A stretch of DNA of 64,000 nucleotides from an uncultured Lachnoclostridium sp. Lineage in GTDB: Bacteria; Bacillota; Clostridia; Lachnospirales; Lachnospiraceae. The stretch lies in the NCBI GenBank assembly GCA_937903005.1, contig CALFNR010000144.1:21948-85947 (forward strand), read 5' to 3'. The notes under the pieces are model-generated. The model was not told the origin of the DNA, ran no database searches, and saw only the letters and a list, made by a program, of their open reading frames with translations. Of this stretch, positions 1-64,000 are shown piece after piece (within the stretch, counting starts at the first letter, position 1; each line of letters begins with the position of its first letter). The position numbers and the translations under genes are program-made.

Positions 1-1
1 G

Positions 2-682
2 TTATTCATAATCGATGATAACGAAGAAGCGAAGGGAATCACGGGATTAATTGCTAATAAGCTATCAGGTCAATATCAGCAGCCTTGTATAGTAATGTGG
101 GAGAGCCCAGAGCATGGAAATTACATCGGAAGTTTAAGAGGAAATGTAAAGGTTCTAAAAGATTTCAAGCAATGGTGTACTAATACCGGATTATTTAGTT
201 TAGCACAGGGTCATCCAAATGCTGCAGGTATCATACTTCCAACAAGTAATTTAGAGCAGCTTAGAGAAATGGCTCGTAATGTGGAAGCTGAAGAGTATTG
301 CAATGATGTGGATCTTATCTATAAGGGGTTTGTAAATGTTGAAGATGTAAAAATAGTCAACAGATATAAGCACCTATGGTATGGAGGTGTTGAGGAACCT
401 TTATTCGCAGTAGAACAGATTGAAGTTCCGAAATCAGCACTGGTCCTTAATAAATCAACTATGAAGTTCTATGTAAATGGATTAACTTATATCAAATTTA
501 GAACAAGTGAGTCCGAGTTTAATTCATTAAAATATGGAAATGGATTCGATGAAACCGTCACATTAAATCTGGTTGGAAGGTTTGATATAAACACATGGAA
601 CGGTAATTGTTATCCTCAATTTGTAATTGATGATTACGAAGTGGCGGAGAAGGAAGTAAATCTATACGGCATTTTCGCTTAA
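2..682 (+). CDS. RecJ-like DHH/DHHA1 ssDNA exonuclease, C-terminal part (5' end outside window)
   Basis: Frame is open from nt 2 (LFIIDDNEEAKGITGLIANKLSG..) into tracked ORF 95..682. DHHA1-type motif AQGHPNAAGI. Confidence 0.65.
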   Translation, partial: LFIIDDNEEAKGITGLIANKLSGQYQQPCIVMWESPEHGNYIGSLRGNVKVLKDFKQWCTNTGLFSLAQGHPNAAGIILPTSNLEQLREMARNVEAEEYCNDVDLIYKGFVNVEDVKIVNRYKHLWYGGVEEPLFAVEQIEVPKSALVLNKSTMKFYVNGLTYIKFRTSESEFNSLKYGNGFDETVTLNLVGRFDINTWNGNCYPQFVIDDYEVAEKEVNLYGIFA

Positions 683-749
683 CTGTTATTATACAATACA
701 AATACAAAAGATAAAAAACGAATTTTATTTGATAAAAGGAGATAATATC

Positions 750-1097
750 ATGATTACTATTGTTACTAAGGACGCTCATTATTTATCGGAATACATTATT
801 AGGACTTCTACACCAATCAATGTTGTTACAATTGGCAGCAAGCTAGATGAATGCTCTTTTAAACTGGGTGATACAGATAAGAGCGTAGAGCATTTTGAAA
901 TGGTATTCAGAGAGCTTGGACTTTCAAAAGGCGCAGGAACAACGAAAGGACGTATTGAATTAATAGAAGGATTCCATAAGGATAACGTCGTGATGATCGC
1001 CAATCTAATAGAGCAGCTATACGATGGTTACCAGGTAGAAAATAATATTGGGCTTCTGAAAAGGAAGTTCGAAGAAATGCTGAAAGCTGGGGAATAA
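750..1097 (+). CDS. hypothetical protein
   Basis: ORF 729..1097. In-frame ATG at 750 follows AAAGGAGA; the TTG at 729 has no RBS. Confidence 0.55.
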   Translation: MITIVTKDAHYLSEYIIRTSTPINVVTIGSKLDECSFKLGDTDKSVEHFEMVFRELGLSKGAGTTKGRIELIEGFHKDNVVMIANLIEQLYDGYQVENNIGLLKRKFEEMLKAGE

Positions 1098-1120
1098 TCT
1101 CTAGCTTTTCTTTTATCTGA

Positions 1121-1157
1121 GTGTACTATCAAATTAACAATTATATAATATAAATAT
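1121..1157 (+). promoter_or_regulatory. class-A phage promoter cassette
   Basis: TGTACT-N16-TATAATATAAATAT upstream of rnhA. Confidence 0.6.
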
Positions 1158-1179
1158 GATGAATAAAAGGAGGGAACCA

Positions 1180-1650
1180 ATGAAAGAAGTAATCATATAT
1201 ACAGATGGAGGTTGCAGGGGAAACCAAAGCAAAGAGAATGTTGGGGCTTATGGAATAGTAATGATGTACACGGATCCAAAGGGAACTCTTCATAAAAAAG
1301 AGGTAAGCTGTGGATTTAGAAATGTTACAAATAATCAAATGGAGCTCAAAGCAGTAGTAGAAGCATTGAGACTTTTGAATTATCCATGTCAAGTCCAATT
1401 ATACAGCGATTCAAGATATGTATGTGACGCGATCAATAAGAAATGGTTATCTGGTTGGATAGCAAAAGGATGGATTACATCAAGTAATAAACCAGTAAAA
1501 AATCAAGAGCTTTGGGTGGAGCTATTGGCTGAATTAGGAAAGCACAAGGTTACATTCCATTGGGTGAAAGGCCATAACAACAACGAAGGAAATGAACGTT
1601 GTGATCAACTATGCAATTTAGAAATGGATTTACTTACAGGAGGAAAATAG
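1180..1650 (+). CDS. rnhA: ribonuclease HI
   Basis: [26 protein letters not shown] and [16 protein letters not shown] match RNase H catalytic motifs. ATG 1180 follows AAAGGAGGG; ATG 1156 lies inside the promoter motif. Confidence 0.9.
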
Positions 1651-1651
1651 C

Positions 1652-2926
1652 ATGAATACAGTTTTTGAGGTTGTAAATAAATTAAGAGCTACAAATTCAA
1701 ATAAGGAGAAAGCTGTAATATTAGCAGCCAACAAAGAAAATGAATTATTAAGGGACGTTCTGGAATACACATACGACCCTTTTAAAAGATATGGTATAAG
1801 TGAAAAGAATATGGACAAATTAATGGATTCAGTAGAGGTTGAGGACCTACCTTCTAGTCTGGAGTTATTCGAGTTTCTTGATTTGTTATCAGTAAGCAAT
1901 TCAAATGATAGTCTAAAGAGACAGATTTGCGCATATGTGAAGTTTAATAAATACAGTGAGTTAGTCAAAGGTATATTCCTGAAAGACCTTAAAATAGGCG
2001 TTTCGGCTACTACGATAAATAAGGTATGGAAAGGATTAGTTCCTAAGTTTGAAGTACAGCTTGCAAAGAAATATTCAGATGTAAAATTGGAACCAGAGGA
2101 ATTAGTATTTGTAACGGAAAAGCTAGACGGAATCAGATGTGTAGCAATCAAGTCAGATAATGAAGTCAAATTCTTCACCAGACAAGGAAAAGAAATTTTC
2201 GGTTTAAATGATATCTGCAGAGATTTAGTTGAAATCATGGGAGATAAGATGGTGTACGATGGAGAGCTACTAGCAATCAATGAAAACGAGCTCAATAGTG
2301 GTGATTTATATAGAAAAACGACATCTATCGTGAATAGCAAATCGGAAGATAAGAAAGGTGTAATCTTCCACGTATTCGATATGCTATCATTGGAAGATTT
2401 CCAAATGGGGTGCAGCACGAATTTATATGCTGATAGAAAAATGATGTTGAATTTACAAATCATGATGATGGATCCAGAATGGGTTTCTGCTGTTCCGGTT
2501 TTATATTGGGGGACAGACCACTCGAAAATACCAGAAATCTTAGCTCAAGTAGAGAGCCAAGATAAGGAAGGTATAATGGTAAATAGAAATATGCCATATG
2601 AATGTAAGCGCACCAAAAGTCTACTAAAAGTAAAAACCATGAACACTTGTGACTTAGAGGTTATCGGATATAAAGAAGGTACCGGAAGAAATAAAGGCCG
2701 ATTAGGGTCATTAGTCGTTTCTTACAAAAATAATCAAGTGGACGTCGGTTCAGGATTTTCCGACGACCAGAGGGGGATATACTGGGAGCAAAGAGAGTCT
2801 TTAATTGGAAGAGTTATCGAGGTTCAGTATTTTGAAGAAAGCAGCAATGAAAAAGGGGAGTTTAGTTTAAGGTTTCCAATATTCAAAGAGGTAAGAGAGC
2901 TAGGAAAAGAAGTTTCTTATAACTAG
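1652..2926 (+). CDS. ATP-dependent DNA ligase
   Basis: Adenylation motif KLDGIRC, 424 aa, GGAGG RBS. Confidence 0.85.
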   Translation: MNTVFEVVNKLRATNSNKEKAVILAANKENELLRDVLEYTYDPFKRYGISEKNMDKLMDSVEVEDLPSSLELFEFLDLLSVSNSNDSLKRQICAYVKFNKYSELVKGIFLKDLKIGVSATTINKVWKGLVPKFEVQLAKKYSDVKLEPEELVFVTEKLDGIRCVAIKSDNEVKFFTRQGKEIFGLNDICRDLVEIMGDKMVYDGELLAINENELNSGDLYRKTTSIVNSKSEDKKGVIFHVFDMLSLEDFQMGCSTNLYADRKMMLNLQIMMMDPEWVSAVPVLYWGTDHSKIPEILAQVESQDKEGIMVNRNMPYECKRTKSLLKVKTMNTCDLEVIGYKEGTGRNKGRLGSLVVSYKNNQVDVGSGFSDDQRGIYWEQRESLIGRVIEVQYFEESSNEKGEFSLRFPIFKEVRELGKEVSYN

Positions 2927-2961
2927 ATTAAATCGACAATATAAATATAAAGGAGAAATAT

Positions 2962-3210
2962 ATGTATAGCAGAGAAGAATTAATGGAACAAGATTTAGAA
3001 GCATTGGTTGAAATGGTATTACAAAAAGATGAAGAGACCAAAGCGGCCAATGAACAGCAACAGAATTTACTCAATCAATACAACCAGGAATTAATGAGGT
3101 TATCTAATCAGCTAAACCAATATAAAGAAGAGAATATTGTTCTTCTAAGAAAAGTGGTAGCTTACCAGGATCGTGACCTTCAAATGTTATTACAAGAGAA
3201 ACAGGCTTAG
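2962..3210 (+). CDS. hypothetical coiled-coil protein
   Basis: 82-aa ORF with AAGGAGA RBS, Q/E/L-rich heptad-like sequence, followed by a terminator. Confidence 0.55.
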   Translation: MYSREELMEQDLEALVEMVLQKDEETKAANEQQQNLLNQYNQELMRLSNQLNQYKEENIVLLRKVVAYQDRDLQMLLQEKQA

Positions 3211-3222
3211 TCCTGTTTTTTT
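3199..3222 (+). terminator. rho-independent terminator
   Basis: AACAGG-cttagt-CCTGTT plus a T-run. Confidence 0.7.
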
Positions 3223-3233
3223 ATTACGTCGAG

Positions 3234-3269
3234 TTTACCATGAGATACACAATTATATAATATAAATAT
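3234..3269 (+). promoter_or_regulatory. class-A phage promoter cassette
   Basis: TTTACC-N16-TATAATATAAATAT after terminator 3199-3222. Confidence 0.65.
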
Positions 3270-3295
3270 GAAAGATAACATAAAGGAGAAAAGAC

Positions 3296-5224
3296 ATGAG
3301 TAAAGACACAATTAAGCAATTAGATACTAGACAACAATGTAGAGAGAAATTACCTATTTTCTTTGGTAGTAGAGACAATTTCATTCATGGTGCGAAAGAG
3401 GTTATCGCAAATGCAATCGATGAAATAACTAATAACTTTTCAAGTGGAGAAATCGAGGTCAGATTATTTGAGGATAATAGGACAGTTCAAGTAAAAGATA
3501 CAGGTCGCGGAGTTCCGATTGATGGGAAAACAGGAGATAAGCCCAATTACGTATTATTATTTGAGACGTTATTCGCAGGTACAAACTACGACAATAATGA
3601 GAATAACAAAATTGCAGTTGGGACCAATGGCTGCGGTACTTGCGTTTTAAACCATACATCTAAACTATTCAAGGTTACCTCTTCAAGAAATGGTGTAATT
3701 CATGAAGTATGTTATGAAGATGGTGGACGTTTCAAAGGATTTTCCAAAGTAGGGGAATGTGATCAGAGTTATTCAATCTTTGAGTTTAGACTAGATGAAG
3801 AAGTCTATACGAATGTGGTTTACAACCCTGCAGAGCTAAGAGAAATCTGTAAATACAATTCGGCAGTTAATAACAAAGTTACGATTACATTCTTATATGG
3901 TGATGAAGAAAACAGATTCCATTATGACAGTATAGAAGAGTATTTCGATGAAATCACATCTAGCTTAACGGCTAAAAAGGTTCTTGGTAATGAAAAAGAA
4001 TTTAATGATGTTGTTGAAGTCCACGAAGGCGTTGCAGTTGCAGAGAGAAATATCGTAAGCCTGGTACTTTCAACTTCTGGCGAGCCAGTACAGCAAACGT
4101 TCTTAAATTCCAATTATCTACCTAACAATGGCTCAATCTATGATGGAGTAGTAGCTGGTGCAAGATTAGCAGTAAACAAATATTGTAAGGATAATAAGCT
4201 GCTAGATAAAAAGATTGGAGCTATCACAAAGGAAGATATAGAAGAAAGTATTTCTTTTGTGTGTTCAGTTCTAAGTACCAATGTTGAGTATGAAAACCAG
4301 ATTAAATTATCTACTCAAAAGAAACTTTATAAGACAGTTGCACAGGAATATGTAAAAGAGCTATTAGAGGTCATGATGATAGAACAGCCAAAAGAGTTTG
4401 AGAAGATTGTTAAGCATATTCTTGAAGTCCAAAAATTTAACAGTAAGGCACAAGCCAATAAAAAGGCCTTAAAGAAGAAACTATCAGAAAAAATTGATAA
4501 CATTTCAAATAGAGTAGAGGGCTTGGTTGATTGCAAGTTGCAAGGGCAAGATTCCGAGTTATTTATCGCGGAAGGGAGATCGGCGCTTGGCTCTATCGTA
4601 TTAGCGAGAAATCCACGTAATCAAGCAGCGATACCAATCAGAGGAAAAATCCTAAACTGTTTAAAGGCGGACTATGACACGATATTTAAGAACGAGATTA
4701 TATCTGATCTAGTAAAGACTCTTGGCTGCGGAATTGAAACAGATAAGAAGAATAAAGAGCTTGGGACTTTCGATATTAATAATCTTAGATACGGAAAAGT
4801 TTTACTTGCAACAGATATGGATTCAGATGGCTATAATATTCAATGCTTATTACTTACAATGTTCTATCGATTAATGCCAACATTGATTTATGAAGGAAGA
4901 ATATATCTTGTAAAAACCCCATTATATGAAGTGAAAATGAAGAATGGCGACGTGATCTACTGGTTTAGTGAGACAGAAAAAGAAGAGGCGATGGCCAGAG
5001 GATTGGAAATCAAGAGCATTGCACGTGCAAAGGGACTTGGTGAACTTGACGCAGAAGTAATGAGCCAGACGGGCGTTCACCCTGATACCAGAAACGTTGT
5101 TCAGGTTACTGTTGACGATGTAAAGGAAATGCAAGAAGCATTTAGAATTTGGATGGATACGGAAGTTACAGACCGTAAGAAGATTGTTGAAACAGAGCTT
5201 CACAAGTATGAATTAATCGATTAG
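3296..5224 (+). CDS. type IIA DNA topoisomerase, ATPase/TOPRIM subunit (GyrB/ParE-like)
   Basis: GHKL N-terminus (VIANAIDE, DTGRGVP). TOPRIM motifs ELFIAEGRSALGS and LLATDMDSDG. Confidence 0.9.
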   Translation: MSKDTIKQLDTRQQCREKLPIFFGSRDNFIHGAKEVIANAIDEITNNFSSGEIEVRLFEDNRTVQVKDTGRGVPIDGKTGDKPNYVLLFETLFAGTNYDNNENNKIAVGTNGCGTCVLNHTSKLFKVTSSRNGVIHEVCYEDGGRFKGFSKVGECDQSYSIFEFRLDEEVYTNVVYNPAELREICKYNSAVNNKVTITFLYGDEENRFHYDSIEEYFDEITSSLTAKKVLGNEKEFNDVVEVHEGVAVAERNIVSLVLSTSGEPVQQTFLNSNYLPNNGSIYDGVVAGARLAVNKYCKDNKLLDKKIGAITKEDIEESISFVCSVLSTNVEYENQIKLSTQKKLYKTVAQEYVKELLEVMMIEQPKEFEKIVKHILEVQKFNSKAQANKKALKKKLSEKIDNISNRVEGLVDCKLQGQDSELFIAEGRSALGSIVLARNPRNQAAIPIRGKILNCLKADYDTIFKNEIISDLVKTLGCGIETDKKNKELGTFDINNLRYGKVLLATDMDSDGYNIQCLLLTMFYRLMPTLIYEGRIYLVKTPLYEVKMKNGDVIYWFSETEKEEAMARGLEIKSIARAKGLGELDAEVMSQTGVHPDTRNVVQVTVDDVKEMQEAFRIWMDTEVTDRKKIVETELHKYELID

Positions 5225-5230
5225 GAAAAG

Positions 5231-5266
5231 TTTACTATGTTATTAGCTATTATATAATATAAATAT
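5231..5266 (+). promoter_or_regulatory. class-A phage promoter cassette
   Basis: TTTACT-N16-TATAATATAAATAT. Confidence 0.65.
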
Positions 5267-5298
5267 AATAGCGAATAAAGATTTCAAAGGAGAAAGAT

Positions 5299-7296
5299 AT
5301 GAGTATTAATATAGAAAAAGTAATTAAAGAGAACAGTTTAGAATATGCCAATTATGTAATCAAGAATCGTGCCATCTGTGATGTAAGAGACGGTATGAAA
5401 CCAGTACACCGAAGAATCTTATATACAATGCACCTTATGAAAGCATATGGATTTACAAAATCTCAAAATATATCAGGACAAGTTACAAGGCTTCATCCAC
5501 ACGGAGACACGTATGGAACTATGGTTACCATGGTACAAAAGGATGGAAACCTAACTCCTTATATAGAAGGTAAGGGAAACTTCTCACAGCATACGTCCAG
5601 AGACTTGCAGGCTGGCGCAAGTAGATATACAGAAGCCCGCTTATCAGAAATGGCCAAGGATATATTTAAGGATCTTGATAAGAAAACAGTCAATTTTGTT
5701 CCGAACTTTGATGGAGCAATAATGATGCCTGAAGTATTGCCAGTTAAGTTCCCTGCAGTTCTTCACTATGCACAAGAAGGTATTGCATATTCAATGTCAT
5801 CAAGAATACCAAGTTTCAATCTGAATGAATTAAGCGAAGCAATCATCAAATATATTCAAACTGGTGAGAAAACAATCCTGGTACCTGATTTTGCAACTGG
5901 TGCATATATCGTTGAGAATCCAACTATGTTTGAAAAAATCAATATGGAAGGGCTAGGCTCAGTAAGATTAAGAGCAAAAGCTGAAATCAATAAGAACATA
6001 ATTTCAGTAACAGAAATTCCGTATTCCACAACAAGAGAAGCAATCGTTGATAAGATTATTGACCTGATTAAGAGTGGCAAAATAAAGGATATTACAGATG
6101 TAAAGGATTTAACCGGGTTACATGGTATGGAAATCGAAATCACTTGTAAGAAGAGTGCCGATATGGAAATGCTGCTTGAACAGTTATATCAAAATACTCC
6201 AATGGAATCTTCTTATAGTTGCAATATGAATGTGATCAGTACAAATGGATTGCCGCAGGTCCTTGGTGTTTGGGGAATAATTGATGAATGGCTAGAATGG
6301 AGAAGAGGTTGCATTAAGATTGGTTTATCTAATGAAATACTTGTATTAAATAAGAAGCTTCATCTTTTAAAAGGTTTGGAAAAAGTCCTTTTAGATATTG
6401 ATAAGGCGATTGAAATAATAAGATTAAGTCCTGAAAGTCAGATTAATTCTAACCTTATTGCATACTTTGGATTAGACACAACACAAGCTGAATATATTTC
6501 TAATATGAAGTTGAGAAATATCAATAAGGATTATATCGTAAAACAAATCAAAGATATTCATGATTTGGAAAAGACGAGAGACGATCTGCAGCTTAAAATG
6601 TCAGATGAAAAAGCCATAAACGAAATTGTGTGTAATGATTTAAGAGAAGTATCTTCTAAGTATGGAAAAGTGAGAAGAACTAAACCGCTTCAAATCAATG
6701 AAAAGGCGAAAGAAACCATTTCGAGAGCTAAGAAAGAGGCACCTGATTACAAGGTAAGATTAGTCGTAACAAAAGATGGTTACGCTAAGAAATTAAGTAC
6801 CGCTTCCAGAGCAGAGCAAAAGCTAAAAGAAGGCGATGAAATTGTCGCAGAGTTCGAGACTAATAATAGGAATGAGCTTGTAGTATTCCATGGAACAGAC
6901 GCATATAAAGTTAAGATTGATTCATTATCAGATAGCAAACCAACAAGTCTAGGCGATTATCTTCCTTCTATACTTGGAATAGATAAGGTACTTGGATATA
7001 CGATTGTTGATGATAATTACAAATATACATTAATTCAATACAGCAATGGAAAAATTGCTAAGATAAGCAATGAATCATATTATACGGAAACTTCAAGAAA
7101 GAAACTGGCGAACAGTTTATGTAAGGGGTTAGATGTAATCAAGGTAATTGCAATCGAAGATGATGTTGACCTTCTTCTTTCTAATACCAAAGGAAAGACA
7201 ACCGAAAAGAATACCGCAGAGCTTCAAGCTAAAAAGTCAAGAGCAACACAAGGTGTCGTTGTCATTAGAAATCTTGCTGAAATGAAGTTACTGTAA
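5299..7296 (+). CDS. type IIA DNA topoisomerase, DNA-cleavage subunit (GyrA/ParC-like)
   Basis: RAICDVRDGMKPVHRRILY and active-site Tyr context GASRYTEARLS. Directly follows the B-like subunit. Confidence 0.9.
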   Translation: MSINIEKVIKENSLEYANYVIKNRAICDVRDGMKPVHRRILYTMHLMKAYGFTKSQNISGQVTRLHPHGDTYGTMVTMVQKDGNLTPYIEGKGNFSQHTSRDLQAGASRYTEARLSEMAKDIFKDLDKKTVNFVPNFDGAIMMPEVLPVKFPAVLHYAQEGIAYSMSSRIPSFNLNELSEAIIKYIQTGEKTILVPDFATGAYIVENPTMFEKINMEGLGSVRLRAKAEINKNIISVTEIPYSTTREAIVDKIIDLIKSGKIKDITDVKDLTGLHGMEIEITCKKSADMEMLLEQLYQNTPMESSYSCNMNVISTNGLPQVLGVWGIIDEWLEWRRGCIKIGLSNEILVLNKKLHLLKGLEKVLLDIDKAIEIIRLSPESQINSNLIAYFGLDTTQAEYISNMKLRNINKDYIVKQIKDIHDLEKTRDDLQLKMSDEKAINEIVCNDLREVSSKYGKVRRTKPLQINEKAKETISRAKKEAPDYKVRLVVTKDGYAKKLSTASRAEQKLKEGDEIVAEFETNNRNELVVFHGTDAYKVKIDSLSDSKPTSLGDYLPSILGIDKVLGYTIVDDNYKYTLIQYSNGKIAKISNESYYTETSRKKLANSLCKGLDVIKVIAIEDDVDLLLSNTKGKTTEKNTAELQAKKSRATQGVVVIRNLAEMKLL

Positions 7297-7303
7297 AAAT
7301 AGG

Positions 7304-7329
7304 GGTGCGAGCAATGCTCGTGCCTTTTT
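7304..7329 (+). terminator. rho-independent terminator after the topoisomerase genes
   Basis: GGTGCGAGC-aat-GCTCGTGCC plus TTTTT. Confidence 0.7.
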
Positions 7330-7382
7330 CATACTATTATAATAAGAAGAAACTCGTTTGTTGGTCTCAAAACTTAAAAGAA

Positions 7383-7411
7383 TTGACACCGATTCCAGAA
7401 TCCAGTAAAAT
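7383..7411 (+). promoter_or_regulatory. sigma-A-type promoter of the serine recombinase gene
   Basis: TTGACA-N17-TAAAAT. Confidence 0.55.
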
Positions 7412-7431
7412 AGGCATATAGAGCGGTGTCA
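7384..7431. repeat. 8-bp perfect inverted repeat bracketing the recombinase promoter
   Basis: TGACACCG (7384-7391) and CGGTGTCA (7424-7431). Confidence 0.6.
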
Positions 7432-7464
7432 TAACTTATGTTCAAAAGTAAAGGAGATTTTGAG

Positions 7465-8037
7465 GTGATTTACGGGTATTTAAGGGTTTCAACAAAGGGG
7501 CAGTTGGATGGAAATTCCATCGAGGACCAAACACAAGAGATTTTGAAAAAATATGATAATGCAACACTGATAACAGAAAGTTATAGTGCTGCTAAAGAGA
7601 GACCAATCTTCAATGACCTGATAGAAAAATTACAACCAGGTGATTTGTTGGTAGTTACTAAGTTAGATCGTTTCTGCAGAACAACTAAAGAAGGGTTAGA
7701 CTATATCGATATGCTTATGAATAAAGGTGTCTATATACATATCTTAAATATGGGATTGATAGAAGATACCCCGATGGGAAGACTGATTGTAACTAACCTA
7801 CTAGCGTTTGCTGAATTTGAGAGAGCAATGATCATCGAGAGGACCCAAAGTGGCAAAGCAATCGCAAGACTGAAACCGGACTTTAGAGAAGGACGACCAA
7901 AGAAATTTGGCAGAGCTCAAATAGAGCACGCACTAGAATTGCTTGAAGATAATTCATATACAAGAGTTGCTGAATTAACCGGAATTAGTAAGAGCACTTT
8001 AATAAGGGCAAGAAATAACAAGTTGGCGGCCGGATAA
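7465..8037 (+). CDS. small serine recombinase (resolvase/invertase family)
   Basis: [12 protein letters not shown] catalytic-Ser motif and C-terminal HTH ([18 protein letters not shown]). GTG 7465 after AAGGAG gives the canonical N-terminus; the tracked ATG is 7438. Confidence 0.85.
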
Positions 8038-8080
8038 TTGGCTGCTGATTTCTATTATATAGAAAGAACATTCTTACTGT

Positions 8081-8148
8081 AATTTACCGTAAAGTTTTTC
8101 TAAAAAAACTATGTACGAAACTCGACAATTAATATATAATATAAATAT
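8081..8148 (+). promoter_or_regulatory. class-B promoter (distal AWTTACCG box plus cassette core)
   Basis: AATTTACCGT lies 54 nt upstream of TATAATATAAATAT (-10 at 8135). Confidence 0.5.
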
Positions 8149-8191
8149 AACGAACAACAAATTACTTTTATTTGAAAGAGGATATAGAGAA

Positions 8192-8677
8192 ATGAATTAT
8201 TTAGAAATGAGCAAAACAGAATTTAACAACACAATAACTGAAATGACAGTACCACAACTTAGAGAAGTTGCAAAAGAACTTGATATTGAAATCAAAGGTG
8301 TGAGAAGAATTGATATTTCGCAAGACCTTTTCAAAGGTTGGGAGAAAGTGAGATTTTCTCAAAAAGACGAAGCACAAGAAAATGAAGGTCAGGTAAGAAA
8401 CTTCGTTAAAAGAGATTATGATTACACTCCAAGACCATCGCAAGTGTATATTGATGAAGCTTTAGAATATGAAGTAATCAATCTTCTAATGGATGAGGAC
8501 CCAGACTCAGGTAAGAAGTTCCTGAGTAGATCTGATTTAATTTTAGTATTCACGGTTTGGAAAACTCTTGATAATTTCTTAGAAGAATACAAAAGGGAGT
8601 TAAGAGAGCTTAGGGACAACAAAGGGTACAAGATTTACTTAAAACCCCATTGGTACTTAAAATCTAAGATTGATTAA
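8192..8677 (+). CDS. hypothetical protein with SAP/Rho-N-like N-terminal helix pair
   Basis: ATG 8192 has an RBS (AGAGGA); tracked ATG 8111 lies inside the promoter. N-terminus resembles that of the ORF at 30812. Confidence 0.55.
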   Translation: MNYLEMSKTEFNNTITEMTVPQLREVAKELDIEIKGVRRIDISQDLFKGWEKVRFSQKDEAQENEGQVRNFVKRDYDYTPRPSQVYIDEALEYEVINLLMDEDPDSGKKFLSRSDLILVFTVWKTLDNFLEEYKRELRELRDNKGYKIYLKPHWYLKSKID

Positions 8678-8685
8678 TCACCATA

Positions 8686-8752
8686 AATTACCGCGTGTTT
8701 TTGAAAAATTACCCATTTACGAACAATCAAAGACACGCTATAATATAAATAT
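8686..8752 (+). promoter_or_regulatory. class-B promoter
   Basis: AATTACCGCG lies 53 nt upstream of GCTATAATATAAATAT (-10 at 8739). Confidence 0.5.
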
Positions 8753-8764
8753 AAAGGAGAACAA

Positions 8765-8983
8765 ATGATGTTTAAAAACATAGGAACCCTTGAAGATAAA
8801 GGGAAATACCGAATAGGAAGTGTACATCAGACCTTTAAAGGACAACTTGTTATTACTCGAAGATTTATTGAGAATGGGATTCCGATGGTGGAATATGCAA
8901 TGAACGGAAGGCTGTTCATTAATACCATTTCAAATGTAACGAGTAATATAAGTAAGTTCAACAAATCAAAAAAACAGAAATAG
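8765..8983 (+). CDS. small protein consisting of a ~55-aa phage-specific domain
   Basis: KYRIGSVHQTFKGQLVITRRFIENGIPMVEY..NVTSNISKF aligns by eye with the N-terminus of the ORF at 29377 and the C-terminus of the ORF at 30812. Confidence 0.6.
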   Translation: MMFKNIGTLEDKGKYRIGSVHQTFKGQLVITRRFIENGIPMVEYAMNGRLFINTISNVTSNISKFNKSKKQK

Positions 8984-8996
8984 AGGAAACAGAAAC

Positions 8997-9887
8997 ATGA
9001 AAAAGAGAAATTTAGCAGTAGTTTTATTAGCAACGACATTATTAGTAGGATGTGGAACAACAAATAATGGTGAAGCTCAGGACGTCCAAATTGAGACACA
9101 AACTAGTCAGGAGAGTGGAGCTACCGCTACTGAAACACCAAAAGAAGAAAGCACCGAAAAGGAAATCAATAAAGTGCTATATGATAACAATGGAATTAAG
9201 GCTGTGTTTACTTCATTCAATCAGAATGGAGCTTATGGACCAGAAATTAAATTACAGCTTGAAAATACAACTGAAAAGAATATAACAGTCCAGGTGAGAG
9301 AAGTCTCAATCAATGGCTATATGATGGATCCAATCTTCTCTGAGGAAGTTGGAACAGGCAAAAAGGCGAATGGCTCAATTAATTTCTTTGAAAGTGACTT
9401 AGAAGAAAACGGAATTGAGCAAGTAAATAGTATTGAATTGTCTCTTCACATCTTTGAGAGCGATTCATACGACACTATTGACGATTCCGAAACAATTAAG
9501 ATTGTTATTAATGATGTAGAAGAGACTAAAAAAGAAGTTACTGGCCAGATTTTACTTGATAAAGACGGCTTAAAAGTAACATATAAAGATATGGTAGTAG
9601 ATGGAGATGGAGAGGTTTCTCTTAAAGTCTTCGTTGAAAATGGCTTAGATACAGAAGCAACAATCCAAGTTAGAGATTGCTCCGTAAATGGCTTTATGAT
9701 TGACCCTATCTGCTCCATCGATGTTGAACCAGGAAAGAAAGCAAATGATAAGATTGGCTTTATGTCTTGGGATTTAGAAGAGCAAGGACTTGAAGGTGTT
9801 GCATTTGAAACTGTTGAATTTACATTACATGTATTCAATGATAATGGAACAATAATGGATGTTCCTGCAACAATCAATTTAAAATAA
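8997..9887 (+). CDS. lipoprotein with tandemly duplicated ~110-aa domain
   Basis: Signal peptide plus lipobox LLVGC. Two internal repeats (..VQVREVSINGYMMDPIFSEEVGTGKKANG.. / ..IQVRDCSVNGFMIDPICSIDVEPGKKAND..). Confidence 0.8.
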   Translation: MKKRNLAVVLLATTLLVGCGTTNNGEAQDVQIETQTSQESGATATETPKEESTEKEINKVLYDNNGIKAVFTSFNQNGAYGPEIKLQLENTTEKNITVQVREVSINGYMMDPIFSEEVGTGKKANGSINFFESDLEENGIEQVNSIELSLHIFESDSYDTIDDSETIKIVINDVEETKKEVTGQILLDKDGLKVTYKDMVVDGDGEVSLKVFVENGLDTEATIQVRDCSVNGFMIDPICSIDVEPGKKANDKIGFMSWDLEEQGLEGVAFETVEFTLHVFNDNGTIMDVPATINLK

Positions 9888-9960
9888 TCACTATAAAAAA
9901 CTCCAATTAAATCACTATACAGAGGATCGTAGAAATACGGTCCTTTTTCTTTCCCTAAAA

Positions 9961-9996
9961 TTTACTATGGAAATATACATTATATAATATAAATAT
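9961..9996 (+). promoter_or_regulatory. class-A phage promoter cassette
   Basis: TTTACT-N16-TATAATATAAATAT. Confidence 0.65.
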
Positions 9997-10022
9997 GAAC
10001 TAATTAATTTGGAGGGAAAAGA

Positions 10023-10409
10023 ATGAGTTCAAAGAGGTATGACATAATGAAAAAGAAAAAAATAGTGGTAGTTCCAGCGAAGCAAATAAATGATAAGTTT
10101 ACGATGGTTTCAAACGCTAGTATTACTTTGTTGGATAGTAAGAGCTTCCACATATATTGTTACTTACTAAGTTGTTGTGACGAGTCAAGCTATTGCTATC
10201 CTTCATATGATGATATTCAAGAGAAGCTAGGAGTAACAAGGCACACCATATCGGATTGCCTAAAATTCCTTTCAGAATTTGGATTAATAGATATCCAAAA
10301 AAGGAAAACTGGTACGTACTTCAATAATGCTTATGTAGTATATGGAATAGTAAAAGTATCGGAGATAATTGAAAAAGAGGATGTGATCATCGAGAAAGAA
10401 GTGGCTTAG
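10023..10409 (+). CDS. winged-helix/HTH DNA-binding protein
   Basis: YPSYDDIQEKLGVTRHTISDCLKFLSEFGLID is HTH-like. GGAGGG RBS. Confidence 0.6.
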   Translation: MSSKRYDIMKKKKIVVVPAKQINDKFTMVSNASITLLDSKSFHIYCYLLSCCDESSYCYPSYDDIQEKLGVTRHTISDCLKFLSEFGLIDIQKRKTGTYFNNAYVVYGIVKVSEIIEKEDVIIEKEVA

Positions 10410-10447
10410 GCCGCTCTTTTTTTTGGGAATTTTATAAGCTCAAAATT

Positions 10448-10513
10448 GAGTGTTCTTTTAAACACTGGGCTTAGTGTCTTTTTAACCACCCAGCTTAGTG
10501 TTTTTTTAGACAC
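10448..10513 (+). repeat. three 18-bp direct repeats at 24-bp spacing (candidate iterons/operators)
   Basis: GAGTGTTCTTTTAAACAC, TAGTGTCTTTTTAACCAC and TAGTGTTTTTTTAGACAC start at 10448, 10472 and 10496. Each has the internal dyad GTGT..ACAC. Confidence 0.65.
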
Positions 10514-10831
10514 CATAACAATAACCATATAACAATACTAATATAATAATATCCAATACATACGGCCGATAAAATCGTCCGTTTCAATGAAAAAAAATTA
10601 AGTAATGAAAAAAACGAGCTCGTATTTCAGTCATTAAGCTGCCTGAAAAAAGTTTTTGGTATAAAACATCGTCTAGACGTCAATACTCAACTATGAGCCA
10701 TATAAAGCCATTACGGAGTGATTAGCAAAAAATTAAATTTAGAAGAAAGTTAAAATAGTTATTTTATCTTACAAAAGTACATATAATTAATAGAAAAATC
10801 AAAAATGATGTAAAAATGATTAAAATAGAAA

Positions 10832-10860
10832 TTGAAAATGTAATAGATATATGGTATAAT
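10832..10860 (+). promoter_or_regulatory. consensus sigma-A promoter (extended -10)
   Basis: TTGAAA-N17-TATAAT with TGg immediately upstream of the -10. No ATAAATAT tail. Confidence 0.65.
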
Positions 10861-10891
10861 ATTCTTATTAAAAATAGCGGAGGTCATTAGT

Positions 10892-11332
10892 ATGAAAATA
10901 CAAGAGCTTAAGGCACTAAACGAGCAGGAACAAGTGAAATTTATAAATAATAGGCTAGCGGAATTAGAAGAGAAAAAGCTAACTGAAAAAGAGTTCAAAT
11001 GCGAGCTTCTTTCATTCTCGTATAATGCTGCGACAAAGCATATGGAAGAAATGGGCTATGAGCTAAGAGATGGCCGTTTCATCAAAAGATTGACAGCGAG
11101 TGAGATTGAAGCACTAAGAAGAATGCTAGATCATGAAAACTTATTTTATAGAGCATTCAGTCTAGGTGCAAAAATTAACATTAATAGAAATGACGAAGTA
11201 CAAGCTACAACAGTTCGTGTCTATAAGCAAGTTTGGGAAGACTGGAACCAGTTCTGCAAAGAAAAATCTGCAATCAGTAAGGAAGAACTTTTGACTACCG
11301 CTTTAGAGCAGTTCATGCGCGATTATAGATAA
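10892..11332 (+). CDS. hypothetical protein with C-terminal ribbon-helix-helix-like segment
   Basis: TTVRVYKQVWEDWNQFCKE..SKEELLTTALEQFM has a strand-helix-helix pattern. GGAGG RBS and its own consensus promoter. Confidence 0.5.
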   Translation: MKIQELKALNEQEQVKFINNRLAELEEKKLTEKEFKCELLSFSYNAATKHMEEMGYELRDGRFIKRLTASEIEALRRMLDHENLFYRAFSLGAKININRNDEVQATTVRVYKQVWEDWNQFCKEKSAISKEELLTTALEQFMRDYR

Positions 11333-11349
11333 AAGGGGAGGATTTCATA

Positions 11350-11655
11350 ATGACAAGTCGTACATTTGAATATTTAGTAAGGGAAGTATTGAATTGTGAT
11401 CAACCAGAAAGACTATTAACCTTTGGTGGAATTGCAAACTCTGGAATGATTGAGCAAGAGAATGGGTTCTATATGGCTGCAATATCAGCACTGGCAGTTT
11501 TACACTCTCATGCAACTTGCGACCAGGCAAGTAAGATTGATTGTATCATCGAGGAACTATCAGAAACAGAAGGAAAATCCATGGAACAATTAGACAACGA
11601 CTATACGGAAATGATTTACGACAGCATTGTGAAACTAAAGAAAGAAATTTTATAG
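11350..11655 (+). CDS. hypothetical protein
   Basis: 101-aa ORF, GGGGAGG RBS, tightly coupled to the upstream ORF. Confidence 0.5.
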   Translation: MTSRTFEYLVREVLNCDQPERLLTFGGIANSGMIEQENGFYMAAISALAVLHSHATCDQASKIDCIIEELSETEGKSMEQLDNDYTEMIYDSIVKLKKEIL

Positions 11656-11672
11656 TAAAAATGGTGAGCAAG

Positions 11673-11708
11673 TTTACCATTCAAATAACGATTATATAAT
11701 ATAAATAT
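11673..11708 (+). promoter_or_regulatory. class-A phage promoter cassette
   Basis: TTTACC-N16-TATAATATAAATAT. Confidence 0.65.
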
Positions 11709-11754
11709 AAGACGTCACTAAAGACGAAATTTGTATTATATGGAGGAATTAAGA

Positions 11755-12150
11755 ATGGTTAAATCAGTAGGAAAAATATTAGCAGGAACGGTATTAGGTG
11801 CAGGAATCGCGCTATCTTTACAATGGACTGGAACAACTAATTTAGCGGCTGCAAAAACACAAGCGGAACAATTTAAAAAGGCTGCAGTCGAGTATGTAGC
11901 GAAAGCCAAGGAATTAGAACAATACGCTGGTAGCTTATCAGAACAGAATACGGAATTAACAGATAAGGTTGCAGAATTAGAAGAGAAAATTGCAGAATTA
12001 GAATCTAGTTCAAATGACAATAACGTAAATTTGGGGCAAGCTAAAAAACAGCTAGATAAAGCCAATAAAGAACTTGAAAAAGCCAATAAAGAAGCTAAAG
12101 AGCACGAAGCTGGTATGATGGAAATCTTAGATGTTTCTATCTTCGAATAG
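11755..12150 (+). CDS. membrane-anchored coiled-coil protein
   Basis: ATG 11755 follows GGAGG. N-terminal TM (ILAGTVLGAGIALSL), then E/K-rich coiled coil. Confidence 0.6.
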   Translation: MVKSVGKILAGTVLGAGIALSLQWTGTTNLAAAKTQAEQFKKAAVEYVAKAKELEQYAGSLSEQNTELTDKVAELEEKIAELESSSNDNNVNLGQAKKQLDKANKELEKANKEAKEHEAGMMEILDVSIFE

Positions 12151-12158
12151 CATAGTAT

Positions 12159-12193
12159 AGATGGACCAAAAAATAACGGTCCATCTTTTTTTT
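12159..12193 (+). terminator. rho-independent terminator
   Basis: AGATGGACC-N10-GGTCCATCT plus T8. Confidence 0.8.
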
Positions 12194-12201
12194 ATGTCGA
12201 G

Positions 12202-12237
12202 TTTACTCCTTAAACGACTATTATATAATATAAATAT
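12202..12237 (+). promoter_or_regulatory. class-A phage promoter cassette
   Basis: TTTACT-N16-TATAATATAAATAT after terminator 12159-12193. Confidence 0.65.
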
Positions 12238-12261
12238 AAACTAGAATAAAGGAGCAAACAA

Positions 12262-15200
12262 ATGAATAATATATATACAATTACCCATTGCCATACAGAC
12301 TTTAGTAATGGAACAACAAATATCGATTCAGTTAGCAAGTATCAACAATATGTAGATAGAGCAGTAGAGCTTGGAATGAAAGCGATCGCAATCACCGAAC
12401 ATGGTAATATCTTCGGTTGGGTGAAGAAAAAAGAGTATATTGAGAGCAAAGGACTTAAGTATATTCACGGAGTTGAGATGTACCTTACAAAGTCATTAGA
12501 TAAGAAGGTAAGGGATAACTACCACATTTGCTTATATGCTAAAAACTATCATGGTATTCTGGAATTAAATAAATTAATTTCAGGTGCTTACAATAGAAAA
12601 GATGGGCATTTCTATTACGCACCAAGAATCACATTCGACGAGCTGCTGGCAACATCAGATAATATCCTCTTCACAACAGCATGTATTGGTGGCGTTCTCG
12701 CGGGCAAAGATGAAGAATTAAAAAGAAGATTTCTTGACTTCATTTGCAAGAATAAACATCGTGCATGGTTAGAAGTTCAGCACCATCAAGACCAGGTACA
12801 AATTGATTATAACCGTTACCTTTTAGGATTATCTAGGGAACTGGGCCTTAATCTAATCTGTGGTACTGACACTCATGCATTAAATGAACGTCATGCAAAA
12901 GGAAGAAAGATTCTTCAAAAGTCCAAAGGGGTAAAATTCTCGGATGAAGACGGTTGGGATGTTACTCTTAAAACATATGAAGAGCTAGTTGAACTATTTA
13001 CTAAACAAGGAATATTTAGTCTTGAAGAAATTCACCAATTATTAGATAATACAAATATATTATCTAATAATATTGAAGAATTTTCTCTTGACAGATCTCA
13101 TAAATACCCTAAGTTATTCAATGATTCTCTATCTGTTTTAAAGAAGAAAATCATGAAAGGTATAAAAGAAAAGGGTGTCGATAAATATCCAAACTTCCAA
13201 GAATATATTGACCGAATCAAATACGAGTTATCCGTATATGAACACAATAAGGCTATCGATTACTTACTTTTAGACGAGGATATAAAAGCCTTCGGTAGAG
13301 AACAAGGTATCTTCTGCGGTCCTTCTAGGGGTTCTGTATCTGGTTCTGTGATTGCATATCTAATCGGTATGACTGAAATGGATAGTATCAAGCACAAACT
13401 GAATTTCGAGAGATTCATGAATGCAGAACGTATCTCTTTAGCAGACGTGGACACTGACTGGCCACCAGCGAAGAGGGATGTTGTAAAGGACTATATATTT
13501 AATAAAGAAGGCTTGTACTGTGCTGAAATCATTACATTCAATACTGTTGCGTTAAAAGGTTCTATTCGTGATTGTGCTAGAGCCTTGGATATTCCTCTTG
13601 ATGTAGTAGGAACAATCTGCAGCGATATTGATGATCCAAATAAGGAAGCAATGTATAGAAGACAATACCCGGAATTATTCGAGTATGTAGATATTGTAAA
13701 TGGTACGATCGTTTCGACTGGTACACATCCATGTGGAAGCATTGTTTCCCCTATTCCGTTAGATACAGAAATCGGCACCTTAACATTATCTACAACAGAT
13801 AGACCTGTATCTATGCTTTATAAGAATGAGGTAGAAGGATTAAACTTCGTAAAACTTGATATCCTTGGACTAGACAATGTGGAGTTAATCAATGAGACCT
13901 GCAGACTAGCTGGTATTGAAAGATTAACACCGGATAACGTACCAGATGATTTAGAAGTATGGAGTTCAATCAGAGACAATACAGTTGGTATATTCCAATG
14001 GGAATCTGATATGGCGTCAAAATATCTAGCTTCTTTATTTAGTGATGAAACAATCAATAAGATTAGAAAAGCTAATCCGGATTTCAAATATATCGATTTG
14101 TTTTCGGTTGGAAATGGTGCTATCAGACCTGCAGGAGCTTCTTATAGAGATCAACTTGCAAATGGGATATTCCAGGATAATGGTCATAGAGCATTGAATG
14201 ACTTCTTAGCTCCTACACTTGGTTATTTAGTATATCAAGAGCAGATTATCGACTTCTTGCATATCTTCTGTGGTTTTACCATGGGTGAAGCTGATACAGT
14301 TCGTAGAGCCTTTGCTAAGAAAACAGGAACAGAAGTATATATTCCGAGAATTAAAGCCGGATTTGCTAAAACAATGTTAGAGCAACATGGAGTTTGCGAA
14401 GAGGAATCCGAAAGATTAATCGTGAACTTTATCCAGGTAATCATAGACGCTTCTAATTACCTGTTCTCATTAAATCACTCGCAAGCATACAGCTATATTG
14501 GTTATATCTGCGGATATTTAAGATATTACTACCCATTAGAGTTCTTCACTGCCATGTTGAATATCAACTCTGGAAATATGGATAAGACCTCTAAAACGAT
14601 TGAATTGGCCAAACTATCAGGAATTAGCATTGAACCTCCTACTTATGGAAAATCAAGAGCTGCTTATTTCTTTGATAAGAGCAACAATATCATCTACAAA
14701 GGAATTGAAAGTGTTAAGTACCTAAATGAAGATTTAGCAGAAAGTCTATACGAATTATCTTCATATCAGAACTATGCGTCATTTGAGGATCTATATCTTA
14801 ATACACCAGGTATCAATTCAAGACAATGGGAAGTATTAATCAAAATAGGCTATTTTAGAGCATTCGGGCCAGCTAAGAGACTTCTTGGAATCGTAGAGAT
14901 TTGCAATGCTTATGCGACTAAAAAGCAATATAAGAAGGATAGCGTTGATTGCGACCTAATTAGAAGATTTGCTGGTAGTGAAACGGAAAAAATGTTCAGA
15001 GATGTAGATAATGCTGCGCTATGCAAATATCTGATTTCAGGAATTGGGAACGATGAATTTACTATCGGAGAACTTGCTAAATTTGAAGCGGAATACATCG
15101 GCTCAATCAACATTACTAATCCAGCGACTAATAATAGAGAGTGTATCGTACTTGATATTGATACTAAATATACACCAGTTTTAACTCTATACAGGATTCA

Positions 15201-15384
15201 AAATGGTGATATCATCAAGGTAAAAGTTGCTAAAGACTTCTATTATAACAAGAAAATTAGAAAGTTCAGTCACATATATGTGTCTCATGCCGAGAAAAGA
15301 AACAAGAAAAAACGTGTTGATGGCAAGTGGATCACAATGAAAGATTTTGACATATATGTAAATTATTTTATTATTTCATTATAG
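12262..15384 (+). CDS. dnaE: DNA polymerase III alpha subunit (DnaE-type, PHP N-terminus)
   Basis: 1040 aa. PHP motif HCHTDFSNG..ITEHGN, and polymerase core (SLADVDTDW). Confidence 0.9.
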   Translation: MNNIYTITHCHTDFSNGTTNIDSVSKYQQYVDRAVELGMKAIAITEHGNIFGWVKKKEYIESKGLKYIHGVEMYLTKSLDKKVRDNYHICLYAKNYHGILELNKLISGAYNRKDGHFYYAPRITFDELLATSDNILFTTACIGGVLAGKDEELKRRFLDFICKNKHRAWLEVQHHQDQVQIDYNRYLLGLSRELGLNLICGTDTHALNERHAKGRKILQKSKGVKFSDEDGWDVTLKTYEELVELFTKQGIFSLEEIHQLLDNTNILSNNIEEFSLDRSHKYPKLFNDSLSVLKKKIMKGIKEKGVDKYPNFQEYIDRIKYELSVYEHNKAIDYLLLDEDIKAFGREQGIFCGPSRGSVSGSVIAYLIGMTEMDSIKHKLNFERFMNAERISLADVDTDWPPAKRDVVKDYIFNKEGLYCAEIITFNTVALKGSIRDCARALDIPLDVVGTICSDIDDPNKEAMYRRQYPELFEYVDIVNGTIVSTGTHPCGSIVSPIPLDTEIGTLTLSTTDRPVSMLYKNEVEGLNFVKLDILGLDNVELINETCRLAGIERLTPDNVPDDLEVWSSIRDNTVGIFQWESDMASKYLASLFSDETINKIRKANPDFKYIDLFSVGNGAIRPAGASYRDQLANGIFQDNGHRALNDFLAPTLGYLVYQEQIIDFLHIFCGFTMGEADTVRRAFAKKTGTEVYIPRIKAGFAKTMLEQHGVCEEESERLIVNFIQVIIDASNYLFSLNHSQAYSYIGYICGYLRYYYPLEFFTAMLNINSGNMDKTSKTIELAKLSGISIEPPTYGKSRAAYFFDKSNNIIYKGIESVKYLNEDLAESLYELSSYQNYASFEDLYLNTPGINSRQWEVLIKIGYFRAFGPAKRLLGIVEICNAYATKKQYKKDSVDCDLIRRFAGSETEKMFRDVDNAALCKYLISGIGNDEFTIGELAKFEAEYIGSINITNPATNNRECIVLDIDTKYTPVLTLYRIQNGDIIKVKVAKDFYYNKKIRKFSHIYVSHAEKRNKKKRVDGKWITMKDFDIYVNYFIISL

Positions 15385-15486
15385 GAAACGGTAGCCGCGG
15401 TAACTCGCGGGAATTTTCCTATATAAAATACGGTAAGAGTAGTAATTGTCAGAATATTTGGAAGAGTTTTACTTCGGTCCAAACTA

Positions 15487-15516
15487 TTTACAAGATATCC
15501 CAGCTCACGATATAAT
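15487..15516 (+). promoter_or_regulatory. sigma-A-like promoter upstream of the sigma-like gene
   Basis: TTTACA-N18-TATAAT followed by CATAAATGT, a degenerate cassette tail. Confidence 0.4.
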
Positions 15517-15543
15517 CATAAATGTGTTGCGGCACTGGTCGTA

Positions 15544-15579
15544 ACTAACAGGTTAATTATAATTATACAATATAAATAT
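15544..15579 (+). promoter_or_regulatory. class-A cassette variant
   Basis: TACAATATAAATAT core with a weak -35 (ACTAAC). Confidence 0.45.
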
Positions 15580-15629
15580 TGTGTAGAATATACAGACAAA
15601 TTTTAAAATACAGAAAGAGGTAAACAACT

Positions 15630-16214
15630 ATGAAAAAATTAATCGTAATGAACAATGGAGAAAAGAGAGTAATGGAATTTGAGGAAATCCTGAACCAATT
15701 CAGAGGGGTTGCTCTTAAAGAGCTCCTTAAATACAAAAATGGTGGAGCTATCACAGAAGACGATCTTCAAGAAATGGATATTGTTATTTTCAAGGCTTTA
15801 AAATCTTATGATGAGTATCACTGCTTTACAACCCACTTAACTTGGAAATTAAGACAATACTTCACACACACCGCAGTAAATGCAAAGAGACAAAAAAGAG
15901 ACACATCGGCTGTGACAATCTTAAATCTGGATATGAAAGTTAGTGATGGTAAAGGCGGTAATGAAATGGACCTTCACGAAATGTTGACTGATGATGCAGC
16001 TAGCTTTGAGGACAAATTAATGGACCAGGCTTTTATTGCATATATCGCTTCTAATTTAGATGATTTTGAAATGAAGCTGCTTGCAGTTAACCTTGGAAAT
16101 ATGAGAGTTATCGACCTTGCAGACGAGTACAACACAAGCAAGCAAAATATCAATAATAAGAACAGAAGATTTAAAGCGAAGCTTCTTCAATTAATTAATG
16201 ATTTTAACGCTTAG
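15630..16214 (+). CDS. sigma-70-family-like RNA polymerase sigma factor (phage-encoded)
   Basis: Region-2-like FKALKSYDEYHCFTTHLTWKLRQYF and C-terminal region-4-like HTH (VIDLADEYNTSKQNINNKNRRFKAKL). Assignment by eye only. Confidence 0.5.
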   Translation: MKKLIVMNNGEKRVMEFEEILNQFRGVALKELLKYKNGGAITEDDLQEMDIVIFKALKSYDEYHCFTTHLTWKLRQYFTHTAVNAKRQKRDTSAVTILNLDMKVSDGKGGNEMDLHEMLTDDAASFEDKLMDQAFIAYIASNLDDFEMKLLAVNLGNMRVIDLADEYNTSKQNINNKNRRFKAKLLQLINDFNA

Positions 16215-16219
16215 TCGAG

Positions 16220-16255
16220 TTTACTATCATTATATTAATTATATAATATAAATAT
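16220..16255 (+). promoter_or_regulatory. class-A phage promoter cassette
   Basis: TTTACT-N16-TATAATATAAATAT. Confidence 0.65.
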
Positions 16256-16285
16256 AACAACTATTTATAAAGGAGAAATATTATT

Positions 16286-16654
16286 ATGACAACAAATGTA
16301 TTTGACGTAATGTTACAGAAACAAAAGGAACTTCAATTAAGACTTGGTATGGATTTAGATAATTTCACACCAAAAGAGAGAGCAGCCTTCGTAAAAGAGT
16401 TTTCTCTTTGGGCAATAGATGAATACTCAGAAATGCTTCATGAATTACCTTATGCAAAAGGTTGGAGCAAGAAATACGATAAACCAGATTACGACCATGA
16501 AAAACAATATCAATTATGTAAAGAGGAGTTTATCGATGTACTTACTTTCTCCATGAGCGTTGCTGCAGCTCTTGGATTTACCGGAGAGGAAATGGAACGT
16601 ATGTATCTTGAAAAGAACGGCGTTAACCACAAAAGACAAGACAACAACTACTAG
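16286..16654 (+). CDS. all-alpha (dimeric-type) dUTPase / MazG-like NTP pyrophosphohydrolase
   Basis: WAIDEYSEMLHELP..KEEFIDVLTFSMSVAAALGF..YLEKNGVNHKRQ pattern. Confidence 0.65.
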   Translation: MTTNVFDVMLQKQKELQLRLGMDLDNFTPKERAAFVKEFSLWAIDEYSEMLHELPYAKGWSKKYDKPDYDHEKQYQLCKEEFIDVLTFSMSVAAALGFTGEEMERMYLEKNGVNHKRQDNNY

Positions 16655-16718
16655 AAATTATGGTGGCTGCTAGTCAGCCTCCTCTTTATAAAAATAACTT
16701 TAGAAAATGGAGATATAT

Positions 16719-18842
16719 ATGACACAAGTAATTAAAAGAGATGGAACTACTACAAAATTTGATTCAAGAAAAATTGAAAATGCAATCTTAAAAGCAATGA
16801 GATATGGAAGTGGCGTATGTGATTCAGATGTTGCTGCTAGTATTGCTGCTGAAATTACATTGGATTATTGTACTTTTCCGGAAGAAAAACAACCAACAGT
16901 ATATGAAATCGAAGAAAAAGTATATAAGAAACTTATCAAATATGGCCATGAATTAACAGCTAGGGCTTATGAAGAGTATAGAGCAGTTCAATCATTCAAG
17001 CGTCAATCCAATACAACTGATGAAAGTATTCTATCACTTGTTAGAAATATGAATGAAGAGGTTGCTAATGAAAATTCCAATAAGAATGCAACTATGGCCT
17101 CTACACAGCGTGATTTAATTGCGGGAGAAGTTAGTAAGGATATTTCAAGAAGAAAGTTAATTCCGGCTCATATCGTGCAGGCTCATGACAATGGAGCTAT
17201 TCATTTTCATGATATGGATTATTCAATTTCTCCAATCTTCAACTGTTGCTTAGTTAATATCGCGGATATGTTGGATAATGGGACCGTAATCAATGCCAAA
17301 TTAGTAGAGAGTCCGAAATCATTTCAAGTTGCGTGCACGGTTGTAACTCAAATCATCGCGCAGATTTCTAGTGGACAGTATGGTGGCCAGTCGTTAAATG
17401 TAAAACATCTTGGTAAATACTTAGCGAAAAGTAGAGCTAGATATGAAGAAATGCTCGCGGATCTTGATGAAGAAATCAGAGAACGTAAAGTAAAAGAGTT
17501 CCTTCAAAGAGAACTTGAATCTGGTGTACAGACTATCCAATACCAGATTAACACACTTATGACTACGAACGGCCAAAGCCCATTCGTAACATTATTCCTT
17601 GAAATTGAACCAGGACACGAATATGAAGAAGAAATCGCTATGATCGTAAATGAAATCTTAGTTCAGAGACATCTTGGAATTAAGAATGAGAAGGGTGTTT
17701 ATATCACACCAGCATTTCCGAAGTTAGTTTACGTGCTTGATGAAAACAACGTGCCTAAGGATTCCAAATATAGATATGTAACAGATTCTGCAATCAAATG
17801 TTCTGCAAAACGTCTATATCCGGATTACATTTCAGCAAAAGAAATGAGAAAAATCTATGAAGGTAACGTGTTCAGTCCAATGGGATGTAGATCATTCCTT
17901 GCGCCTTGGAAAGATGAAAACGGCGAGTATAAGTTTGAAGGTCGCTTCAACATGGGTGTTGTAACACTTAACTTGGTTCAGGTTGCTCTTACAGCTGAAG
18001 GTGATATGGATAAATTCTGGAACATTCTTGATGAAAGATTGGCACTATGCAAAGAAGCTCTACTTACTAGATACGAACTCCTAAAAAGCGCAACTTCTGA
18101 TATTTCACCTATTCACTGGCAATTTGGTGGTTTGGCTCGTTTAGGGAAGCATGAACCAATCGCTCCATTATTAGAAAACGGATATGCGACAATCAGCCTT
18201 GGATATATCGGAATGTATGAAATGACTAAATTAATGATGAATGAAAGCCACACATCAGGAAGAGGAAAAGAGTTCTGTGTGGAAGTAATCAAGAAATTAA
18301 AGGCTGCAACAGATTCTTGGAAAAAAGAGACTGGCCTTGGTTTTGGATTATATGGAACACCTGCAGAGAGCTTATGTTATAGATTCTGTAAGATTGACCT
18401 TGCTAGATTTGGAGAAATCGAAGATATCACTGCAAAAGGTTACTACACTAACAGCTACCACGTAGATGTAAGAGAAAATATCGACGCATTCAGTAAGTTA
18501 TTATTTGAAGCAGACTTCCAAAAAATCAGCACTGGTGGTTGTATCTCATATGTTGAAATCCCAAATATGAATAAGAACCTTGAAGCATTAGACCAGCTTG
18601 TAACCTTCATTTATGAAAATATCCAATACGCTGAATTTAATACTAAATCAGATTACTGCCATGTATGCAGCTATGATGGTGAAATTATCATCAATGATGA
18701 TATTGAATGGGAATGCCCTCAATGTGGTAATAAAGATAAGTCTAAAATGAACGTTACAAGACGCACATGTGGGTATTTGGGCGAGAACTACTTCAATTTG
18801 GGTAAGACGAAAGAAATCAAGTCTAGAGTTTTACACCTTTAA
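16719..18842 (+). CDS. nrdD: anaerobic ribonucleoside-triphosphate reductase
   Basis: ATP-cone start (VIKRDGTTTKFD), C-terminal Cys pairs CHVC..CPQC, and glycyl-radical motif RRTCGYLG. ATG 16719 has the GGAG RBS. Confidence 0.95.
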   Translation: MTQVIKRDGTTTKFDSRKIENAILKAMRYGSGVCDSDVAASIAAEITLDYCTFPEEKQPTVYEIEEKVYKKLIKYGHELTARAYEEYRAVQSFKRQSNTTDESILSLVRNMNEEVANENSNKNATMASTQRDLIAGEVSKDISRRKLIPAHIVQAHDNGAIHFHDMDYSISPIFNCCLVNIADMLDNGTVINAKLVESPKSFQVACTVVTQIIAQISSGQYGGQSLNVKHLGKYLAKSRARYEEMLADLDEEIRERKVKEFLQRELESGVQTIQYQINTLMTTNGQSPFVTLFLEIEPGHEYEEEIAMIVNEILVQRHLGIKNEKGVYITPAFPKLVYVLDENNVPKDSKYRYVTDSAIKCSAKRLYPDYISAKEMRKIYEGNVFSPMGCRSFLAPWKDENGEYKFEGRFNMGVVTLNLVQVALTAEGDMDKFWNILDERLALCKEALLTRYELLKSATSDISPIHWQFGGLARLGKHEPIAPLLENGYATISLGYIGMYEMTKLMMNESHTSGRGKEFCVEVIKKLKAATDSWKKETGLGFGLYGTPAESLCYRFCKIDLARFGEIEDITAKGYYTNSYHVDVRENIDAFSKLLFEADFQKISTGGCISYVEIPNMNKNLEALDQLVTFIYENIQYAEFNTKSDYCHVCSYDGEIIINDDIEWECPQCGNKDKSKMNVTRRTCGYLGENYFNLGKTKEIKSRVLHL

Positions 18843-18900
18843 TTTTGAAAGGGGGTAGAGATACCCCTTTTTATTTAACCATAAAATAGGAGCTGATAAG

Positions 18901-19254
18901 ATGTTAAATGATAAAAGATTAATTATTGCCGTTGATTTTGATGGAACTTTATGTGACTTCGGTTTTCCAAGCACGTTAGATGGAAAGCCAGTAGTAGGAA
19001 TGATTGAATTAGTAAAAGAACTAAAAAGACAAGGACACTACATGATTCTTTGGACCTGCAGAGAAGGAGAAAAGTTAGAGGATGCAAAGAGATTTTGCGA
19101 GCTCCATGGATTAGAGTTCGATTCATATAATGAAAATTCTCCAATGTCAATTGAAATGTATGGAGAAAGTCCACGAAAGGTCCATGCAGATATTTATATT
19201 GATGATAAAGTTGTTGATTACTACACTCTTAAAAGATTGGTAATCGGTTATTAG
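18901..19254 (+). CDS. HAD-like small protein (possible nucleotidase)
   Basis: N-terminal IIAVDFDGTL (DxDGT) motif, 117 aa. Confidence 0.45.
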   Translation: MLNDKRLIIAVDFDGTLCDFGFPSTLDGKPVVGMIELVKELKRQGHYMILWTCREGEKLEDAKRFCELHGLEFDSYNENSPMSIEMYGESPRKVHADIYIDDKVVDYYTLKRLVIGY

Positions 19255-19267
19255 AAAGGATGAAATA

Positions 19268-19615
19268 ATGGAAATTAAAGATAATTATACAAGAAGAGCA
19301 ATAGTGGTGAATGTAGTAGATGGTGATACCGTTGATGTGGATATTGACCTTGGCTATTATATGATAGCAAGGCATAGGGTGAGACTTCTAAGAGTCAATT
19401 CTCCTGAAAAGTTCGGAGAAACCCGCCAAGCCGGTTTTGCTGCAAAAGAATTTACAACAAATGAGTTGCTAGGTAAAGAAGTATTCCTGGTAAGCAAGAA
19501 GACCGATAGCTTTAAGAGATGGCTCGGAGAGATCTATTATAACAAAGATGGAGAGCTAAGAAATATTTCAGATGAACTACTTAAAAGTGGAAACGCAATA
19601 GAATACATGGTATAA
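19268..19615 (+). CDS. staphylococcal-nuclease-like (thermonuclease) protein
   Basis: VVDGDTVDV..RVRLLRVNSPE motif pattern. Confidence 0.6.
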   Translation: MEIKDNYTRRAIVVNVVDGDTVDVDIDLGYYMIARHRVRLLRVNSPEKFGETRQAGFAAKEFTTNELLGKEVFLVSKKTDSFKRWLGEIYYNKDGELRNISDELLKSGNAIEYMV

Positions 19616-19639
19616 AAATTAAGAAATGAGGATAAATGA

Positions 19640-20476
19640 ATGTTACTAAATGCAAAACCGATAGTTGAAAGAAAAATGAATGAGTTAAGAATGAGGGTTG
19701 AAAAACTCGTAGAAAAACCGAAATTAGTTATAATACGAGTTGGAAATGATTTTGCTTCGGGCAAATATGTCAATAACAAAGTAAAACGTTGTGATGAAGC
19801 GGGCATATTAAGTGAAATCGTACATTTTCCAGAAGATGTTGAAAGCAGCGTAGTGGAAAGCAAGATTCTAGAACTTAACCAGGATCCAGAGACAACAGCT
19901 CTATTGCTGCAGCTACCTCTTCCAAAGCACTTAGATGAAGATTACTTAACTTCTCTAATTGTTGCTGAAAAGGATGTAGATGGATTTACAACGCTTAATA
20001 TGGGTAAACTGGTACTTGGCCAAGAAGGAAACGTTGCTTGTACTCCATATGGAATAATCGAGCTGCTAAAAGCATATGACATAGCAATCGAAGGAAAAGA
20101 TGTGCTTATAATCAATAGATCTAATATCGTTGGGAAACCACTAGCTCACTTATTCCTGAAAGAAAATGCAACTGTAACAGTAGCTCATTCCAAAACAAGA
20201 AACCTAGAGCAGAAAGTTTGGGACGCCGATATCGTTGTAACAGCAGTTGGAAAGGCTAATATGTTCTCTGAACTACACTTCTCGCCATATACTACAATCG
20301 TAGACGTATCAATCAACTTCGATGAAAATGGAAAGATGTGTGGAGACGTAACAAAGTCCGATTATGATCGTCTGGTTGAAAAGCATTGCAATATAACTCC
20401 GGTACCAGGTGGAGTTGGCCAAATGACTGTATCATCACTAATTGAACAAGCTATAAGAATCAAAGAGAGAGAGTGA
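19640..20476 (+). CDS. folD: bifunctional methylene-THF dehydrogenase/methenyl-THF cyclohydrolase
   Basis: VGNDFASGKYVNNKVKRCDEAGI, LLLQLPLPKHL, DVDGF, IINRSNIVGKP and TPVPGGVGQMT match the FolD layout. Confidence 0.9.
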   Translation: MLLNAKPIVERKMNELRMRVEKLVEKPKLVIIRVGNDFASGKYVNNKVKRCDEAGILSEIVHFPEDVESSVVESKILELNQDPETTALLLQLPLPKHLDEDYLTSLIVAEKDVDGFTTLNMGKLVLGQEGNVACTPYGIIELLKAYDIAIEGKDVLIINRSNIVGKPLAHLFLKENATVTVAHSKTRNLEQKVWDADIVVTAVGKANMFSELHFSPYTTIVDVSINFDENGKMCGDVTKSDYDRLVEKHCNITPVPGGVGQMTVSSLIEQAIRIKERE

Positions 20477-20489
20477 TCTCTCTTTTTTT
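20464..20489 (+). terminator. rho-independent terminator after folD
   Basis: AGAGAGA-gagtga-TCTCTCT plus T7. Confidence 0.7.
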
Positions 20490-20499
20490 ATTTGAAAAG

Positions 20500-20535
20500 T
20501 GTACTACCAATTTTATGATTATATAATATAAATAT
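20500..20535 (+). promoter_or_regulatory. class-A phage promoter cassette
   Basis: TGTACT-N16-TATAATATAAATAT after terminator 20464-20489. Confidence 0.65.
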
Positions 20536-20559
20536 AGAGACAATAAGGAGGTTATCAAT

Positions 20560-20697
20560 TTGGAATGTATGAACTGTAAAAGATGGATCCGTACATCTAA
20601 AGAAATCAAGAAGGGTGATAAGGTAAGCTGCAAATGTGGCTGCGTTCATCTTTGCTTAGATAAAAATGAATATATATCAAGATGGAGGAAATTATAA
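20560..20697 (+). CDS. 45-aa Cys-rich zinc-ribbon-like peptide (not in ORF track)
   Basis: TTG 8 nt after AAGGAGG. MECMNCKRW..SCKCGCVHLC. Its TAA overlaps the nrdG ATG (TAATG). Confidence 0.4.
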   Translation: MECMNCKRWIRTSKEIKKGDKVSCKCGCVHLCLDKNEYISRWRKL

Positions 20698-21197
20698 TGA
20701 GATTTATGGATATAAAGCCCAATGATGTAATTAACGGTAAAGGAGTTATGGTGTCCGTCTGGCTTGCCGGTTGTCACCACCATTGTAAAGATTGTTTTAA
20801 TCCTGAAACTTGGAGCTTCAAAGCGGGCGAAAAATTTACTAACGACCATCTGAAATACGTATTGGAATTACTTGATAAGAATGGAATCAAGAGAGATTTA
20901 TCAATACTGGGTGGTGACCCGTTGGCTCCAGAGAATATCCAGGGAACTATTGGACTTTGCTCTTATATAAAATTAGCTAGGCCAGAAACAACAATCTATG
21001 TTTGGACCGGTTACACCTATGAGCAGCTTTTGGAGCGATATCCTAAGGAATGCTTTGATAAAATCGATATTTTAATCGATGGAAAGTTTGATGTGGAGCA
21101 AAAAGACCTTACTCTATTATTGAGAGGTTCCAGAAATCAAAGGATTATCGATGTAAAGAAGTCGAAAAAAGATTATGTAGTTGAGTTTACTATATAA
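20697..21197 (+). CDS. nrdG: anaerobic ribonucleotide reductase activating protein (radical SAM)
   Basis: CHHHCKDCFN is a CX3CX2C motif, with GGDPL. ATG 20697 preferred over the tracked 20682. Confidence 0.9.
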   Translation: MRFMDIKPNDVINGKGVMVSVWLAGCHHHCKDCFNPETWSFKAGEKFTNDHLKYVLELLDKNGIKRDLSILGGDPLAPENIQGTIGLCSYIKLARPETTIYVWTGYTYEQLLERYPKECFDKIDILIDGKFDVEQKDLTLLLRGSRNQRIIDVKKSKKDYVVEFTI

Positions 21198-21221
21198 ACA
21201 TTGATTATATAATATAAATAT
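21186..21221 (+). promoter_or_regulatory. class-A phage promoter cassette
   Basis: TTTACT-N16-TATAATATAAATAT. The -35 overlaps the nrdG 3' end. Confidence 0.65.
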
Positions 21222-21256
21222 AACAACAAATAAACAATCAAAAGGAGATTATTAAT

Positions 21257-21466
21257 ATGTCAAAATACCTATTAAAAGAAGTTAAAACATTTAGAACAGA
21301 TAGCGAGCTTGAAGCTGCAGCATTGGTTGATATGTACAAAGTAAAATATGATGTTGTGAGTTATTCAATCGTAAGAAAAGACAAAAAAGATGATAGCTAC
21401 TTTGTGGTAAAAATCACTCTTTATATCAATGATGAAAAGAATCCATGCGAAACATTTTCAGCATAA
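21257..21466 (+). CDS. hypothetical protein
   Basis: 69-aa ORF with AAGGAGA RBS behind a class-A promoter. Confidence 0.5.
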   Translation: MSKYLLKEVKTFRTDSELEAAALVDMYKVKYDVVSYSIVRKDKKDDSYFVVKITLYINDEKNPCETFSA

Positions 21467-21502
21467 TTATTATACAATATAAACACTTGGAGGATTATAG
21501 AA

Positions 21503-21829
21503 ATGACTAAATTTGAATTATTAATGAACATTGCAAGAATTTCTGAAAAGGCGGCGCCAGAAGACTTCCTATTTGAGTTGGTGAACTTTGTGCATGAGCT
21601 TTTATCTGATAAAGACAAAGAGATTTCACAATTAGAAGAATACGTTTGTTTTCTTGAAGAACAGGTTTGTGAAGAAGATGAAGAGGGTTTTGAATGTGCT
21701 GATTTAGATAGAGATCTAATGGACGCTATCTTCCATGAAGCAGTTTTAAGAGCTAAGACAAGAGAAGAAGAGAATAAGCCAGAGGTCGATGATTTCAGAA
21801 CTTTCTTAAAGGGAATTTTCGCAGAATAG
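21503..21829 (+). CDS. hypothetical acidic protein
   Basis: 108-aa ORF, GGAGGA RBS. Confidence 0.5.
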   Translation: MTKFELLMNIARISEKAAPEDFLFELVNFVHELLSDKDKEISQLEEYVCFLEEQVCEEDEEGFECADLDRDLMDAIFHEAVLRAKTREEENKPEVDDFRTFLKGIFAE

Positions 21830-21837
21830 GTGATTGA

Positions 21838-22272
21838 ATGGCTAAATACAACAACAAAAAGGTCGTAGTTGATGATATCACATTCGACTCAAAGGACGAG
21901 GCACTATATTACATCTATCTGAAAGAACAAAAGCAATTGGGCAATGTACTGGAATTTTCAGTACAGCCTAAATTCACTTTACTCAAAGCGTATGAGAAGT
22001 ATGGAAAGAAAGTGCGAGCAATGACATACAGCCCTGATTTCTATATTAAATATCCGGATGGAAAAGAAGAGTACATCGATGTTAAGGGAATGAGTACGCA
22101 GGCTAGTGAAATGCGAAGAAAGCTCTTTGATTACTTTTATAAGGATCTTACCTTACGTTGGGTTTCTAGGAACCTCAAACATGGTGATGAACATGGTTGG
22201 ATTGATTACGATGACCTAAAGAAAGTAAGAGCTGAAAACAGAAAGAAACTAAAACAAACCAAAGCAAAGTAA
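21838..22272 (+). CDS. DUF1064-like putative endonuclease
   Basis: YNNKKVVVDDITFDSKDEA..QPKF..YSPDFYI..EYIDVKG is the pattern typical of DUF1064 phage proteins, as I recall it. Confidence 0.55.
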   Translation: MAKYNNKKVVVDDITFDSKDEALYYIYLKEQKQLGNVLEFSVQPKFTLLKAYEKYGKKVRAMTYSPDFYIKYPDGKEEYIDVKGMSTQASEMRRKLFDYFYKDLTLRWVSRNLKHGDEHGWIDYDDLKKVRAENRKKLKQTKAK

Positions 22273-22333
22273 AACAAACCGTAACAAAGTGATTGAAAGT
22301 ACATTAAATTATTGGCACCAGGGAGAAACTACT

Positions 22334-22891
22334 ATGACTAATAAAATATATGCGTTTTGCGGATTATCTGGAACTGGTAAGACAACTGTTGCTAGAATAA
22401 TCAGCGAATTTTATGATCTGCCTTTCATAGTCTCATGTACTACTAGACCTATGAGACCAGGGGAAAAGGACGGAAAAGATTATCGCTTTGTAGATGATCA
22501 TACATGGAATAAATTATCTAAGAATGGAGCTCTTGCTGCAACACAGGAATTTAAAGTTGCTTGCGGTAGTGTTTGGAAGTATGGAATTAAACGAGATGAT
22601 CTAAAAGATTCTTGTGTAATGGTACTGACTCCTTCTGGAATAAATGAACTAAGAGCTGCAGGTTATAACGTCGTTTCTTTCTATATTACAATGATTGAAG
22701 AAACTAGACTAAAAAGAATTGGCTGCAGAAATGACAATCAAAGTAATGCGGAGATTGTCAGGAGAACTAAGGCTGATAAAGCAGTATTCAAAAAGTTTAC
22801 TCCTGATTATATAATAGATAACTCCGGAGAGCTTGCAGATACTATATTATATGTAGCCCAGCAAATGAGTAAAGAGAAGAGTGGCAAATAA
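22334..22891 (+). CDS. gmk: guanylate-kinase-like nucleoside monophosphate kinase
   Basis: P-loop GLSGTGKTT and TTRPMRPGEKDGKDYRFV. ATG 22334 follows GGGAG. Confidence 0.75.
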   Translation: MTNKIYAFCGLSGTGKTTVARIISEFYDLPFIVSCTTRPMRPGEKDGKDYRFVDDHTWNKLSKNGALAATQEFKVACGSVWKYGIKRDDLKDSCVMVLTPSGINELRAAGYNVVSFYITMIEETRLKRIGCRNDNQSNAEIVRRTKADKAVFKKFTPDYIIDNSGELADTILYVAQQMSKEKSGK

Positions 22892-23129
22892 GTCATTCTT
22901 CTTTTTTTATACAGAAAAAGGCCCTAGCTGCTTGCCAGAACCTTATCTATACAGAAATATTATTTAGACACAAACGCTCGAAACAGTAAACGTTTGGACA
23001 TCTGTTATTATAACGTATTTTTTACTAAAAGTACATATATATTTTAACAATACTAATTGTAAGGAATATTATGCAAAAAACTATGTACAAATGTTTTCAA
23101 TGTCTTAGAATGATCATATCATGTGGAAT

Positions 23130-23191
23130 ATATGTATAATTATAACATTTGTGTTAAAATTATACATATTTCTTGAAATATGTATACATAT
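23130..23191. promoter_or_regulatory. operator-like palindromes at the RiPP operon promoter
   Basis: ATATGTATAATT (23130-41) and AATTATACATAT (23158-69) form a perfect 12-bp inverted repeat. A 14-bp palindrome ATATGTATACATAT (23178-91) lies inside the promoter spacer. Confidence 0.6.
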
Positions 23192-23201
23192 ATACTATAA
23201 T
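23173..23201 (+). promoter_or_regulatory. sigma-A promoter of the RiPP operon
   Basis: TTGAAA-N17-TATAAT, 50 nt upstream of the ABC exporter ATG. Confidence 0.6.
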
Positions 23202-23251
23202 TTTTATTGTTTATTAATTTATTGACTTTATTTAATGTTATAAGGAGAATT

Positions 23252-25018
23252 ATGAAAAAATTCATTAATAAATTGGCGTTTGTTGCAAAAATTGTATTTA
23301 TTCAAAATCATATATACACACTAATATACATATTAGGAATACTTTTATCGGGGCTAGCTCCCGTTATACAATTATATATTCTAAATTACATTTTAAGGCT
23401 TATGGAGATCGCATTAACCCAGGGACTTAATGACAAATTGGTTCTAAATGGAGTATTAATTCTAGTATCAGAGGGTCTTATATTTACGTTTATTTATGTA
23501 ATTGATATGTTTAAAGATTTGCTTAATCAACTAATGATTGTGCGTGTGAATTATAATCTTCAGGAACAAATAATTAATAAGCTAAAAGATGTAGAAATTA
23601 GCGCATTTGAAGATCCTGAATTTTATGATAACTATTACAATGCTTCTGAACAATCACAGCAAGCTGTTACGCAAATAGTAAATACTGTAACTTATGGTGC
23701 TTCAATACTCATAAGTACATTGGGATATCTTCAAATAATCGCAAATTTTCACCTTGCAGCAATGTTTATAGTTCTCATATCATTTTTACCTAATATTATT
23801 TTTCATTATAAATTTCAAAGTAAAAAATACCAACTAATAGTGCGTGAAGCAAAAAATCAAAGAAAGCTAAATTACTATTATGATATTCTTGCCAAAAAGG
23901 AATATGTGAAAGAAAGCAAAATATACCCTTTACATAACTTTTTTGAAACTAAAAGAAAAATAACCTTTAAAAAATACTATGAACATTATAGAAAAATAAA
24001 TTCAAAAGAATTTAATGTAAACTTATTGCTAAATATGCTGGGACGAACTGGACGTTCACTCTGTATTATATGGATGTTTATTGATATTGTACATGGAAAT
24101 TACGATATTGCAGGATTTGCTACTTTTTTTAACGCTACATCATCTTTGGACAACTCTTTGAAGTCAATGGTAGCGTTTACTTCTATGGCAAAATCGTCTT
24201 GGATGATGTTGGACTTTTTTATGGACTTTTTGCAATATGAACCACGCTTAATAGGTGGGGAAATAAATGTGCAAAAGAGACAATCACATAAAATAGTGTT
24301 CGAGCATGTTTGGTTTCGATATCAAAATGAGGAGAGCTATGCTCTAAAGGATATCTCTCTTGAATTTAATACTGGCGAACTGACTGTGATATTAGGAATG
24401 AATGGAAGCGGAAAATCTACATTGCTTAAATTGTTACTAAGATTGTATGACCCTCAAAAAGGGAGTATTTTTCTGGATGATAACAATATAAAAAATTATA
24501 AACTAGATGAGTTATATTCCATCTATTCTGTAATATTTCAAGATTTTAATCGATACTCTGCGACACTCTATGAAAACTTAACATTTAGTATAAAACGTGA
24601 TCTTAATTTAAATCATCAATACATACTAGACCTTCTAAATTTTTTAGATACTTTAAGTGAAGGAGTAGACACTGAATTAACACAAGTTTTTGAAGAAGGA
24701 AGTGAATTATCTGGAGGACAATGGCAACGTGTAGCATTATCGAGAATGTTACTCAAAGATGCTGATATTATGATATTAGATGAACCAACCTCTGCCTTAG
24801 ATACGTTCTCAGAAAACTATATTTCAAATCTTCTTCGAAATCAAAAAAACAAGATGATTGTTTGTGTTACCCATAAATTATTCTGTATTGAGGAAGCAGA
24901 TAATATAGTGTTCCTAGAAGATGGGGAACTAATAAGCCAGGGAAAACATTCAATACTAATTAATTCCTGTGAGCAATATAGGCAATTATATAATCTACAA
25001 TTTGGGAATAAAGAATAG
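23252..25018 (+). CDS. ABC exporter, fused permease/ATPase (no C39 peptidase domain)
   Basis: N-terminal multi-TM half. Walker A GMNGSGKST, signature LSGGQWQR, Walker B IMILDEPTSALD. ATG 23252 follows AAGGAG. Confidence 0.9.
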   Translation: MKKFINKLAFVAKIVFIQNHIYTLIYILGILLSGLAPVIQLYILNYILRLMEIALTQGLNDKLVLNGVLILVSEGLIFTFIYVIDMFKDLLNQLMIVRVNYNLQEQIINKLKDVEISAFEDPEFYDNYYNASEQSQQAVTQIVNTVTYGASILISTLGYLQIIANFHLAAMFIVLISFLPNIIFHYKFQSKKYQLIVREAKNQRKLNYYYDILAKKEYVKESKIYPLHNFFETKRKITFKKYYEHYRKINSKEFNVNLLLNMLGRTGRSLCIIWMFIDIVHGNYDIAGFATFFNATSSLDNSLKSMVAFTSMAKSSWMMLDFFMDFLQYEPRLIGGEINVQKRQSHKIVFEHVWFRYQNEESYALKDISLEFNTGELTVILGMNGSGKSTLLKLLLRLYDPQKGSIFLDDNNIKNYKLDELYSIYSVIFQDFNRYSATLYENLTFSIKRDLNLNHQYILDLLNFLDTLSEGVDTELTQVFEEGSELSGGQWQRVALSRMLLKDADIMILDEPTSALDTFSENYISNLLRNQKNKMIVCVTHKLFCIEEADNIVFLEDGELISQGKHSILINSCEQYRQLYNLQFGNKE

Positions 25019-25060
25019 TGAAAACTAATCTATAAAATATATTAAAAGGGGAGTACATAT

Positions 25061-25246
25061 ATGTTAAAAAAATTAAATCATTCAAATGAATTGCAAAAAG
25101 GTAGCGCATTAGCCAAATGTGCATGTTTATGTATCTGTTTTGGTAGTAAAAAAGTAGGATTTGCCGTAACTGGTTCGGAAAATGGTATTCTTACAATGGC
25201 TGCATTAGATTTAGAAGAGGATATTTTAAACTTTATTCTAAAATAA
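25061..25246 (+). CDS. putative RiPP precursor peptide (61 aa, CxCxCxC)
   Basis: GGGGAG RBS. MLKKLNHSNELQKGSALAKCACLCICFGSKK.. Lies between the exporter and the radical-SAM maturase. Confidence 0.6.
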   Translation: MLKKLNHSNELQKGSALAKCACLCICFGSKKVGFAVTGSENGILTMAALDLEEDILNFILK

Positions 25247-25290
25247 ACCGTATAGTAATTTTATATTCTCATTATTCTTTATTCCTTAAT

Positions 25291-25321
25291 CTATAATAAG
25301 CAATAAAAATGCTTATTATAG
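25291..25321 (+). promoter_or_regulatory. perfect 12-bp stem hairpin between precursor and maturase genes
   Basis: CTATAATAAGCA-ataaaa-TGCTTATTATAG with no U-tract after it. Confidence 0.6.
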
Positions 25322-25350
25322 AGAAAATACTATGTAAGTTGGAGGAGACT

Positions 25351-26691
25351 ATGATATACAAGTTATTAACTGTTGACTCAGAAAAATATATATATGATGC
25401 ATATGATAACATTACCGTGCAAATAAGTGATGAATTATTCGATATGATTAATAATGGAATTTGTAATCATAGGTATCATGAACTTATAGAGCAGTTTGGT
25501 ATAAGAGATATATATCAGGATAAACACCTAAGCAGATCTGATTATGTTCATTCGGATGAATATAAATGGCAAGTGCAAAATTCTCAGAAACAATTAGTCC
25601 TTTCTATTACAGAAAATTGCAATATGAGATGTGAATACTGTGGTTATTATGATAAACGTTATGAAAAAAACGATCATAATATATCAGATTCTATGAGTGA
25701 ACATACTTTAAAAGCTGCCATTAAAAAATTCTTAACATGTTCCAGAGAAATGGATGTTGTATACATATCATTCTACGGTGGGGAACCTTTATTGAAGTTC
25801 GACCTAATACAAACAGCGGTTAAATTTGTAAGAGAAATGCATTATGGCCAGAAAATATGTTTTACAATTACAACAAATGGTCTTTTACTAACCCCAGATA
25901 TAGTTCAATTTTTTGTGGAAAACGATTTCACGATAACGATTAGTCTCGATGGACCAAAATATGTTCATGATAAATACCGCCTAGATGCAAATGGTAATGG
26001 TACTTATACAAGAATTATTAATAACATCATGTATATCAAAAAGAACTATATAAATTATTATGAACACAACATTCGTTATAATGTTGTACTGATAGAGCAT
26101 GACAAAAAAAATGAAATTGTTGATTTCTTTTACCACGAAAGTGTTAGCTATTTAGGTTTAAGTCTTACTAACCATTTTCGTGAAAAGTATAAAGACACAA
26201 TAAACTACTACAAAAATAAAGAAGTGCATTTAGGTGACGAAGTAGCTTCAGCTTTTTTTAATGTAGAAAAAGATATTAGACAACTAATCAAATTTTGTAA
26301 AATTGGAAGAGATGATGAACATAAAGTTTATATGCCCGCAGCCTATTGTTTACCATATGAAAGAAAGGTCTATGTTACTGCAAATGGTTCTCTGTATCCT
26401 TGCGAAAAAGTACCTGAAACTGCAAATTATATGTTGGGGAATCTTGAGGATTGGAACAATATCGAAGCTGTATCATCTGTAATTGAAAAAAGCTATAATA
26501 CTTATTGCAAAAAGTGTGCCAATTGTTGGGCTCAACGCTTTTGCGGAATGTGTTTTGCTAATGAATCAATAATTGAGGATAAGTGTGATGAAACACGTGC
26601 TAATATTGAGAAGAGCTATTCATTCTTCTTGAGTAAGGAATTTCAAGAAAGCAATATGTACAATAAATTATTACAAATTGGATTAGACTAG
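25351..26691 (+). CDS. radical SAM / SPASM-domain peptide maturase
   Basis: CNMRCEYCGYY (CX3CX2C), SFYGGEPLL, C-terminal Cys cluster ..SLYPCEKV..CKKCANCWAQRFCGMCF. ATG 25351 follows GGAGGAG. Confidence 0.85.
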   Translation: MIYKLLTVDSEKYIYDAYDNITVQISDELFDMINNGICNHRYHELIEQFGIRDIYQDKHLSRSDYVHSDEYKWQVQNSQKQLVLSITENCNMRCEYCGYYDKRYEKNDHNISDSMSEHTLKAAIKKFLTCSREMDVVYISFYGGEPLLKFDLIQTAVKFVREMHYGQKICFTITTNGLLLTPDIVQFFVENDFTITISLDGPKYVHDKYRLDANGNGTYTRIINNIMYIKKNYINYYEHNIRYNVVLIEHDKKNEIVDFFYHESVSYLGLSLTNHFREKYKDTINYYKNKEVHLGDEVASAFFNVEKDIRQLIKFCKIGRDDEHKVYMPAAYCLPYERKVYVTANGSLYPCEKVPETANYMLGNLEDWNNIEAVSSVIEKSYNTYCKKCANCWAQRFCGMCFANESIIEDKCDETRANIEKSYSFFLSKEFQESNMYNKLLQIGLD

Positions 26692-26723
26692 AAGCAAATA
26701 AATGAAGGGGAGGATAAATACAT

Positions 26724-28403
26724 ATGGATTTAAATAATATTAGTATGTATTCAGGAAAAAACAAAAGAATTGCCGTAATAGATACAGGCGTCGCATTAAA
26801 AAGTCCTAATATTCATCATTACATGGTTGACGCTCAAAATACTTTTAATGAATGCCACACTTCCTTCATCAAAAATATGCATGGGACATATTGTTCATTA
26901 AGAATTTTGAGTGAACTACCAGAGATAGAGCTTTATTCCTATTGTGCATGTAATAGGGATGGAGAGATAGATATTAATTTAGTGAAATTGGCTATAGAAT
27001 CTGCAATTCAAAACTCTGTTGACGTTATAAATATTAGTTTAAAATTTGATAAATTTTCAGAATCATTATATAATACCTGTAATAAGGCGTATGAAAGCAA
27101 TATCATTATTGTTGCTGCATCGGATGGAAACTTATCATATCCGGCTAATCAAAGAAATGTACTAAGTGTTAGTTCACAAAAATTATTAAAAGGTAATGAA
27201 GTTTTTATAGAATTTGAAAAAGGAAATATAATTCTATATGATAAAGACTTTACTTGTAATTTTGAAGGAAGAAGCATCGTTGTCCCTGTTTCTAGCAGTC
27301 TTGCAAGTGCATATTTAAGTTGCAAAATTATATCTGCAATAAATGAATATCCCCTACTATCTGGGAAAATGCTTTTCCGAAAACTATTAGGGGTTGATCT
27401 TTATTGTGATACTTGCCAAGAAATAGCTGATACAATAAATCCAAACACTTTAGTATTTGATTCATCATATGCATTTACTGAGTTACTAAAATTTCATAGC
27501 TGTATGAATAAAAATATTAAAGGTTACTATGACATATCTAAGGATATATTTACTGATTTTTCAGGAAATGAGTTATTAGATACTTCTGATAGTTTTCTAC
27601 TAGAAGTCAACTCTTCTATAAAAGAGAAAAATTCAGTATACGCTCAGAAAAGACTAAATATTGGTAACCATTCGCTTATTGGAAATTTTACCAATCCTGA
27701 AAATTATGACACCGTTACACTATTACAGCATAAACCGCCAGAGATAGCGTATATAGAAAAGATTAGTAAGCCTATAATTTGCATTTGCGGCTTTGGCCAT
27801 AGTAGTTCAAAGTTCTATACACAAGTAATGCTACATAAACAATTTCTTAATAAAAATAATGCACCTATTTCAATTACTTATAATTCTTTAGGGTACATAT
27901 TCGACTTTAAAGTGTTTAAATATCCTGAAAAGATAATACTTCCAGACTTAATCTATTCCATTAATCAGGATTTATACCTATATGATTCACAATATGTCGA
28001 TAACGATATTTTTATCATTGACATTGCTGGAGGTATCTGCCCTATTAATAATAAAAATAATAACAACTTTGGGAAGCTTTTTGATTCCTACACCGACGCT
28101 GCAAATATTGATATTGTGGTGTTATGTATTAACCAAGCAATTGATCCTATTGTAATTGAGCGCGAAATAAAGAGAATTGAAATGAAAGGCATACCATATA
28201 TCTATTTAGTAATTTCGAATGAATGTTACACGCAAGCGTCACTGGTGCATTCAGACGGCGTTAAGAGTGTATATAAAAATTCGATTTCTGAAAAAGAATT
28301 TTATTCAATGTATAAAGAGATATTTTACAAATACCCAACCTACTTTAAAAGTGACTTGGATAGCGGAAACTTGTTCAATGATATATATAAACTTTTTGTG
28401 TAA
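26724..28403 (+). CDS. subtilisin-like (S8) peptidase fused to a ~330-aa uncharacterised C-terminal domain
   Basis: IAVIDTGV (Asp), MHGTYCS (His), AASDGN (Asn), SSSLASAY (Ser) in the first ~220 aa. I recognise no motif in the rest. Confidence 0.7.
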   Translation: MDLNNISMYSGKNKRIAVIDTGVALKSPNIHHYMVDAQNTFNECHTSFIKNMHGTYCSLRILSELPEIELYSYCACNRDGEIDINLVKLAIESAIQNSVDVINISLKFDKFSESLYNTCNKAYESNIIIVAASDGNLSYPANQRNVLSVSSQKLLKGNEVFIEFEKGNIILYDKDFTCNFEGRSIVVPVSSSLASAYLSCKIISAINEYPLLSGKMLFRKLLGVDLYCDTCQEIADTINPNTLVFDSSYAFTELLKFHSCMNKNIKGYYDISKDIFTDFSGNELLDTSDSFLLEVNSSIKEKNSVYAQKRLNIGNHSLIGNFTNPENYDTVTLLQHKPPEIAYIEKISKPIICICGFGHSSSKFYTQVMLHKQFLNKNNAPISITYNSLGYIFDFKVFKYPEKIILPDLIYSINQDLYLYDSQYVDNDIFIIDIAGGICPINNKNNNNFGKLFDSYTDAANIDIVVLCINQAIDPIVIEREIKRIEMKGIPYIYLVISNECYTQASLVHSDGVKSVYKNSISEKEFYSMYKEIFYKYPTYFKSDLDSGNLFNDIYKLFV

Positions 28404-28454
28404 TAACTTACACTTAGTTAACTAAAATACTTTTGTTAAACAGGAAGGACAAAA

Positions 28455-29195
28455 ATGAACGAAAATTATATAAGAGGAATTATTAAAAAGAAGAATTTTG
28501 AACTTGATGATGAATATTACAATAGCATCGCTGCATTAAAAGACTTAAATAAGTTGGATTTTAATAGACCCGTCACATTTTTCGTTGGAGAAAATGGTAC
28601 TGGTAAATCTACTGTTTTAGAAGCAATCGCCGTTGCTCATGGTTTCAATCCAGAAGGTGGGAGTATAAACTTTAATTTTGAATCTAAAAGTACACATTCT
28701 AACCTATATAAGCAACTTACACTAGTTAAAGGAGCTAAGAGACCCAAGGATGGCTTTTTCTTACGTGCAGAGAGCTTTTATAATGTTGCTACCGAAATTG
28801 ATAATTTGAATGACTCTGCAGATGTATTTTTGGACAACTATGGCGGCAAGTCATTGCATAAACAATCTCACGGAGAGAGCTTTCTATCACTAATACAATA
28901 TAGATTTCATGGCAACGGATTATACCTGTTAGATGAACCAGAAGCTGCTTTATCGCCACAACGTCTCTTAACAATGCTCATATATATTAATAAATTAGTA
29001 CAAGAAAATTCACAATTCATAATCGTAACCCATTCTCCAATTTTACTAGGTTATAGAGATGCTGACATTTATTCATTTGACAACGGAGAAATTGAAAAAA
29101 TAAAGTACGAAGAAACCGAAAGTTATTTTATAACTAAAACATTTTTAGATGATCCAGATAGAATGCTGGCCAATCTATTTGACAACGATTATTAA
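28455..29195 (+). CDS. stand-alone ABC/SMC-head-like AAA ATPase
   Basis: Walker A GENGTGKST, SHGES signature-like loop, Walker B LYLLDEPEAALS, THSP. No TM or partner permease. Confidence 0.75.
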   Translation: MNENYIRGIIKKKNFELDDEYYNSIAALKDLNKLDFNRPVTFFVGENGTGKSTVLEAIAVAHGFNPEGGSINFNFESKSTHSNLYKQLTLVKGAKRPKDGFFLRAESFYNVATEIDNLNDSADVFLDNYGGKSLHKQSHGESFLSLIQYRFHGNGLYLLDEPEAALSPQRLLTMLIYINKLVQENSQFIIVTHSPILLGYRDADIYSFDNGEIEKIKYEETESYFITKTFLDDPDRMLANLFDNDY

Positions 29196-29268
29196 TTAAA
29201 TTAATTTGACTACTCAATATTTACAAGTTAGTTATCCTGAATCTCCTGTAGAATATAAAATTAGAAGT

Positions 29269-29345
29269 ATTTACCGCCTCCTTTATATAAAAAGGGGGCT
29301 CGCGAATCGCTACATCTAAGCTATAATATAAATACAGTGATTAAT
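29269..29345 (+). promoter_or_regulatory. class-B promoter
   Basis: ATTTACCGCC, GC box GGGGCTCGCGAAT (29295-29307), GCTATAATATAAATAC, AGTGATTAAT. Confidence 0.55.
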
Positions 29346-29376
29346 AATTTTAATATTTGATTGGAGAAAAATAAAT

Positions 29377-30408
29377 ATGAGAATAACAAAAAGATTTGAA
29401 ATTGGAAGTCAGCACTTAATGGCGAAAGGAACTCTTAAAGTAAAGAGCTACTTTGAAGAAAACGACATTTTATATATGGTTTACACTTTAAATGAAGACC
29501 CAACTGAATATACTAACAAATATGTAAATGTGATTTCTATCATTTACAAATGGCAAAAGAAAAATGGTATTACATCGGCAACTACTGTTGAAGAGTTCGT
29601 TGAATTAACATTAACAAGAAGTCTTAAATTTGGCCTAGAAATGGAGCTTACGGTTCCATCTAAAGAGCTTCTTAGAACAAAACTAATTGAAGCCGGCGTG
29701 AGAGTATCTAATCCATCATCTACACACGAAGTTGTTGTTGGTTGGAAACTAGTATATGATGGTTCAATCCAAACTTCTAGGGGTTATGAAGGCGTAGAGC
29801 TTGTTGCTCCACCAAGTACAAATTTTGATGAATTAGAAATCGTATGTAAAGTTCTTAATGAGATCGGAGCAAAAGTAAATAATTCTTGCGGGTTACACGT
29901 TCACCATGAAATCGCTGATTTCAAAAGACAACAAATTCTTAGAATGTACAATTTCTATAGCAAATATGAAGAGGTAATCAATAGCTTCATGCCTGCTTCA
30001 AGATTAAATAATAGATATTGTCAACCTGTTTCTAGAATCATCGATAAAGTAAATAACTGCCCTACTAAAGAAAAATTACTAAAAGATATTGCGGGTAAGG
30101 GTGCAAGAGGTTATTATGATAGTTGTAGATACTACACAATGAACTTAAGAAGTTACCTGTATTATGGTACCATTGAGTTCCGCCAACATGCTGGGTCTAC
30201 AAACTTCGAAGAAATCTCAAATTGGATTCTATTCACTCACAAAATCTTAGAAAGAGGATTAGAGATTGGAAACAATGTTCAACCATTAGATAGTAGCATT
30301 ACTACTAAAAAGGCTAAGTACGAAGAGCTTAAAAAGGAACTTAAAATTGAGAGAACTAAATTAGCAAAACACTTTGAAAATAGATTAAAGAAAGCGAGAG
30401 TGGCCTAA
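29377..30408 (+). CDS. putative amidoligase (Amidoligase_2, glutamine-synthetase-like fold) with N-terminal phage-specific domain
   Basis: GLEMELTVP, WKLVYDGSI, GVELVAPP, CGLHVHHE, YYTMNLRS, GTIEFRQHAGS. The N-terminal ~60 aa is paralogous to the ORF at 8765. Confidence 0.65.
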   Translation: MRITKRFEIGSQHLMAKGTLKVKSYFEENDILYMVYTLNEDPTEYTNKYVNVISIIYKWQKKNGITSATTVEEFVELTLTRSLKFGLEMELTVPSKELLRTKLIEAGVRVSNPSSTHEVVVGWKLVYDGSIQTSRGYEGVELVAPPSTNFDELEIVCKVLNEIGAKVNNSCGLHVHHEIADFKRQQILRMYNFYSKYEEVINSFMPASRLNNRYCQPVSRIIDKVNNCPTKEKLLKDIAGKGARGYYDSCRYYTMNLRSYLYYGTIEFRQHAGSTNFEEISNWILFTHKILERGLEIGNNVQPLDSSITTKKAKYEELKKELKIERTKLAKHFENRLKKARVA

Positions 30409-30445
30409 GGGTCACTTTTGCATATGTGAGAAAGGAATATTATAT

Positions 30446-30631
30446 ATGACTGAACAACAAGCAATGGATATTATCAATAAAGCGAGAATAAGCAACTCAT
30501 TTACAATGGGTCAAACTACTGAGGAATTTATACAGAATCTTAGAAAGCGTTACTTACAGATTTACAATATCGTATTGCCTGCAGATCATATCGAGATTGC
30601 CAAGGTAATCCTGGAGTTAGATGAAGAGTAA
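30446..30631 (+). CDS. hypothetical protein
   Basis: 61-aa ORF, AAAGGAA RBS, followed by a terminator. Confidence 0.45.
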   Translation: MTEQQAMDIINKARISNSFTMGQTTEEFIQNLRKRYLQIYNIVLPADHIEIAKVILELDEE

Positions 30632-30660
30632 AACACTAAAATATTGCAATACAGAGTCTT

Positions 30661-30700
30661 AGAGCGGAATTAGATTGAAGTCTAGTTCTGCTCTTTTTTT
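30661..30700 (+). terminator. rho-independent terminator
   Basis: AGAGCGGAA-N16-TTCTGCTCT plus T7. Confidence 0.7.
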
Positions 30701-30706
30701 ACTGTA

Positions 30707-30785
30707 AATTACCAAGTAAATTCTCAAAATAGGGCGCTCGCGAATGGCTCGAACTACGCTATAATATAAATATGTTAGTGATTAA
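30707..30785 (+). promoter_or_regulatory. class-B promoter
   Basis: AATTACCA, GC box GGGCGCTCGCGAAT (30732-30745), GCTATAATATAAATAT, AGTGATTAA. Confidence 0.55.
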
Positions 30786-30811
30786 ATAATTTATTGATTG
30801 GAGAATATGAT

Positions 30812-31477
30812 ATGTATAATAATTTTTTAGAAATGAATAGAGAAGAATTTAAGGCTATGGCTATGGAACTTACATTAAAGAAGATCGCAGAAATCGCTGT
30901 TGAATACCAAATCACAGTAAACACAAAAACTAAAAAGACTGTTGCTGTTGCTCAGTTAGTTGCTGAATTTGAAAGACTTCAAGCGGAACAAGCAGTAGAA
31001 GAGGAAACAAATACTTGCGACTCTAATTCAGCTCTTGATGAAGAATCTCTTTCTTCTATTGTTGCAATGCAAGAGAAGCTTTCAGAGCTTGGTGTTCAGG
31101 TAATGCCAATGAGAGATAACTTCTTTTTCTCTGGAAGAGTAGAGCTTACATGCGAGAGAAATTTCGAAGTGACATATGACATCGAGACAAGAGAGTTTGC
31201 TCTTGCAACTACTTTCTCAAACCAGGTACTCGATGAAGATTACCTAAAACTTCTTATGAAGATTTCCAATGTGATTAATGGAAATGAAAATCGTACTACA
31301 AGCAAATATGGTGTTGGAACAACTCATATGACCGCCAAAGGTGAAATCGAGATTACTAAAGTTTTCTTAGAAAATGGCGTTGAAATGATCGAGTATAAAA
31401 TCGGAAATGACTTCAAAATAAATAAGAAGGTGAATGTGGTATCTAATATCCATAAATTCGCTAAACGTGCAAACTAG
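30812..31477 (+). CDS. hypothetical protein (SAP-like N-terminus; C-terminal ~55-aa shared domain)
   Basis: ATG 30812 follows GGAG. C-terminus KYGVGTTHMTAKGEIEITKVFLENGVEMIEY..NVVSNIHKF. Confidence 0.6.
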   Translation: MYNNFLEMNREEFKAMAMELTLKKIAEIAVEYQITVNTKTKKTVAVAQLVAEFERLQAEQAVEEETNTCDSNSALDEESLSSIVAMQEKLSELGVQVMPMRDNFFFSGRVELTCERNFEVTYDIETREFALATTFSNQVLDEDYLKLLMKISNVINGNENRTTSKYGVGTTHMTAKGEIEITKVFLENGVEMIEYKIGNDFKINKKVNVVSNIHKFAKRAN

Positions 31478-31481
31478 TGAA

Positions 31482-31560
31482 AATTACCGCCATGCATTGA
31501 TAACTTAGGGGCTCCCGGGTTGTCAATGTTACGGTATAATATAAATATATTAGTGATTTA
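31482..31560 (+). promoter_or_regulatory. class-B promoter
   Basis: AATTACCGCC, GC box GGGGCTCCCGGGT (31508-31520), GGTATAATATAAATAT, AGTGATTTA. Confidence 0.55.
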
Positions 31561-31576
31561 ATTAAGGAGAATTGAA

Positions 31577-31903
31577 ATGAATAAAGTTATTGTAAAAGAA
31601 CCAGGTAAGGGCTTAGTGATTGAGAATGTAGAAAAAGTTGATTTAGATTACTTTTACTCTAAGTGCGGAGCCCCAATAGATATGATGGAAGTTGGAGAAG
31701 GAGTCGATATTGTTTTCAATGATGAAATGCTTATGCGTGATGAATTTGAACCAAACTTCTGTTTCTTTGGTAATGGAAGAATACAACCATTACATGGAAC
31801 CGTAATCTTTGTCGGCGTTGATTATTGCACTGGAAAGTCAAAGGGATTAACCGCCGATGAAATTATTACAATCTATGAAAGCTTTGCAGATGATGAAAAA
31901 TAA
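31577..31903 (+). CDS. hypothetical protein
   Basis: 108-aa ORF, AAGGAGA RBS, class-B promoter upstream, terminator downstream. Confidence 0.55.
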   Translation: MNKVIVKEPGKGLVIENVEKVDLDYFYSKCGAPIDMMEVGEGVDIVFNDEMLMRDEFEPNFCFFGNGRIQPLHGTVIFVGVDYCTGKSKGLTADEIITIYESFADDEK

Positions 31904-31908
31904 CGTTT

Positions 31909-31935
31909 AGACTACCACTATACGGTAGTCTTTTT
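31909..31935 (+). terminator. rho-independent terminator
   Basis: AGACTACC-actatac-GGTAGTCT plus TTTTT. Confidence 0.8.
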
Positions 31936-32066
31936 GCTTTATAGTTCTTGTAAATATCTAATTAAATGTTCCCGAATTTGCCCTTGCTATGTTATTATAT
32001 AAATCTACCAATCAATACATGCAGATTTTGGAGCTAGAATATGAAACTCACAGAGGAGGTTATAAT

Positions 32067-32438
32067 ATGGATTCAATAGGGGAACGTATTCGCAAATTAA
32101 GAAAATCAAAAGGAATTACACAAACAGAAATACAAGAAAAGACTGGTATTTCTTCAGGAAATATAAGTGAAATAGAAAATGGTAGGTATCTACCATCTGC
32201 TATCGCACTCATGGAGCTATCTAAAATTTTAGAGTGCTCGACTGATTATATCCTGTTTGGTGATTCTCACCCACCTAAAAGTACTAGCAATATTTCTAAT
32301 AATGAAATATATTTACTTAATGAACAAGAAGCTCGCTTATTAAATTATTATCGTGAAATATCTAAACCAGAACAAGAAGAACTAGTTTGTATTGCAAAGA
32401 TGAAATTTAATAAAGAATTGAGAATATTTGATATATAA
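32067..32438 (+). CDS. XRE-family HTH transcriptional regulator (candidate phage repressor)
   Basis: IGERIRKLRKSKGITQTEIQEKTGISSGNISEIENGRYLPS. ATG 32067 follows GAGGAGG. No S24 peptidase-like C-terminus. Confidence 0.85.
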   Translation: MDSIGERIRKLRKSKGITQTEIQEKTGISSGNISEIENGRYLPSAIALMELSKILECSTDYILFGDSHPPKSTSNISNNEIYLLNEQEARLLNYYREISKPEQEELVCIAKMKFNKELRIFDI

Positions 32439-32500
32439 ACCGAATGATATGTAAATTATCACAAAAATAACTGTATACTTCGTTAAATTGTTGCTATTTT

Positions 32501-32529
32501 TTGACGAAAATTCTTCTCTGTGGTATAAT
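32501..32529 (+). promoter_or_regulatory. consensus sigma-A promoter of the agrC-like/agrD-like operon
   Basis: TTGACG-N17-TATAAT with TGg extended -10. Confidence 0.65.
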
Positions 32530-32558
32530 AATAGAAAAAAATATACAGGGGGGATTTT

Positions 32559-33935
32559 TTGAAATCGTTATTTGTTATTCTAATTCTTCTATGCAGACTT
32601 ACAGAACCCTTTGTATGGGATTGGTTCTGTTCTAAGCTTGCGTGCACATTGGTTATAACAAATACAAAAGATAAAAAGAAAAGCTTATTACTATTCATTC
32701 TTGCTTGTTTTGGAAGTTTCCTGATAAGTGATTTTATTGGAGAATTAAACGTTCTATCATTCTTGTTTAATAACTCCTTAATAGTTATTTTTTACTTTTA
32801 TGCGGTTAGGGTTTATCATCTTAACTTCAAGATTGTTTGTGGCTGTTTATCTATTCACTACATATTTTCTTGCTTTACGGAGTATCTTCTTTCGTTCTTA
32901 CAGATTATTATTTTCAACTCATTAAGAATTACTTCGTTTGAACCGTCACTAACACGATGTATTATGTATATTATTTTTACGGTGCTTTCCTTCTTGGTTT
33001 TCTTTTTTCTATCAAGGTTGGATCTACATGCTCTTTGTGCCTTGGAGCATGACCGTATCTTTTATACTTTAGTTTTCGTTTTTACATTGGACATATTTGC
33101 CTTTTGCTTGTTTTCCTGTATTCCTAACGAAAACATTTTTAACATTGGGACATTTGTATCTCTTATGATAGAGGTAGCCGTTACTTGTCATGCTTTACGA
33201 ATGTTATTTCTGGATGTTAATACTTTAAGAAATTTTGAAACCGAATTACTTTGTACGAAAAATAGGCTTGAAATGTTTCAGTTTGACGCGGATAAATTAG
33301 AACAGACTTCTAAATTCATGCATGATGTGAAACACCACATTAATACAATTTCTTATTACCTGGAGCATGACGACATGAAGTCTGCAAAAGAGTATATTTC
33401 GGGTCTTACACCTGCTATGGACGATTTGCGTATCGAAGACTTTGGTTACAACCGCTTTAGCAACTTGATTCATAAGAAAGTACTTGAGGCTAAAAGTCAT
33501 GGGATTGATTTTACCTTTTCGAGCGAACTTATTGATTTAAAGATTCCACTTTATGAACTTAGTTCTGTATTTAACAATTTACTAGATAATGCAATCGAAG
33601 GGTGCCTGGCCAATACCGCCTCGACTTATCACAATATTTCCTTTTTCATTCGTAAAATGCCTACGGAAATATTGATTATTGTTATCAATGATTGCCTGCC
33701 TACTTTAGATGGTGTTCCTACTGGAACCACTAAAGACGATAAAGAAAATCACGGTTTTGGCATTGGTATTATTACTGATTTTGCATATAAGTATTCCGGT
33801 GATTCGTTTATTCTTGCGGAAGATAGTCTTTTTATGGTGCAAATAAGTTTACCTCTCAATTATGGGGTTTGGGAGGAAAACGATTCAATTGACACCGAAA
33901 TTACCGATTTAGAATCTTCACTTGATTTAACTTGA
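32559..33935 (+). CDS. agrC: AgrC-like membrane sensor histidine kinase (GHKL)
   Basis: ~200-aa polytopic N-terminus, H-box SKFMHDVKHHINTI, N-box FNNLLDNAIEG, G-box ENHGFGIGI. TTG start after a G-rich RBS. Confidence 0.75.
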   Translation: MKSLFVILILLCRLTEPFVWDWFCSKLACTLVITNTKDKKKSLLLFILACFGSFLISDFIGELNVLSFLFNNSLIVIFYFYAVRVYHLNFKIVCGCLSIHYIFSCFTEYLLSFLQIIIFNSLRITSFEPSLTRCIMYIIFTVLSFLVFFFLSRLDLHALCALEHDRIFYTLVFVFTLDIFAFCLFSCIPNENIFNIGTFVSLMIEVAVTCHALRMLFLDVNTLRNFETELLCTKNRLEMFQFDADKLEQTSKFMHDVKHHINTISYYLEHDDMKSAKEYISGLTPAMDDLRIEDFGYNRFSNLIHKKVLEAKSHGIDFTFSSELIDLKIPLYELSSVFNNLLDNAIEGCLANTASTYHNISFFIRKMPTEILIIVINDCLPTLDGVPTGTTKDDKENHGFGIGIITDFAYKYSGDSFILAEDSLFMVQISLPLNYGVWEENDSIDTEITDLESSLDLT

Positions 33936-33968
33936 TTTAAGAAGCTTCCTGGGGAGGAGGTGATTTTT

Positions 33969-34115
33969 ATGAAGAAACTAACGACAAAGCTTTTAAGAAA
34001 CTTCGCAGAATCTTCACTTCGTAATGAAGTTTCTTATTGCCATTATTATTGTTATCAGCCAAAAGTTCCACAAATGGATAAAATTGTCGAGCGTTTTGGG
34101 AAAAGAAAAATCTAA
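33969..34115 (+). CDS. agrD: 48-aa AgrD-like autoinducing-peptide precursor (not in ORF track)
   Basis: ATG 7 nt after GGGGAGGAGGTG. MKKLTTKLLRNFAESSLRNEVSYCHYYCYQPKVPQMDKIVERFGKRKI has a leader, a Cys-containing core, then a QPxxP tail. Ends at a bidirectional terminator. Confidence 0.55.
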   Translation: MKKLTTKLLRNFAESSLRNEVSYCHYYCYQPKVPQMDKIVERFGKRKI

Positions 34116-34150
34116 TTTTTTAGCACCAAGAAAGTTCTTGGTGCTTTTTA
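34115..34150. terminator. bidirectional terminator between the agrD-like gene and the recombinase
   Basis: AGCACCAAGAA/TTCTTGGTGCT stem flanked by T6 on the + strand and A-run/T5 on the other side. Confidence 0.75.
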
Positions 34151-34156
34151 ATTTAA

Positions 34157-35140
34157 CTACATTCCAAACGCTTCTAGCAATTTATCTGTGGATTTATCTT
34201 CAAGATAACTCTGTGTTGTGCTGATATCTGAATGATTAGCTAATAACTGCAGTTCTTGTAGTGTAAATCTCTTTCCTAACTTCTCGCACATGTAATGTGT
34301 TCCATTTTCATAGTTATTTAAAGAGCTGTGTCTGAAGCTGTGAGGATTAAACTCTTTTTCTACTCCCATTTCTTTTAATAAGATTTTTCTCCAACTTACG
34401 ATCTGGTTATATAAGGTTTCATAAGCTGCTGGTCCACCATGTCGAGTTTCCCATAAATGCTGTTCTTCATCATTTCTGTGCTCCATATATAAGCCATATG
34501 CTTCCTTAGTAAGTTGGTGATATATAAGACGGAACTTCTTACCTCTTTTTCCTGTTACCTCATTCTTTGTGAAATTAGCTTCGATTGAAATATCTTCTCT
34601 TGTTACCTGGAAAGCTTCGTTTCTACGACATGAGCTGTCATAAAGGAAGGCACAAAGTAAGGCCTCGGAATATCTTTCTTGTTTAACTAATGAATTGTAA
34701 ATGCACATTACTTCTTCGTTAGTCAAGAATATGATATCACGGGCCTTTTCTTTTCTAAGTCCTTTTAATCTATTTGGATTTACCTTGCAATCCTCGAAAT
34801 CCTCTTCGTAGTCATCATCTTCGGCCACAAAGTTGAAGAGGTTTCTGGTAGTTGATAGCATACGATTTATTCTCGCTGCACTCATACCGTTGTCTTGCAT
34901 CCATAACACGAAATTTCTTAGAGCCTTTCTGTTCAAGCGGTATAACTGCTTATTATCCAGTTCTTCCATTATATATATAAGAATTATTCTTGCGTCATTG
35001 TAATATTGCTTGATTGACTTTTCCGATTTTCCTTCGGAACGTATCTGTAGGATATAGTCGTCTAGTAGCTGTTTATTGTATTTATTTACTTTTTCCCATC
35101 TCTCTGGTGTATATATTCGATTATAGGTTTGTTTTGCCAT
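34157..35140 (-). CDS. tyrosine recombinase / phage integrase family
   Basis: N-terminal SAM-like domain. Catalytic pattern ..SSCRRNE.., HSFRHSS, LANHSDISTTQSYL. Confidence 0.9.
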   Translation of the reverse strand: MAKQTYNRIYTPERWEKVNKYNKQLLDDYILQIRSEGKSEKSIKQYYNDARIILIYIMEELDNKQLYRLNRKALRNFVLWMQDNGMSAARINRMLSTTRNLFNFVAEDDDYEEDFEDCKVNPNRLKGLRKEKARDIIFLTNEEVMCIYNSLVKQERYSEALLCAFLYDSSCRRNEAFQVTREDISIEANFTKNEVTGKRGKKFRLIYHQLTKEAYGLYMEHRNDEEQHLWETRHGGPAAYETLYNQIVSWRKILLKEMGVEKEFNPHSFRHSSLNNYENGTHYMCEKLGKRFTLQELQLLANHSDISTTQSYLEDKSTDKLLEAFGM

Positions 35141-35160
35141 AATTAATTTTCTCCTTAGTT

Positions 35161-36327
35161 CTATCTATAAAATTCTTGTGTCGCGTAAATCTTGTTACCG
35201 ATTTTGTAAACTCCAATACCAATACTAGAAAAGTTATTGGATAAGATATTTGCTCGATGTCCAGAAGAGTTCATCCAGTTAGTCATGAACTGTTGAGCTA
35301 ATCCAGATCTATTAGTCATCCAAGCAATATTTTCACCCCACGCTCGATAAGAAACTCCATCAGCCTTCATTTGCACTGTGATAAGATTTCCGTTTAGGTC
35401 CTCATGAGAGAAATAATTGTTATCCCCCATATCTTTAGATTTGATACGAGCGTATTTCTGCATTGTATTGTTATAAGATAGTGCTGGTAATCCATTCGCA
35501 GCTCTTTCTTTATTTACGATCTGGAATATCTCTTGCTCTACCGTAGCAATGAAATTAGATTCATTAACTTCTGGCTTAACTTCTGGTTTTGTTTCCGGCG
35601 TTACCTCTGGTTTAATGGAAGGCTTATCATTAGGTTTAATTACTGGAAATGACGGCCTTACTATTGGTGTACTAGGAATTTCAGATGGCTTTTCAACTGG
35701 CTTGTTAGGCGTTTCTGTTGAAGGCGGAGTCACTGGTTTATTTTCTGGAACTGGTGGTTTTTCTGTTGGTTCCTGAATGCCAGGTTCCTCACTTGGTTTT
35801 GTCTCTGGTTTTATAACCTCTTCTTCATCATCTGGCTTTGTTTCCGGCTTATCTTCCGGTTTGATTTCTGGCTTAATCTCTGGGTTTTCTTCCTTGTCTG
35901 GAACTACAACCGTGTCTTTATCCGGTTCCTTATTTGGTTTTTCAGTATTAACACTTGACTCTGGTTTCTCAGGTTTATTGAATGTGCCATTAATCACTGC
36001 GTCCACACTAACGATATTTTGTTGTATAGAACTAGAGATATGATTGAAATCTGGTATTTCACCTTTGACTTCCCCAGTCTCCTTATCAACGATTTCTAAA
36101 CCGTCTTTTCCTGGAATAATTGCGATATTCTCTGATACAAATAGATCTAAGCTAGATTCTCCTTCATTCTCATTGGAATCGGTTGAATTGTCTTGTTCGG
36201 TTTCTAATACGATTGCTTCATCTGTTGGTAAATTTGGTACTGTATCATTAGTAAAAGTATTTAATTGTGCAGCGCTCATGGCTACCATGATTGTCCCCAT
36301 TACAAATCCTAATACTTTCTTTTTCAT
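35161..36327 (-). CDS. secreted CAP/SCP (YkwD-like) domain protein with Pro/Glu/Lys-rich linker
   Basis: Signal peptide, KPEIKPEIKPEDKPETKP.. low-complexity linker, C-terminal CAP pattern (NKERAANGLPAL..YFSHE..GENIA..GHRANIL). Confidence 0.8.
   Translation of the reverse strand: MKKKVLGFVMGTIMVAMSAAQLNTFTNDTVPNLPTDEAIVLETEQDNSTDSNENEGESSLDLFVSENIAIIPGKDGLEIVDKETGEVKGEIPDFNHISSSIQQNIVSVDAVINGTFNKPEKPESSVNTEKPNKEPDKDTVVVPDKEENPEIKPEIKPEDKPETKPDDEEEVIKPETKPSEEPGIQEPTEKPPVPENKPVTPPSTETPNKPVEKPSEIPSTPIVRPSFPVIKPNDKPSIKPEVTPETKPEVKPEVNESNFIATVEQEIFQIVNKERAANGLPALSYNNTMQKYARIKSKDMGDNNYFSHEDLNGNLITVQMKADGVSYRAWGENIAWMTNRSGLAQQFMTNWMNSSGHRANILSNNFSSIGIGVYKIGNKIYATQEFYR
35577..35970 (-). repeat. coding low-complexity P/E/K/T repeat region
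   Basis: Repeated (K/E)P(E/D)xKP units. This creates the spurious + strand G/S-rich ORFs 35549..36403. Confidence 0.7.
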
Positions 36328-36437
36328 AAAATCTCCTTCTTATAAAGTGAAAGGTACCGGCGAGGCCCTTCAACGCCTTTCCGATACCCAAATTCCAAGT
36401 TAAAATAATAATTTTATTTTGTATTTATATTGTAGAA

Positions 36438-36752
36438 TTATTGTGATTCCTCTTTTTCTGATTTCTTATCTTCATCTTTATCTACTGTATTTTTGATACC
36501 TCTGATTTCATTCACATAGGTACCACCGTAAAATCCTAGCCCCGAACAGATAACGCCTGTCATAAAACTTTGTACTGAAAATTCCATTAAAAGCGCTAGT
36601 GTCACACCGATGAATACACAGCCCAAAGCCTGAATAGATTCCTGTATTGGTGGCTCATAATTACTCAAAATTAATTTAAAAACAACGATTACAAAAACTA
36701 GCTCGACCGTTGCTACACTCAATATTGTCTGAATTACATTGATTTCTTCCAT
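36438..36752 (-). CDS. holin-like membrane protein
   Basis: 104 aa, about 3 hydrophobic helices, highly charged C-terminus (DKDEDKKSEKEESQ), adjacent to the endolysin. Confidence 0.6.
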   Translation of the reverse strand: MEEINVIQTILSVATVELVFVIVVFKLILSNYEPPIQESIQALGCVFIGVTLALLMEFSVQSFMTGVICSGLGFYGGTYVNEIRGIKNTVDKDEDKKSEKEESQ

Positions 36753-36769
36753 GTTACTTATCCCTTCGG

Positions 36770-37564
36770 TTACCTTTTAGTTGTATATGCTAGACTAATC
36801 CAGCCAGCCCCACTTTTTAATTTACCCCATTTTCCATCTTTGGAAGTTTCAACAATAGTATATACATCGCCTTCCTTTACAGTTGTATTAATCTTATATT
36901 GTGTACCAGCTCCATCTCTTACGTTTAATACATCAGCTGTAACCGTAACTAAGAAATCTCCTGTGGCTGGTGTAACTGGTGCTGATTTCTTAACTAATCC
37001 GAAGTATGCTGCGATTGCTTCTACTTCCGCCTTAGCAAGCTTTTTAAGATTTTCATCTGATAATAACCAATTAGTTGCAGCTTTGTTAGTGTGGAATGAA
37101 TGTTCTACGATATAGTAATAATTTAAGCCTGCAGCTCTCGCACCTCTTAATACACCGTAATATTCATTATTTCCACTATCTCCAACTCTTGTAGCTGTCT
37201 TTGCAGCCTGCTTAGTTTTCATTGTAGATTGGATAACCTGTGATAATTTAAGGCCAAACTCCTTAGCATTACCGCGATTGTCAAAAGCACCGTAAACTAC
37301 TGGATAATCAACACTTTCGGTTCCGCAAGCATTTGAGTGGTTAGATAAAAAGAGCTTGCAGCCTTTCGCTTTATATCCTCTGTCGTATAACCCCATATCT
37401 CTTTCATCAGTTCTTGTTAAGATAACTTCAACATCTTTGTATTGTTCAAGATATTCTTTTTGGTATTTAGTTAATTTCAACATTGCCACTGATTCGTAGT
37501 AGGCTTTATTTACTGGTGACTGATTGTACTTTCCATAGTGTCCTGCATCTAAACAAATTCTCAT
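36770..37564 (-). CDS. N-acetylmuramoyl-L-alanine amidase endolysin with C-terminal SH3-like domain
   Basis: ICLDAGHYG..LFLSNHSNA (Amidase_3-like) and C-terminal LNVRDGAGTQY..GKWGKLKSGAGWISLAY. Confidence 0.85.
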   Translation of the reverse strand: MRICLDAGHYGKYNQSPVNKAYYESVAMLKLTKYQKEYLEQYKDVEVILTRTDERDMGLYDRGYKAKGCKLFLSNHSNACGTESVDYPVVYGAFDNRGNAKEFGLKLSQVIQSTMKTKQAAKTATRVGDSGNNEYYGVLRGARAAGLNYYYIVEHSFHTNKAATNWLLSDENLKKLAKAEVEAIAAYFGLVKKSAPVTPATGDFLVTVTADVLNVRDGAGTQYKINTTVKEGDVYTIVETSKDGKWGKLKSGAGWISLAYTTKR

Positions 37565-37591
37565 AATAATATCCTCCTGATTTTTATTATC

Positions 37592-37627
37592 TTTATAAAA
37601 AGAGAGAGATTTTTTAGGTCTCTCTCT
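37592..37627 (-). terminator. terminator between the tail and lysis genes
   Basis: AGAGAGAGA-N9-TCTCTCTCT plus a U-run on the minus strand. Confidence 0.65.
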
Positions 37628-37628
37628 A

Positions 37629-37943
37629 CTAATGATCTATTGCATTGGCAAAATGTTCATCGTTTTCTTTGATATATTCATAAGCTAATTCATATATATT
37701 TTTATTTCTATATGTGGTAGCTTGTGGCGAGAAGTAATTTTCAAATTCTTCTTCATTCCATTTTGCTCTCACCTTTTTTAAATTCATTGGCTCAGCATTA
37801 CTGTCTCTAGCTTCCTTGTTCCTATAAGAAGCGACTGTAATATCTGCATACTTATACTGAACATTTATATTGATGTTTAGAAGTCTCCAATACTCTTCTT
37901 CGACTCCATACTGATTAATATTTCCCTCAGTTATTAGTGCCAT
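37629..37943 (-). CDS. hypothetical tail-associated protein
   Basis: 104-aa ORF overlapping the tail-fibre stop by 17 nt and followed by a terminator. Confidence 0.5.
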   Translation of the reverse strand: MALITEGNINQYGVEEEYWRLLNININVQYKYADITVASYRNKEARDSNAEPMNLKKVRAKWNEEEFENYFSPQATTYRNKNIYELAYEYIKENDEHFANAIDH

Positions 37944-40900
37944 GCCTCATTTCCTCCACTTCATTTTCTAGTTGTTCAATCTTCAAAATTGCTTCTTTTA
38001 AAGCTCCAAGAATCATTGATGTGTATGAATACATATCAACAGCTTTTCCGTCTCCGCCTTCTTCGTCATAGAAGACTGTTTCAAGTGGTAATTCATCAAC
38101 CATGCAACCGAGCATCAAGTCGCTACGTTTATGCTTGTCAATTACATTTCCTTCATCATCGCATATATCTGACACTGTTCGGTAATTGTACACCTTAATA
38201 TCTTTTACATTCTCATAAAGAGCCGCGGTGTCTGCTTTGGAAATGTCATATTTTCTGTTCCTATCGGAAACACTACCACCAGATCCATAAATTCTATACC
38301 AACCCTGGCCACTTCCACCGATATACCCCCAACCACCAGTTGCGTTCGGATAGAATGAAGGTTCAGTTCCTTTAGACCCCGACCACTTTCCATCTAATCT
38401 TGCTCTAATTCCAGAAGCTGTTGTAACATCAAAGTAAACTGATTTATCGGTCACAATGTCAATATTCTGACCTGCTGGTGATACGAGCTTTCTCGTCTGA
38501 ATCCTAGAACTGTTTGGACTATCATCTGATACGAAAATGAAAGTATTTGTTCCATCGTCGTAAGTGATATTATCATTATTCGCAAATTCTATCTTAGGTG
38601 TTATTACCTGGTTGGTTGCTTTTAATGTTGGCCCTGTAAGCATTCCCGTAATTGTTCCACCTGAAAGTGGTAAATAGGAATGTGTATGGCTCGCTGGGGC
38701 TGCTCCGATTGAAGCTGCAGTATGAGTGTGATTTGCTGCGGCTGCTCCAAGATCTGCAAGACTTGGCTTGTTGTTTGGAGAATATACTCTTGTTGAAGAG
38801 GTAACTGTTCCTGTCTCTTTATCTATAACCGCGCTTTCGTAAATCGCATTATTCACATATAAGGAACCATTAGAGCCAATCAAAGATAGCTTTTTATTAG
38901 CGATTGTCTGGCATCCGCTCACAAAGTAAACATGATTATCAGATGTCAAAAGTAAATGCTCTGTGGCTTTATTTTTACTAAAATAACTGTTTTCCTCTTC
39001 CATGACGTTAGTAGCACTTTCCCCACCGCCAATAGAAGTAAGACCACCGGCACCAATCGCCACACCCATACCATTGCTATCGCCCTCATACGATTTAATT
39101 AACGTTGTAGCGTATGAACCGTTCGGGCTTTTTACTTTGACACTTCCCTTGAAAGCAATCGAGTTGTTTCTATCAGCCTTCTCGCCATTCACACCAATTC
39201 CATATTTATTTACGAAGAATATAGGTGAGTTTGCTGCGATCGCAATCGTCTTTTCATCATTAACCGAAAATCCAGTATTATCATTAAAAGTAACTACAAG
39301 GTCATAGGTTCCGTCCTCTGTTAAATTCGTTACTGTGACCACTTGGTTTTTCTGTGTGATTGAAAGTCTTCCGTTAGATACTTCTTCCGTTGTACCTTTC
39401 TTTCGACAAGACCAAGTTCCAACAGTCTCGATATTCAGGATAGAAGAATTTGACTTAACCATTAACGATATATCTGCACCATTTGCACTTCTGGTAACAC
39501 TATTCGTCGATAATGCTGGAGCATTGTAAAATTCCAACGATACAGCGTCCTGGGCTACTGCATCCACATAAGTTTCATAGCTTGTCTTAGTCTTTACCAT
39601 GTATGTCAAAGTTTGCTGCTTTGCTAATTTTGCAATAGTGTGATTATAAGATAATGCCGTTAACCCACTTGCTTGTAGTTGCCATGTCCCACCGCCAATT
39701 GAATAATATAAATCATACGAAACTGACCCACCTAATTTATCTCTACCAGCATTCCACGAAACGTTGATCACATTACTTCCATCTGGTAAGAAATAATCTA
39801 GCTTTGTGGAGCTTGTTGTCTTGATAGCGGTTGAAACGTTCTTATCTCTTGATATCTTGATATTAGAACTTGAAACCGGATTAGTCTGCAAGTTAGTTGA
39901 AATATTCATCTGAGAAGCTGCACTGGAACCATACGCATTATTTGTAGTTAAAACAAATGTTAATGTTCCTTTGTAAGAGCTTCCAGCAAACTTGTTCTTA
40001 AGGTCCTCAAACTTCACATACGGACCACTTGGTAACGTTCCTTCTTTGTAGATTGTTAAATCTATTGGTGATTTGGTAATCGTATTATTATAAACTGTAA
40101 TGCCATTGCAAGTTAATGTTCTCGTGAACGTGCCATTGCTACCCCCTAAAGTAGCGGTATTCTTTTCTCCACTATAAGTAAATCTTAGAGTCGAATTACT
40201 ATCAGTATACTTAATTGTTCCTGTCGAGCTTATTGTATTCCCGGTGAAGTTATTCTTCATAAATTGGGTAGCATTGATTGTGTTAGATTTTAATCCTCCA
40301 TTATCAGTTGCTTTCACATAGTAATCATATTTGGAACCTTGATTACCTGTACCGATTTTATGTGTATAATTAGTTGCGGTACCTTCGTAAATAACAACCC
40401 ATGAACCGTTGTCTCTTTGGTGATATAGTTCATATTTGATTGTTCCACCTTCTTTATCCGAAGCTGCAGGCCATGATACATAAATACTTGATACGTTTTC
40501 TGGTATTTTTACAGCATCTTCAGGGCCATCTCCTTCCGCGGTAATAACTGCACCGGTAGAGCTATTCATTCTACATGTGATATATCCCGACATTGTAGGA
40601 GCTGTATTTGTTGAACCGACTGTAAATGAACCAGTAGCACTTCCATTCCACGATTTATACGTCCCATGATTTGCTTCTAATCCAACAGTAATTGATGTAC
40701 TAGAAGTTGTTCCAACATCAACTTTTATTGTCTGGCTGAATGTTCTGTACCCATCCCCACCACTCCACTTTGTGTTTGATTTCATTTCTTGGTAGGCACC
40801 ATAAGAACTTCCAACTCTAGCTCTCCAGTTACATGGATATGAATAGTAACTCGATGAACCACCATTAACTTTAAATTTGGCTGTTACTTTAACTGTTCTC

Positions 40901-40995
40901 GATGTTCCACTTGCTGCGGTTTGCTCTGCATATAATTCATATGCCAATAAAGGCGACCCAGTTCCAAGAGTACCAGTTTTTATCAATGTAGCCAT
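37927..40995 (-). CDS. tail fibre protein with FN3-like repeats and C-terminal S74 intramolecular-chaperone domain
   Basis: FN3-like segments (VSWPAASDKEGGTIKYELY, VSWNAGRDKLGGSVSYDLY). C-terminus SDRNRKYDISK..MILGALKEAILKIEQLENE is typical of Peptidase_S74. Confidence 0.8.
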   Translation of the reverse strand: MATLIKTGTLGTGSPLLAYELYAEQTAASGTSRTVKVTAKFKVNGGSSSYYSYPCNWRARVGSSYGAYQEMKSNTKWSGGDGYRTFSQTIKVDVGTTSSTSITVGLEANHGTYKSWNGSATGSFTVGSTNTAPTMSGYITCRMNSSTGAVITAEGDGPEDAVKIPENVSSIYVSWPAASDKEGGTIKYELYHQRDNGSWVVIYEGTATNYTHKIGTGNQGSKYDYYVKATDNGGLKSNTINATQFMKNNFTGNTISSTGTIKYTDSNSTLRFTYSGEKNTATLGGSNGTFTRTLTCNGITVYNNTITKSPIDLTIYKEGTLPSGPYVKFEDLKNKFAGSSYKGTLTFVLTTNNAYGSSAASQMNISTNLQTNPVSSSNIKISRDKNVSTAIKTTSSTKLDYFLPDGSNVINVSWNAGRDKLGGSVSYDLYYSIGGGTWQLQASGLTALSYNHTIAKLAKQQTLTYMVKTKTSYETYVDAVAQDAVSLEFYNAPALSTNSVTRSANGADISLMVKSNSSILNIETVGTWSCRKKGTTEEVSNGRLSITQKNQVVTVTNLTEDGTYDLVVTFNDNTGFSVNDEKTIAIAANSPIFFVNKYGIGVNGEKADRNNSIAFKGSVKVKSPNGSYATTLIKSYEGDSNGMGVAIGAGGLTSIGGGESATNVMEEENSYFSKNKATEHLLLTSDNHVYFVSGCQTIANKKLSLIGSNGSLYVNNAIYESAVIDKETGTVTSSTRVYSPNNKPSLADLGAAAANHTHTAASIGAAPASHTHSYLPLSGGTITGMLTGPTLKATNQVITPKIEFANNDNITYDDGTNTFIFVSDDSPNSSRIQTRKLVSPAGQNIDIVTDKSVYFDVTTASGIRARLDGKWSGSKGTEPSFYPNATGGWGYIGGSGQGWYRIYGSGGSVSDRNRKYDISKADTAALYENVKDIKVYNYRTVSDICDDEGNVIDKHKRSDLMLGCMVDELPLETVFYDEEGGDGKAVDMYSYTSMILGALKEAILKIEQLENEVEEMRHGTNN

Positions 40996-41046
40996 TCCTT
41001 CACTTCCTTTCGTAATAATAAAAAGGAAGATTAAAAATAATCTTCC

Positions 41047-44000
41047 TTAACTGATATAGAAGCCCCAGCCTTCATCATCAACACATCGCATCTCGATATT
41101 GTGGTTACTTCCTTTTATTCTATTTTTTATTTGAAGATTTCCTTGGATCCTTACATCGATATCCTCATTCACATCTTCGCGTCTCATACAGATATCTCCG
41201 TATTCCATACCTTTACTACCTTTTGAAGTCATAATAAACGTATTTCTCCAAGCTGCATTATCAACTTCGGTTCCACCTGCATAACCCATTGTAAGATTAC
41301 CACCGTTCCAGTTCTTTCTGGCTGCATAATTCACACCATCTTGGAATCCGTCTTCTTTTTCTACTGTAATGCTCGTTGTTCCGCCATTAACAGTAAAATC
41401 AATATTGTTTATATCAATATAATTATTCTGATTAGAATATATAAAATTCTTCTGGTCCACTGTTCCAAAGAACACATCATTGTTGAATAAACAAAATTCT
41501 GTGTTTAAATCAACATAAGCATCTTCGTTTAAGTCTCTTGATGTTCCAAAAGTTCTCACAACGCCTTGATCATCCACTGTTGTATGAACTCTATTCAAAG
41601 TAATAGATTTATCATGCACGTGAACTTGACCACTATCTAAGGAACCAAAAATCTTACCACGGATTGTTGCATTTGTTGCGAACAAATCACCTTTTTGAGT
41701 TACCCTGAAAGGGGCGTCGTCTCTACCATCGTAATTTGAGCCAGCCCAGATTCTTGTTGCATTTTCATGTAAATCAGAATTTGTCATACCCGCATTTTCT
41801 AATTCAACCGTACCTCTGATTGTCGCCTGATTCAAAATTGCAATCCCGTTGGTATCAATCTTATAACCAGTCTTTCTATTTTCATCGTAGTTTCCAGATT
41901 TCAACAATCCATTGACTTCGACGTTACCTTCACTACTTACTGAAAATGTTGTCATACCATCTAATCCACGAACGTTGATACCAGATAATAAATCAATGCT
42001 ATCAGCTTTTATGGATCCTGTGGAGATGTTTCCGCCATTGATATAAGTCTTGTCATAGACCTTATTTCCATTTTCATCAATAGTTAATACCGGGAAGATT
42101 AGATCTTTCAACTCTTCGTTAAATGTCTCGAATGCTACGAGACCTTTCATATTGATTCTTTCATTACTGATGAACCCAGTCGTAATCCTGCTTGCGTCAA
42201 TTTCCACAGCCTTTAAATTCTGTATAAAGGCGTTATCCTCTACAAATAATTCTTGGAGATTTAATTTGTCCGGACCTACTGCCCCATTAACAATCTTGCT
42301 TGCAGAAACAACATCATCGGAAAGACCTTCCGGAGCAAGAACCCCTCTTTCACTATCAAAGATTGGTTGTCCATTTGCATTGAATACTAAAATTCCATAC
42401 TGATTCCTTGCATCTTTACCGATTTGGACCCTAACCTTTTTATCTGGCTGATTATCTTTAATCTGGATTGTATTCCCCTTCATAGTTAAACTTCCATCAA
42501 TAGAAGAAATATCTAACTCACCAGTTTCTACAGTTCCAGATTTAATTTGGCTTGCGTAAATCTCCTTGATTTTAGCAGAATCTATTGTAGCATCTTGGAT
42601 TTGGGCATTTGTAATCGAACCATTTTCTATTTTTGCACCGGAGATGGTACCATCAATAATATTTGCATTACCGACTTGCAATGTTTCAATCTGACCTTGT
42701 TTGATTTTCATTTCTCCGGCATATGCGTTAATCGCCGATATTACATTAGCCTTAATTCTATCCATGTCGATATCGCCACCGGTAATCATTCCAGCGTCGA
42801 TGTTTTCAACTTTAATAGATCCTACATCGATATGCTCTGCGTCAATTTTACCAATACTAGCATTAATCGCTTCAATAACAGTCGCAGAAAGGAGCTCCGC
42901 GTCAATATGGCCGCCCTTAATCTTATCAGCAGATACAAAGCCAATTTTAGCATTTTCAATCTTTAAGTCCTCGAAACTACCGTTGATTGCTTCGATAATA
43001 TTAGCTTGAAGAATCTTGGTATCGATTTTAGTACCAGTGATGTTCTCGGCGTCAATTGATTCTGCTTTGATTCCTGTTGTATCAATGTGAGTTGCATCAA
43101 TTTTTCCAATACTTGCATTGATAGCTTCGATTACATTTGACTTCAATATTTCAGCATCAATTTGACCACCTGAAATTTTATCAGCGGATAAACTATCAAT
43201 CTTTGCATTGGTAATTGCAGCATCTTCGATATGGGCACTTCCGATTGCTGCTTCGCCGATTTTGGCTGAATCGATAGCACCATCTTTGATGTGAGCTGTT
43301 CCGATTTCACCTTCCTTAATGTTCGCACTCTCAATAGCACCATGAGCGATAAGAGCGTTCGTGATTGCTCCATTCTGGATTACTCCACTATCAGCGGTAA
43401 TTGTTCCAGTTGCAATCTTATCAGCTGTAATCGTATTTGATTGAAGGTGATCTGCAGTAATTTCATTCGCTTTGATTTTCTCAGCTGTGATACTGTTTGC
43501 CTTGATTTTATCAGCATCAATGGAATCAGCCTGTAAGTGTTTCGTTTCAATCTGATTTGCCGAGATATGCTTAGCTTGGATTTCATTAGCTTTAATCTTC
43601 TCGGCCGTAATGCTATCTGCTTTAAGATGTTTTGTCTCGATACTGTACTCAACAATCTTATCTTGCGTAATTGCACCATTGGCGATATTTTCACTAGTTA
43701 CGGGGAATTTACTTCCTATGGAATTATCAACATACCCTTCTAACTTAGCAGCAATCTTGCGCATAGCATCAGTAATATTGGACTTAACTTCAACGAAGTT
43801 TGCTAGAACACACTTGTCGTTCTGCGGATCCGTCATAGAAGTTTCCAATTTGTTCACCCTCGCAGCAAGATGTACTGGCGGATTAAAATAATTATCTACG
43901 ATATAAACCGTGTCGCCGATTGCAACAGTATTCCAATCTTGTCCTAACAGCTCTCCAAGTAAGGCAACATTTACTTCATATTCGATTTTTGGATTCTTAC

Positions 44001-44850
44001 TTTTTTGAAGCTGCTTATACGTTTCTCTAAGTAGCTCTTCCGGGGATTCTGTGTCGTACTCAAAAACACCCATGATATGATATCCATTATTATTGTATCT
44101 ATCAAAAGCAGCCTGGTCCGCAACATAATCTTGGCCTTTAGGCTTATTGATTCCAGATACCGAAACATCTCTAAAAGTAAGCCCATCTTTTCCTTTACCG
44201 ATTAAAGCAGTATACAATTCTGTTGCATCTGTCTTTCTTGATAAACCTTCGATGTCTTTTCCAAATTCAAATCTTTTACCCGTTACATTCCCTCTCGTTT
44301 CGTGTAAATCGATATATTTATCTGATACTCGACCCTTTTTAAGCTCCACTCGAAACTCAATCTCTACTCCATATTTAGACAAATTATTTTGTAGTACCGA
44401 ATACACGGAATCGTCTTCTATTTCAATATCATAAGACTGCTCAATAGTTGGACACTTTCCTAGTTTCCATTCGGTTCCATCCAATACAGTTGTCATGAAT
44501 CGTCTTAACGTAGAGGATATTAATTTTTGCTTTCTTACAACCTGGTTTATCAATCCAAGTCCTGCACTTTCAGCATATACTGTCATTTCCATCTCTTGTG
44601 AATGGTCCTCGGATGTTTGCATGATTTGGAATAACTTCATTTTGTCGTCTTTCTTAAATGCTACATAGTTTCCTACACATAAATCAGACGCGGTGTCATT
44701 TCCCATAATTGTTGTGAACTGGAACGTTTCAGCTCCTGTTGCTAAGTCTTCTGTCAACAAATCATCGTAAAATGGTGCAGCCCCTGAATTGACACCTCCA
44801 TTCTTTAGGAGACCGATAACTTGTTCTTGTCTATCTAAAATAAAAATCAT
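41047..44850 (-). CDS. tail-associated (Tal-like) protein, prophage-tail-endopeptidase-type N-terminus plus long repeat fibre
   Basis: 1267 aa, downstream of the Dit-like gene. N-terminal ~380 aa are globular, followed by ~380 aa of repeats. Confidence 0.75.
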   Translation of the reverse strand: MIFILDRQEQVIGLLKNGGVNSGAAPFYDDLLTEDLATGAETFQFTTIMGNDTASDLCVGNYVAFKKDDKMKLFQIMQTSEDHSQEMEMTVYAESAGLGLINQVVRKQKLISSTLRRFMTTVLDGTEWKLGKCPTIEQSYDIEIEDDSVYSVLQNNLSKYGVEIEFRVELKKGRVSDKYIDLHETRGNVTGKRFEFGKDIEGLSRKTDATELYTALIGKGKDGLTFRDVSVSGINKPKGQDYVADQAAFDRYNNNGYHIMGVFEYDTESPEELLRETYKQLQKSKNPKIEYEVNVALLGELLGQDWNTVAIGDTVYIVDNYFNPPVHLAARVNKLETSMTDPQNDKCVLANFVEVKSNITDAMRKIAAKLEGYVDNSIGSKFPVTSENIANGAITQDKIVEYSIETKHLKADSITAEKIKANEIQAKHISANQIETKHLQADSIDADKIKANSITAEKIKANEITADHLQSNTITADKIATGTITADSGVIQNGAITNALIAHGAIESANIKEGEIGTAHIKDGAIDSAKIGEAAIGSAHIEDAAITNAKIDSLSADKISGGQIDAEILKSNVIEAINASIGKIDATHIDTTGIKAESIDAENITGTKIDTKILQANIIEAINGSFEDLKIENAKIGFVSADKIKGGHIDAELLSATVIEAINASIGKIDAEHIDVGSIKVENIDAGMITGGDIDMDRIKANVISAINAYAGEMKIKQGQIETLQVGNANIIDGTISGAKIENGSITNAQIQDATIDSAKIKEIYASQIKSGTVETGELDISSIDGSLTMKGNTIQIKDNQPDKKVRVQIGKDARNQYGILVFNANGQPIFDSERGVLAPEGLSDDVVSASKIVNGAVGPDKLNLQELFVEDNAFIQNLKAVEIDASRITTGFISNERINMKGLVAFETFNEELKDLIFPVLTIDENGNKVYDKTYINGGNISTGSIKADSIDLLSGINVRGLDGMTTFSVSSEGNVEVNGLLKSGNYDENRKTGYKIDTNGIAILNQATIRGTVELENAGMTNSDLHENATRIWAGSNYDGRDDAPFRVTQKGDLFATNATIRGKIFGSLDSGQVHVHDKSITLNRVHTTVDDQGVVRTFGTSRDLNEDAYVDLNTEFCLFNNDVFFGTVDQKNFIYSNQNNYIDINNIDFTVNGGTTSITVEKEDGFQDGVNYAARKNWNGGNLTMGYAGGTEVDNAAWRNTFIMTSKGSKGMEYGDICMRREDVNEDIDVRIQGNLQIKNRIKGSNHNIEMRCVDDEGWGFYIS
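42541..43689 (-). repeat. coding repeat array: ~16 decapeptide units plus an ~85-aa tandem duplication
   Basis: HLKADSITAE/KIKANEIQAK/HISANQIETK.. has 10-aa periodicity. Residues 556-640 match 641-725 (ADKISGGQIDAEIL..INASIGKIDATHID.. / ADKIKGGHIDAELL..INASIGKIDAEHID..). Confidence 0.8.
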
Positions 44851-44892
44851 TTTTTATCATAGCTCCTATCTTATAATATATTAAATATCCCC

Positions 44893-44932
44893 TATGTTTA
44901 TATTGAGTAATATATCTCTATTATATATATAC
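44893..44932 (-). promoter_or_regulatory. late-operon motif (candidate late promoter)
   Basis: Minus strand reads ATATATATAATAGAGATAT-N-CAATATAAACATA, about 40 nt upstream of the Tal-like gene. Confidence 0.5.
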
Positions 44933-44971
44933 ATAAACAAGGGGATTGTACATAGATTTTAATTCATTGTT

Positions 44972-46792
44972 TTATAGATATCTTTCTTGGAAACCACATA
45001 CGATATCAGCCTTTTTGTCGTCAGTCTTAATTGCGATCTCACTATATCCGGTTGGAGTAGAAAAGAACTCTGAACCAATATCGATATAAGATAGGCATTC
45101 TTTTTTATTCAAAGTAACAAGACCTGTCTCGAAATCTATATGAAGCCTATCTCCATCATCGAAGATCTCTTCATTGTTGCTAGAAGTAACCTTCGCTGCA
45201 GGACTCAAATCTTTTACATTGATATGAGTGATAGTCATAACATCAACTGGCCTTTCTGAACCATATCTACCAATATAGAAACCTAGATAATTCAATGCAC
45301 CCGTTGGATAACTGCTATTAGATAAACTATTAGCCGTCTTTATTGTTTGGGTGATTTCACCGCCTTTGTATCTATATAGAGTTGCTGTCCATAAATATTT
45401 CCCTTTTCCATCTTTGGTTCTTTTAATTACAAACTTTCCATCTAGGTCGTTCCACTTACCGTATGTTCCTGACGCTGCAGATTCAGTTTTAGTAGTTTTT
45501 CCGTCTTTGTCCTTTGTTACTACTTTTCTTGGCGAAGGGCAGCTTGCATCATCGGCAAGGACTTTAGAAGTTCCAACATATACTCTAGGTTTCACGTATT
45601 CATAATATTGATTAGCATCATCTACTTGAGCCTTGAATAACTTAGCTCCATTCTGATCATAACCATAAACCTCTAATAATCCTAATTCATCCTCTGCATA
45701 TTCAGTAGCTCTGGCACTTTTTGAAGAGGAAACTTTCTTTAAATAATCAGAATGACTATATCCAGTATACGTTTTGCTTCCAACCTTAGTTGTATGCTTA
45801 ATCCATTTTCCACTAATTTCAGTCGCATTAATTTTAGTTCCATAAGGCATTGCTGCTAGCTTGGTACTTTTCGTACTATTTGATGATCTAATAATCAGTC
45901 CTGCTTTTGCAGTAACCTGGTACGTTCCCAATGATGAAGCCCCAGAACCAGCCGAGTAATTCGTTCCCTTAGAACTAAATATAAAATCGATTGACACCTC
46001 AAACTCTTCTACATTCTTTCCTAACGCTCTTTTAAATGCTGCACCAGTCCATGTGTTTTCAGCCGATGTACCGAAGTTAGAGCATACGATACCAATTCCA
46101 TTGTGACCCACAGCATAATTTCCTGTAACTGTTCTCTTGCTATCCAGAAGGGCTTCCGGTAATGCCGTAAAAGTAGAAGAAAGCTCGCATTTATCATTTA
46201 CTACCGTATTAGATAATTTTGTATTCTGTTTAGTGGCCTGTTTTGGTTTCCCAATTAGTACAGTTTCACCCTTATTATTTGTTGCTTGGAAGAAGCAAGC
46301 GTCCGAGTTGAACTCTACATCGATACTCATATTTGTATCAGTCGTGCCATTGTTTTCAAGAGCAACTATATTCTTGCTATTTGGTTCAAAGGTTTTCCAT
46401 TCATCCGAGTACGCAACCGGATCGTGACATATAAAATTGATTGTTAATGTTCCAGAGAATACCGTCTTTTCTAAGGCTGTTTCTCCATCAACGACAGCAT
46501 AATAATATTTCCCTGGTTCATCACTAACTGTTAATTTACATGGATTTTCTGTGTGAAGAACGTCTGCTAATCTACGAACCTTTTTCACATACTCCTCTTT
46601 AGTTGGTGCTTTTACATATACTTCTAAAGAGATTGCCCTCTCCCCATAGCGATAGCCCGTATAATACGAGCCATGCATTGTAGGGATTGTTTTAGAAAAA
46701 TTTTCTCTAGGAGGTAATACACTCCTTTCGATATTTAGCACAGTACAGTAATCTGAAAGATTAACTCCTGCAAAGTTTACTTCATAAGCCAT
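44972..46792 (-). CDS. distal tail protein (Dit-like) with C-terminal extension
   Basis: Position between the tape measure and Tal. N-terminus MAYEVNFAGVNLSDY..IERSVLPP is typical of siphovirus tail component proteins. Confidence 0.7.
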   Translation of the reverse strand: MAYEVNFAGVNLSDYCTVLNIERSVLPPRENFSKTIPTMHGSYYTGYRYGERAISLEVYVKAPTKEEYVKKVRRLADVLHTENPCKLTVSDEPGKYYYAVVDGETALEKTVFSGTLTINFICHDPVAYSDEWKTFEPNSKNIVALENNGTTDTNMSIDVEFNSDACFFQATNNKGETVLIGKPKQATKQNTKLSNTVVNDKCELSSTFTALPEALLDSKRTVTGNYAVGHNGIGIVCSNFGTSAENTWTGAAFKRALGKNVEEFEVSIDFIFSSKGTNYSAGSGASSLGTYQVTAKAGLIIRSSNSTKSTKLAAMPYGTKINATEISGKWIKHTTKVGSKTYTGYSHSDYLKKVSSSKSARATEYAEDELGLLEVYGYDQNGAKLFKAQVDDANQYYEYVKPRVYVGTSKVLADDASCPSPRKVVTKDKDGKTTKTESAASGTYGKWNDLDGKFVIKRTKDGKGKYLWTATLYRYKGGEITQTIKTANSLSNSSYPTGALNYLGFYIGRYGSERPVDVMTITHINVKDLSPAAKVTSSNNEEIFDDGDRLHIDFETGLVTLNKKECLSYIDIGSEFFSTPTGYSEIAIKTDDKKADIVCGFQERYL

Positions 46793-49700
46793 TAAAATGC
46801 TCCTCCTAGTCTTGTTTTTCTTTTATTGATTGTATTTATTTCTGCATCCATGTATTTGGCTGTTGCCTTAGCAATCTGTTTTCCATCTACATCGATAGAT
46901 ACATTTACACCACTGTTCTTTGTTAATAGAGAAACCATCTGTAAAAGAAGCTCGTTTTGAGTTCTCAATGCTTCTGTAAGTTCGTTGTTGCCACTACTAG
47001 AAGTCTGTTCTACGCTTCCAATTCCAGCACCAGCCATAACACCAGCAGCTCTCATTTCAGTTGCAACATCATAAGCAGAAGGTACATGTATAGAATCGGT
47101 TAATCCAAATGCACTTCTACTTACAGAAGAACTATAATTCATAGCCATATCTGACATAAATGCTTTCTTAGCTTTACCACTTCCTGAATCGCCAGATCCT
47201 GATTTATCTTTAGTGAATATATTCGCAACGAAGTTTTTGGCCTTTGGAACCCAACCATTCCACCAGTCTTTTAATTCATCCCATTTGGTTTTAATCTGAC
47301 CAGTAGTTGTATTTACGCTCTTGGTAAGGTCCGAATTTAAGTCCTCCATCTTTTTAACAGCACCATCGCGGGTATCTTGGGCAGCCTTGATTGTATCATC
47401 TTTCTGACGGTTTGCTTCTTCAATCATCTTATCTGCTTGCTCTTTGGAAATAGTTCCAGTTTCATCACGCATTTTGATAATCGATTTAACTACCTTGTCA
47501 TATTCTTCTTCTGCGGCTGATATAGCTTTATCTCTTTGTTCGTTCAAGTTTTTGATATGCTCCGAAGCCATTTCTGCGGTCATACGGCCATCATAAGACT
47601 TCATACGTTCTAAGATAAGGCTTGCTTCAATTTCTTGTTCAGAAAGAGCATTAACGCTTTCCTCACGCATTTTGTTTTGAATATCCGTGACAGTTTGATA
47701 TTCTTCTTCCGTTAACTCTCTATTTTTATCAGCAGCCGTCTGTAAGATCTGATTAATCTGGTCCTGATATCCTTGGATAGCCATCTGTTTATCGGAATAG
47801 TATTTATTAGTTTTTTGAAGGATTCCTTTTTCTCCTTCTTCTGAAATTGCATCACTCTTAGCAAAGAAGGCAGATAGAGTTGTTACATTCTCATTACAAG
47901 TTGCCGCATAACCTTCCTTAATTGTGTTAGCCATTTCAGCAAACTGTGTTTTCATACTTTCAACAGTTTCTTTTGTGATAACAGTAGAGCTTGTATATAA
48001 TCCATACATGGAATTTCTAACGCCATCATCCATTGCTATATAAGCACCCACGGCTGTTGCTGTTGCTTCTGAAATTTCCTGTACGTTTCTTTGTGTTTCG
48101 ATAGATACGTTTCCAAATTCATCAATCACCGTCTTGCTTGTAACTGTTACTTCGTCAGCAAATAAATCTACTGCTGGTATAGCTTCTTTCTTTAATTCAT
48201 GCGCGATTAAAGCTCCAGTTCCAACAATTAATGCTCCACCTGCGACCCATGGTGCTGCGGCTGCAGCCATACCGCCTAAAGCTGTTGCAAATGTTCCAAG
48301 ACCACCCGTTGCTGCGGCTCCTGCGGCTACTCCTGCAGCTTCTGCAGCTCCTGCAACTGCAGTTGTAGCGACCGATGTTGAACCCAAGAGTTTTGCAACA
48401 CTTCCACCGAATTTTATAATGCTACCTAATCCGGATGTTAAGCCACCAAGCATTTTAATAGCCCCAGTTCCAGCGACTGCGAATAATCCTAATTTAACGA
48501 TCATCTCTTTTGTCTCTGGACTCAACTCTTCAAACTTAGTAAGCCATTCACTAACCTTAGCAATGAAATCATTGATAACTGGAAGTAGCGTCTTTCCTAT
48601 CTGAATACCAATGGCTTCGAGTTGTGACTTCAATGTTTCAATCTGGCCGTCTGTTGTGTCACTCATGACACCGTACATTTCTTCCAATGCACCCTTTGAA
48701 TTTGCGATGGACTTCTCTAGATCGTTATATCTTTCATCACTAACTTTTAAGGCGTTATTTAATGCTGTAAGCTGTGTTTTACCACCTAATGCAGCTAAGG
48801 CCATATCTGCCTGTTCATCTGTCATTTTCTTAGTGGCTTCCATAATATCGCCTAATACAACTTCCAACCCTCTAAACTTTCCTGCGGAGTCATATGTGCT
48901 TACACCTAATTTTTTCAATGCTCCTTCTGTTGTTGAAGTTGTACCCATTAAGTTAACCATTACGGATTGCAGACTTCGACCTGCTTCGGATCCTTTTAGA
49001 CCATTATCAGCAAGAACGGAAAGGACTTTGGCACTTTCTTGTAATGGAACTCCCATCTTGTTCATTGTTCCACCACATAGAACATATGCTTCCATCATCT
49101 GAACCGCTGATGTATTTGCGTTCCTTGAACATTGAGCTACCAGGTCAAGGTATTCTCCCATCTGTTCCGCTTCCATTCCCATAGCTGACATGGAATCCGT
49201 TGCTAAATCTGTTACAGTAGCCATGTCGGCGTTAAATGCGATAGAAGCCTTGACATTGGGTTCAATGGCAGCAAGCATTTGATTGGTATTATAACCAGCA
49301 AGGGCTAAGTAGTTAAATGATTCAGCAACGTCAGAAGCCGAAGCACCAGCGATACTTTTACCAAGAGCTGTTGCTTTATCAGTAAGTTTAGCCATTTCAT
49401 CAGCACTAGCACTTGAAGTCGCTTGCACCTGGGCCATGGCTTTTTCAAAAGATACACTTACTTTAGCAGCACCCACTCCAATAGCAGTCAATGGAGCTGC
49501 CACGCCCAAAGCCAACTTATTACCTACGTTACTGATTTTCTTACCAGCAGCTTGAAACTTGTCACCCGTAGCATTTAATGTGTCACCAAGGTTACTTAAA
49601 GATTGTTTCGCCTGATCTAACTTAAAGTTTTTTAGTGACTCCGACGCGTCTTTTACTTCCCTATCTAACTTATTAAATTCTGTTTCTGACTTATTAAGTT

Positions 49701-50157
49701 CCGTTTGTAAGCTAGTTAACCTACCATTTGTACTGACAATCCTAGTTTCAAGATTTTGTTTAGACTTATCTAACTTCTCAATTTCATCTTTAAGAGCCTT
49801 AGCTTCTTTCGAGTTCTTTCCATACTTCTGACATGCTTCATCATACTTTTTGTTAGAAGAAGCAAGTTTGGAATCAACCTCTCCATATTTCTTTGTAAGC
49901 TCTGATAAGGTTGTCTTTGTCTTATTTACTTCATTTTGGTATAAGGAAACCTTCTTCCCCTGTAATTCGAGTTTGTCAGTAAGATTTTTTACCTTACTCT
50001 TTGCTCCGTCCATGGAGCTAGCAAAGTCCTTTGTGGAAGAAGCTACCTTTCCAAATTCACTTTCAGTCAGCTTGACTTGTCTATTTACATCCTGGATTTG
50101 CTTAGCGAATGATGAGCTGTTCAATATCAGCGATACCGTAAGTTTTTGATCCGACAC
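46792..50157 (-). CDS. tape measure protein
   Basis: 1121 aa, coiled-coil N-terminus, Ala/Gly-rich TM-like core, position after the chaperone genes. Confidence 0.9.
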   Translation of the reverse strand: MSDQKLTVSLILNSSSFAKQIQDVNRQVKLTESEFGKVASSTKDFASSMDGAKSKVKNLTDKLELQGKKVSLYQNEVNKTKTTLSELTKKYGEVDSKLASSNKKYDEACQKYGKNSKEAKALKDEIEKLDKSKQNLETRIVSTNGRLTSLQTELNKSETEFNKLDREVKDASESLKNFKLDQAKQSLSNLGDTLNATGDKFQAAGKKISNVGNKLALGVAAPLTAIGVGAAKVSVSFEKAMAQVQATSSASADEMAKLTDKATALGKSIAGASASDVAESFNYLALAGYNTNQMLAAIEPNVKASIAFNADMATVTDLATDSMSAMGMEAEQMGEYLDLVAQCSRNANTSAVQMMEAYVLCGGTMNKMGVPLQESAKVLSVLADNGLKGSEAGRSLQSVMVNLMGTTSTTEGALKKLGVSTYDSAGKFRGLEVVLGDIMEATKKMTDEQADMALAALGGKTQLTALNNALKVSDERYNDLEKSIANSKGALEEMYGVMSDTTDGQIETLKSQLEAIGIQIGKTLLPVINDFIAKVSEWLTKFEELSPETKEMIVKLGLFAVAGTGAIKMLGGLTSGLGSIIKFGGSVAKLLGSTSVATTAVAGAAEAAGVAAGAAATGGLGTFATALGGMAAAAAPWVAGGALIVGTGALIAHELKKEAIPAVDLFADEVTVTSKTVIDEFGNVSIETQRNVQEISEATATAVGAYIAMDDGVRNSMYGLYTSSTVITKETVESMKTQFAEMANTIKEGYAATCNENVTTLSAFFAKSDAISEEGEKGILQKTNKYYSDKQMAIQGYQDQINQILQTAADKNRELTEEEYQTVTDIQNKMREESVNALSEQEIEASLILERMKSYDGRMTAEMASEHIKNLNEQRDKAISAAEEEYDKVVKSIIKMRDETGTISKEQADKMIEEANRQKDDTIKAAQDTRDGAVKKMEDLNSDLTKSVNTTTGQIKTKWDELKDWWNGWVPKAKNFVANIFTKDKSGSGDSGSGKAKKAFMSDMAMNYSSSVSRSAFGLTDSIHVPSAYDVATEMRAAGVMAGAGIGSVEQTSSSGNNELTEALRTQNELLLQMVSLLTKNSGVNVSIDVDGKQIAKATAKYMDAEINTINKRKTRLGGAF

Positions 50158-50174
50158 TCTTTTCCACCATCCTT

Positions 50175-50707
50175 CTATAAGCTAATTTCATCTATAAATT
50201 TTTCTTCCTGAGTGTAATCAGGAACGTTCGATTTCTTATCATTCTTATCTGGCACTTTATTAAAATCTTTGTGAACACGTACCAGCTCAAAAATATATCT
50301 CAAATCATTTTGGAGGATTTCTTCCTCACTCATATTGAGGAAGACCCTACACACATAAGAGATCCAGTACCAGTCTATTTCATCGTTTTTTGAACTGCTT
50401 CTACGTTTTTTTCCTTACCTGCTGGCGGAAATGCTAATGAGATTGCTTCCATAAGAGGATTTAAAAGTTCTTCCATTTCGTCAAAATAAAGAGACTCTAC
50501 AAAGTCAACGCCCACTGGCTTTCCGTTTTTCTTTAAGCAGGCACCTAGTAAGATTGAAACTGGTAGTAAATCTCCACTTTCCATCTCCGCTAATACTTTC
50601 ATAAATCCTTTACGTGCGGTTTTTTCTACTGCAATCATGGCTCCCACATTAACCACGATTTCTAAATGTTCACCTTTTACTGTCACTGGGACTGAATTTC
50701 TTATCAT
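50175..50707 (-). CDS. tail assembly chaperone G-T fusion via -1 programmed frameshift
   Basis: The -1 frame after the heptamer stays open for 76 codons (RRSSSKNDEIDWYWISYV..EKFIDEISL*) and fills the otherwise ORF-less 50175-50374 gap. Confidence 0.6.
50375..50707 (-). CDS. tail assembly chaperone (G-like)
   Basis: 110-aa ORF between the major tail and tape measure genes. Confidence 0.7.
   Translation of the reverse strand: MIRNSVPVTVKGEHLEIVVNVGAMIAVEKTARKGFMKVLAEMESGDLLPVSILLGACLKKNGKPVGVDFVESLYFDEMEELLNPLMEAISLAFPPAGKEKNVEAVQKTMK
50405..50411 (-). other. slippery heptamer A_AAA_AAC (-1 frameshift site)
   Basis: In zero frame reads gaA AAA AAC at codons 99-101 of the chaperone ORF. Confidence 0.55.
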
Positions 50708-50751
50708 ATCTGTTTTCCTCCAAGTTAAAATTTCGTTTTTATTTCATGTTT

Positions 50752-50800
50752 TTAAGAAAAAAAATAAATACTGCGAGAAATTAAATTCTCAACAGTATTT
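50752..50800 (-). terminator. terminator after the major tail gene
   Basis: AAATACTG-c-GAGAA..TTCTC-aa-CAGTATTT compound stem, then a T-run on the minus strand. Confidence 0.65.
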
Positions 50801-50817
50801 ATATTGAATAATATTTG

Positions 50818-51402
50818 TTACTCTGGTAACTGAACTTCATCAAACCAGTTAGTAATCATTTCCTGTAATGCGATATCTGCGTCGCCATCTCCGATAAGAG
50901 TATCAGAATCTGCTGTTGCAGCCATCTTTCCATTAGAAGCTAACGGGATAAATGTACCAACTAGTTTTACAGTTGCAGATTCAACAGAATCTTCCTGTGT
51001 AGCATATTCAGATTCAGTTCTTGCTAAAGTACCTTTATAAAGGACCATGTATCTAAATCCACCTTTAGATTTTGGCGCTCTAAATAAAAGAGCAACTTCC
51101 ATTGGCATATCATCTCCACCCTGAACTAGAACACCATTCTTGTACTCTTTACCAGTGATTAAGGCTTCTAATTCAGTTGTTAGATAACCAAGTTCGATTG
51201 TAATTTCCTTTCCAGCTGTCTTAGAGAAAGACTGCTCGATTACGTCATCTGAATAGAACTTAGATTGCTCTACTGTATCAGATACTGACACGTTGATAAG
51301 AGATGGAACTCTGATTGGTTTATCCCAAGTTGGTGTTCCACCTGGTGTATCTTTTGTTAATTTAGCTATATGCATGTCGCGACAGCCCACAATTCTGCTC
51401 AT
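50818..51402 (-). CDS. major tail protein
   Basis: Position and size. ATG 51402 is 9 nt after AGGAGG. Confidence 0.7.
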   Translation of the reverse strand: MSRIVGCRDMHIAKLTKDTPGGTPTWDKPIRVPSLINVSVSDTVEQSKFYSDDVIEQSFSKTAGKEITIELGYLTTELEALITGKEYKNGVLVQGGDDMPMEVALLFRAPKSKGGFRYMVLYKGTLARTESEYATQEDSVESATVKLVGTFIPLASNGKMAATADSDTLIGDGDADIALQEMITNWFDEVQLPE

Positions 51403-51435
51403 ATACAATTTCCTCCTAATTAAAAAAACTGCCGA

Positions 51436-51777
51436 TTACTCGACAGCTTGGTAATATACAAAGGCCATAGGCTGATTAAAAACTTTTTCTTTTTCTAACC
51501 ATTCTGTAGCCGGTATTTGATTCTTTATGAAGCCATTTTCTTTCATGGCTTTTATGATTTCTTTCTTTAGGTTTTCAAAGTTATACTCTGGTTTAGAGAA
51601 GAGGTTAACTGAAATCATAGAAAGTGTCCCTTCCTCTTCATCATCGGCAAAATCATAAGGAGTTTCAGAAACGTTAAATACTATGAATGGAAATTTTCCA
51701 TCGTCCTCTCTCGTAAGAAACTCAACTGGAACACCTAAAGGAAGTAATGCTTCCATCACTTTTCTTTTTACACTCAT
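51436..51777 (-). CDS. hypothetical tail-completion-region protein
   Basis: 113-aa ORF between the gp10-like and major tail genes. Confidence 0.5.
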   Translation of the reverse strand: MSVKRKVMEALLPLGVPVEFLTREDDGKFPFIVFNVSETPYDFADDEEEGTLSMISVNLFSKPEYNFENLKKEIIKAMKENGFIKNQIPATEWLEKEKVFNQPMAFVYYQAVE

Positions 51778-52184
51778 TACAGTTTCAGCTCCTTATTTAT
51801 AATTGTAAGCATCAGCTTAGCAGCAACCCCTTTCGCTTTTTCAAAAGAGTGGTCCATCCACAACGATCCAGCGTGGTATTTTCCTGTTCGATGGTTCTTA
51901 TAACCATAGTGCTGGAAATATACACCCTGCACATTTTCCCAATTTGACCCGTTTACAATACCAACCTGAATATATTTGTTCTTAGCTGCAGATGTCTTTA
52001 TCTTTCCTGGTTTTAGGCTTTCAGCACCTTTTCCAGTATTTCTAGGAGCATCTTTCTTTTGCTGCTCTACAATTACCTGACTTGCAGCTTTTAGGGCATT
52101 ATTGCCGATTTTATTACCAACCTGACCCATGGTATCTAGTTTCTTTATAAGGTCATCAAAACCTTCCATACGAAAGCTACTCAT
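51777..52184 (-). CDS. HK97 gp10-family head-tail joining protein
   Basis: MSSFRMEGFDDLIKKLDTMG.. is the characteristic gp10-family start. Overlapping start/stop with neighbours. Confidence 0.7.
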   Translation of the reverse strand: MSSFRMEGFDDLIKKLDTMGQVGNKIGNNALKAASQVIVEQQKKDAPRNTGKGAESLKPGKIKTSAAKNKYIQVGIVNGSNWENVQGVYFQHYGYKNHRTGKYHAGSLWMDHSFEKAKGVAAKLMLTIINKELKL

Positions 52185-52503
52185 TTGCTAATGTAATCCT
52201 TAAAAATCTTCTCTCGAAGTTTATATCTTCAATATCAGTAATTGAGTATCTGATACCATTTAGTTCAACCGTATCGTTGTTATTAATATCAGCAAACCTA
52301 ATTACACACTTAATTTTGGGCCTAACAATATTGATAGTAGATGTGGCTCCAAAGTCACTATCAGTCGTTTGGTATTTTTCCAAGGCCGCTTTACATTTTA
52401 AAACCACTTTATGAGTTTTTGTTTTGAATCCTTCTGGATCCACTGTTTCGGTATATCTGTAAATTACGATATTATGCTTTAATAAACCTGGATTAATTAT
52501 CAT
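52177..52503 (-). CDS. head closure / head-tail adaptor protein
   Basis: 108 aa. Position and the LKHNIVIYRYTE..DPEG pattern. Confidence 0.65.
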   Translation of the reverse strand: MIINPGLLKHNIVIYRYTETVDPEGFKTKTHKVVLKCKAALEKYQTTDSDFGATSTINIVRPKIKCVIRFADINNNDTVELNGIRYSITDIEDINFERRFLRITLANE

Positions 52504-52790
52504 AGATGATGTACCATATCCAGGTCGATAAATCTATCAAAGATAGCATTTACATACCTAGAACCCTTAATTGATTTGTTTTCATAAAATTCAGCTACTA
52601 ACATAAGAACTGGAATGGAATAATACTCATTTTCCTCAATCTTATCTTCTGTAAGGCCTGTGTACTTAACTAAGTAGTGTTTTGCTGCGTCAAGGTACAT
52701 TTGAAGTTCCATTTCATCCTCACTACCAGCCCCTATCGGCAGTCTTAGATAATTTTGTACAACTTCAAGGTTTATTTCACTAATCTTCAA
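52500..52790 (-). CDS. gp6-like head-tail connector protein
   Basis: 96 aa. VVQNYLRLP..LQMYLDAAKHYLVKYTGL pattern. Confidence 0.65.
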   Translation of the reverse strand: MKISEINLEVVQNYLRLPIGAGSEDEMELQMYLDAAKHYLVKYTGLTEDKIEENEYYSIPVLMLVAEFYENKSIKGSRYVNAIFDRFIDLDMVHHL

Positions 52791-52995
52791 CGACTTTCTT
52801 CTTCTTCGTTGTTTTCTTAGGTTTTTCAGGGGCTTCTTCTTTTACTTCCACTTGTTCCTCGATTACAACTGCGTATTTTGCACCCACATAGGCTTCCGCC
52901 AGCTTTTCATCGATAGAAACACCTGTCTCGTAAACATTGAGATTGTGGAACGTCTGCTTCTCTGTAACTGCAGAAACAATCATTTTGATTTTCAT
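52780..52995 (-). CDS. hypothetical head-module protein
   Basis: 71-aa ORF with AAGGAGG RBS after the capsid-gene terminator. Confidence 0.5.
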   Translation of the reverse strand: MKIKMIVSAVTEKQTFHNLNVYETGVSIDEKLAEAYVGAKYAVVIEEQVEVKEEAPEKPKKTTKKKKVVED

Positions 52996-53009
52996 GAACT
53001 AGCCTCCTT

Positions 53010-53049
53010 TTAAAAATAAAACAGTCCCAGGAATGAACCCGAGACTGTT
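53010..53049 (-). terminator. terminator after the major capsid gene
   Basis: On the minus strand, a 12-bp stem (AACAGTCTCGGG/CCTGGGACTGTT, with G-U pairs) plus TTTTATTTTT. Confidence 0.6.
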
Positions 53050-53080
53050 ATTGTATTACATATTTATATTATATAATAAA

Positions 53081-54226
53081 CTATGCTAATTCAACAAATC
53101 TGATGGCTTCTGGCTGAACGATTTTCACGTCTACATAAGCATCAAGAACTAATGTTACAGTTCCTTTTAAAGCGTTGTGTCTATCACCATCGATAGTTTT
53201 TAATCCAACTTCTTTCTTAACCATACCTTTGAATGCATGAGCGAAGTTTGCTAAGAAGATTTTACCTTTAGCAGCATCATTGATTAAGATAGTTAAACCA
53301 AATAATTTATAAGCGATAGTTCCATCAACTTCCTGTGCTCTCACAACGTAGAAGTGTCCGTTACCATCTTTCATAGCAGCTAATTTCTCAAACGCTGCTC
53401 TATCCATTACCCATTTTGCACCTGTTTGGTAAACAGTTTTCATGTTAGCAGCCATTTTCATCATATCATCGATAGTTAATGTTCCAGGTACGCCTAATTC
53501 AACTTTGCAAGTTTCTGGAGCATTTACAAGACCTTCAATAGATTTTGTTCCATCACCAGTAACCATTGCTCTATCTAATGCGTAACCAAGTCTACGGAAT
53601 AATAATTCCTGAGAGTAAGCAACTACATCGATACCAGCATCGTTGATTAATTTTTGAGATAACTCGATAGCTGCACCAGCTCTTTTCTGAGTTAATTCAA
53701 CAAAATCTGTTTTAACGTCAGCTAATGTTAATTCTTCATCTTCACCAACGAAACCAGCTTCACCAAGCTGTTTTTCTCTAGCTACTCTTAATGTACCTGC
53801 AACTGGTGTTAATTTTGGTACTTCTGCAAATAATGGAGCAACCTCTGGAAGAGTTTTCACTAATTCACCGTGAAGGTACTCAGGTACTAAATGGCCGTTT
53901 GCACCGTAAGTCATTGCTCTAACTTCTTCGCCATCTGTCTTTCTAAGGTACTGCTCTACGCCTCTTACTTCTAGTTCTTTGTTCATTTCCATACTTCTTT
54001 CTTCTCCTTTAAGATCGTTATTTTCTACAACTTCAACAACCGCGCCTTCTTTTGCACGCTCTTCTGTTGCTTTGATTTCATTGTTTAAATCTTCTATTTC
54101 AGCTTTTAAAGCTATATATTTTTCATTCTCTTCATCTGTTAGACCTCTAACTTCTGTCTCGCAAGCAGCTAATAATTCCTCTGCCTGTGCGATAAGAGAA
54201 TTTTTCTTTTCAATTAACTTTTTCAT
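53081..54226 (-). CDS. major capsid protein, HK97 family
   Basis: 381 aa, coiled-coil delta-like N-terminus, position after the prohead protease. Confidence 0.9.
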   Translation of the reverse strand: MKKLIEKKNSLIAQAEELLAACETEVRGLTDEENEKYIALKAEIEDLNNEIKATEERAKEGAVVEVVENNDLKGEERSMEMNKELEVRGVEQYLRKTDGEEVRAMTYGANGHLVPEYLHGELVKTLPEVAPLFAEVPKLTPVAGTLRVAREKQLGEAGFVGEDEELTLADVKTDFVELTQKRAGAAIELSQKLINDAGIDVVAYSQELLFRRLGYALDRAMVTGDGTKSIEGLVNAPETCKVELGVPGTLTIDDMMKMAANMKTVYQTGAKWVMDRAAFEKLAAMKDGNGHFYVVRAQEVDGTIAYKLFGLTILINDAAKGKIFLANFAHAFKGMVKKEVGLKTIDGDRHNALKGTVTLVLDAYVDVKIVQPEAIRFVELA

Positions 54227-54237
54227 TGAAAATCCTC

Positions 54238-55197
54238 CTATTTAAGTCCTTGTAGTTCTTTGTATTTATGGAATAAATCCATGATCTTTGCCTTATCATC
54301 AACCTCTGGTGCCGATACCACTTCATCCTCTTTTGGAGTTTCCGTTTGAACAGGCTCATTCACTTCCGGATTGCTTTCCGAAATCATGCTATCTTCCTTT
54401 TTGCTTTCTTCTTGAATCGTTTCTGAATCATTTTTGATTTTTTCTATAATTATTTTATCATCGTTTTGTAATTCATTCTGATTCGTCTTTACTTCTTCAC
54501 TATTACTATTTGAAATCATTTCCTCATTTTTTGTAATTTCCTTTGCGGTCGTTTTTTCATTAGACTGCATTAATTCAGCAAGAAGTTCTTTTTTAAGCTC
54601 AGCCTTCAACGCATCAACGTCAATTGCTCTTTCTTCGACCTCTTCATCAAGTTCTTTTGGAATCTCAACATCTTCGATAAGGTCAATTCCACGTGCTGCG
54701 ATTGCAGATTGCGGATAAGCTGGATTTCGAACAGCCGAAACCTCTAGTAGTTCTAAGCTTTCAATCATTCTTTCATAAATTCCATCAACACCCTTTTTCC
54801 AGCTGTCTTTGACAACCTTGAACCCAAAGCTCATGTGAGAAATAACCTTCTCGCTCATAAGAGTGTAAAAATCTTTACCATAGCTTGTAGGGGCGATTTT
54901 GGCTCTCATTTTTAAGCCTTCTTCATCTTCCCAAAGCTGCAGCGAACCATTTTCAGTAGTTGCCAGTAATGCTTCTTGCTTGTGTTCTCCAAGGAAGTCA
55001 ATACGTCTTGCTTCTTGAATTGCTTTATCAAATGCACCCTTGACGATCTGCTCTCTAAATTTCTTTCTGTTACCGAGAACATGAGACCAACTTCCTGTTT
55101 CATTTACTAATCCTTCAACAACTAAATCATCATTACTTGTAAATTCAGTCGAAGAGGACAAAACCCTAAGCTCCATCTTTTCCAATTCCCTTTTCAC
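54238..55197 (-). CDS. HK97-family prohead protease with acidic C-terminal extension
   Basis: FLGEHK..ISHMSFGFKV..LLEVSAVRNPAYP. The start is ambiguous (GTG 55197, TTG 55185 or ATG 55176). Confidence 0.8.
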   Translation of the reverse strand: MKRELEKMELRVLSSSTEFTSNDDLVVEGLVNETGSWSHVLGNRKKFREQIVKGAFDKAIQEARRIDFLGEHKQEALLATTENGSLQLWEDEEGLKMRAKIAPTSYGKDFYTLMSEKVISHMSFGFKVVKDSWKKGVDGIYERMIESLELLEVSAVRNPAYPQSAIAARGIDLIEDVEIPKELDEEVEERAIDVDALKAELKKELLAELMQSNEKTTAKEITKNEEMISNSNSEEVKTNQNELQNDDKIIIEKIKNDSETIQEESKKEDSMISESNPEVNEPVQTETPKEDEVVSAPEVDDKAKIMDLFHKYKELQGLK

Positions 55198-55210
55198 CTC
55201 CTGTAATTAA

Positions 55211-55250
55211 TCAAAACAAAAAAGCACATCCGGATAACCAGACATGCTTT
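55211..55250 (-). terminator. terminator-like hairpin after the small membrane ORF
   Basis: AAAGCATGTCTGG-ttat-CCGGATGTGCTTT (with G-U pairs) plus TTTGTTTT. Confidence 0.5.
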
Positions 55251-55259
55251 CAATAAACT

Positions 55260-55481
55260 TTACCAACCTGAATTATTTCTCTTATTGCCTTTCTTGTTTA
55301 ATTCGACAATCAGACTTGTTAGCACGGAAACAACACCAATAGACAATATCAATGTTGGCACTCCGTAAGTTATTTTGATAAAATACAGAATGAAGATAAT
55401 TCCGACCAGTAAACAATAATTACTGAAGTTCCTGATCAGGTGCTGAAGGGTCACTGTCAGAGCTTGAACCACTTTGTTCAT
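55260..55481 (-). CDS. 73-aa two-TM membrane protein overlapping the portal 3' end
   Basis: ATG 55481 is 9 nt after AAGGAG. Two hydrophobic helices and a basic tail, followed by a terminator hairpin. Confidence 0.45.
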   Translation of the reverse strand: MNKVVQALTVTLQHLIRNFSNYCLLVGIIFILYFIKITYGVPTLILSIGVVSVLTSLIVELNKKGNKRNNSGW

Positions 55482-56751
55482 CCTTATCTTCTCCTTGCTT
55501 TTGATTTGGCTTATCATAGCCATCAATTCCGATACCCATGTTTGGTATCTTCATTTCTCCGGTTTCCGGATAATACAACACCGAACCAAGAGACCATTTC
55601 ATAATATCATCCTTAATTCCCTTAAGATTTAACTTATATCTCGCTTCATTCAAAGTGATGATACCAGTATCAAGACCTACTTTTAATGATTCGTACCTTT
55701 CCTTTTCAGTCGTTCTAAGAACTTCCGATGTATCAAACGCGAAGAACATACCCTTTTCCTTTTCTTCTTCAAGAAGCAAGGATTTATTAAGACCGTCTTC
55801 GATTGCACAGATAATCGGGCTTAGTGTGTACTGCAGGAAGAAGATATTGTTCTGTTCCAGTGATCCATACTTATTCGCGTTCGGATTAACCAAACTTTCA
55901 GGAATATTGAACAGACGACAAATATCACTGATATTGTCTTTTTTATTCTCATTTAAAAGCAAATCTCTAGGGTTTAATGATACAGCCTTATATTCAAGTC
56001 CTTCTTCTAAAATAACCGTTTTACCAGCGTTAGAAGAGCCTGAATACAATCTACTCCAGGACTCACGAAGCCTTTCAACTGCGTCTCTTGTTAAACGCCC
56101 TTTGGCTTGGAGCACACCAAGCGGCAATGTACCATTCTTATAAATATTTTCTGTGTAATTCAATTCCTCATTTACAACTTTGAAAATACTCTTACCGTAA
56201 TAGAGAGCTCCTTTGGAAGTCAATCCGTCTTCACTCTCTTTGAGACAAATCATTAATTCATGCGGCTTGAATATTTCTTGTCCGCATTCTCCGTTAAGAA
56301 TAATATCAGCATCTTCTACCCTGTAGCCCCTCTTTTTATAGAGCTTTACAGTAAGGTTCTTGGACTCTAAATTATAAAGACCAGTAACCTCGTTTCTGAC
56401 GCTTTCGATATATGAATAACTTCCACCGTGTAAAAGATAATCCTTTACGATATTTTTCTTAAAGTTATAAGCTGTCTGCATTGAGTTTGGCTCGTTATTT
56501 AAGAGATATTCTCTATGGTCCTCTACTCTCTCAATGCTGCCATCTCCATTGTCTTTATATAAATAAACTGGAAGCTGCGCGATTGTCCCACCGATGATTT
56601 CTAAAATAGCTTGAACTGTTGGTATTCTTACAACATCATCTTCATGCGCTGTTGTCACTCCATAGAATGAAGTGATTCCTGTTGAATACATTCGTTCTTC
56701 AAGGTTTGCTGTGTTAGAGTTGTCTTCTCTTAAAAAATCAAATAAACCCAT
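55420..56751 (-). CDS. portal protein, HK97 family
   Basis: 443 aa, position between the terminase and protease, acidic disordered C-terminus. Confidence 0.9.
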   Translation of the reverse strand: MGLFDFLREDNSNTANLEERMYSTGITSFYGVTTAHEDDVVRIPTVQAILEIIGGTIAQLPVYLYKDNGDGSIERVEDHREYLLNNEPNSMQTAYNFKKNIVKDYLLHGGSYSYIESVRNEVTGLYNLESKNLTVKLYKKRGYRVEDADIILNGECGQEIFKPHELMICLKESEDGLTSKGALYYGKSIFKVVNEELNYTENIYKNGTLPLGVLQAKGRLTRDAVERLRESWSRLYSGSSNAGKTVILEEGLEYKAVSLNPRDLLLNENKKDNISDICRLFNIPESLVNPNANKYGSLEQNNIFFLQYTLSPIICAIEDGLNKSLLLEEEKEKGMFFAFDTSEVLRTTEKERYESLKVGLDTGIITLNEARYKLNLKGIKDDIMKWSLGSVLYYPETGEMKIPNMGIGIDGYDKPNQKQGEDKDEQSGSSSDSDPSAPDQELQ

Positions 56752-56776
56752 TCTCTTGCCTACCTTTATTATTCAT

Positions 56777-56820
56777 TGTATTTATATTGTTGAATCAATA
56801 TATCTCTATTATATATATAT
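56777..56820 (-). promoter_or_regulatory. late-operon motif (candidate late promoter)
   Basis: Minus strand reads ATATATATATAATAGAGATATAT-N-CAATATAAATACA, about 25 nt upstream of the portal ATG. Confidence 0.5.
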
Positions 56821-56922
56821 CCGTAACTACCAAATGTTCACGCTTATTTGGAATATTTTTATAAAAAATTCTACTATCCCTTTGCCGCCTCACAAGGTGA
56901 GTCGGGTTAAGTGATTTAAAGT

Positions 56923-56996
56923 AGTTGTGAACAGTTTCAAATAGTTTGTTTTAGTTGTTAGTATTTCGTTTCAGTTTGTAATAGTTATATGTTGTT
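56923..56996. repeat. helically phased 10-bp repeat (AGTT every 10 bp, 8 units)
   Basis: AGTT (or ATTT/TGTT) begins at 56923, 56933, 56943, 56953, 56963, 56973, 56983 and 56993. Confidence 0.7.
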
Positions 56997-57161
56997 TCAA
57001 TTAATTACTAATTAATATTAGATATAATAAGCCTTAAGTTACTTAACTTGATAGTTTGAAACAAGAAAGATCCATACTCAATCAAGCCTTGTATGGATTT
57101 GTAATCTTGCCAAACTCGGTTCCTACCAGTATTATTTTTCAGTTAGAATACTAAAACTAAC

Positions 57162-57193
57162 AAAACGGTTTTTTATCAAGAAACGGTTTTTAA
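57162..57193. repeat. two direct repeats AAACGGTTTTT, 18 bp apart
   Basis: AAAACGGTTTTTTA (57162) and GAAACGGTTTTTAA (57180). Confidence 0.6.
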
Positions 57194-57398
57194 TTAAAAC
57201 TTGTAAAGATTATAATAGCTTGACGTACATATTATTGAGACCAAAGAAGTGGACCGTAGGAGCAGTAACCACCTGAATGGAACAACGTATCAATTTCTTA
57301 TGCGACAGCTGATAAAACTTATCTTTCTTTTTGATAAACCAGTAGAATCGGCAAAACAACTGGATAGTACTATTAAAATACTGTTTTTATTCAATTAC

Positions 57399-57434
57399 AT
57401 ATTTATATTATATAATGTTATTTCCAAAAGTAAA
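57399..57434 (-). promoter_or_regulatory. class-A cassette on the minus strand, firing into the ORF-free terL-portal gap
   Basis: The reverse complement reads TTTACT-N16-TATAATATAAATAT. Confidence 0.55.
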
Positions 57435-57447
57435 CCAATTGGAACGA

Positions 57448-59145
57448 CTAAATCATGATGAATCCTTCGTCTCTTTCATTGGTATCATAGATATTTTTAC
57501 CTTCACTGAACTCTTTCTCCCAGAATACCATAGCATTGATTAGAGCTGCCACCATATCGATTTTTCCGGTACTTTTCTTTTTGTTGATATACCCATTAAG
57601 GTTGGTATCAAGCACAAGTCTTGCATTGGAGAAGTTGATTTCCAACAGCTTATTCTCTTCATAAAGAAACTCTTCTTTCAGCACCACTTCTTTAAGGAAT
57701 TTTGTTGCTGGGTGTAAAACACTTGAATGCTGCTTAATCTCTGTAACTTGATATCCTGCGTTATACCATCTATTTGCAGACCCTATACAGTTATATCTAT
57801 CGTAGCCTATATCAAGAACCTTGACGCCATATGTGTCCTCTAAGGCTATCACAAAGTCCTCTACGAAGGCATGGTCAATAACGTTGTCACCACAATGATA
57901 GCAATAACCTAATTCCTTATACAAGAAATAATCTACTTTTTCCATTTTCGTCTTGTTGGCTGCATTATCTGCAGGTATAAACGCCCATGACTTAGAAACG
58001 AATTTTCCTAGATCGTAATCATACGTAACCATGGAAATGGCGGTGTTATCGGTAGTTTGAGATAAATCGACTCCGATATAAACTTCCCTTCCATACCAAT
58101 CATATCCACTTGTGGCACACTTTCTTACATTGTCCATTGGAATATAGACTTCTGAATCATCACCATCAACGAAGATGTTCATATGCTTGGTTAAGAAGTT
58201 TTTCTTAGCTGAGGGCATTTCTATTGCAATATTTCTCTGCTTTTTCAGATACTCTAAGTTTTCCGGTACATCGAAACATAACGGATTAGCTTCTAAAAGT
58301 GATATATCGCTCATCCACTCTTTTGGATTATCTGGCTTATATAACAAAGCAAATAAGGTGTCGTCCTCGATAACTCCATCTAGGACCTTCTCTGCGTACT
58401 CTACCTCTTGTGTCATTGGATTATCTGTACTTTCATAAGCTGTACTAATCAGGATTCCTGTACGGTTAACCATTGACATCTGCGAAGATTGCATGGCATC
58501 GATTGGATATCTAGTACGTAGTGCTCCAACTTCATCAGCTACGAATACATTGGCTTTACGCCCATCCATACGGTTTTCTGAATTGGCAAGCGCAACATAT
58601 TTACTCTTTGTAAGCTCACACCTTACCTCACTACGGAGAGGTTTAAATCGGCTTGCAATCAACGGAGAAGCTTGTATCATCTGCTCAATTTCTTTCTTTA
58701 CAATCGATGACAGCTCTCTATCTGGTGCAACCGAGTAAAACTCCGAAAACTCTGGTTCGATTAACAATAAGATAACGAAAATTAGTGCAACTAAAAACGA
58801 CTTACCTGACTTTCTAGCTATCAGTAAGGTTGATTTTTCATACCTTCTTTTGATTGGATTATCCTTATGGTACCAACATAAGGCATTAACTAAAAAGAAC
58901 CACTGGAAACCAGCTAGAGCATCATGAGCTGATACCCCAACCTTTAAACCAGTGGCCATATTTATAAGTTTTGTTATATTTGTTATTTTCTTTAATTCAT
59001 CCTCTTTGATGAAGTATTTGCAATTAGGATCGTCTATATCTTTCAGGAAGTTTTCACAGGCTTTAATTACGTATTTTCCAGCCGTCTCTTCCTTGTTTAC
59101 GACTCGAACCGCATAAGCATAAGCCTTATGTTCTTTGATGTTCAT
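57448..59145 (-). CDS. terL: terminase large subunit
   Basis: 565 aa, Walker-A-like ARKSGKS, ATGA overlap with the small-subunit stop. Confidence 0.9.
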   Translation of the reverse strand: MNIKEHKAYAYAVRVVNKEETAGKYVIKACENFLKDIDDPNCKYFIKEDELKKITNITKLINMATGLKVGVSAHDALAGFQWFFLVNALCWYHKDNPIKRRYEKSTLLIARKSGKSFLVALIFVILLLIEPEFSEFYSVAPDRELSSIVKKEIEQMIQASPLIASRFKPLRSEVRCELTKSKYVALANSENRMDGRKANVFVADEVGALRTRYPIDAMQSSQMSMVNRTGILISTAYESTDNPMTQEVEYAEKVLDGVIEDDTLFALLYKPDNPKEWMSDISLLEANPLCFDVPENLEYLKKQRNIAIEMPSAKKNFLTKHMNIFVDGDDSEVYIPMDNVRKCATSGYDWYGREVYIGVDLSQTTDNTAISMVTYDYDLGKFVSKSWAFIPADNAANKTKMEKVDYFLYKELGYCYHCGDNVIDHAFVEDFVIALEDTYGVKVLDIGYDRYNCIGSANRWYNAGYQVTEIKQHSSVLHPATKFLKEVVLKEEFLYEENKLLEINFSNARLVLDTNLNGYINKKKSTGKIDMVAALINAMVFWEKEFSEGKNIYDTNERDEGFIMI

Positions 59146-59639
59146 TATTCACCTCTAAGAACTTTAAGCAATGGATCCTCTTCCGTTTGCTTCGCTTCCA
59201 TTTGTTTCCCTGCTAGAGCTGAACGTGCTGCAGGTGATAATCCTAATTGATTGCATAGAGCTGCGTACTTTGTTTGATAGTTTAGTTTTACTTTGATACA
59301 TGGATTTTCTTTCTCTTCCATATTCCCAAACCTATCAATTTTTGGAACTAGTATTCCGTTAGTTCTGATATGATCGTCGCACTGTCTCATGACATGTAAG
59401 CAGTTTGCAGTCTGCTCTATCAGCGGTTTATCCAGGTTAGTTAAAATTCCACTGATTTCAATTTCGTTTACAAGCCATGTATAATATATCTTTTCTTCAT
59501 CTGATAAGTATTCGGGAATGGACTTCACATCGTCAGAATTGCCCATGAGCTGTCTCTCAATCTCTTCTCTTCTTTGTAACTGTTCCTTCGTCTCCGATTT
59601 TCCCTTCTTAAGAGACGCTGGCTTTCTCGCTCTGCTCAT
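59145..59639 (-). CDS. terS: terminase small subunit (P27-like)
   Basis: ..YAALCNQLGLSPAARSAL.. pattern. Position upstream of terL. Confidence 0.8.
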   Translation of the reverse strand: MSRARKPASLKKGKSETKEQLQRREEIERQLMGNSDDVKSIPEYLSDEEKIYYTWLVNEIEISGILTNLDKPLIEQTANCLHVMRQCDDHIRTNGILVPKIDRFGNMEEKENPCIKVKLNYQTKYAALCNQLGLSPAARSALAGKQMEAKQTEEDPLLKVLRGE

Positions 59640-59662
59640 TCCATTTCACTCTCCTTATTAAT

Positions 59663-60040
59663 TTATAAATTAAAACTGTTTTGTTTGGTATTCCATTCAA
59701 AATCTAGCTTATCCGATGTTCCTAAGGCCGAGTTGCATGAACCACATACGCAGATTAGGTTATCATCATCCCAGGCAAGTTCAGGATAATGATTTCTGGA
59801 CTTGATATGATGGACCGATAAATCGGTAGTGGTAATCAGTTTATATTTGATTAAACACCTCTGACACATGTTGTTATCTCGTCTTCGGATAAACTCTCTT
59901 TTCTTTTTCCATCTGTAAGATCCAATCATCGGATCTCTTTCATAATTTCTTCTTGCTTCGGTATTTGCAGCTTTTCTACATTCACATCTAGTACCCTCAT
60001 TAAAAAATTTACCGCAGCTACCACATATCTTTTTCCTCAT
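59663..60040 (-). CDS. HNH endonuclease
   Basis: CxxC..C.C, DLSVHHIKSR, and CVCGSCNSALG Cys/His pattern. Classic position next to the terminase in HK97-like cos phages. Confidence 0.85.
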   Translation of the reverse strand: MRKKICGSCGKFFNEGTRCECRKAANTEARRNYERDPMIGSYRWKKKREFIRRRDNNMCQRCLIKYKLITTTDLSVHHIKSRNHYPELAWDDDNLICVCGSCNSALGTSDKLDFEWNTKQNSFNL

Positions 60041-60072
60041 AAAATGAAGAAAGACGCCTATAATGGCGCCTT
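60041..60072 (-). terminator. terminator-like hairpin between the phosphoesterase and HNH genes
   Basis: AAGGCGCC-attata-GGCGTCTT pairs better on the minus strand (one G-U), then TCTTCATTTT. Confidence 0.45.
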
Positions 60073-60109
60073 TATATGAACTAAATTATTGGAGGGTACA
60101 ATAATTCTA

Positions 60110-61270
60110 TTAACTTGCATTCTTAATCCTCGCTAGATTAAATAATTTGATATCAGTCAATCCATAACCATCTTCGATAGTATACATGGTTGCTCCAGGA
60201 TTACTTGTTTTTAGTATTTTCTTGCTATATGGACAAACTCCCACAAAAGAAGGAGCCACAAGCACCATACAATCACTATCAGTTTCTTTGATATTTGTAT
60301 GATGAACGTGGCCCATCAGTAGGTAATTATAGAATTTTTTATTTGTCATTGATAAATCTCTGATTGCATTATCAATACTCTTAACCGTATGACCGTGCAT
60401 ACAGATAAATTCATATCCATAGATATTCATTTCTATATAAGGCTTTGTCATATCAGTATGGACGTAAACTCTCTCATTGTCTGATAAAACATCCTTAATA
60501 TAGCTCATGATCACTTTTTCAAAGTCTTCCTCAGGCATAGCTCCAGCTTGTGTTCCAATGAATCTCGGTTCACTATGGTTTGCTGATGTTATATGATAAT
60601 ATTCCACATTTACATATTCACTAAGATTATTCAGAAATTCAGACATTAGCCTAGAAAAACCAACAATGCTTTCAACAACCGGTAGTTCGTTCTTCTTAAC
60701 ATCTGATAATCTCAACATCCCTTGAATACTGTCTCCGGTATTAACAACCTTGATTCTTTGTATATTATCTCGTTTTACCTTTGTAATAACTCTTGATAAT
60801 AGCGTAAATAATCTTTCTTCACACGTCTTAATATTATAAGAATTTCCTTCAACTTCAAATTCACTTCCGTAATGAATATCGCTCATATGAAGAATATATT
60901 CTTTATCATTATCAGGAAGTTCAGGAATCATTTGATATTTTGGCGGCTCTAATCGTTGAATAACGTCTGAGATCTGCTCGAAAAATAGTTCGTCTCTTGC
61001 GTCTTTTCTAAGATTCTTATTAAGCTCCGATTTAAGAGTAGCCAACTTCATAATCTCTTTCCTGATTTCTAACAACTTCTCGTCGTTCTCTGTATCTTCG
61101 TTTACCATACCAAGATAACCACTATCTATTAATCTTTTATATCCATAAGCTAAGTTCTTTAAATGAGCTACTGAATGCTCGAAATTAGCTGATTCTTTTA
61201 TTTCTTCCCAAGATAATTCACTATTACCAGAAAGTTTGTCATAACATAATTGGATTTCTAAATCTATCAC
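60110..61270 (-). CDS. calcineurin-like metallophosphoesterase with N-terminal helical domain
   Basis: LHMSDIHYG, NTGDSIQG, ANHSE, MHGHT and GHVHH metallophosphatase motifs. Confidence 0.7.
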   Translation of the reverse strand: MIDLEIQLCYDKLSGNSELSWEEIKESANFEHSVAHLKNLAYGYKRLIDSGYLGMVNEDTENDEKLLEIRKEIMKLATLKSELNKNLRKDARDELFFEQISDVIQRLEPPKYQMIPELPDNDKEYILHMSDIHYGSEFEVEGNSYNIKTCEERLFTLLSRVITKVKRDNIQRIKVVNTGDSIQGMLRLSDVKKNELPVVESIVGFSRLMSEFLNNLSEYVNVEYYHITSANHSEPRFIGTQAGAMPEEDFEKVIMSYIKDVLSDNERVYVHTDMTKPYIEMNIYGYEFICMHGHTVKSIDNAIRDLSMTNKKFYNYLLMGHVHHTNIKETDSDCMVLVAPSFVGVCPYSKKILKTSNPGATMYTIEDGYGLTDIKLFNLARIKNAS

Positions 61271-61273
61271 TAT

Positions 61274-61438
61274 TTATTCGCTCTCTTTCCAGTATAATAT
61301 TTCAATTTCCTCTTCTCCAAGCTCTTCTTCTGAATGATAAGTATCGCATTCTGGACACTTGAAAAGAGTAATGTGCTCGAATATCATCATGTTTTCGTAT
61401 ACCAGCCTTAGCTGCTCATTACATTCTTTACACTTCAC
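61274..61438 (-). CDS. 54-aa zinc-ribbon protein (not in ORF track)
   Basis: GTG 8 nt after GGGAG. MKCKECNEQ..FKCPECDTY has two CxxC pairs. Ends 4 nt before the next start. Confidence 0.4.
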   Translation of the reverse strand: MKCKECNEQLRLVYENMMIFEHITLFKCPECDTYHSEEELGEEEIEILYWKESE

Positions 61439-61451
61439 ATTAATGACTCCC

Positions 61452-61491
61452 TATATTTATATTGGATAATTAATATCCCTATTATATATAT
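61452..61491 (-). promoter_or_regulatory. late-operon motif (candidate late promoter)
   Basis: Minus strand reads TATATATAATAGGGATAT-N-CAATATAAATATA at the head of the packaging operon. Confidence 0.5.
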
Positions 61492-61553
61492 CTATTTCTT
61501 GGCATTTTGTTAGCCCATAGTAAACCCGAAAAAAAGTTTTTTTTAAAAAAGTG

Positions 61554-61597
61554 TGTACAATCTTGTCGAAATGATATATAATCAATAATATAAATAC
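61554..61597 (+). promoter_or_regulatory. degenerate class-A-like promoter facing the replicon region
   Basis: TGTACA-N17-TATAAT, then CAATAATATAAATAC. Confidence 0.4.
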
Positions 61598-61635
61598 TAA
61601 ATTGAATAGAATTTGTTTGGATAAACAGAAGAAAT

Positions 61636-61644
61636 GTGGATAAT
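61636..61644 (-). promoter_or_regulatory. perfect DnaA box (TTATCCACA on the minus strand)
   Basis: TGTGGATAA. A one-mismatch copy TTTGGATAA lies at 61616-61624. Confidence 0.55.
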
Positions 61645-61700
61645 TACTTGAAATTATATTTAGATTTATGAAGTTATTAACATTTTATTTCCGATATCTG

Positions 61701-61729
61701 TTGATAAATGAAATTCTTGGTGTTATAAT
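61701..61729 (+). promoter_or_regulatory. consensus sigma-A promoter (extended -10)
   Basis: TTGATA-N17-TATAAT preceded by TGt. Confidence 0.6.
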
Positions 61730-61735
61730 GATAAA

Positions 61736-61931
61736 AAAATAACGATAACAAAGCAAGATGTAACGAGATCGCCAAATCTCTTTACAGAAAGAACCTCAAC
61801 TTCTAACTGCTTATAACATATCGCTTGTATTACCGTTATGTGTAAACTATTAATTAGTTTTATACATCTTATTTTAATCGCAAGTCTAGTAAATGTCAAG
61901 GCAAGAAGTGTATTTTCTATGCCTTTTTTTT
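61736..61931 (+). ncRNA. candidate ~195-nt small RNA
   Basis: Bounded by the 61701-61729 promoter and the 61898-61931 terminator. It contains no ORF with an RBS. Confidence 0.3.
61898..61931 (+). terminator. rho-independent terminator
   Basis: AAGGCAAGAA-gtgtatt-TTCTaTGCCTT plus T8. Confidence 0.7.
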
Positions 61932-62731
61932 GTGTATATATCTATATTCACGCAAAAAAGAGGACCGCTTTGGACAGACTGGACGCCGTAACAGTATAAA
62001 CCGTATAAGGTCAGGCCACCCACCGCAAAAATTACAAGGAACGTCGTGAGACGATTCTGGGCCCGGTTCACTTCATATTACACTTGTATGAAGTGATGAC
62101 GTAAGTCCTATTGAAAGTAGCCTACAGGATGTTGAATCTGCGGATATTTAATTTATCTTAGTCCGAGAGGACAGTAAGCCGCTGTAAATTATTACATGCT
62201 TATGGATAAAGAGGTTGGTGTTTGGTTTGCATTAAATTTATTGTTTTACCAAGGATATGTATAGAAAATACGAAAGTATTGACTGGAAGGGCAAAACTCC
62301 AGTTTTGATATGCAATGTAGCTGAAATGCTGCATACTAAAGTGTTGTGTGCGTTGTCGTGTCGTAAACGTCAGACTGATGGCGGTAATAACCCCACATAT
62401 AGTTATTCTAGAGAAGATAAGCAGAACTCTATCTTTTTTTGCCTTTTCCCTAGGATAACTATATATATTGAAGAGCTGAAACGGTAATTATGCTTCGCTC
62501 GACTCACTGTAGTCAACATAAATATTAAATATATAGTTAATATATTAGTTCTTCAATTATATAGTTTATATATCAATAAATCTTTCAGATAGCGATATAT
62601 TAAGATATTGAAGGTATAAAGAATGAAGAAGCTAAGGGGAAGCATAAGTGCAATAACATTAAGAGCATGAAGACGGATCCTAATGATAGAATGAACATCT
62701 AAGTAATTCAGTAAGTAGTCATGGATTATTT

Positions 62732-63137
62732 AAAAATAACCTTTTGACAGTTAAGATTTTTCATGAAGCTATATATGTATATATATAATTACTTTTATTA
62801 CTTTAATACTTAGGACAAACTATTATGAAGTTAAGAGCTGTCAAACCGTGGAAAATCAAGGGGTTGCAGAGTTATCCACAACTACTTAAAAATAACCTAT
62901 CGACAGCTAATTATAACCTAAGGACAGTAATAAAATAACCTTTAGACAGTTTGGGATAATTTGATGATTTCAATAAAATAACCTTTAGACAGTCACCTCG
63001 TTTTGTCATAAAAAGTTATGCACATTTCCAGCATTTCATTAAAAATAACCTTTAGACAGTCAACAAATGGTGGATTCAATCTATTTAAAACGCCTCTTTG
63101 CTAGAATATATGTATTTAAAAATAACCTTTTGACAGT
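62732..63137 (+). repeat. iteron array of the plasmid-type origin (7 direct copies)
   Basis: AAAATAACCTTTWGACAGT at 62732, 62888, 62913 (degenerate), 62932, 62975, 63041 and 63118. An inverted half-site CTGTCAAA lies near 62838. Confidence 0.85.
62872..62880 (+). promoter_or_regulatory. perfect DnaA box
   Basis: TTATCCACA, between iterons 1 and 2. Confidence 0.6.
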
Positions 63138-63247
63138 CTCAATGAAAATCACTATGAATTATACTCATATTGAGCATTGACATACCTGCTAAAACACTAT
63201 AAAATTTAATTAAAATAACCCGAAAGAAGAAAGGTAATAGTTAGACT

Positions 63248-64000
63248 ATGTACGAGCAATTATCACTTCCTATGAACCTAAATTCTAACAATTATGTGGT
63301 TCAAGCAAATGATTTAATTAGTGGAAAACAAACGCTTACATTGAACGAAGCAAAAATATTAAGATTAGCAATTATGCAAATCGTAAAAGAGGACAAACAA
63401 TTCAAACCATATCGTGTTAAAATAACGGATCTTGCTGAAATCCTTGGAATTGATAGCTCAAACATATATCGAGATATCGATAAAATTACTGACGGTTTAA
63501 TGAGTAAATTCGTTAAGATTAAGGACAAAAATAAGCCTAATAGCAAGTCATTTCTCAAATTTAAGTGGGTTGATTATTGCAAATATACAGAAGGCACTGG
63601 CATTATTGAAATTAAGCTCTATGAAGGTTCTGGTGAGGATAAAGGATTACGTCCTTACTTACTTGGCCTAAAGGAATATTACGCTCAATACCCTTTAGAG
63701 AATATATTAGCTATGAACTCCGTTTATGCTATTAGAGTATTTGAATTACTTCAAGCTAAAATCACACAAAAGGTTCTTCCAAAGGAAGGTGTTCTGGTTC
63801 GATTAACAGTTGACGAAATCAGAGCTGCATGTGAGTGTGAAGATAAATTTACCCAGTTCGGAATGTTTAGGAAGAAAGTCGTTGACATTGCGAAAAAGGA
63901 AATCGAAAGGGTTACTCTATTCACAGTTGATTTTAAATATGTTAAGGAGGGCCGAAAAGTCGTTGCATTTGATATATTGGTTAATATGAAATATCATTGA
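63248..64000 (+). CDS. Rep_3-family (RepB-like) theta-replication initiator
   Basis: YVVQANDLISGKQTLTLNEAKILRLAIMQI is a typical Rep_3 N-terminus. Directly preceded by iterons. TGA at 63998-64000 completes the 250-aa ORF. Confidence 0.85.
   Translation: MYEQLSLPMNLNSNNYVVQANDLISGKQTLTLNEAKILRLAIMQIVKEDKQFKPYRVKITDLAEILGIDSSNIYRDIDKITDGLMSKFVKIKDKNKPNSKSFLKFKWVDYCKYTEGTGIIEIKLYEGSGEDKGLRPYLLGLKEYYAQYPLENILAMNSVYAIRVFELLQAKITQKVLPKEGVLVRLTVDEIRAACECEDKFTQFGMFRKKVVDIAKKEIERVTLFTVDFKYVKEGRKVVAFDILVNMKYH

Follow-up and report, generated by a model that had tools for sequence, protein, structure and literature searches.

The window analysed here, a 64,000-nucleotide stretch from an uncultured Lachnoclostridium sp., contains an AT-rich island (positions 22892–29288) that encodes five genes in the order ABC exporter, 61-aa peptide, radical-SAM (rSAM)/SPASM enzyme, S8 fusion protein and soluble ABC-type ATPase (Table 1). 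All five open reading frames proposed in a first-pass annotation of this DNA were found in their places on the plus strand; a Shine-Dalgarno site lies ahead of each, and the intergenic gaps do not exceed 104 nt. The same annotation had judged the island to be richer in AT than its surroundings, which is borne out by the GC values, although the difference is modest: the island genes lie at 0.29–0.325 (29–32%), compared to 0.35–0.38 in the left flank (35–38% for the flanks of the island) and 0.349 for the whole window, while the spacer upstream of the first gene has a value of 0.233. HMM searches recovered the ABC_tran, Radical_SAM, Fer4_12, Peptidase_S8 and AAA_21/AAA_15 domains, with only a weak match for SPASM. 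The right edge of the island is marked by a phage promoter cassette that precedes an amidoligase gene.

Table 1. Features of the island and its borders, in window coordinates
Feature	Position	Strand	Domain, family or other attribute
AT-rich upstream spacer, left edge of island	22892-23172	+	23% GC
Sigma-70-type promoter-like site, TTGAAA-N17-TATAAT	23173-23201	+	11/12 consensus matches
ABC exporter, 588 aa	23252-25018	+	PF00005
Precursor peptide, 61 aa	25061-25246	+	conserved family
Stem-loop in peptide-rSAM spacer	25290-25322	+	perfect 13-bp stem
Radical-SAM/SPASM peptide maturase, 446 aa	25351-26691	+	PF04055; TIGR04068 best family
S8 fusion protein, 559 aa	26724-28403	+	PF00082, NF049966, TIGR04066
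Soluble ABC/SMC-type ATPase, 246 aa	28455-29195	+	AAA_21/AAA_15
First phage promoter cassette past the island (GGGGGCTCGCGAAT...GCTATAATATAAATA)	29289-29334	+	cassette family D6

Phage promoter cassettes flank the island on both sides, and its proposed freedom from such cassettes was confirmed. The cassette ATAATATAAATA is a genuine feature of this phage (26 copies versus 2.9 expected), no exact copy of it occurs between 21220 and 29323, and the sole copy with one mismatch in that interval is intragenic (at 28048). The further proposal that the island possesses its own promoter stood in part: the TTGAAA-N17-TATAAT site attains the joint-best score within 20–32 kb and its core is 100% identical in the variant phage lineage L003, but promoter-like sites as a whole occur at chance rate (61 observed versus 62 expected), so that the site is to be read as a consensus match and not as proof of function. 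Of the 15 substitutions that separate the region 22892–23251 from that of L003, 13 fall in the approximately 100 nt immediately upstream of the -35 hexamer, which is itself overlapped by a perfect 12-bp palindrome (23161–23186). A G+C-rich hairpin in the upstream spacer (22918–22944) scores as a minus-strand terminator. An 18-bp inverted repeat situated ahead of the promoter was considered as a possible operator and dismissed, as one of its arms is mutated in L003. As part of the joint explanation favoured below, we lean towards transcription of the island from its own host-type promoter.

Genes for TerL, portal, capsid, tape measure, tail endopeptidase and amidase/lysin are present within the same window, and the cluster is located inside a bona fide phage genome, which makes it a phage-encoded biosynthetic gene cluster. 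The DnaE protein is 58% identical to that of Clostridioides phage pCD1602_4. The earlier label of prophage is a loose one, since the element carries a Rep3 initiator with iterons beside a tyrosine recombinase, and because of this combination the carrier may be a phage-plasmid.

The precursor peptide (MLKKLNHSNELQKGSALAKCACLCICFGSKKVGFAVTGSENGILTMAALDLEEDILNFILK) contains the sequence CACLCIC and belongs to a family in which K4, N6, A18, C20, C22, C24, C26, F27, G38, M46, A47, A48 and L51 are invariant, i.e. four cysteines at i,i+2 spacing followed by an M-A-A motif. These cysteines are constant across clusters whose enzymes share only 28–41% identity, and the peptide gene differs from that of L003 by two synonymous and no non-synonymous changes. 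The exact peptide sequence was found on at least 22 contigs, and no match to it was obtained in Pfam or NCBIfam at E values up to 10. The family is rare and undescribed (nine clusters among 5.8 billion proteins, and two of 185,579 species genomes, where a scan with a back-translated peptide-core pattern gave 37 genome matches, 35 of them by chance), although neither the pathway type nor the finding of such cassettes on phages is new. In nine gene clusters the peptide is encoded immediately upstream of the rSAM gene, and its presence in homologous clusters, on which the first-pass annotation had made its reading depend, was thereby established; no family peptide was detected within 8 kb of the related rSAM-S8 pairs L012 and L015. 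A 644-aa match to the peptide profile (P0136) was examined as a multi-core precursor and rejected as a spurious repeat protein. The cysteine motif is central in the precursor, 35 residues lying C-terminal to it, which makes the boundary between leader and core hard to place. An acceptor residue such as Asp, Asn, Glu or Thr is not conserved in the peptide alignment, which offers no more than a weak hint as to the type of cross-link. The stem-loop between the peptide and rSAM genes may act as an attenuator or stabilise the mRNA, and so could set the ratio of precursor to enzyme; folding of the 126 nt gave a minimum free energy of -23.4 kcal/mol (z = -2.6).

For the rSAM enzyme, a start at 25351 is favoured over the upstream ATG at 25309, as the former is preceded by GGAGGAG and the latter lies inside the 13-bp hairpin. 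The CX3CX2C motif is present as C90, C94 and C97 in CNMRCEYC (PF04055 at 5e-18), and eight cysteines follow in the C-terminal part, arranged as a SPASM region with C333-X17-C351 (including GX4C) and then C386, C389, C392, C398, C401 and C412. The Pfam SPASM model scores below its cut-off (18.4 versus 21.5 bits), while models of SPASM maturases align over the full length. The best family is CcpM (TIGR04068; 254 bits, E 3e-75, full-length alignment, cut-off 500), followed by the lachnocin maturase NF038170 (246 bits over 5–438/440, cut-off 550); the PapB, RumMC and SCIFF models all match (130–168 bits, with PapB at 168 and RumMC at 164), and the nearest solved structure is 5WGG. Grouping with the sulfatase maturases, which would have spoken against a peptide-modifying role, was not observed, given that the anaerobic sulfatase maturase model TIGR03942 reaches 131 bits (cut-off 349) and ranks under five peptide-maturase families. 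By these profile scores, the enzyme is closest to the thioether-forming peptide maturases (CcpM, lachnocin, PapB, RumMC and SCIFF).

The S8 fusion protein combines an N-terminal subtilisin resembling QhpE, which is the best NCBIfam match of the S8 domain, with a C-terminal TIGR04066-like domain (approximately residues 235–559). Residues D20, H53 and S190/S192 are invariant in nine homologues, and the subtilisin domain is the predicted leader peptidase of the system. The TIGR04066-like domain occurs in all nine family members (best E 1.8e-22; 60–64 bits versus a cut-off of 200) and is fused to the subtilisin. Foldseek matched subtilisins over the N-terminal half only, and the AlphaFold model (pLDDT 60.7, from a shallow alignment) presents the C-terminal part as Rossmann-like at low confidence. 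Pentatricopeptide-repeat matches of this domain to PDB entries in a profile search were discarded as artefacts, no stretch passing on its own. The resemblance to QhpE, the protease of quinohemoprotein amine dehydrogenase maturation, together with the presence of QhpD-type enzymes among the matches of the rSAM protein, brings up a cell-physiological role for the peptide, e.g. as a redox-active or metal-binding cysteine-rich peptide or a cofactor-like product, comparable to maturation by QhpC/QhpD/QhpE, and the orphan rSAM-S8 pairs L012 and L015 do reside in conserved chromosomal contexts. We regard such a role as unlikely, as the QhpE and QhpD scores are all far under their cut-offs, nine of 11 clusters encode a dedicated ABC exporter ahead of the peptide, and the rare, patchy distribution on mobile elements is unlike that of a housekeeping function.

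The ABC exporter consists of an N-terminal membrane domain with TM-like segments and a C-terminal ATPase domain (PF00005 at 4e-31), displays full-length matches of the MsbA/HlyB type and lacks a C39 peptidase domain; orthologues with 33–39% identity hold the same position in eight other clusters. The soluble ATPase at the end of the island is without TM segments and follows the S8 fusion gene in seven of eight other peptide-bearing contexts (51–56% identity). Its conservation cannot be taken as a sign of a cluster-specific role, since stand-alone members of the family, which are widespread and found in numerous unrelated settings, are equally conserved (53–58% identity) in Clostridium, Paenibacillus, Caballeronia, Pseudomonas and Streptomyces plasmids. 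Apart from this ATPase no recognisable immunity gene is present in the island, and a role for it in self-protection is a guess. The ATPase also matches defence ATPases of the PtuA, AriA, GajA and MAD3 types (PADLOC and PDB) and phage accessory islands often contain defence genes, from which it might be argued that the island, or at least the ATPase, serves in defence against phages or in superinfection exclusion, and that its annotation as a RiPP (ribosomally synthesised, post-translationally modified peptide) cluster is incidental. This is very improbable: the matches reflect generic ABC/SMC P-loop similarity over partial stretches (20–70 bits), the island holds no nuclease or other effector partner, the rSAM enzyme matches pVip with 55 bits versus 254 for the RiPP maturase, and the conserved precursor and exporter would be left unexplained.

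The same five-gene order recurs in seven other contexts at 28–56% protein identity (L013, L014, L017, L018, L021, L047 and L053, collinear with the window), and an eighth lacks the ATPase. These contexts include chromosomal DNA and two kinds of mobile element (a Mob plasmid and an ICE-like element), besides contigs from MAGs or metagenomes; together with its presence on the phage, this spread shows that the cassette moves as a unit. Between two phage lineages, pN/pS values across the five island genes range from 0.00 to 0.21 (0.06 for both the rSAM enzyme and the exporter), and the cassette is intact and selectively maintained by purifying selection. The identity of the island between lineages (97.8–98.9%) equals that of the left flank, and a later acquisition of the island than of its flanks was therefore rejected. 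A search with the exact DUF1064 protein for a related phage lacking the island found none: the contigs have the island or else end in the upstream spacer, within which many metagenome contigs of the phage start or stop. Such frequent assembly breaks at the spacer could be taken to mean that the island is decaying cargo whose product is no longer made; with all reading frames intact, catalytic motifs kept, the low pN/pS values and an identical core promoter, this is scarcely credible. A megablast search with the island found no match among 50,697 phage records, no IMG/VR relative was confirmed through the S8 fusion (the peptide-core DNA pattern gave two chance matches only), and no close relative of the cluster was present in the INPHARED phages, save one unverified 11.7-kb fecal contig at 28–30% identity.

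The neighbourhoods of these clusters bear on whether the product acts as a bacteriocin or as a signal, both of which had been put forward in the first-pass annotation. In L013 and L014, a bacteriocin-immunity-type ABC-2 transporter is encoded directly downstream of the cluster, while HTH-LytTR-kinase modules adjoin the clusters of L016 and L018. Modules of the latter type are common regulators of bacteriocin operons. In the window, a HATPase_c_5 kinase (approximately 6–7 TM segments) and an XRE HTH protein are encoded at 31989–33935 (the kinase at 32559–33935), and at the same end the variant lineage (L003/L005) has a LytTR regulator accompanied by a kinase. The modified peptide could be an autoinducer, possibly sensed by this AgrC-like kinase 3.3 kb downstream on the same phage, which would report lysogen density or control the behaviour of phage or host. 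Kinases or HTH-LytTR-kinase modules near the clusters of L011, L016 and L018–20 are consistent with this, as is the link of SCIFF ranthipeptides to quorum sensing (PMC8326336). Against it, the kinase in the window is set apart from the island by four genes that have phage cassettes of their own, this kinase is just 24–30% identical to the kinases beside other clusters, and no such kinase was seen in the available sequence of L013, L017, L047 and L053. Furthermore, the regulatory modules of L016 and L018 are 55–68% identical while their peptides are very different (45 aa with CHCSC versus 64 aa with CICTCVC), a pattern that speaks for a module controlling the cluster and against one that senses the cluster's product. 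A signalling function is considered rather unlikely.

Comparison with characterised systems places the island nearest to the CcpM type, which comprises a TIGR04068 rSAM enzyme, TIGR04066, an ACP-like TIGR04069 protein, a CLI_3235/TIGR04065 precursor, a subtilase and an ABC transporter, as exemplified by SacP23 of Paenibacillus polymyxa and a cluster of Roseburia intestinalis L1-82. Like these examples, the island encodes a subtilase (PF00082) and an ABC transporter (PF00005), a cysteine-rich precursor of approximately 61 aa, and falls in the clostridial/Lachnospiraceae host range. The relationship to CcpM suggested in the first-pass annotation holds for the best family of the rSAM enzyme and for the distant TIGR04066 homologue. 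Other points differ: the rSAM enzyme and the TIGR04066-like domain score under the NCBIfam cut-offs, by which the island does not belong to the CcpM system, the TIGR04066-like domain is joined to the subtilisin in one protein, the precursor matches neither CLI_3235/TIGR04065 nor another family, no ACP-like TIGR04069 gene is present (the short gaps hold no other non-overlapping reading frame, and none of the five proteins has such an NCBIfam match), and island-type clusters regularly include the soluble AAA_21 ATPase in addition. Cloning of SacP23, which contains ABC, TIGR04068, TIGR04066, TIGR04069 and subtilase genes and a 61-aa cysteine-rich precursor, into B. subtilis gave activity against MRSA (PMC10731318).

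The lachnocin system shares with the island its host family, Lachnospiraceae, and the second-ranked rSAM model, and differs in that the enzyme stays under the cut-off of that model and no curated precursor model matches the peptide. Sactipeptides and ranthipeptides (thurincin H, subtilosin A and ruminococcin C; freyrasin/PapB and SCIFF/CteB) likewise have an rSAM/SPASM enzyme adjoining a cysteine-bearing precursor. Thurincin H has cysteines at i,i+3 spacing and freyrasin has CxxxD-type repeats, whereas the island peptide displays the spacing CxCxCxC without a conserved acceptor, and the protease predicted to remove its leader, a subtilisin, carries an additional fused domain. The number of donor cysteines, four, is the same in thurincin H, and SCIFF and several other clostridial thioether RiPPs are not thought to be antibiotics (PMC8326336). 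No characterised counterpart of the i,i+2 cysteine ladder was found. With regard to the carrier, temperate phages, e.g. of Bacillus subtilis, are known to bear working bacteriocin clusters (summarised in PMC13500778), and the island similarly appears as a complete bacteriocin-type cluster in a temperate phage genome, i.e. lysogenic-conversion cargo; it differs from the B. subtilis case in being of the rSAM/SPASM RiPP type, in its gut/digester Lachnospiraceae host and in a carrier with Rep3 and iterons.

In every part that lends itself to computational testing, the reading of the first-pass annotation was supported. Taken together, the most likely function of the cassette is the production and export of a small peptide cross-linked through cysteines, probably an antimicrobial one, and the island is probably a variant CcpM-type cluster for a thioether-cross-linked bacteriocin. 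We assign a probability of roughly 0.55 to the reading that it constitutes a complete, functional RiPP cluster that rides as cargo on a large Lachnospiraceae phage of temperate or phage-plasmid type, with a bacteriocin as the most likely product; the patchy and rare distribution over mobile elements fits a bacteriocin. Gene content, synteny, conservation and purifying selection are shown; the pathway that follows is inferred in its chemistry, its sequence of steps, its antimicrobial outcome and the part played by the ATPase. The 61-aa precursor would be bound through its conserved N-terminal K-L-N leader, after which the rSAM/SPASM enzyme would join C20, C22, C24 and C26 to carbons of residues elsewhere in the peptide, creating thioether bridges of the sacti or ranthi type. 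The subtilisin domain of the S8 fusion would then cut off the leader and the peptidase-less exporter would secrete the product, a putative narrow-spectrum bacteriocin favouring phage-carrying cells, while the conserved soluble ATPase may help in self-protection.

More speculatively, the CxCxCxC precursor might represent a structurally new thioether RiPP in which one face of a beta-strand presents four cysteines that are stapled, ladder-like, to the following strand by a streamlined set of proteins (the rSAM enzyme and the protease-TIGR04066 fusion, with no ACP-like partner); the phage-plasmid would favour its carriers by killing non-carriers or enforcing its retention, and the ATPase would be a new self-protection factor. 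This extended version is tentative and rather unlikely.

The finding overturns no current view. The TIGR04066 domain is without known function, and its physical fusion here to a predicted leader protease offers a handle on the poorly understood CcpM-type systems. If active, the cassette (five genes in approximately 6.3 kb with a putative promoter of its own) would be an easy target for heterologous expression, being compact and self-promoted, and could reveal a new cross-link topology. It would also join the few known phage-borne bacteriocin clusters as a case from gut/digester Lachnospiraceae, and would be relevant to the influence of temperate phages and phage-plasmids on competition within anaerobic communities.

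The five-gene layout described in the first-pass annotation was recovered exactly, with plus-strand open reading frames at the same positions and agreeing Pfam domains, Radical_SAM and Peptidase_S8 being matched and SPASM weakly so. The genes are separated, in order, by 42, 104, 32 and 51 nt, and a Shine-Dalgarno site precedes each (5/5). A start at 25351 was preferred for the radical-SAM/SPASM enzyme (rSAM) over the ATG at 25309 because GGAGGAG precedes the former, while the latter lies inside a perfect 13-bp hairpin between the peptide and rSAM genes. The TTGAAA-N17-TATAAT promoter assigned to the operon is present (11/12 consensus score); taken alone it is a consensus match only, since promoter-like sites in this AT-rich region are no commoner than in shuffles (61 versus 62). 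The call draws its weight from conservation, as another lineage of the phage (L003 and L005) has the element unchanged, against 13 substitutions in the 100 nt directly upstream.

Features of the island and of the carrier element (window positions)
Feature	Position	Strand	Match or detail
nrdG	20537-21201		anaerobic RNR activase
Promoter	23173-23201		TTGAAA-N17-TATAAT
ABC exporter	23252-25018	+	ORF listing; ABC_tran
61-aa peptide	25061-25246	+	ORF listing
Hairpin	25290-25322		13 bp, perfect
rSAM	25351-26691	+	ORF listing; Radical_SAM with Fer4_12, weak SPASM
S8 fusion	26724-28403	+	ORF listing; Peptidase_S8
ATPase	28455-29195	+	ORF listing; AAA_21/AAA_15
Amidoligase	29377-30408		Amidoligase_2 (PF12224)
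XRE-type HTH	31989-32438
AgrC-like membrane kinase	32559-33935		HATPase_c_5, ~6-7 TM segments
Tyrosine recombinase	34157-35140
CAP/SCP-domain protein	35161-36327	-	internal repeats 35565-35887
Direct repeats	62727-63139		six, 21-25 bp (AAAATAACCTTTAGACAGTCA)
Rep3-family initiator	63248-64000		PF01051, PF21205; runs to window end

The island had also been described as AT-rich and free of the phage cassettes, the short promoter-like elements repeated ahead of many genes of the carrier phage, and both descriptions held. Its genes have 29.0-32.5% GC and the spacer upstream 23.3%, compared with 35-38% for left-flank genes and 34.9% for the whole window. The cassettes are real (ATAATATAAATA occurs in 26 copies versus 2.9 expected), and the exact copies nearest the island lie left of it at 20523 and 21209 and right of it at 29323, 30761 and 31536; between 21209 and 29323 there is none, the sole near-copy being an intragenic site with one mismatch at 28048. 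Two classes of cassette were distinguished (1120-21248; 29289, 30727 and 31502), with TATAATATAAATA common to both: the first (at least nine copies, left arm) carries AGTTTAC about 17 nt 5' of TATAATATAAATA, and the second (three copies directly right of the island) carries GGG(C/G)GCTCGCGAAT upstream. Each may serve its own temporal class, or they may mark a sigma factor or activator specific to the phage.

The 61-residue peptide belongs to a real, rare family. Residues M1, K4, N6, A18, C20, C22, C24, C26, F27, G38, M46, A47, A48 and L51 are invariant in a nine-sequence alignment. Nine family clusters were found among 5.8 billion proteins by a word-indexed search; when 1.84 billion representatives were searched exhaustively with a profile, there were nine matches, one of them spurious. 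The back-translated AKCxCxCxCF pattern retrieved true members from only 2 of 185,579 species-representative genomes and from none of 2.9 million viral contigs, and no Pfam or NCBIfam model matched the peptide, even at E = 10.

Homologues of the rSAM comprised one 99% cluster followed by a small group at 35-41% identity. Among contigs found via the rSAM search and via the peptide, the collinear order of exporter, ~61-aa peptide, rSAM, S8 fusion and AAA ATPase was present in L013 and L014 (called ICE-like because integrase, CHAP and TraG-like genes adjoin), L017 (a 137-kb chromosomal contig with nitrogenase genes), L018-L020 (called plasmid-like because MobC/NikA is present), L021, L047 (a Clostridiales MAG) and L053 (an Anaeromicropila MAG, family Lachnospiraceae), while in L011 only the first four of these genes are present. 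Compared with the window, the exporter is 33-39% identical, the peptide 41-45%, the rSAM 35-41%, the S8 fusion 28-34% and the ATPase 51-56%. The five genes form a conserved unit. The whole cluster has a more distant counterpart (28-30% identity) in L016 (MT836234.1, 2548-11065). This human-fecal 'Bacteriophage sp.' contig is unverified, and no phage structural genes were seen in its examined part; its peptide has 45 aa and contains ACHCSCEG, and HTH, LytTR and kinase genes follow on the same strand. Additionally, orphan pairs of rSAM and S8-TIGR04066 fusion, 33-37% identical to those of the window, were found in L012 (8001-11042) and L015 (8001-11069) in a conserved chromosomal context (Band_7 ... 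SpoIIID, MatE, GMP synthase), with no exporter, ATPase or CxCxC family peptide within 8 kb.

The CX3CX2C motif of the rSAM corresponds to C90, C94 and C97, and its last 115 residues hold eight cysteines (CX12GX4C ... CX2CX2CX5CX2C ... C), as expected of a complete SPASM domain that holds two auxiliary clusters. All NCBIfam scores fell below their cut-offs (CcpM TIGR04068, 254 bits against 500; lachnocin maturase, 246 against 550; GG_samocin TIGR04148, 179 against 300; PapB, 168 against 340; RumMC, 164 against 720; anSME, 131 against 349; SCIFF, 130 against 425), a ranking that places the enzyme among thioether-forming peptide maturases, outside every curated equivalog. Its nearest solved structure is 5WGG (99 bits), presumably CteB, the SCIFF maturase. 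The S8 domain is closest to QhpE, a leader-type protease, with D20, H53 and S190/S192 invariant in nine homologues, and Foldseek matches of the fusion are subtilisins. The C-terminal ~320 residues match TIGR04066 in 9/9 members (best E 1.8e-22, with scores under the family cut-off); a poor structure model suggests a Rossmann-like beta-alpha-beta fold, and no relative was found in the PDB. Pfam detected no C39 peptidase domain in the exporter, in keeping with a separate leader protease.

CcpM-type clusters combine TIGR04068, TIGR04066, ACP-like TIGR04069, a subtilase and an ABC transporter, as in Roseburia intestinalis L1-82 (PMC4573289). Another is SacP23 of P. polymyxa, with a Cys-rich 61-aa precursor of the CLI_3235 family; the whole cluster in B. 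subtilis yielded supernatant active against MRSA, the cross-links not being assigned (PMC10731318). The earlier suggestion of a link to such systems is supported: the window cluster is a variant of this architecture, but its protease is fused to the TIGR04066-like domain, it has no ACP-like gene and an additional soluble ATPase, its precursor is of a different family, and its rSAM stays under the TIGR04068 cut-off.

The carrier had been called a prophage. Genes for TerL, portal, major capsid, tape measure, tail endopeptidase and amidase lysin are indeed present, together with a nucleotide-metabolism block (DnaE, NrdD, NrdG, FolD, guanylate kinase); DnaE is 58% identical to that of Clostridioides phage pCD1602_4 and ~45% to those of large Bacillus siphoviruses, and no phage record matched the island at the DNA level. 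The Rep3 initiator and the repeats directly upstream, however, constitute an iteron-type plasmid origin. Found in one genome with TerL, portal, capsid and tail genes, this origin gives the element the look of a phage-plasmid; with the origin present besides the tyrosine recombinase, that reading is at least as likely as an integrated prophage. The same sequence recurs (100% and 99.99%) in two assemblies, a Logan contig and the MAG GCA_003484745.1, which carries the label Lachnospiraceae bacterium. The CAP/SCP-domain protein adjoining the recombinase is possibly a secreted lysogenic-conversion factor. Independent metagenome assemblies of the phage repeatedly break at ~23185-23195, in the spacer before the exporter: past the guanylate kinase gene, L025-L030 stop within the spacer; L007, L009 and L010 begin 66 nt 5' of the exporter gene. 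Coverage of the two pieces was equal in one sample (14.8x and 15.3x). Extreme AT content and palindromes (TATACATATTTC/GAAATATGTATA) are the likely cause, while population heterogeneity may be another.

The second lineage diverges past 30603 and retains the island. It precisely lacks nrdG with its cassette and keeps nrdD, a cassette-bounded indel from which it follows that promoter cassettes delimit exchangeable modules. DNA identity between lineages is 97.8-98.9% for island genes and 94.7-99.5% for the left flank; the island is therefore older than the lineage split, not a very recent insertion. The amidoligase, which follows the island with its own cassette, shows 89% identity (pS 0.39), a divergence far above any to its left. 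The peptide gene differs by two synonymous changes only (pN/pS 0.00), and the ratios of exporter, rSAM, S8 fusion and ATPase are 0.06, 0.06, 0.21 and 0.14, values that mark the island as maintained by selection in the phage.

The product is best read as a bacteriocin, a reading favoured by the dedicated exporter, the rare and patchy occurrence on mobile elements, a transporter of the ABC-2 immunity type right after the clusters of L013 and L014, the HTH-LytTR-kinase modules flanking L016 and L018, the SacP23 precedent (PMC10731318) and the working bacteriocin clusters known from temperate phages (PMC13500778). The peptide may instead be a signal, as kinases lie near several clusters and the same phage encodes, 3.3 kb downstream of the island, the AgrC-like kinase with its XRE HTH. 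This kinase, however, is only 24-30% identical to those at other clusters, and cassette-driven phage genes lie between it and the island, while the regulatory modules of L016 and L018 are 55-68% identical despite very different peptides, which suggests that they regulate the clusters rather than sense their products. No response regulator accompanies the window pair, whose place at the same end of L003 (17300-19368) is taken by a LytTR regulator and a kinase of 26% identity, encoded on the opposite strand; these HTH/LytTR and kinase genes could form a phage-borne quorum-sensing module.

The ATPase resembles only generic ABC/SMC ATPases, e.g. PtuA and ABCE1. Members of its 246-aa AAA_21 family also occur alone on plasmids from many phyla (Clostridium, Paenibacillus, Caballeronia, Pseudomonas, Streptomyces) at 53-58% identity, unusually high conservation for a stand-alone gene without assigned function. 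Two of the three stand-alone contexts examined (L070-L072) lie near LanFEG-type (lantibiotic-immunity) or BceAB-type peptide-resistance modules, and a role in self-protection is our guess.

Judged from sequence, the cassette is a genuine RiPP cluster and intact. Its sub-architecture is CcpM-like yet distinct, its precursor family is rare and undescribed, and its carrier is a phage or phage-plasmid of Lachnospiraceae. The cluster holds no conceptual surprise, and its relevance is to RiPP chemistry and phage ecology.

Follow-up and report, generated by a model that had tools for sequence, protein, structure and literature searches.

The window, by which we mean the whole 64-kb stretch of DNA analysed here, carries a compact cassette on its + strand in which a consensus promoter is followed by genes for an AgrC-type sensor histidine kinase and a 48-residue AgrD-like pro-peptide, with an XRE-family regulator gene upstream and a convergent tyrosine recombinase gene downstream. 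A terminator-like hairpin (31909-31931, +; 8-bp stem with 4 GC pairs, then a T-tract) lies downstream of a DUF3846 gene and sets the XRE gene and the cassette apart from the long block of + strand genes. The regulator gene (32067-32438, +) starts at an ATG downstream of a GGAGG ribosome-binding site and encodes a 123-aa, DicA/RstR-like helix-turn-helix (HTH) protein that matches HTH_3 (1.4e-14) and, over its full length, the NCBIfam models for DicA (2.7e-18) and RstR (3.3e-15), each below cutoff. Domain searches found neither a peptidase S24 self-cleavage domain nor a receiver or peptide-binding domain in this protein, which shares just 29% identity, over the HTH, with the other 123-aa HTH protein of the phage. 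The Sigma-70/SigA-type promoter (32501-32529, +) consists of TTGACG, a 17-nt spacer and TATAAT, with a TG at -14 (extended -10); it matches the consensus at 11 of 12 positions, is the sole site of such strength in 3.9 kb, and is kept in all five homologous loci. Conservation across these loci starts only at TTTTTGACG, the -35 element, and there is thus no conserved upstream activator site and no conserved set of upstream repeats. When the regions upstream of the XRE and kinase genes were searched for XRE operators or common motifs, just weak 7-nt repeats were found.

The kinase gene (32559-33935, +) uses a TTG start and encodes a 458-aa HPK10 protein comprising a Cys-rich 7-TM sensor domain (residues ~1-225, with seven predicted transmembrane or hydrophobic segments within residues 1-220), a DHp domain (His255) and a GHKL ATPase domain. 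It matches Pfam PF14501 HATPase_c_5 (7.3e-16, above cutoff), the NCBIfam AgrC model (1.5e-11, aligned over residues 31-383) and the S. aureus AgrC kinase module (PDB 6e52; 4.8e-7), and its H-box HDVKHH (H255), N-box NLLDNAIE and G-box HGFGIG are intact and invariant with respect to the phage AgrCs. Against the NCBIfam equivalog for S. aureus AgrC (NF046015) it scores 44 bits, where the cutoff is 500, and on these comparisons we assign the protein to the AgrC family, not as an orthologue of S. aureus AgrC. Its closest homologues share 82% and 66% identity, the next ones 32% or less, mostly over the cytoplasmic part only; no relatives were found in IMG/VR or among 185,579 GTDB species representatives. 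Among the outgroup kinases, the nearest two, P0005 and P0008, each adjoin a LytTR regulator.

The pro-peptide gene (33969-34115, +; product MKKLTTKLLRNFAESSLRNEVSY-CHYYC-YQPKVPQMDKIVERFGKRKI) has a ribosome-binding site, GGAGGAGG, 7-9 nt 5' of its ATG. The predicted 48-aa product lacks a hydrophobic signal sequence; it has an amphipathic N-terminus (hydrophobic moment 0.51, residues 1-18), a Cys-x4 putative thiolactone ring (C24-H-Y-Y-C28) and then Y-QPKVP, an x-QPKxP tail. The AgrD model TIGR04223 is matched with E=0.014 and 15.6 bits, under the 19-bit trusted cutoff; this E-value is corrected for 18,950 models and corresponds to a per-model p of ~7e-7 for the AgrD hypothesis, which had been stated beforehand. 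TIGR04223 is the single NCBIfam match for all three peptide variants tested, while the Pfam AgrD model PF05931 is not among the matches at E<=1 and pairwise comparisons with individual AgrDs are not significant. The [S/C]x4-x-QPKxP layout is also found in AgrDs adjoining true AgrB proteins, namely those of phiCDHM1 (SVWYI-N-QPKMP) and NatCom_29429 (STAGT-Y-QPKEP), whose AgrB neighbours were verified by Pfam. A profile search of 5.8 billion proteins returned four close variants only, without any AgrD whose tail is similar, so that no wider family or cognate AgrB family can be named; ring position 5 in these four variants is C, L, L and F, and the remaining core and the tail motif are invariant. 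The original prediction had listed an XRE regulator without a self-cleavage domain, a consensus promoter, an AgrC-type kinase, an AgrD-like 48-aa ORF and a recombinase; all are present at the positions given there and these descriptions hold, that of the ORF by a sole family match below cutoff and a shared ring-tail layout.

The cassette ends at an intrinsic terminator (34122-34145, +; 10-bp stem, then TTTTT), which had been taken for a bidirectional terminator shared with the recombinase. On the - strand, however, the hairpin is followed by A-rich sequence, and a terminator scan detects it on the + strand only; since the T-tract lies on that strand alone, we regard it as the cassette's own terminator and not demonstrably bidirectional. 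The recombinase itself (34157-35140, -; 327 aa, XerC/D-like) matches Phage_integrase (2e-10), SAM_1 (3e-8) and, below cutoff, NCBIfam XerC (8e-24), and it adjoins the cassette in every phage contig. It may serve as an integrase or as a multimer resolvase; we treat it as a neighbour of the cassette, any functional link being hypothetical.

Joining the window to 22 kb of DNA outside it closes a circular element of ~86 kb without host flanks, and independent contigs of the element are 86.0-86.1 kb long, circularly permuted and likewise free of host flanks. The element encodes portal, capsid, terminase and tail proteins together with Rep3 and a TubZ-like tubulin, as well as two tyrosine recombinases and one serine resolvase, and the nearest relatives of its TerL belong to 79-92-kb siphophages. 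We take the element to be a ~86-kb circular siphophage of an uncultured Lachnospiraceae, possibly a phage-plasmid. Free phage DNA would give the same picture of circular permutation without host junctions as a phage-plasmid. The cassette lies at the meeting point of the convergent early (+) and late (-) gene blocks. Six contigs, drawn from at least four samples, carry the phage copy with 100% identity. In contig L111 the kinase had seemed truncated, but this was rejected as a gene-caller artefact, the DNA being identical. A megablast search with the module as query gave zero matches among 50,697 phage records.

Neither AgrB nor a LytTR (PF04397) or receiver (PF00072) domain was found by Pfam scans in the window or in the whole closed ~86-kb circle. 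In a TM scan for a polytopic protein among unannotated ORFs, the kinase was the sole ORF of the 86-kb element with at least 4 TM segments, and phage AgrB and AgrA queries against the six-frame ORFs of the element (phmmer) gave a best E of 0.3, with AgrC as positive control giving 2.7e-7. The absence of AgrB and LytTR originally noted for the 64 kb therefore holds and extends to the entire circle, and an agrB/agrA pair just outside the window, named at the time as the finding that would tell against an orphan module, is absent from the added 22 kb of a circle that contains no host DNA. No LytTR or receiver gene adjoins the kinase homologues in loci L004 to L008, and AgrB adjoins the kinase-peptide pair in none of its three contexts. 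In L005, a second HPK10 kinase and a truncated LytTR-like regulator lie 8 kb off the cassette; these are absent from L004, and the second kinase was therefore not counted as a partner.

The copy with 82% identity lies in a Lachnospiraceae chromosome, with the gene of a cell-wall LRR protein on one side and pyrG/ftsH on the other; its surroundings are free of phage genes, and it includes an XRE pseudogene fragment. It is bounded by a 23-nt direct repeat, GGGGCTGT(T/C)GCTTTAACGATTGA, and looks like a prophage remnant. The repeat, considered as a possible attP, is absent from the entire 86-kb phage; in a search for the empty site via PyrG, the best representative was 86% identical and the repeat was present in none. 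The surroundings of the 66% copy constitute a third context. Promoter, ribosome-binding site, kinase and peptide are conserved together in five loci, and we interpret the promoter-kinase-peptide unit as a horizontally mobile cassette. Sequence comparison shows both genes to be intact, conserved and subject to purifying selection in three or more genomic contexts: the kinase has a dN/dS of 0.15-0.19 and the peptide one of 0.07-0.23 (at dS 0.5-1.4), and the values stay well below 1 across comparisons with dS up to 1.6. The XRE gene is full-length in the phage but reduced to a ~120-nt remnant in the chromosomal copies (L004, L005 and L007), and thus appears dispensable for the kinase-peptide core. 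Of the three-part module first proposed, the XRE gene upstream of an agr-type pair stands, but regulator, kinase and peptide do not appear to form one obligate unit. The kinase of the window and that of P0002, which has a different ring residue, are 75.6% identical in the sensor and 88.8% in the cytoplasmic part, whereas P0002 and P0003, which have the same ring, are 76% and 60% identical, respectively. In these three sequences the sensor domain diverges in step with the ring residue, a pattern that fits an extracellular ligand-receptor pair.

Overall, we incline to the view that promoter, agrC-type kinase, agrD-type pro-peptide and terminator make up a reduced agr locus that depends on AgrB and a LytTR regulator of the host and is carried as an accessory moron, and we hold this view with moderate confidence. 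Since the pair also survives in a bacterial chromosome, it is probably functional, an add-on relying on host parts. The model assumes that the host supplies a compatible AgrB or LytTR regulator, and dependence of the cassette on host AgrB and a host regulator is plausible. The general pathway might run as follows. The kinase-peptide operon would be transcribed constitutively or, in the phage, gated by the upstream XRE repressor, and the pro-peptide would be held at the membrane via its amphipathic N-terminus. A host AgrB-type peptidase would then cut it after the ring and cyclise it to a five-residue thiolactone, C-H-Y-Y-(C/L/F). The exported peptide would be sensed by the cassette's own 7-TM kinase, which would phosphorylate or dephosphorylate a host LytTR response regulator. 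In this way the cassette would add a private signal/receptor 'dialect' to host agr hardware, report the density of its carriers and change host gene expression, in effect a lysogenic conversion, and it would not be wired directly to the phage switch. With a consensus, activator-independent promoter, the classical agr autoinduction loop is missing.

A bolder version of this scheme, which we regard as improbable, would be a parasitic 'plug-in dialect': the cassette would hijack AgrB of the host for maturation and its LytTR regulator for the output. Bacteria carrying the phage or its remnant would thereby have a private channel in which only kin lysogens are counted, and in the phage the XRE gate would tie that channel to the state of the prophage, yielding an agr-based functional analogue of arbitrium. 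Included in the same low estimate is the alternative that the pair signals without any AgrB, which would represent a new maturation route for AgrD-type peptides.

Independence from AgrB could also mean that the peptide acts within the cell, for example by modulating the kinase or other regulators, while the kinase mainly eavesdrops or serves as a phosphatase or sink. The pair occurs in three contexts with AgrB never within reach; other HPK10 kinases precede unrelated small peptide genes without AgrB (L022); and there is a precedent in C. difficile 630, where in the absence of AgrB1 unprocessed AgrD1 builds up in the cytoplasm and alters toxin gene expression (PMC8534292). At the same time, the peptide retains the features of AgrB processing (amphipathic N-terminus, Cys-x4 ring and x-QPKxP tail), and variation centres on the ring position with an extracytoplasmic/TM sensor domain diverging in parallel, and we think an AgrB-independent function of this kind unlikely. 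Eavesdropping would be directed at host peptides, and a phosphatase or sink role at host AgrA-type regulators.

The original prediction went further and suggested, from the module's position, that it feeds cell density into the lysis-lysogeny or maintenance decision of the phage, in the manner of arbitrium; the XRE protein and/or the adjacent recombinase would then be the output on the phage side. The cassette does lie between lysis genes and the recombinase/XRE pair, like the agr genes of phiCDHM1, with the repressor-type XRE gene directly 5' of the kinase, and the phage does carry the SPbeta-like genes YorF, YorH and YonJ. Nonetheless, we consider this role unsupported and unlikely, since the pair is self-contained, with its own consensus promoter and terminator, and the 86-kb element offers no phosphorylatable regulator for its output, the XRE protein itself lacking receiver and peptide-binding domains. 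Nor does an operator-like repeat connect the XRE promoter with that of the kinase, and the pair is under purifying selection in a chromosome where phage genes are absent and the XRE gene is destroyed. A more typical immunity region, and likely that of this phage, lies ~35 kb from the cassette, where a divergent 124-aa HTH / 68-aa pair and a Bro/ANT antirepressor adjoin Rep3 and tubulin.

A CcpM/lachnocin-type radical-SAM (rSAM) RiPP cluster occupies 23207-29195, 3-9 kb upstream of the cassette on the same strand, and in L006, too, a Clo7Bot/rSAM/ABC cluster is found at a distance of ~4 kb from the chromosomal copy. The cassette might then control the cluster, or the cluster's S8 protease and ABC exporter might mature and export the peptide. 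We rate either arrangement as very unlikely: in the chromosome the housekeeping genes pyrG and ftsH intervene between cassette and cluster, the two rSAM enzymes are just 27% identical, no such cluster occurs in L004 or L008 within the available DNA, and the peptide matches the AgrD model alone and no RiPP precursor family. That the pair is a non-functional relic, in decay, of a formerly complete agrBDCA or agrC-B-D locus, as two missing genes of the canonical four and the clearly decayed chromosomal XRE gene might suggest, is hardly credible given intact frames, a full set of catalytic motifs, a conserved promoter and ribosome-binding site, and dN/dS far below 1 for both genes at dS up to 1.6.

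The closest known parallel is agr3 of phage phiCDHM1 (HG531805), in which agrC, agrB and agrD, in that order and without a response regulator, lie between lysis and integrase/regulator genes (Hargreaves et al. 2014, PMC3901668). The original appeal to this precedent is a fair one, with agr genes in the same place and again no response regulator. Both are phage-borne, incomplete agr loci with the kinase gene before the peptide gene and a ring-x-QPKxP peptide layout, and by sequence the gene order of the window matches that of phiCDHM1 minus agrB. In phiCDHM1, however, agrB (PF04647, 1.3e-35) lies between agrC and agrD, the kinase is 29% identical to that of the window over 58% of its length, the ring begins with Ser instead of Cys, and the carrier is a 54-kb myovirus of C. 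difficile as opposed to a ~86-kb Lachnospiraceae siphophage. A second relative, the Ruminococcus phage NatCom_29429 (PV036441, Ca. Heliusvirales), is a gut Bacillota phage of ~74 kb with an HPK10 kinase, 28% identical to that of the window in the cytoplasmic part only, and an AgrD with a YQPKEP tail; it carries all four components, including AgrB (8.5e-34) and a LytTR response regulator (9e-18), whereas the window pair amounts to two.

With S. aureus agrBDCA the locus shares the kinase architecture (the 6e52 match), the layout of the pro-peptide and hypervariability centred on the ring and sensor domain. It differs in its consensus promoter, with no sign of AgrA-dependent autoinduction, and the AgrB, AgrA and AgrA-activated promoter repeats of a complete agrBDCA circuit are missing. 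Partial sets of agr genes are known, C. difficile agr1 consisting of agrB1D1 only (PMC3901668; PMC8534292). These known partial loci keep AgrB and AgrD, the signal-making half, whereas the window locus keeps AgrC and AgrD, the receptor and the unprocessed signal. Arbitrium (AimR-AimP-AimX) of SPbeta-like phages is similar in pairing a phage-encoded peptide signal with a receptor, and some SPbeta-like backbone genes are shared. The module of the window, however, has no AimR-type TPR receptor (the AimR model matches the XRE protein in the HTH only, residues 9-56, with E=0.0025 and 16.9 bits against a cutoff of 70), its peptide has neither the secretion signal nor the hexapeptide maturation logic, and its receptor, a membrane kinase, lacks an output encoded by the phage.

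To our knowledge, phage-carried agr genes have been recognised since phiCDHM1, and their role has never been worked out. In this context, the window locus is the smallest phage version of agr so far, with a receptor and a pro-peptide only, and the reverse of the partial bacterial loci in which agrB and agrD are kept. It has persisted under selection on a phage and also, in domesticated form, as a remnant in a chromosome, which implies either cross-use of host AgrB/AgrA by a mobile signal/receptor pair or signalling independent of AgrB. If cross-use is true, mobile elements could diversify the quorum-sensing 'languages' of gut Lachnospiraceae without carrying a whole pathway.

The XRE gene, consensus promoter, polytopic AgrC-type kinase, 48-aa ORF and convergent recombinase of the cassette are all present and placed as originally predicted. 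The XRE-family gene (32067-32438) encodes 123 aa from an ATG that follows a GGAGG site and matches HTH_3 at 1.4e-14; in profile searches, its product resembles the DicA/RstR repressors over its full length and shows no S24 peptidase domain. The promoter at 32501-32529 (TTGACG, 17 nt, TATAAT, with an extended -10 TG) matches at 11 of 12 positions, lacks a conserved upstream activator site, and is the sole site of such quality within 3.9 kb. From it is transcribed the kinase gene (32559-33935; 458 aa, TTG start), whose product has seven predicted transmembrane segments and matches PF14501 HATPase_c_5 (7e-16), NCBIfam AgrC (1.5e-11) and the S. aureus AgrC kinase-module structure 6e52 (4.8e-7). 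Aligned to phage AgrCs, the kinase retains its H-box (KFMH255DVKHH), N-box (NLLDNAIE) and G-box (ENHGFGIG), and it belongs to the AgrC/HPK10 family without being an AgrC orthologue. A bidirectional terminator, shared with the recombinase, had also been proposed. The hairpin is there (34122-34145), but its T-tract lies on the + strand only; it is therefore the cassette's own terminator, not demonstrably a bidirectional one. The convergent XerC/D-like tyrosine recombinase gene (34157-35140) is one of three encoding site-specific recombinases on the element, along with those for a serine resolvase (7438-8037; 190-199 aa) and, outside the window, a 317-aa MrpR-like tyrosine recombinase (11648-12601 of the adjoining contig L025).

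The 48-aa ORF (33969-34115) lies thirty-three bases 3' of the kinase gene, after a GGAGGAGG site, and reads MKKLTTKLLRNFAESSLRNEVSYCHYYCYQPKVPQMDKIVERFGKRKI. The sole NCBIfam family matched by this ORF and its two homologues is TIGR04223 (AgrD). At 15.6 bits the match misses the curated cutoff of 19, with an E-value of 0.014; that value has already been multiplied by 18,950 models, and thus corresponds to a per-model p of ~7e-7 for a single hypothesis stated in advance. The Pfam staphylococcal AgrD model does not match the ORF. Its layout of ring (CHYYC), next residue (Y) and tail (QPKVP) parallels that in the agr-bearing C. difficile phage phiCDHM1 (SVWYI, N, QPKMP) and in the Ruminococcus phage NatCom_29429 (STAGT, Y, QPKEP). 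Both of those AgrD genes adjoin Pfam-verified AgrB genes; the 48-aa ORF has no such neighbor. Over residues 1-18 the hydrophobic moment is 0.51, which is what an amphipathic AgrD leader should show. On family match, ring and tail layout, and leader together, the ORF can be treated as an AgrD-type pro-peptide, probably a sub-threshold member of the AgrD family.

A search of 5.8 billion proteins yields three close relatives of the kinase, one 82% identical, one 66% identical and one, a fragment, 81% identical; the remaining matches are at most 32% identical, mostly over the cytoplasmic half alone, and no relative occurs in IMG/VR or in 185,579 GTDB representative genomes. The 82% copy is chromosomal, between a gene for a 1,098-aa LRR/Flg_new wall protein and pyrG/ftsH. 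Its host is an uncultured member of the Lachnospiraceae, as judged by its PyrG, for which no representative exceeds 86% identity and those from a Lachnospiraceae MAG and Anaerocolumna stand at 83%. The 66% copy sits on a short contig, where the neighbors are different again. Every copy has the promoter, the RBS, the kinase and the 48-aa ORF in common, and kinase and peptide form a mobile cassette that moves as a unit. Since the chromosomal copies keep only a central piece of the XRE gene, ~120 nt joined directly to the -35 region, XRE goes with the cassette as it occurs in the phage, and the core pair can do without it. The whole ~1.8-kb chromosomal XRE'-kinase-peptide segment is flanked, within terminator hairpins, by a 23-nt direct repeat, GGGGCTGT(T/C)GCTTTAACGATTGA (9792-9814 and 11565-11587 of contig L004, and likewise in L005, L006, L007, L028 and L029), which neither the 86-kb phage nor any of 80 related pyrG loci contains. 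These repeats look like attL and attR of a deleted prophage, and we infer that the chromosomal copy is the remnant of a mostly deleted prophage that carried XRE, kinase and peptide beside its attachment site.

Both genes of the pair evolve under constraint. Values of dN/dS are 0.15-0.19 for the kinase (dS 0.67-1.6) and 0.07-0.23 for the peptide (dS 0.53-1.4), and both are therefore real, constrained genes. In the four known peptide alleles EVSYCHYY and YQP.VPQ.DKIVERFGK are invariant; variation falls on the position expected to supply the ring-closing carbonyl, which is C in the phage allele and L, L and F in the other three. Between the phage and the 82% copy, where C is replaced by L, the sensor domains are 75.6% and the cytoplasmic domains 88.8% identical; between two copies that share the L ring residue, the corresponding values are 76% and 60%. 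In these three sequences only, the sensor domain thus appears to track the ring residue, a signature of agr specificity groups.

The original prediction held that AgrB and AgrA were missing from the window, and this absence extends beyond it. Exact-protein look-ups matched the window to circularly permuted contigs, 86.0-86.1 kb long, from several samples (among them NCBI DNAV01000139.1, a Lachnospiraceae MAG, the ENA contigs k119_137396 and NODE_74, and Logan contigs). Joining it to contigs L025 and L016 gave a circle of ~86.0 kb that contains no host DNA and whose overlaps show no mismatch. The 22 kb that complete the circle contain no agrB/agrA pair and encode no AgrB, LytTR or receiver domain. 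Three independent checks agree: our Pfam scans of the stretch without precomputed annotation found none of these domains; a transmembrane scan found no AgrB-like polytopic ORF, the kinase alone having four or more segments; and in phmmer searches of all six-frame ORFs no match to two phage AgrBs or two LytTR regulators was better than E = 0.3, where the phiCDHM1 AgrC, as control, matched the kinase at 2.7e-7. What the 22 kb do encode is a plasmid-type Rep3 initiator, a Bro-N/ANT antirepressor, a TubZ-like tubulin and a divergent pair of 124-aa HTH and 68-aa proteins (63248-64000 of the window and on, through 2928-9795 of L025), the MrpR-like recombinase, YorF, YorH, an AAA_24 protein, a hydrolase, DnaB, RecJ, SHMT, thymidylate kinase, DHFR, ThyA and dCMP deaminase. 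The Rep3/Bro-ANT/TubZ region and the permuted contigs without host flanks may point to a phage-plasmid lifestyle, although free phage DNA would give the same picture, and this region, with the 124-aa HTH gene, is likely the immunity region.

Within the phage, a + strand block (1-34115), with genes for replication and nucleotide metabolism and a RiPP cluster, ends with XRE, kinase and peptide; a - strand block (34157-61270) opens with the terminase, continues with head, tail and lysis genes, and closes with a CAP-domain secreted protein and the recombinase. The cassette thus lies where the two blocks converge, a typical moron position. The CAP gene (35161-36327, - strand), between the recombinase and holin/endolysin genes, is a second moron-like gene; its 388-aa product, annotated as only 238 aa in the NCBI contig L002, has a hydrophobic N-terminus, long Pro/Glu/Lys-rich repeats and a C-terminal CAP/SCP domain (3e-19). 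The radical-SAM RiPP cluster (23207-29195) comprises a 603-aa ABC exporter, a Cys-rich 61-aa ORF (25061-25246; ...AKCACLCICFG...), an rSAM/SPASM maturase (CcpM TIGR04068 at 3e-75 and lachnocin maturase at 7e-73, each below cutoff), an S8 protease that carries a fused TIGR04066 maturation domain, and an ABC/AAA ATPase. Between cluster and cassette lies an Amidoligase_2 gene (29377-30408; PF12224, 2.5e-36), followed 3' by unannotated 61-aa and 227-aa ORFs and a DUF3846 gene. The nucleotide-metabolism set is unusually large for a siphophage (16286-22891; L025 13807-18179), adding NrdD and its activase, FolD, a dUTPase-like protein and guanylate kinase to the enzymes already named, and the element also has PolIII-alpha, gyrase/topoIV subunits and ligase. 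A 125-aa HNH endonuclease gene (59663-60040, - strand), between YonJ-like and small terminase genes, is present in the window and in phage contigs L011 and L013 and missing from L010 and L012, an insertion/deletion polymorphism among otherwise near-identical genomes.

Overall, the cassette encodes an intact receptor kinase and pro-peptide, both under selection, on an element with neither processing enzyme nor regulator. The nearest outgroup kinases, 27% identical, also stand in arrangements without AgrB: LytTR regulator, kinase and a 49-aa peptide ending ...TATCMTFFTIICC in one (L022 193-2394), and divergent XRE, kinase and convergent LytTR regulator in the other (L116 3456-6151). In these bacteria, then, an HPK10 kinase often has a small peptide or an XRE gene as its partner beyond classical agr loci. 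A second HPK10 kinase (L005 300-2431; 440-452 aa) lies ~8 kb from a chromosomal cassette copy, followed by a 171-aa receiver protein with an apparently shortened LytTR domain; the pair is missing at the equivalent L004 position. We lean, by a little over even chances, towards a model in which the cassette would be transcribed constitutively, or under XRE control in the phage; a host AgrB-type peptidase would mature the peptide, the cassette's own kinase would sense the product, and output would pass through a host LytTR regulator, as the pairing of the outgroup kinases with such regulators suggests. Overall, the host would gain a private dialect of signal and receptor that changes its physiology.

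An arbitrium-like density input into the phage's own lysis-lysogeny decision, as first proposed, now seems improbable: the cassette persists in the chromosome without phage genes or XRE, the phage encodes no output, and the likely immunity region is separate. An AgrB-independent intracellular role for the peptide, or an eavesdropping or phosphatase kinase, is equally improbable, though cytoplasmic AgrD1 has effects in C. difficile (PMC8534292) and offers a precedent. A link to the neighboring RiPP cluster is less probable again; a Clo7Bot peptide/rSAM/ABC cluster does lie ~4 kb from the chromosomal copy on L006, and the rSAM enzymes of the two clusters share only 27% identity. That the cassette is a decay product is very unlikely, being contradicted by the selection data.

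Regardless of mechanism, phage agr is not new in itself, as had been recognized, since phiCDHM1 carries agrC-agrB-agrD and NatCom_29429 a complete system (AgrB, AgrD, LytTR regulator and kinase). The agr genes of phiCDHM1 lie between endolysin/holin and integrase/regulator genes, the same relative position as the cassette, and the cassette keeps their order without agrB; no response regulator was found in phiCDHM1 either, and relay to host AgrA was proposed (PMC3901668). What differs is the composition of the mobile unit: known partial agr loci retain AgrB and AgrD, whereas this one retains AgrC and AgrD. Neither a complete agr system nor an arbitrium system, the cassette works like an agr receptor/signal pair.

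Follow-up and report, generated by a model that had tools for sequence, protein, structure and literature searches.

A predicted AgrD-type peptide and an AgrC-type sensor kinase encoded in a cassette common to a temperate phage and a Lachnospiraceae-type chromosome

Described agr modules and the locus under study

The agr3 locus of phiCDHM1, a temperate phage of Clostridioides difficile, consists of agrC, agrB, and agrD and is devoid of agrA (Hargreaves et al., 2014, PMC3901668). The agrD2C2 operon of C. autoethanogenum and related acetogens lacks both agrB and agrA; AgrB1, whose gene is located at another genomic site, has been proposed to process its peptide (Piatek et al., 2022, PMC8748961). 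Published clostridial AgrDs comprise a leader and a five-residue ring, which is followed by (Y/H/Q)QPKCP (PMC8748961, Table S5); the P-x-x-P motif has been proposed as the recognition site of AgrB (PMC3901668, PMC8748961). Among the agr groups I–IV of S. aureus, the signal and the sensor vary, while the kinase domain is conserved, and AIP-1 and AIP-4, which differ in a single ring residue, go along with sensors that differ in an extracellular loop (PMC10482373). In SPbeta-like phages, arbitrium (AimP/AimR) is likewise based on a peptide that is encoded by the phage, secreted, and present in phage-specific variants. To our knowledge, phage agr genes have been on record since phiCDHM1 (2014), their function has never been shown, and the phage cases described before include AgrB. 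Since agr genes on phages and agrD-agrC pairs without AgrB have both been described, the locus reported here is not a new kind of system.

The stretch of DNA analyzed here (64,000 nucleotides, in the following termed the window) belongs to a large temperate phage of ~86 kb and contains a histidine kinase gene of the AgrC type followed by a small open reading frame (ORF) for 48 amino acids. Together with their promoter, the two genes form a cassette of 1.63 kb (~32496–34122). Judged from sequence comparisons, the small ORF probably encodes a divergent autoinducing-peptide precursor of the AgrD family, which would make up a self-contained signal and receptor cassette with the AgrC-type kinase; a probable transfer of the cassette between a Lachnospiraceae-type chromosome and the phage is part of the same explanation.

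The cassette resembles agr3 of phiCDHM1 in its location on a temperate phage of Clostridia, in an accessory region near recombinase and lysis genes. Both phages lack agrA and have the gene for the AgrC-type kinase ahead of the peptide gene. The AgrD of CDHM1, which reads SVWYI-NQPKMP, and the window peptide carry Q-P-K-x-P one residue past the five-residue ring, and both end in a basic tail. A first-pass annotation of the window had regarded this basic tail as unusual; this view does not hold, as the CDHM1 AgrD ends in KSLKKKL. Unlike phiCDHM1, the phage studied here has no agrB. The two kinases share 29% identity over 58% of the length, and the window peptide differs from the CDHM1 AgrD by its charged leader, a Cys instead of a Ser in the ring, and a longer tail.

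With agrD2C2, the cassette shares the reduction to a signal and receptor pair, the proposed processing by an AgrB encoded elsewhere, and a five-residue ring ahead of (Y/H)QPKxP. The two modules have opposite gene orders (D then C in agrD2C2, C then D here), and agrD2C2 is chromosomal and encodes Ser rings (lactone) and hydrophobic leaders, unlike the cassette. The similarity to arbitrium concerns the predicted way of working: a phage-encoded, secreted peptide with a phage-specific variant, which, like an arbitrium peptide, could indicate how abundant related phage genomes are. The parts are unrelated, as in arbitrium a linear hexapeptide is recognized by an intracellular receptor of the RRNPP type, whereas the cassette encodes a precursor of the AgrD type and a histidine kinase located in the membrane. 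An assignment to arbitrium itself was rejected: the neighboring 149-aa XRE protein matches AimR via its HTH only (17.5 bits, cut-off 70), and the gene upstream of the peptide gene encodes a membrane kinase and not an AimR-type TPR receptor.

The peptide gene and its relation to the AgrD family

The agrD-like gene (33969..34115, forward strand) extends from an ATG to a TAA codon and specifies 48 amino acids (MKKLTTKLLRNFAESSLRNEVSYCHYYCYQPKVPQMDKIVERFGKRKI). Read as an AgrD-like precursor, the product would be divided into a leader (residues 1–23), the ring (24–28), the P-x-x-P recognition motif (31–34), and a conserved basic tail (35–48). The ribosome binding site GGGGAGGAGGTG (33951..33962, forward strand) can be read directly from the sequence and is kept in 5/5 homologous loci aligned. 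It had been annotated as strong with a spacer of 7 nt; the site itself is present and conserved, whereas 6 nt separate the end of the purine run from the ATG, with 8 nt between the end of the GGAGG core and the ATG. An intrinsic terminator with a 10-bp stem (AGCACCAAGA/TCTTGGTGCT) and a T-run follows at 34122..34155 (forward strand), with hairpin and T-run read at 34122–34145. It is confined to the phage context; the terminator hairpin of the chromosomal cassette copies differs in the alignment of the contexts, each setting having a terminator of its own. A second hairpin (33944–33961) overlaps the ribosome binding site in the window. Since it is not conserved in the chromosomal copies, it was not read as regulatory.

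A protein search returned the identical peptide, which is named "hypothetical protein" and stems from an uncultured Lachnoclostridium, and two variants. From the loci around the peptide matches and the kinase homologues, four allelic peptides were obtained; a fifth variant, encoded on contig L012, differs from one of the four by a single leader residue. Each of the five variants has exactly 48 residues, and this length was found in 7/7 loci compared. In pairwise comparisons among the relatives, dN/dS is 0.07–0.23 for the 48-aa frame and 0.5–3.8 for the other two frames of the same stretch, and the differences in the 48-aa frame are found mostly at third codon positions (e.g., 3/5/23). Because of the low dN/dS, the third-position changes, the fixed length, and the ribosome binding site kept in every copy, the ORF is, on comparative sequence evidence, a real and conserved protein-coding gene, and the observation in the first-pass annotation is confirmed. 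The overlapping ORF 34024..34224, which the first-pass annotation had described as out of frame and without a ribosome binding site, exists (66 aa), but its ATG is lost in the relatives, dN/dS of its frame is 1.2–3.8, and it is not conserved. Across all six frames of the window (127,996 positions), the pattern C-x5-Q-P-x-x-P occurs once, at the 48-aa ORF, compared to 7 occurrences of QPxxP alone; the uniqueness of the longer pattern argues that the feature is more than chance.

The scan of 18,950 NCBIfam models yielded a single family, TIGR04223 (quorum_AgrD, curated cut-off 19 bits), for the window peptide and for three allelic variants. All four scores are below the cut-off (15.6 bits, E 0.014, for the window peptide; 11.6–13.2 bits for the variants), compared to 44.7 bits for the AgrD of phage CDHM1, which served as a positive control. 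Pfam and PHROG searches with the 48-aa peptide gave no match. The link to the family is provided by a more distant relative: when 1.84 billion representative proteins were searched in full by HMMER, using the profile of the peptide family, one significant further member was obtained, P0009 (E 2.9e-7; MKSNNFLSTKNKLLKDFSVNVMKTEVSACGWFLYQPKVPQKVIERFKK), with the ring CGWFL. P0009 passes TIGR04223 with 27.5 bits (E 2.5e-6, cut-off 19). Its gene is located 80 nt downstream of a histidine kinase C-terminus, and the ATPase domain of that kinase is 27% identical to the one encoded in the window. The window peptide is therewith joined to the AgrD family transitively via P0009, a connection at the level of sequence that is statistically sound. 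A 534-aa repeat protein (P0010) from the same HMMER scan was discarded as spurious because it matches only the short EVSxC...Y.

The register of the predicted ring was derived from profile alignments. With hhalign, the alignment of the six family sequences to published AgrDs places C24–Q35 on the segment from the ring Ser32 to D43 (P 7.5e-4), and YQPKVP falls on (Y/H/Q)QPKCP of the published clostridial AgrDs. An earlier alignment with the four close variants only was weak (P 0.006, 10 columns) and improved once P0009 was added. The first-pass annotation had proposed the AgrD architecture and a ring spanning C24–C28 with YQPKVP as the aligned motif. The architecture agrees with TIGR04223 as the sole family matched, with P0009 above the cut-off, and with the profile alignment, which also reproduces the proposed register. 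In the comparison with curated AgrDs, which had been suggested as a check, the peptide's own score (15.6) is below 19, while the register matched and P0009 passes the model.

The sequence follows the AgrD pattern of a ring-forming Cys or Ser, four variable residues, one residue, and (Q/E)-P-x-x-P (C24-HYYC-Y-QPKVP). Codons 24–28 (CHYYC; 34038..34052, forward strand) are thus predicted, from the alignments and the register against published AgrD rings, to specify a five-residue thiolactone ring; they are followed by codons 29–35 (YQPKVPQ; 34053..34073, forward strand), which contain the Pro-x-x-Pro motif. C24, Y29, Q30, P31, V33, P34, and Q35 are the same in every family member, whereas the rings vary (CHYYC, CHYYF, CHYYL, and CGWFL). 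Residue 28 is a Cys in the phage allele and F or L in all other members, and the phage Cys28 codon is one transversion away from TTT (Phe) of the CHYYF allele. The Cys at the end of the ring, pointed out earlier as unusual, is indeed present in the phage allele, but confined to it. Typical clostridial AgrDs have a hydrophobic stretch in the leader, which is missing here; the leader is charged instead, and its maximum hydrophobic moment (0.47) is reached by 8.4% of shuffled sequences and is not significant. The 14-residue tail is conserved, basic, and longer than usual.

A degenerate DNA pattern of the conserved tail (QPxVPQxDKIVE) had no match in the GTDB species representatives or in viral contigs and retrieved one contig, L012, from the JGI metagenome contigs. 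At the search stringency used, the peptide family is rare, and its sequences are absent from the GTDB species representatives and nearly so from the JGI metagenomes.

The kinase and its variation with the peptide

The gene upstream of the peptide gene (32559..33935, forward strand; 33 nt between its stop codon and the ATG of the peptide gene) encodes an AgrC-type (HPK10) sensor histidine kinase of 458 aa. According to hydropathy and the transmembrane scan, the sensor comprises about seven transmembrane segments. The protein contains the His box FMHDVKHH, the N box NNLLDNAIE, and the G box HGFGIGI, and it ends in a HATPase_c_5-type GHKL domain (PF14501, E 7e-16). The polytopic N-terminal sensor, the dimerization domain with the His box, and the HATPase_c_5 GHKL ATPase correspond to the AgrC/HPK10 architecture. 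The AgrC model NF046015 aligns over residues 31–383 (E 1.5e-11) with a score far below the equivalog cut-off of 500 bits, which was set for staphylococcal equivalogs. The sole PDB match is 6E52, the kinase module of S. aureus AgrC (E 4.8e-7).

Searches with the kinase extended the set of relatives little. With the sensor domain alone as a protein query, no relatives outside the clade were found. No nearly identical DNA was detected for the locus among 50,697 phage records, tblastn of the kinase against the phage records yielded only distant AgrC-like matches (≤32% identity), and a kinase-based search for related loci in viral, genome, and metagenome contig sets found none. In all contexts found, the peptide gene is located just downstream of an AgrC-type histidine kinase gene. 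The order kinase then peptide is kept in the phage, in the chromosomal loci, in L001, L002, L003, and L012, and in the distant locus L016, whose kinase ATPase domain is 27% identical to that of the window. The earlier expectation that the peptide gene should be conserved beside homologous kinases was therefore confirmed.

The kinases differ mainly in a hypervariable sensor segment (codons ~83–175; 32805..33083, forward strand), which varies with peptide residue 28. The kinases of L005 (CHYYL) and L012 (CHYYF) are 99–100% identical over residues 211–458 and only 56% identical over 101–150. In contrast, the kinases of L005 and L001, both of which are associated with CHYYL, are 54–72% identical in the cytoplasmic half and 80% identical over 101–150. 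The identity of the sensor segment hence tracks the ring residue, not overall relatedness. At the DNA level, the differences between L005 and L012 are concentrated in two islands. The first covers kinase codons ~83–175 (75 mismatches in 300 nt), with a synonymous divergence of about 0.7 in its core (codons 101–150); the second covers peptide codons 1–32 (13 mismatches in 120 nt). Outside the islands, 2 mismatches were counted in ~1260 nt (840 nt of the kinase gene, the peptide tail, the terminator, and pyrG). The association of CHYYF with its sensor variant relies on one co-assembled contig, L012, in which phasing across 840 identical nt is possibly an assembly artefact; on the independent contigs L002 and L003, the CHYYF peptide is encoded beside the conserved kinase C-terminus. 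The phage allele (CHYYC) has a variable segment of its own, which is 52–64% identical to all others.

In the hydropathy profile, the variable segment corresponds to transmembrane helix 4 (TM4), a short loop at about 120–127, and TM5. Given seven helices and a cytoplasmic C-terminus, the loop should face outward in this topology model. An AlphaFold2 prediction for the kinase had a quality too low (pLDDT 48) for the variable segment to be placed on it, so the topology is that of the hydropathy profile alone.

The two-island mosaic is reminiscent of the staphylococcal agr specificity groups, in which signal and sensor likewise vary around a conserved kinase domain, and it argues that the peptide is the ligand of the neighboring kinase. 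In S. aureus, the variation forms one hypervariable agrB-agrD-agrC region, whereas the islands of the cassette are separated by about 840 nt of identical kinase DNA because of the gene order C then D. The AgrB component, the AgrA-dependent P2/P3 promoters, and the RNAIII of S. aureus agr have no counterpart in the cassette. Based on these comparisons, the phage allele CHYYC and its sensor variant are a third, distinct specificity type, with which phage-carrying cells could signal among themselves. As the peptide variants change together with the sensor region of the kinase, the phage probably carries its own channel for cell-to-cell signaling. The three natural alleles differ in one ring residue and one sensor segment, and cross-activation and cross-inhibition can thus be tested with synthetic peptides.

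Processing, alternative readings, and mobility of the cassette

The AgrB peptidase (PF04647) is usually encoded next to agrD. Searching the window by tblastn with AgrB, AgrD, and AgrC of CDHM1 detected only the kinase; AgrB gave noise. Among the ORFs that are likely to be genes in the window and ~15.6 kb of additional flanks of the element, only the kinase and an ABC exporter have at least three transmembrane segments. PF04647 was not among the Pfam domains of the phage, of which about 80 of 86 kb were covered, or of the chromosomal flanks, and no response regulator (Response_reg or LytTR, AgrA) is listed beside the cassette in phage or chromosome. Compared to a complete agr locus (agrBDCA), only C and D are present. 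With neither AgrB nor a response regulator encoded nearby, unlinked genes, presumably those of the host, must provide for maturation and output.

In the mechanism we propose, the near-consensus promoter of the sigma-A type, the conservation of which was observed, would drive transcription of the cassette. The precursor would be cut after residue 28, and C24 would be joined to the new C-terminus as a five-residue thiolactone, which in the phage would be the CHYYC thiolactone, as family membership and register suggest. The enzyme may be an AgrB-type peptidase that is encoded elsewhere in the host and recognizes YQPKVP and the conserved tail. After trimming of the leader, the peptide would be released and would bind to the outer face of the kinase around TM4, the loop, and TM5, to which the co-variation of this segment with ring residue 28 points. 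The kinase would then signal to an unlinked, presumably host, response regulator.

The strongest competitor of an AgrB-made thiolactone, although unlikely, is a pheromone that the kinase perceives but that leaves the cell and is trimmed in a different way, for example, with the help of a general protease or the phage ABC exporter. The product would then be linear or, in the phage allele, closed by a C24–C28 disulfide. No AgrB gene is linked to the cassette in any context, an ABC exporter and an S8 peptidase are encoded on the phage about 5.5 kb upstream, the phage allele has two Cys residues four positions apart, and small peptides without the AgrD motif trail other HPK10 kinases, for example, in L013. 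However, the chromosomal alleles and P0009 carry a single Cys, and a disulfide therefore cannot be the common chemistry. The double-glycine leader expected for a pheromone of the ComC/BlpC/PlnA type is absent, there being no GG anywhere in the peptide. The phage ABC exporter has no peptidase domain (it aligns only to positions 121–669 of the peptidase-ABC model) and does not occur in the chromosomal settings. Both the invariant Cys-x4-YQPxVP register and the score of P0009 above the cut-off of the AgrD model point to processing of the AgrB type.

Small-protein regulators are known for other sensor kinases, and the 48-aa product might in a similar manner stay unsecreted and modulate the membrane domain of the kinase from inside as an accessory protein. 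The lack of a processing enzyme in cis, the charged rather than hydrophobic leader, and the strong conservation of the entire C-terminal tail would be compatible with such a role, and the co-variation with TM4–TM5 could mean contacts inside the membrane. The peptide, however, has no hydrophobic segment able to enter the membrane, and its variation is centered on the four ring residues, while the Cys and P-x-x-P are fixed, which is the pattern of AgrDs. Because of the AgrD homology established via P0009, we consider an unsecreted modulator quite unlikely.

Very unlikely is a function of the peptide as a precursor for the radical-SAM RiPP machinery of the phage, with the adjacency to the kinase being incidental. 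A radical-SAM/SPASM maturase, the S8 peptidase, and the ABC exporter are encoded in the window at 23207–28403, and a different radical-SAM RiPP cluster is found about 4 kb from the chromosomal cassette. Yet, the RiPP cluster of the phage has its own Cys-rich precursor (25061–25246), and pyrG and ftsH separate the chromosomal cassette from the radical-SAM cluster there. The peptide gene travels with the kinase gene and not with any radical-SAM gene, and the exact boundaries of the cassette exclude the RiPP cluster, which makes a link improbable. Finally, the reading as a frame that is open by chance within a 3' untranslated region, which would fit the missing gene call in the phage contigs and the lack of Pfam or PHROG matches, was rejected in view of the dN/dS values with their third-position changes, the conserved length, ribosome binding site, and stop codon, and the existence of P0009 among 1.84 billion proteins.

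The reading of the locus as a mobile AgrD/AgrC cassette is also consistent with its boundaries. Homology between phage and chromosome starts at about 32496, just 5' of the −35 box, and stops approximately at the stop codon of the peptide gene. The promoter (TTGACG, 17-nt spacer, TG-extended TATAAT; 32501..32529, forward strand) was identified in a consensus scan with 11/12 matches. It is kept in the phage, L005, L008, and L001, whereas the DNA upstream of it is unrelated. As the homology between the contexts begins at the −35 box, there is no conserved upstream sequence and there are no candidate repeats for the binding of a regulator. With a near-consensus promoter and no repeats conserved upstream of it, expression appears to be constitutive and not autoinduced.

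In the phage, the cassette is located between a gene for an XRE-type repressor-like protein (31989..32438) and a tyrosine recombinase gene (34157..35140). Phage contigs from other samples (L009–L011) show 0 mismatches to the window cassette in 1627 nt. In the chromosomal setting (L005, L007, and L008), the cassette is located between a gene for an LRR surface protein and pyrG, and kinase and peptide are 82% identical to those of the window. The GC content of the cassette (33.0%) is not distinct from that of the window (34.9%) and thus gives no clue to the direction of transfer.

As the phage possesses its own specificity type, a phage-private signaling channel is a testable hypothesis. The signal of the borrowed agrC-agrD pair would be made and heard only by carriers of the phage, via AgrB and a regulator of the host; we regard this as tentative and doubtful. 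To the same tentative degree, the free thiol of CHYYC, at a position where all bacterial alleles are hydrophobic, and the matching sensor may represent a phage-specific type of signal. If this were true, the phage or phage-plasmid would count its own carriers and could tune lysogeny maintenance, induction, or accessory genes such as the nearby RiPP cluster, a function similar to that of arbitrium obtained from agr parts. Should the phage allele be active without a linked AgrB, phages would tap the pheromone-processing machinery of the host for their own channel.

New in comparison with the described systems are a divergent, unannotated AgrD sub-family below the curated thresholds, a cassette in the order kinase then peptide that has its own promoter and is common to chromosome and phage, and clear evidence, at the sequence level, for specificity types with the phage holding a type of its own. 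The module is reduced to signal and receptor in a phage of gut Lachnospiraceae, and the identical cassette is present in several independent metagenomes. Curated AgrD models and gene callers miss the sub-family to which the peptide belongs.

Two minor observations concern the individual settings. In the public phage contigs, the peptide gene was left uncalled by the gene callers. The chromosomal cassette is flanked by a 24-nt direct repeat.

Nature and gene content of the 86-kb element

Several independent assemblies, whose contigs span 86,018-86,139 nt, put the temperate phage element at approximately 86.1 kb. Its gene content was read from the whole window together with two contigs that provide further flanks (L018, 1-8100, and L020, 1-9500). 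Besides phage structural and lysis genes, the element carries a large replication and nucleotide metabolism gene set, which encodes PolIII alpha, gyrase/topoIV-like subunits, NrdD/NrdG, FolD, ThyA, a dCMP deaminase, a ligase, and an RNase H. A Rep3 initiator and a TubZ-like tubulin are also encoded, and the 'integrase' has an N-terminal domain of the XerC/D type. Because of these last three features, the element may persist as a phage-plasmid rather than in an integrated state.

The gene for a secreted CAP-domain protein (35161-36327, minus strand) has the recombinase on one side and the holin/amidase genes on the other; the protein contains a long repeat region rich in Pro, Glu, and Lys and belongs to PHROG 16914, which is labeled 'moron / sporulation protein'. 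On the plus strand, the gene of an AAA ATPase weakly similar to PtuA and AbiEii-type defense ATPases (28455-29195) is followed by that of an Amidoligase_2 protein (29377-30408). Each may serve the phage as an accessory or defense gene (28455-30408).

Radical-SAM peptide clusters near both cassette copies

A RiPP-like cluster was observed in the phage at 23207-28403 of the window, with all genes on the plus strand and the agrC-agrD cassette, to which it may be linked in its regulation, 5.5 kb downstream. It comprises genes for an ABC exporter (603 amino acids), a Cys-rich ORF product of 61 amino acids (25061-25246) including …AKCACLCICFGSKK…, and a radical-SAM/SPASM maturase. The final gene encodes a fusion of an S8 peptidase with a TIGR04066 'peptide maturation' region. 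The maturase is related to CcpM and the lachnocin maturase, scoring 254 and 246 bits against the respective models, both below the equivalog cut-offs.

A second RiPP cluster was found on L007 (5816-11181), a chromosomal contig, approximately 4 kb from the cassette and past pyrG and ftsH. It encodes a Clo7Bot_mod_Cys peptide, a radical-SAM enzyme, an acetyltransferase, and an ABC exporter. Thus, a radical-SAM peptide cluster lies within a few kb of either cassette copy, a proximity that may be coincidental.

Surroundings of the chromosomal cassette and other kinase loci

On the chromosomal contig L005, the kinase-peptide cassette is bracketed by a 24-nt direct repeat (TGGGGCTGTyGCTTTAACGATTGA; 9790-9813 and 11563-11586), the copies of which are 96% identical, spaced by 1773 nt, and overlap terminator-like hairpins. 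The repeat may mark the route of cassette insertion or its possible loss.

Outside the clade, the closest kinase is P0008 (27% identity); its gene lies between a LytTR regulator gene and a small ORF in an arrangement that occupies 193-2394 of L013. The 49-amino-acid product of the small ORF ends in …TQTATCMTFFTIICC, lacks a P-x-x-P tail, and may represent a different kind of Cys-containing pheromone. In the chromosomal variant L006, a second HATPase_c_5 kinase and a 171-amino-acid response regulator with no recognizable DNA-binding domain are encoded at 336-2431, approximately 8 kb upstream of the cassette, where another chromosomal variant harbors NeuB-type genes.
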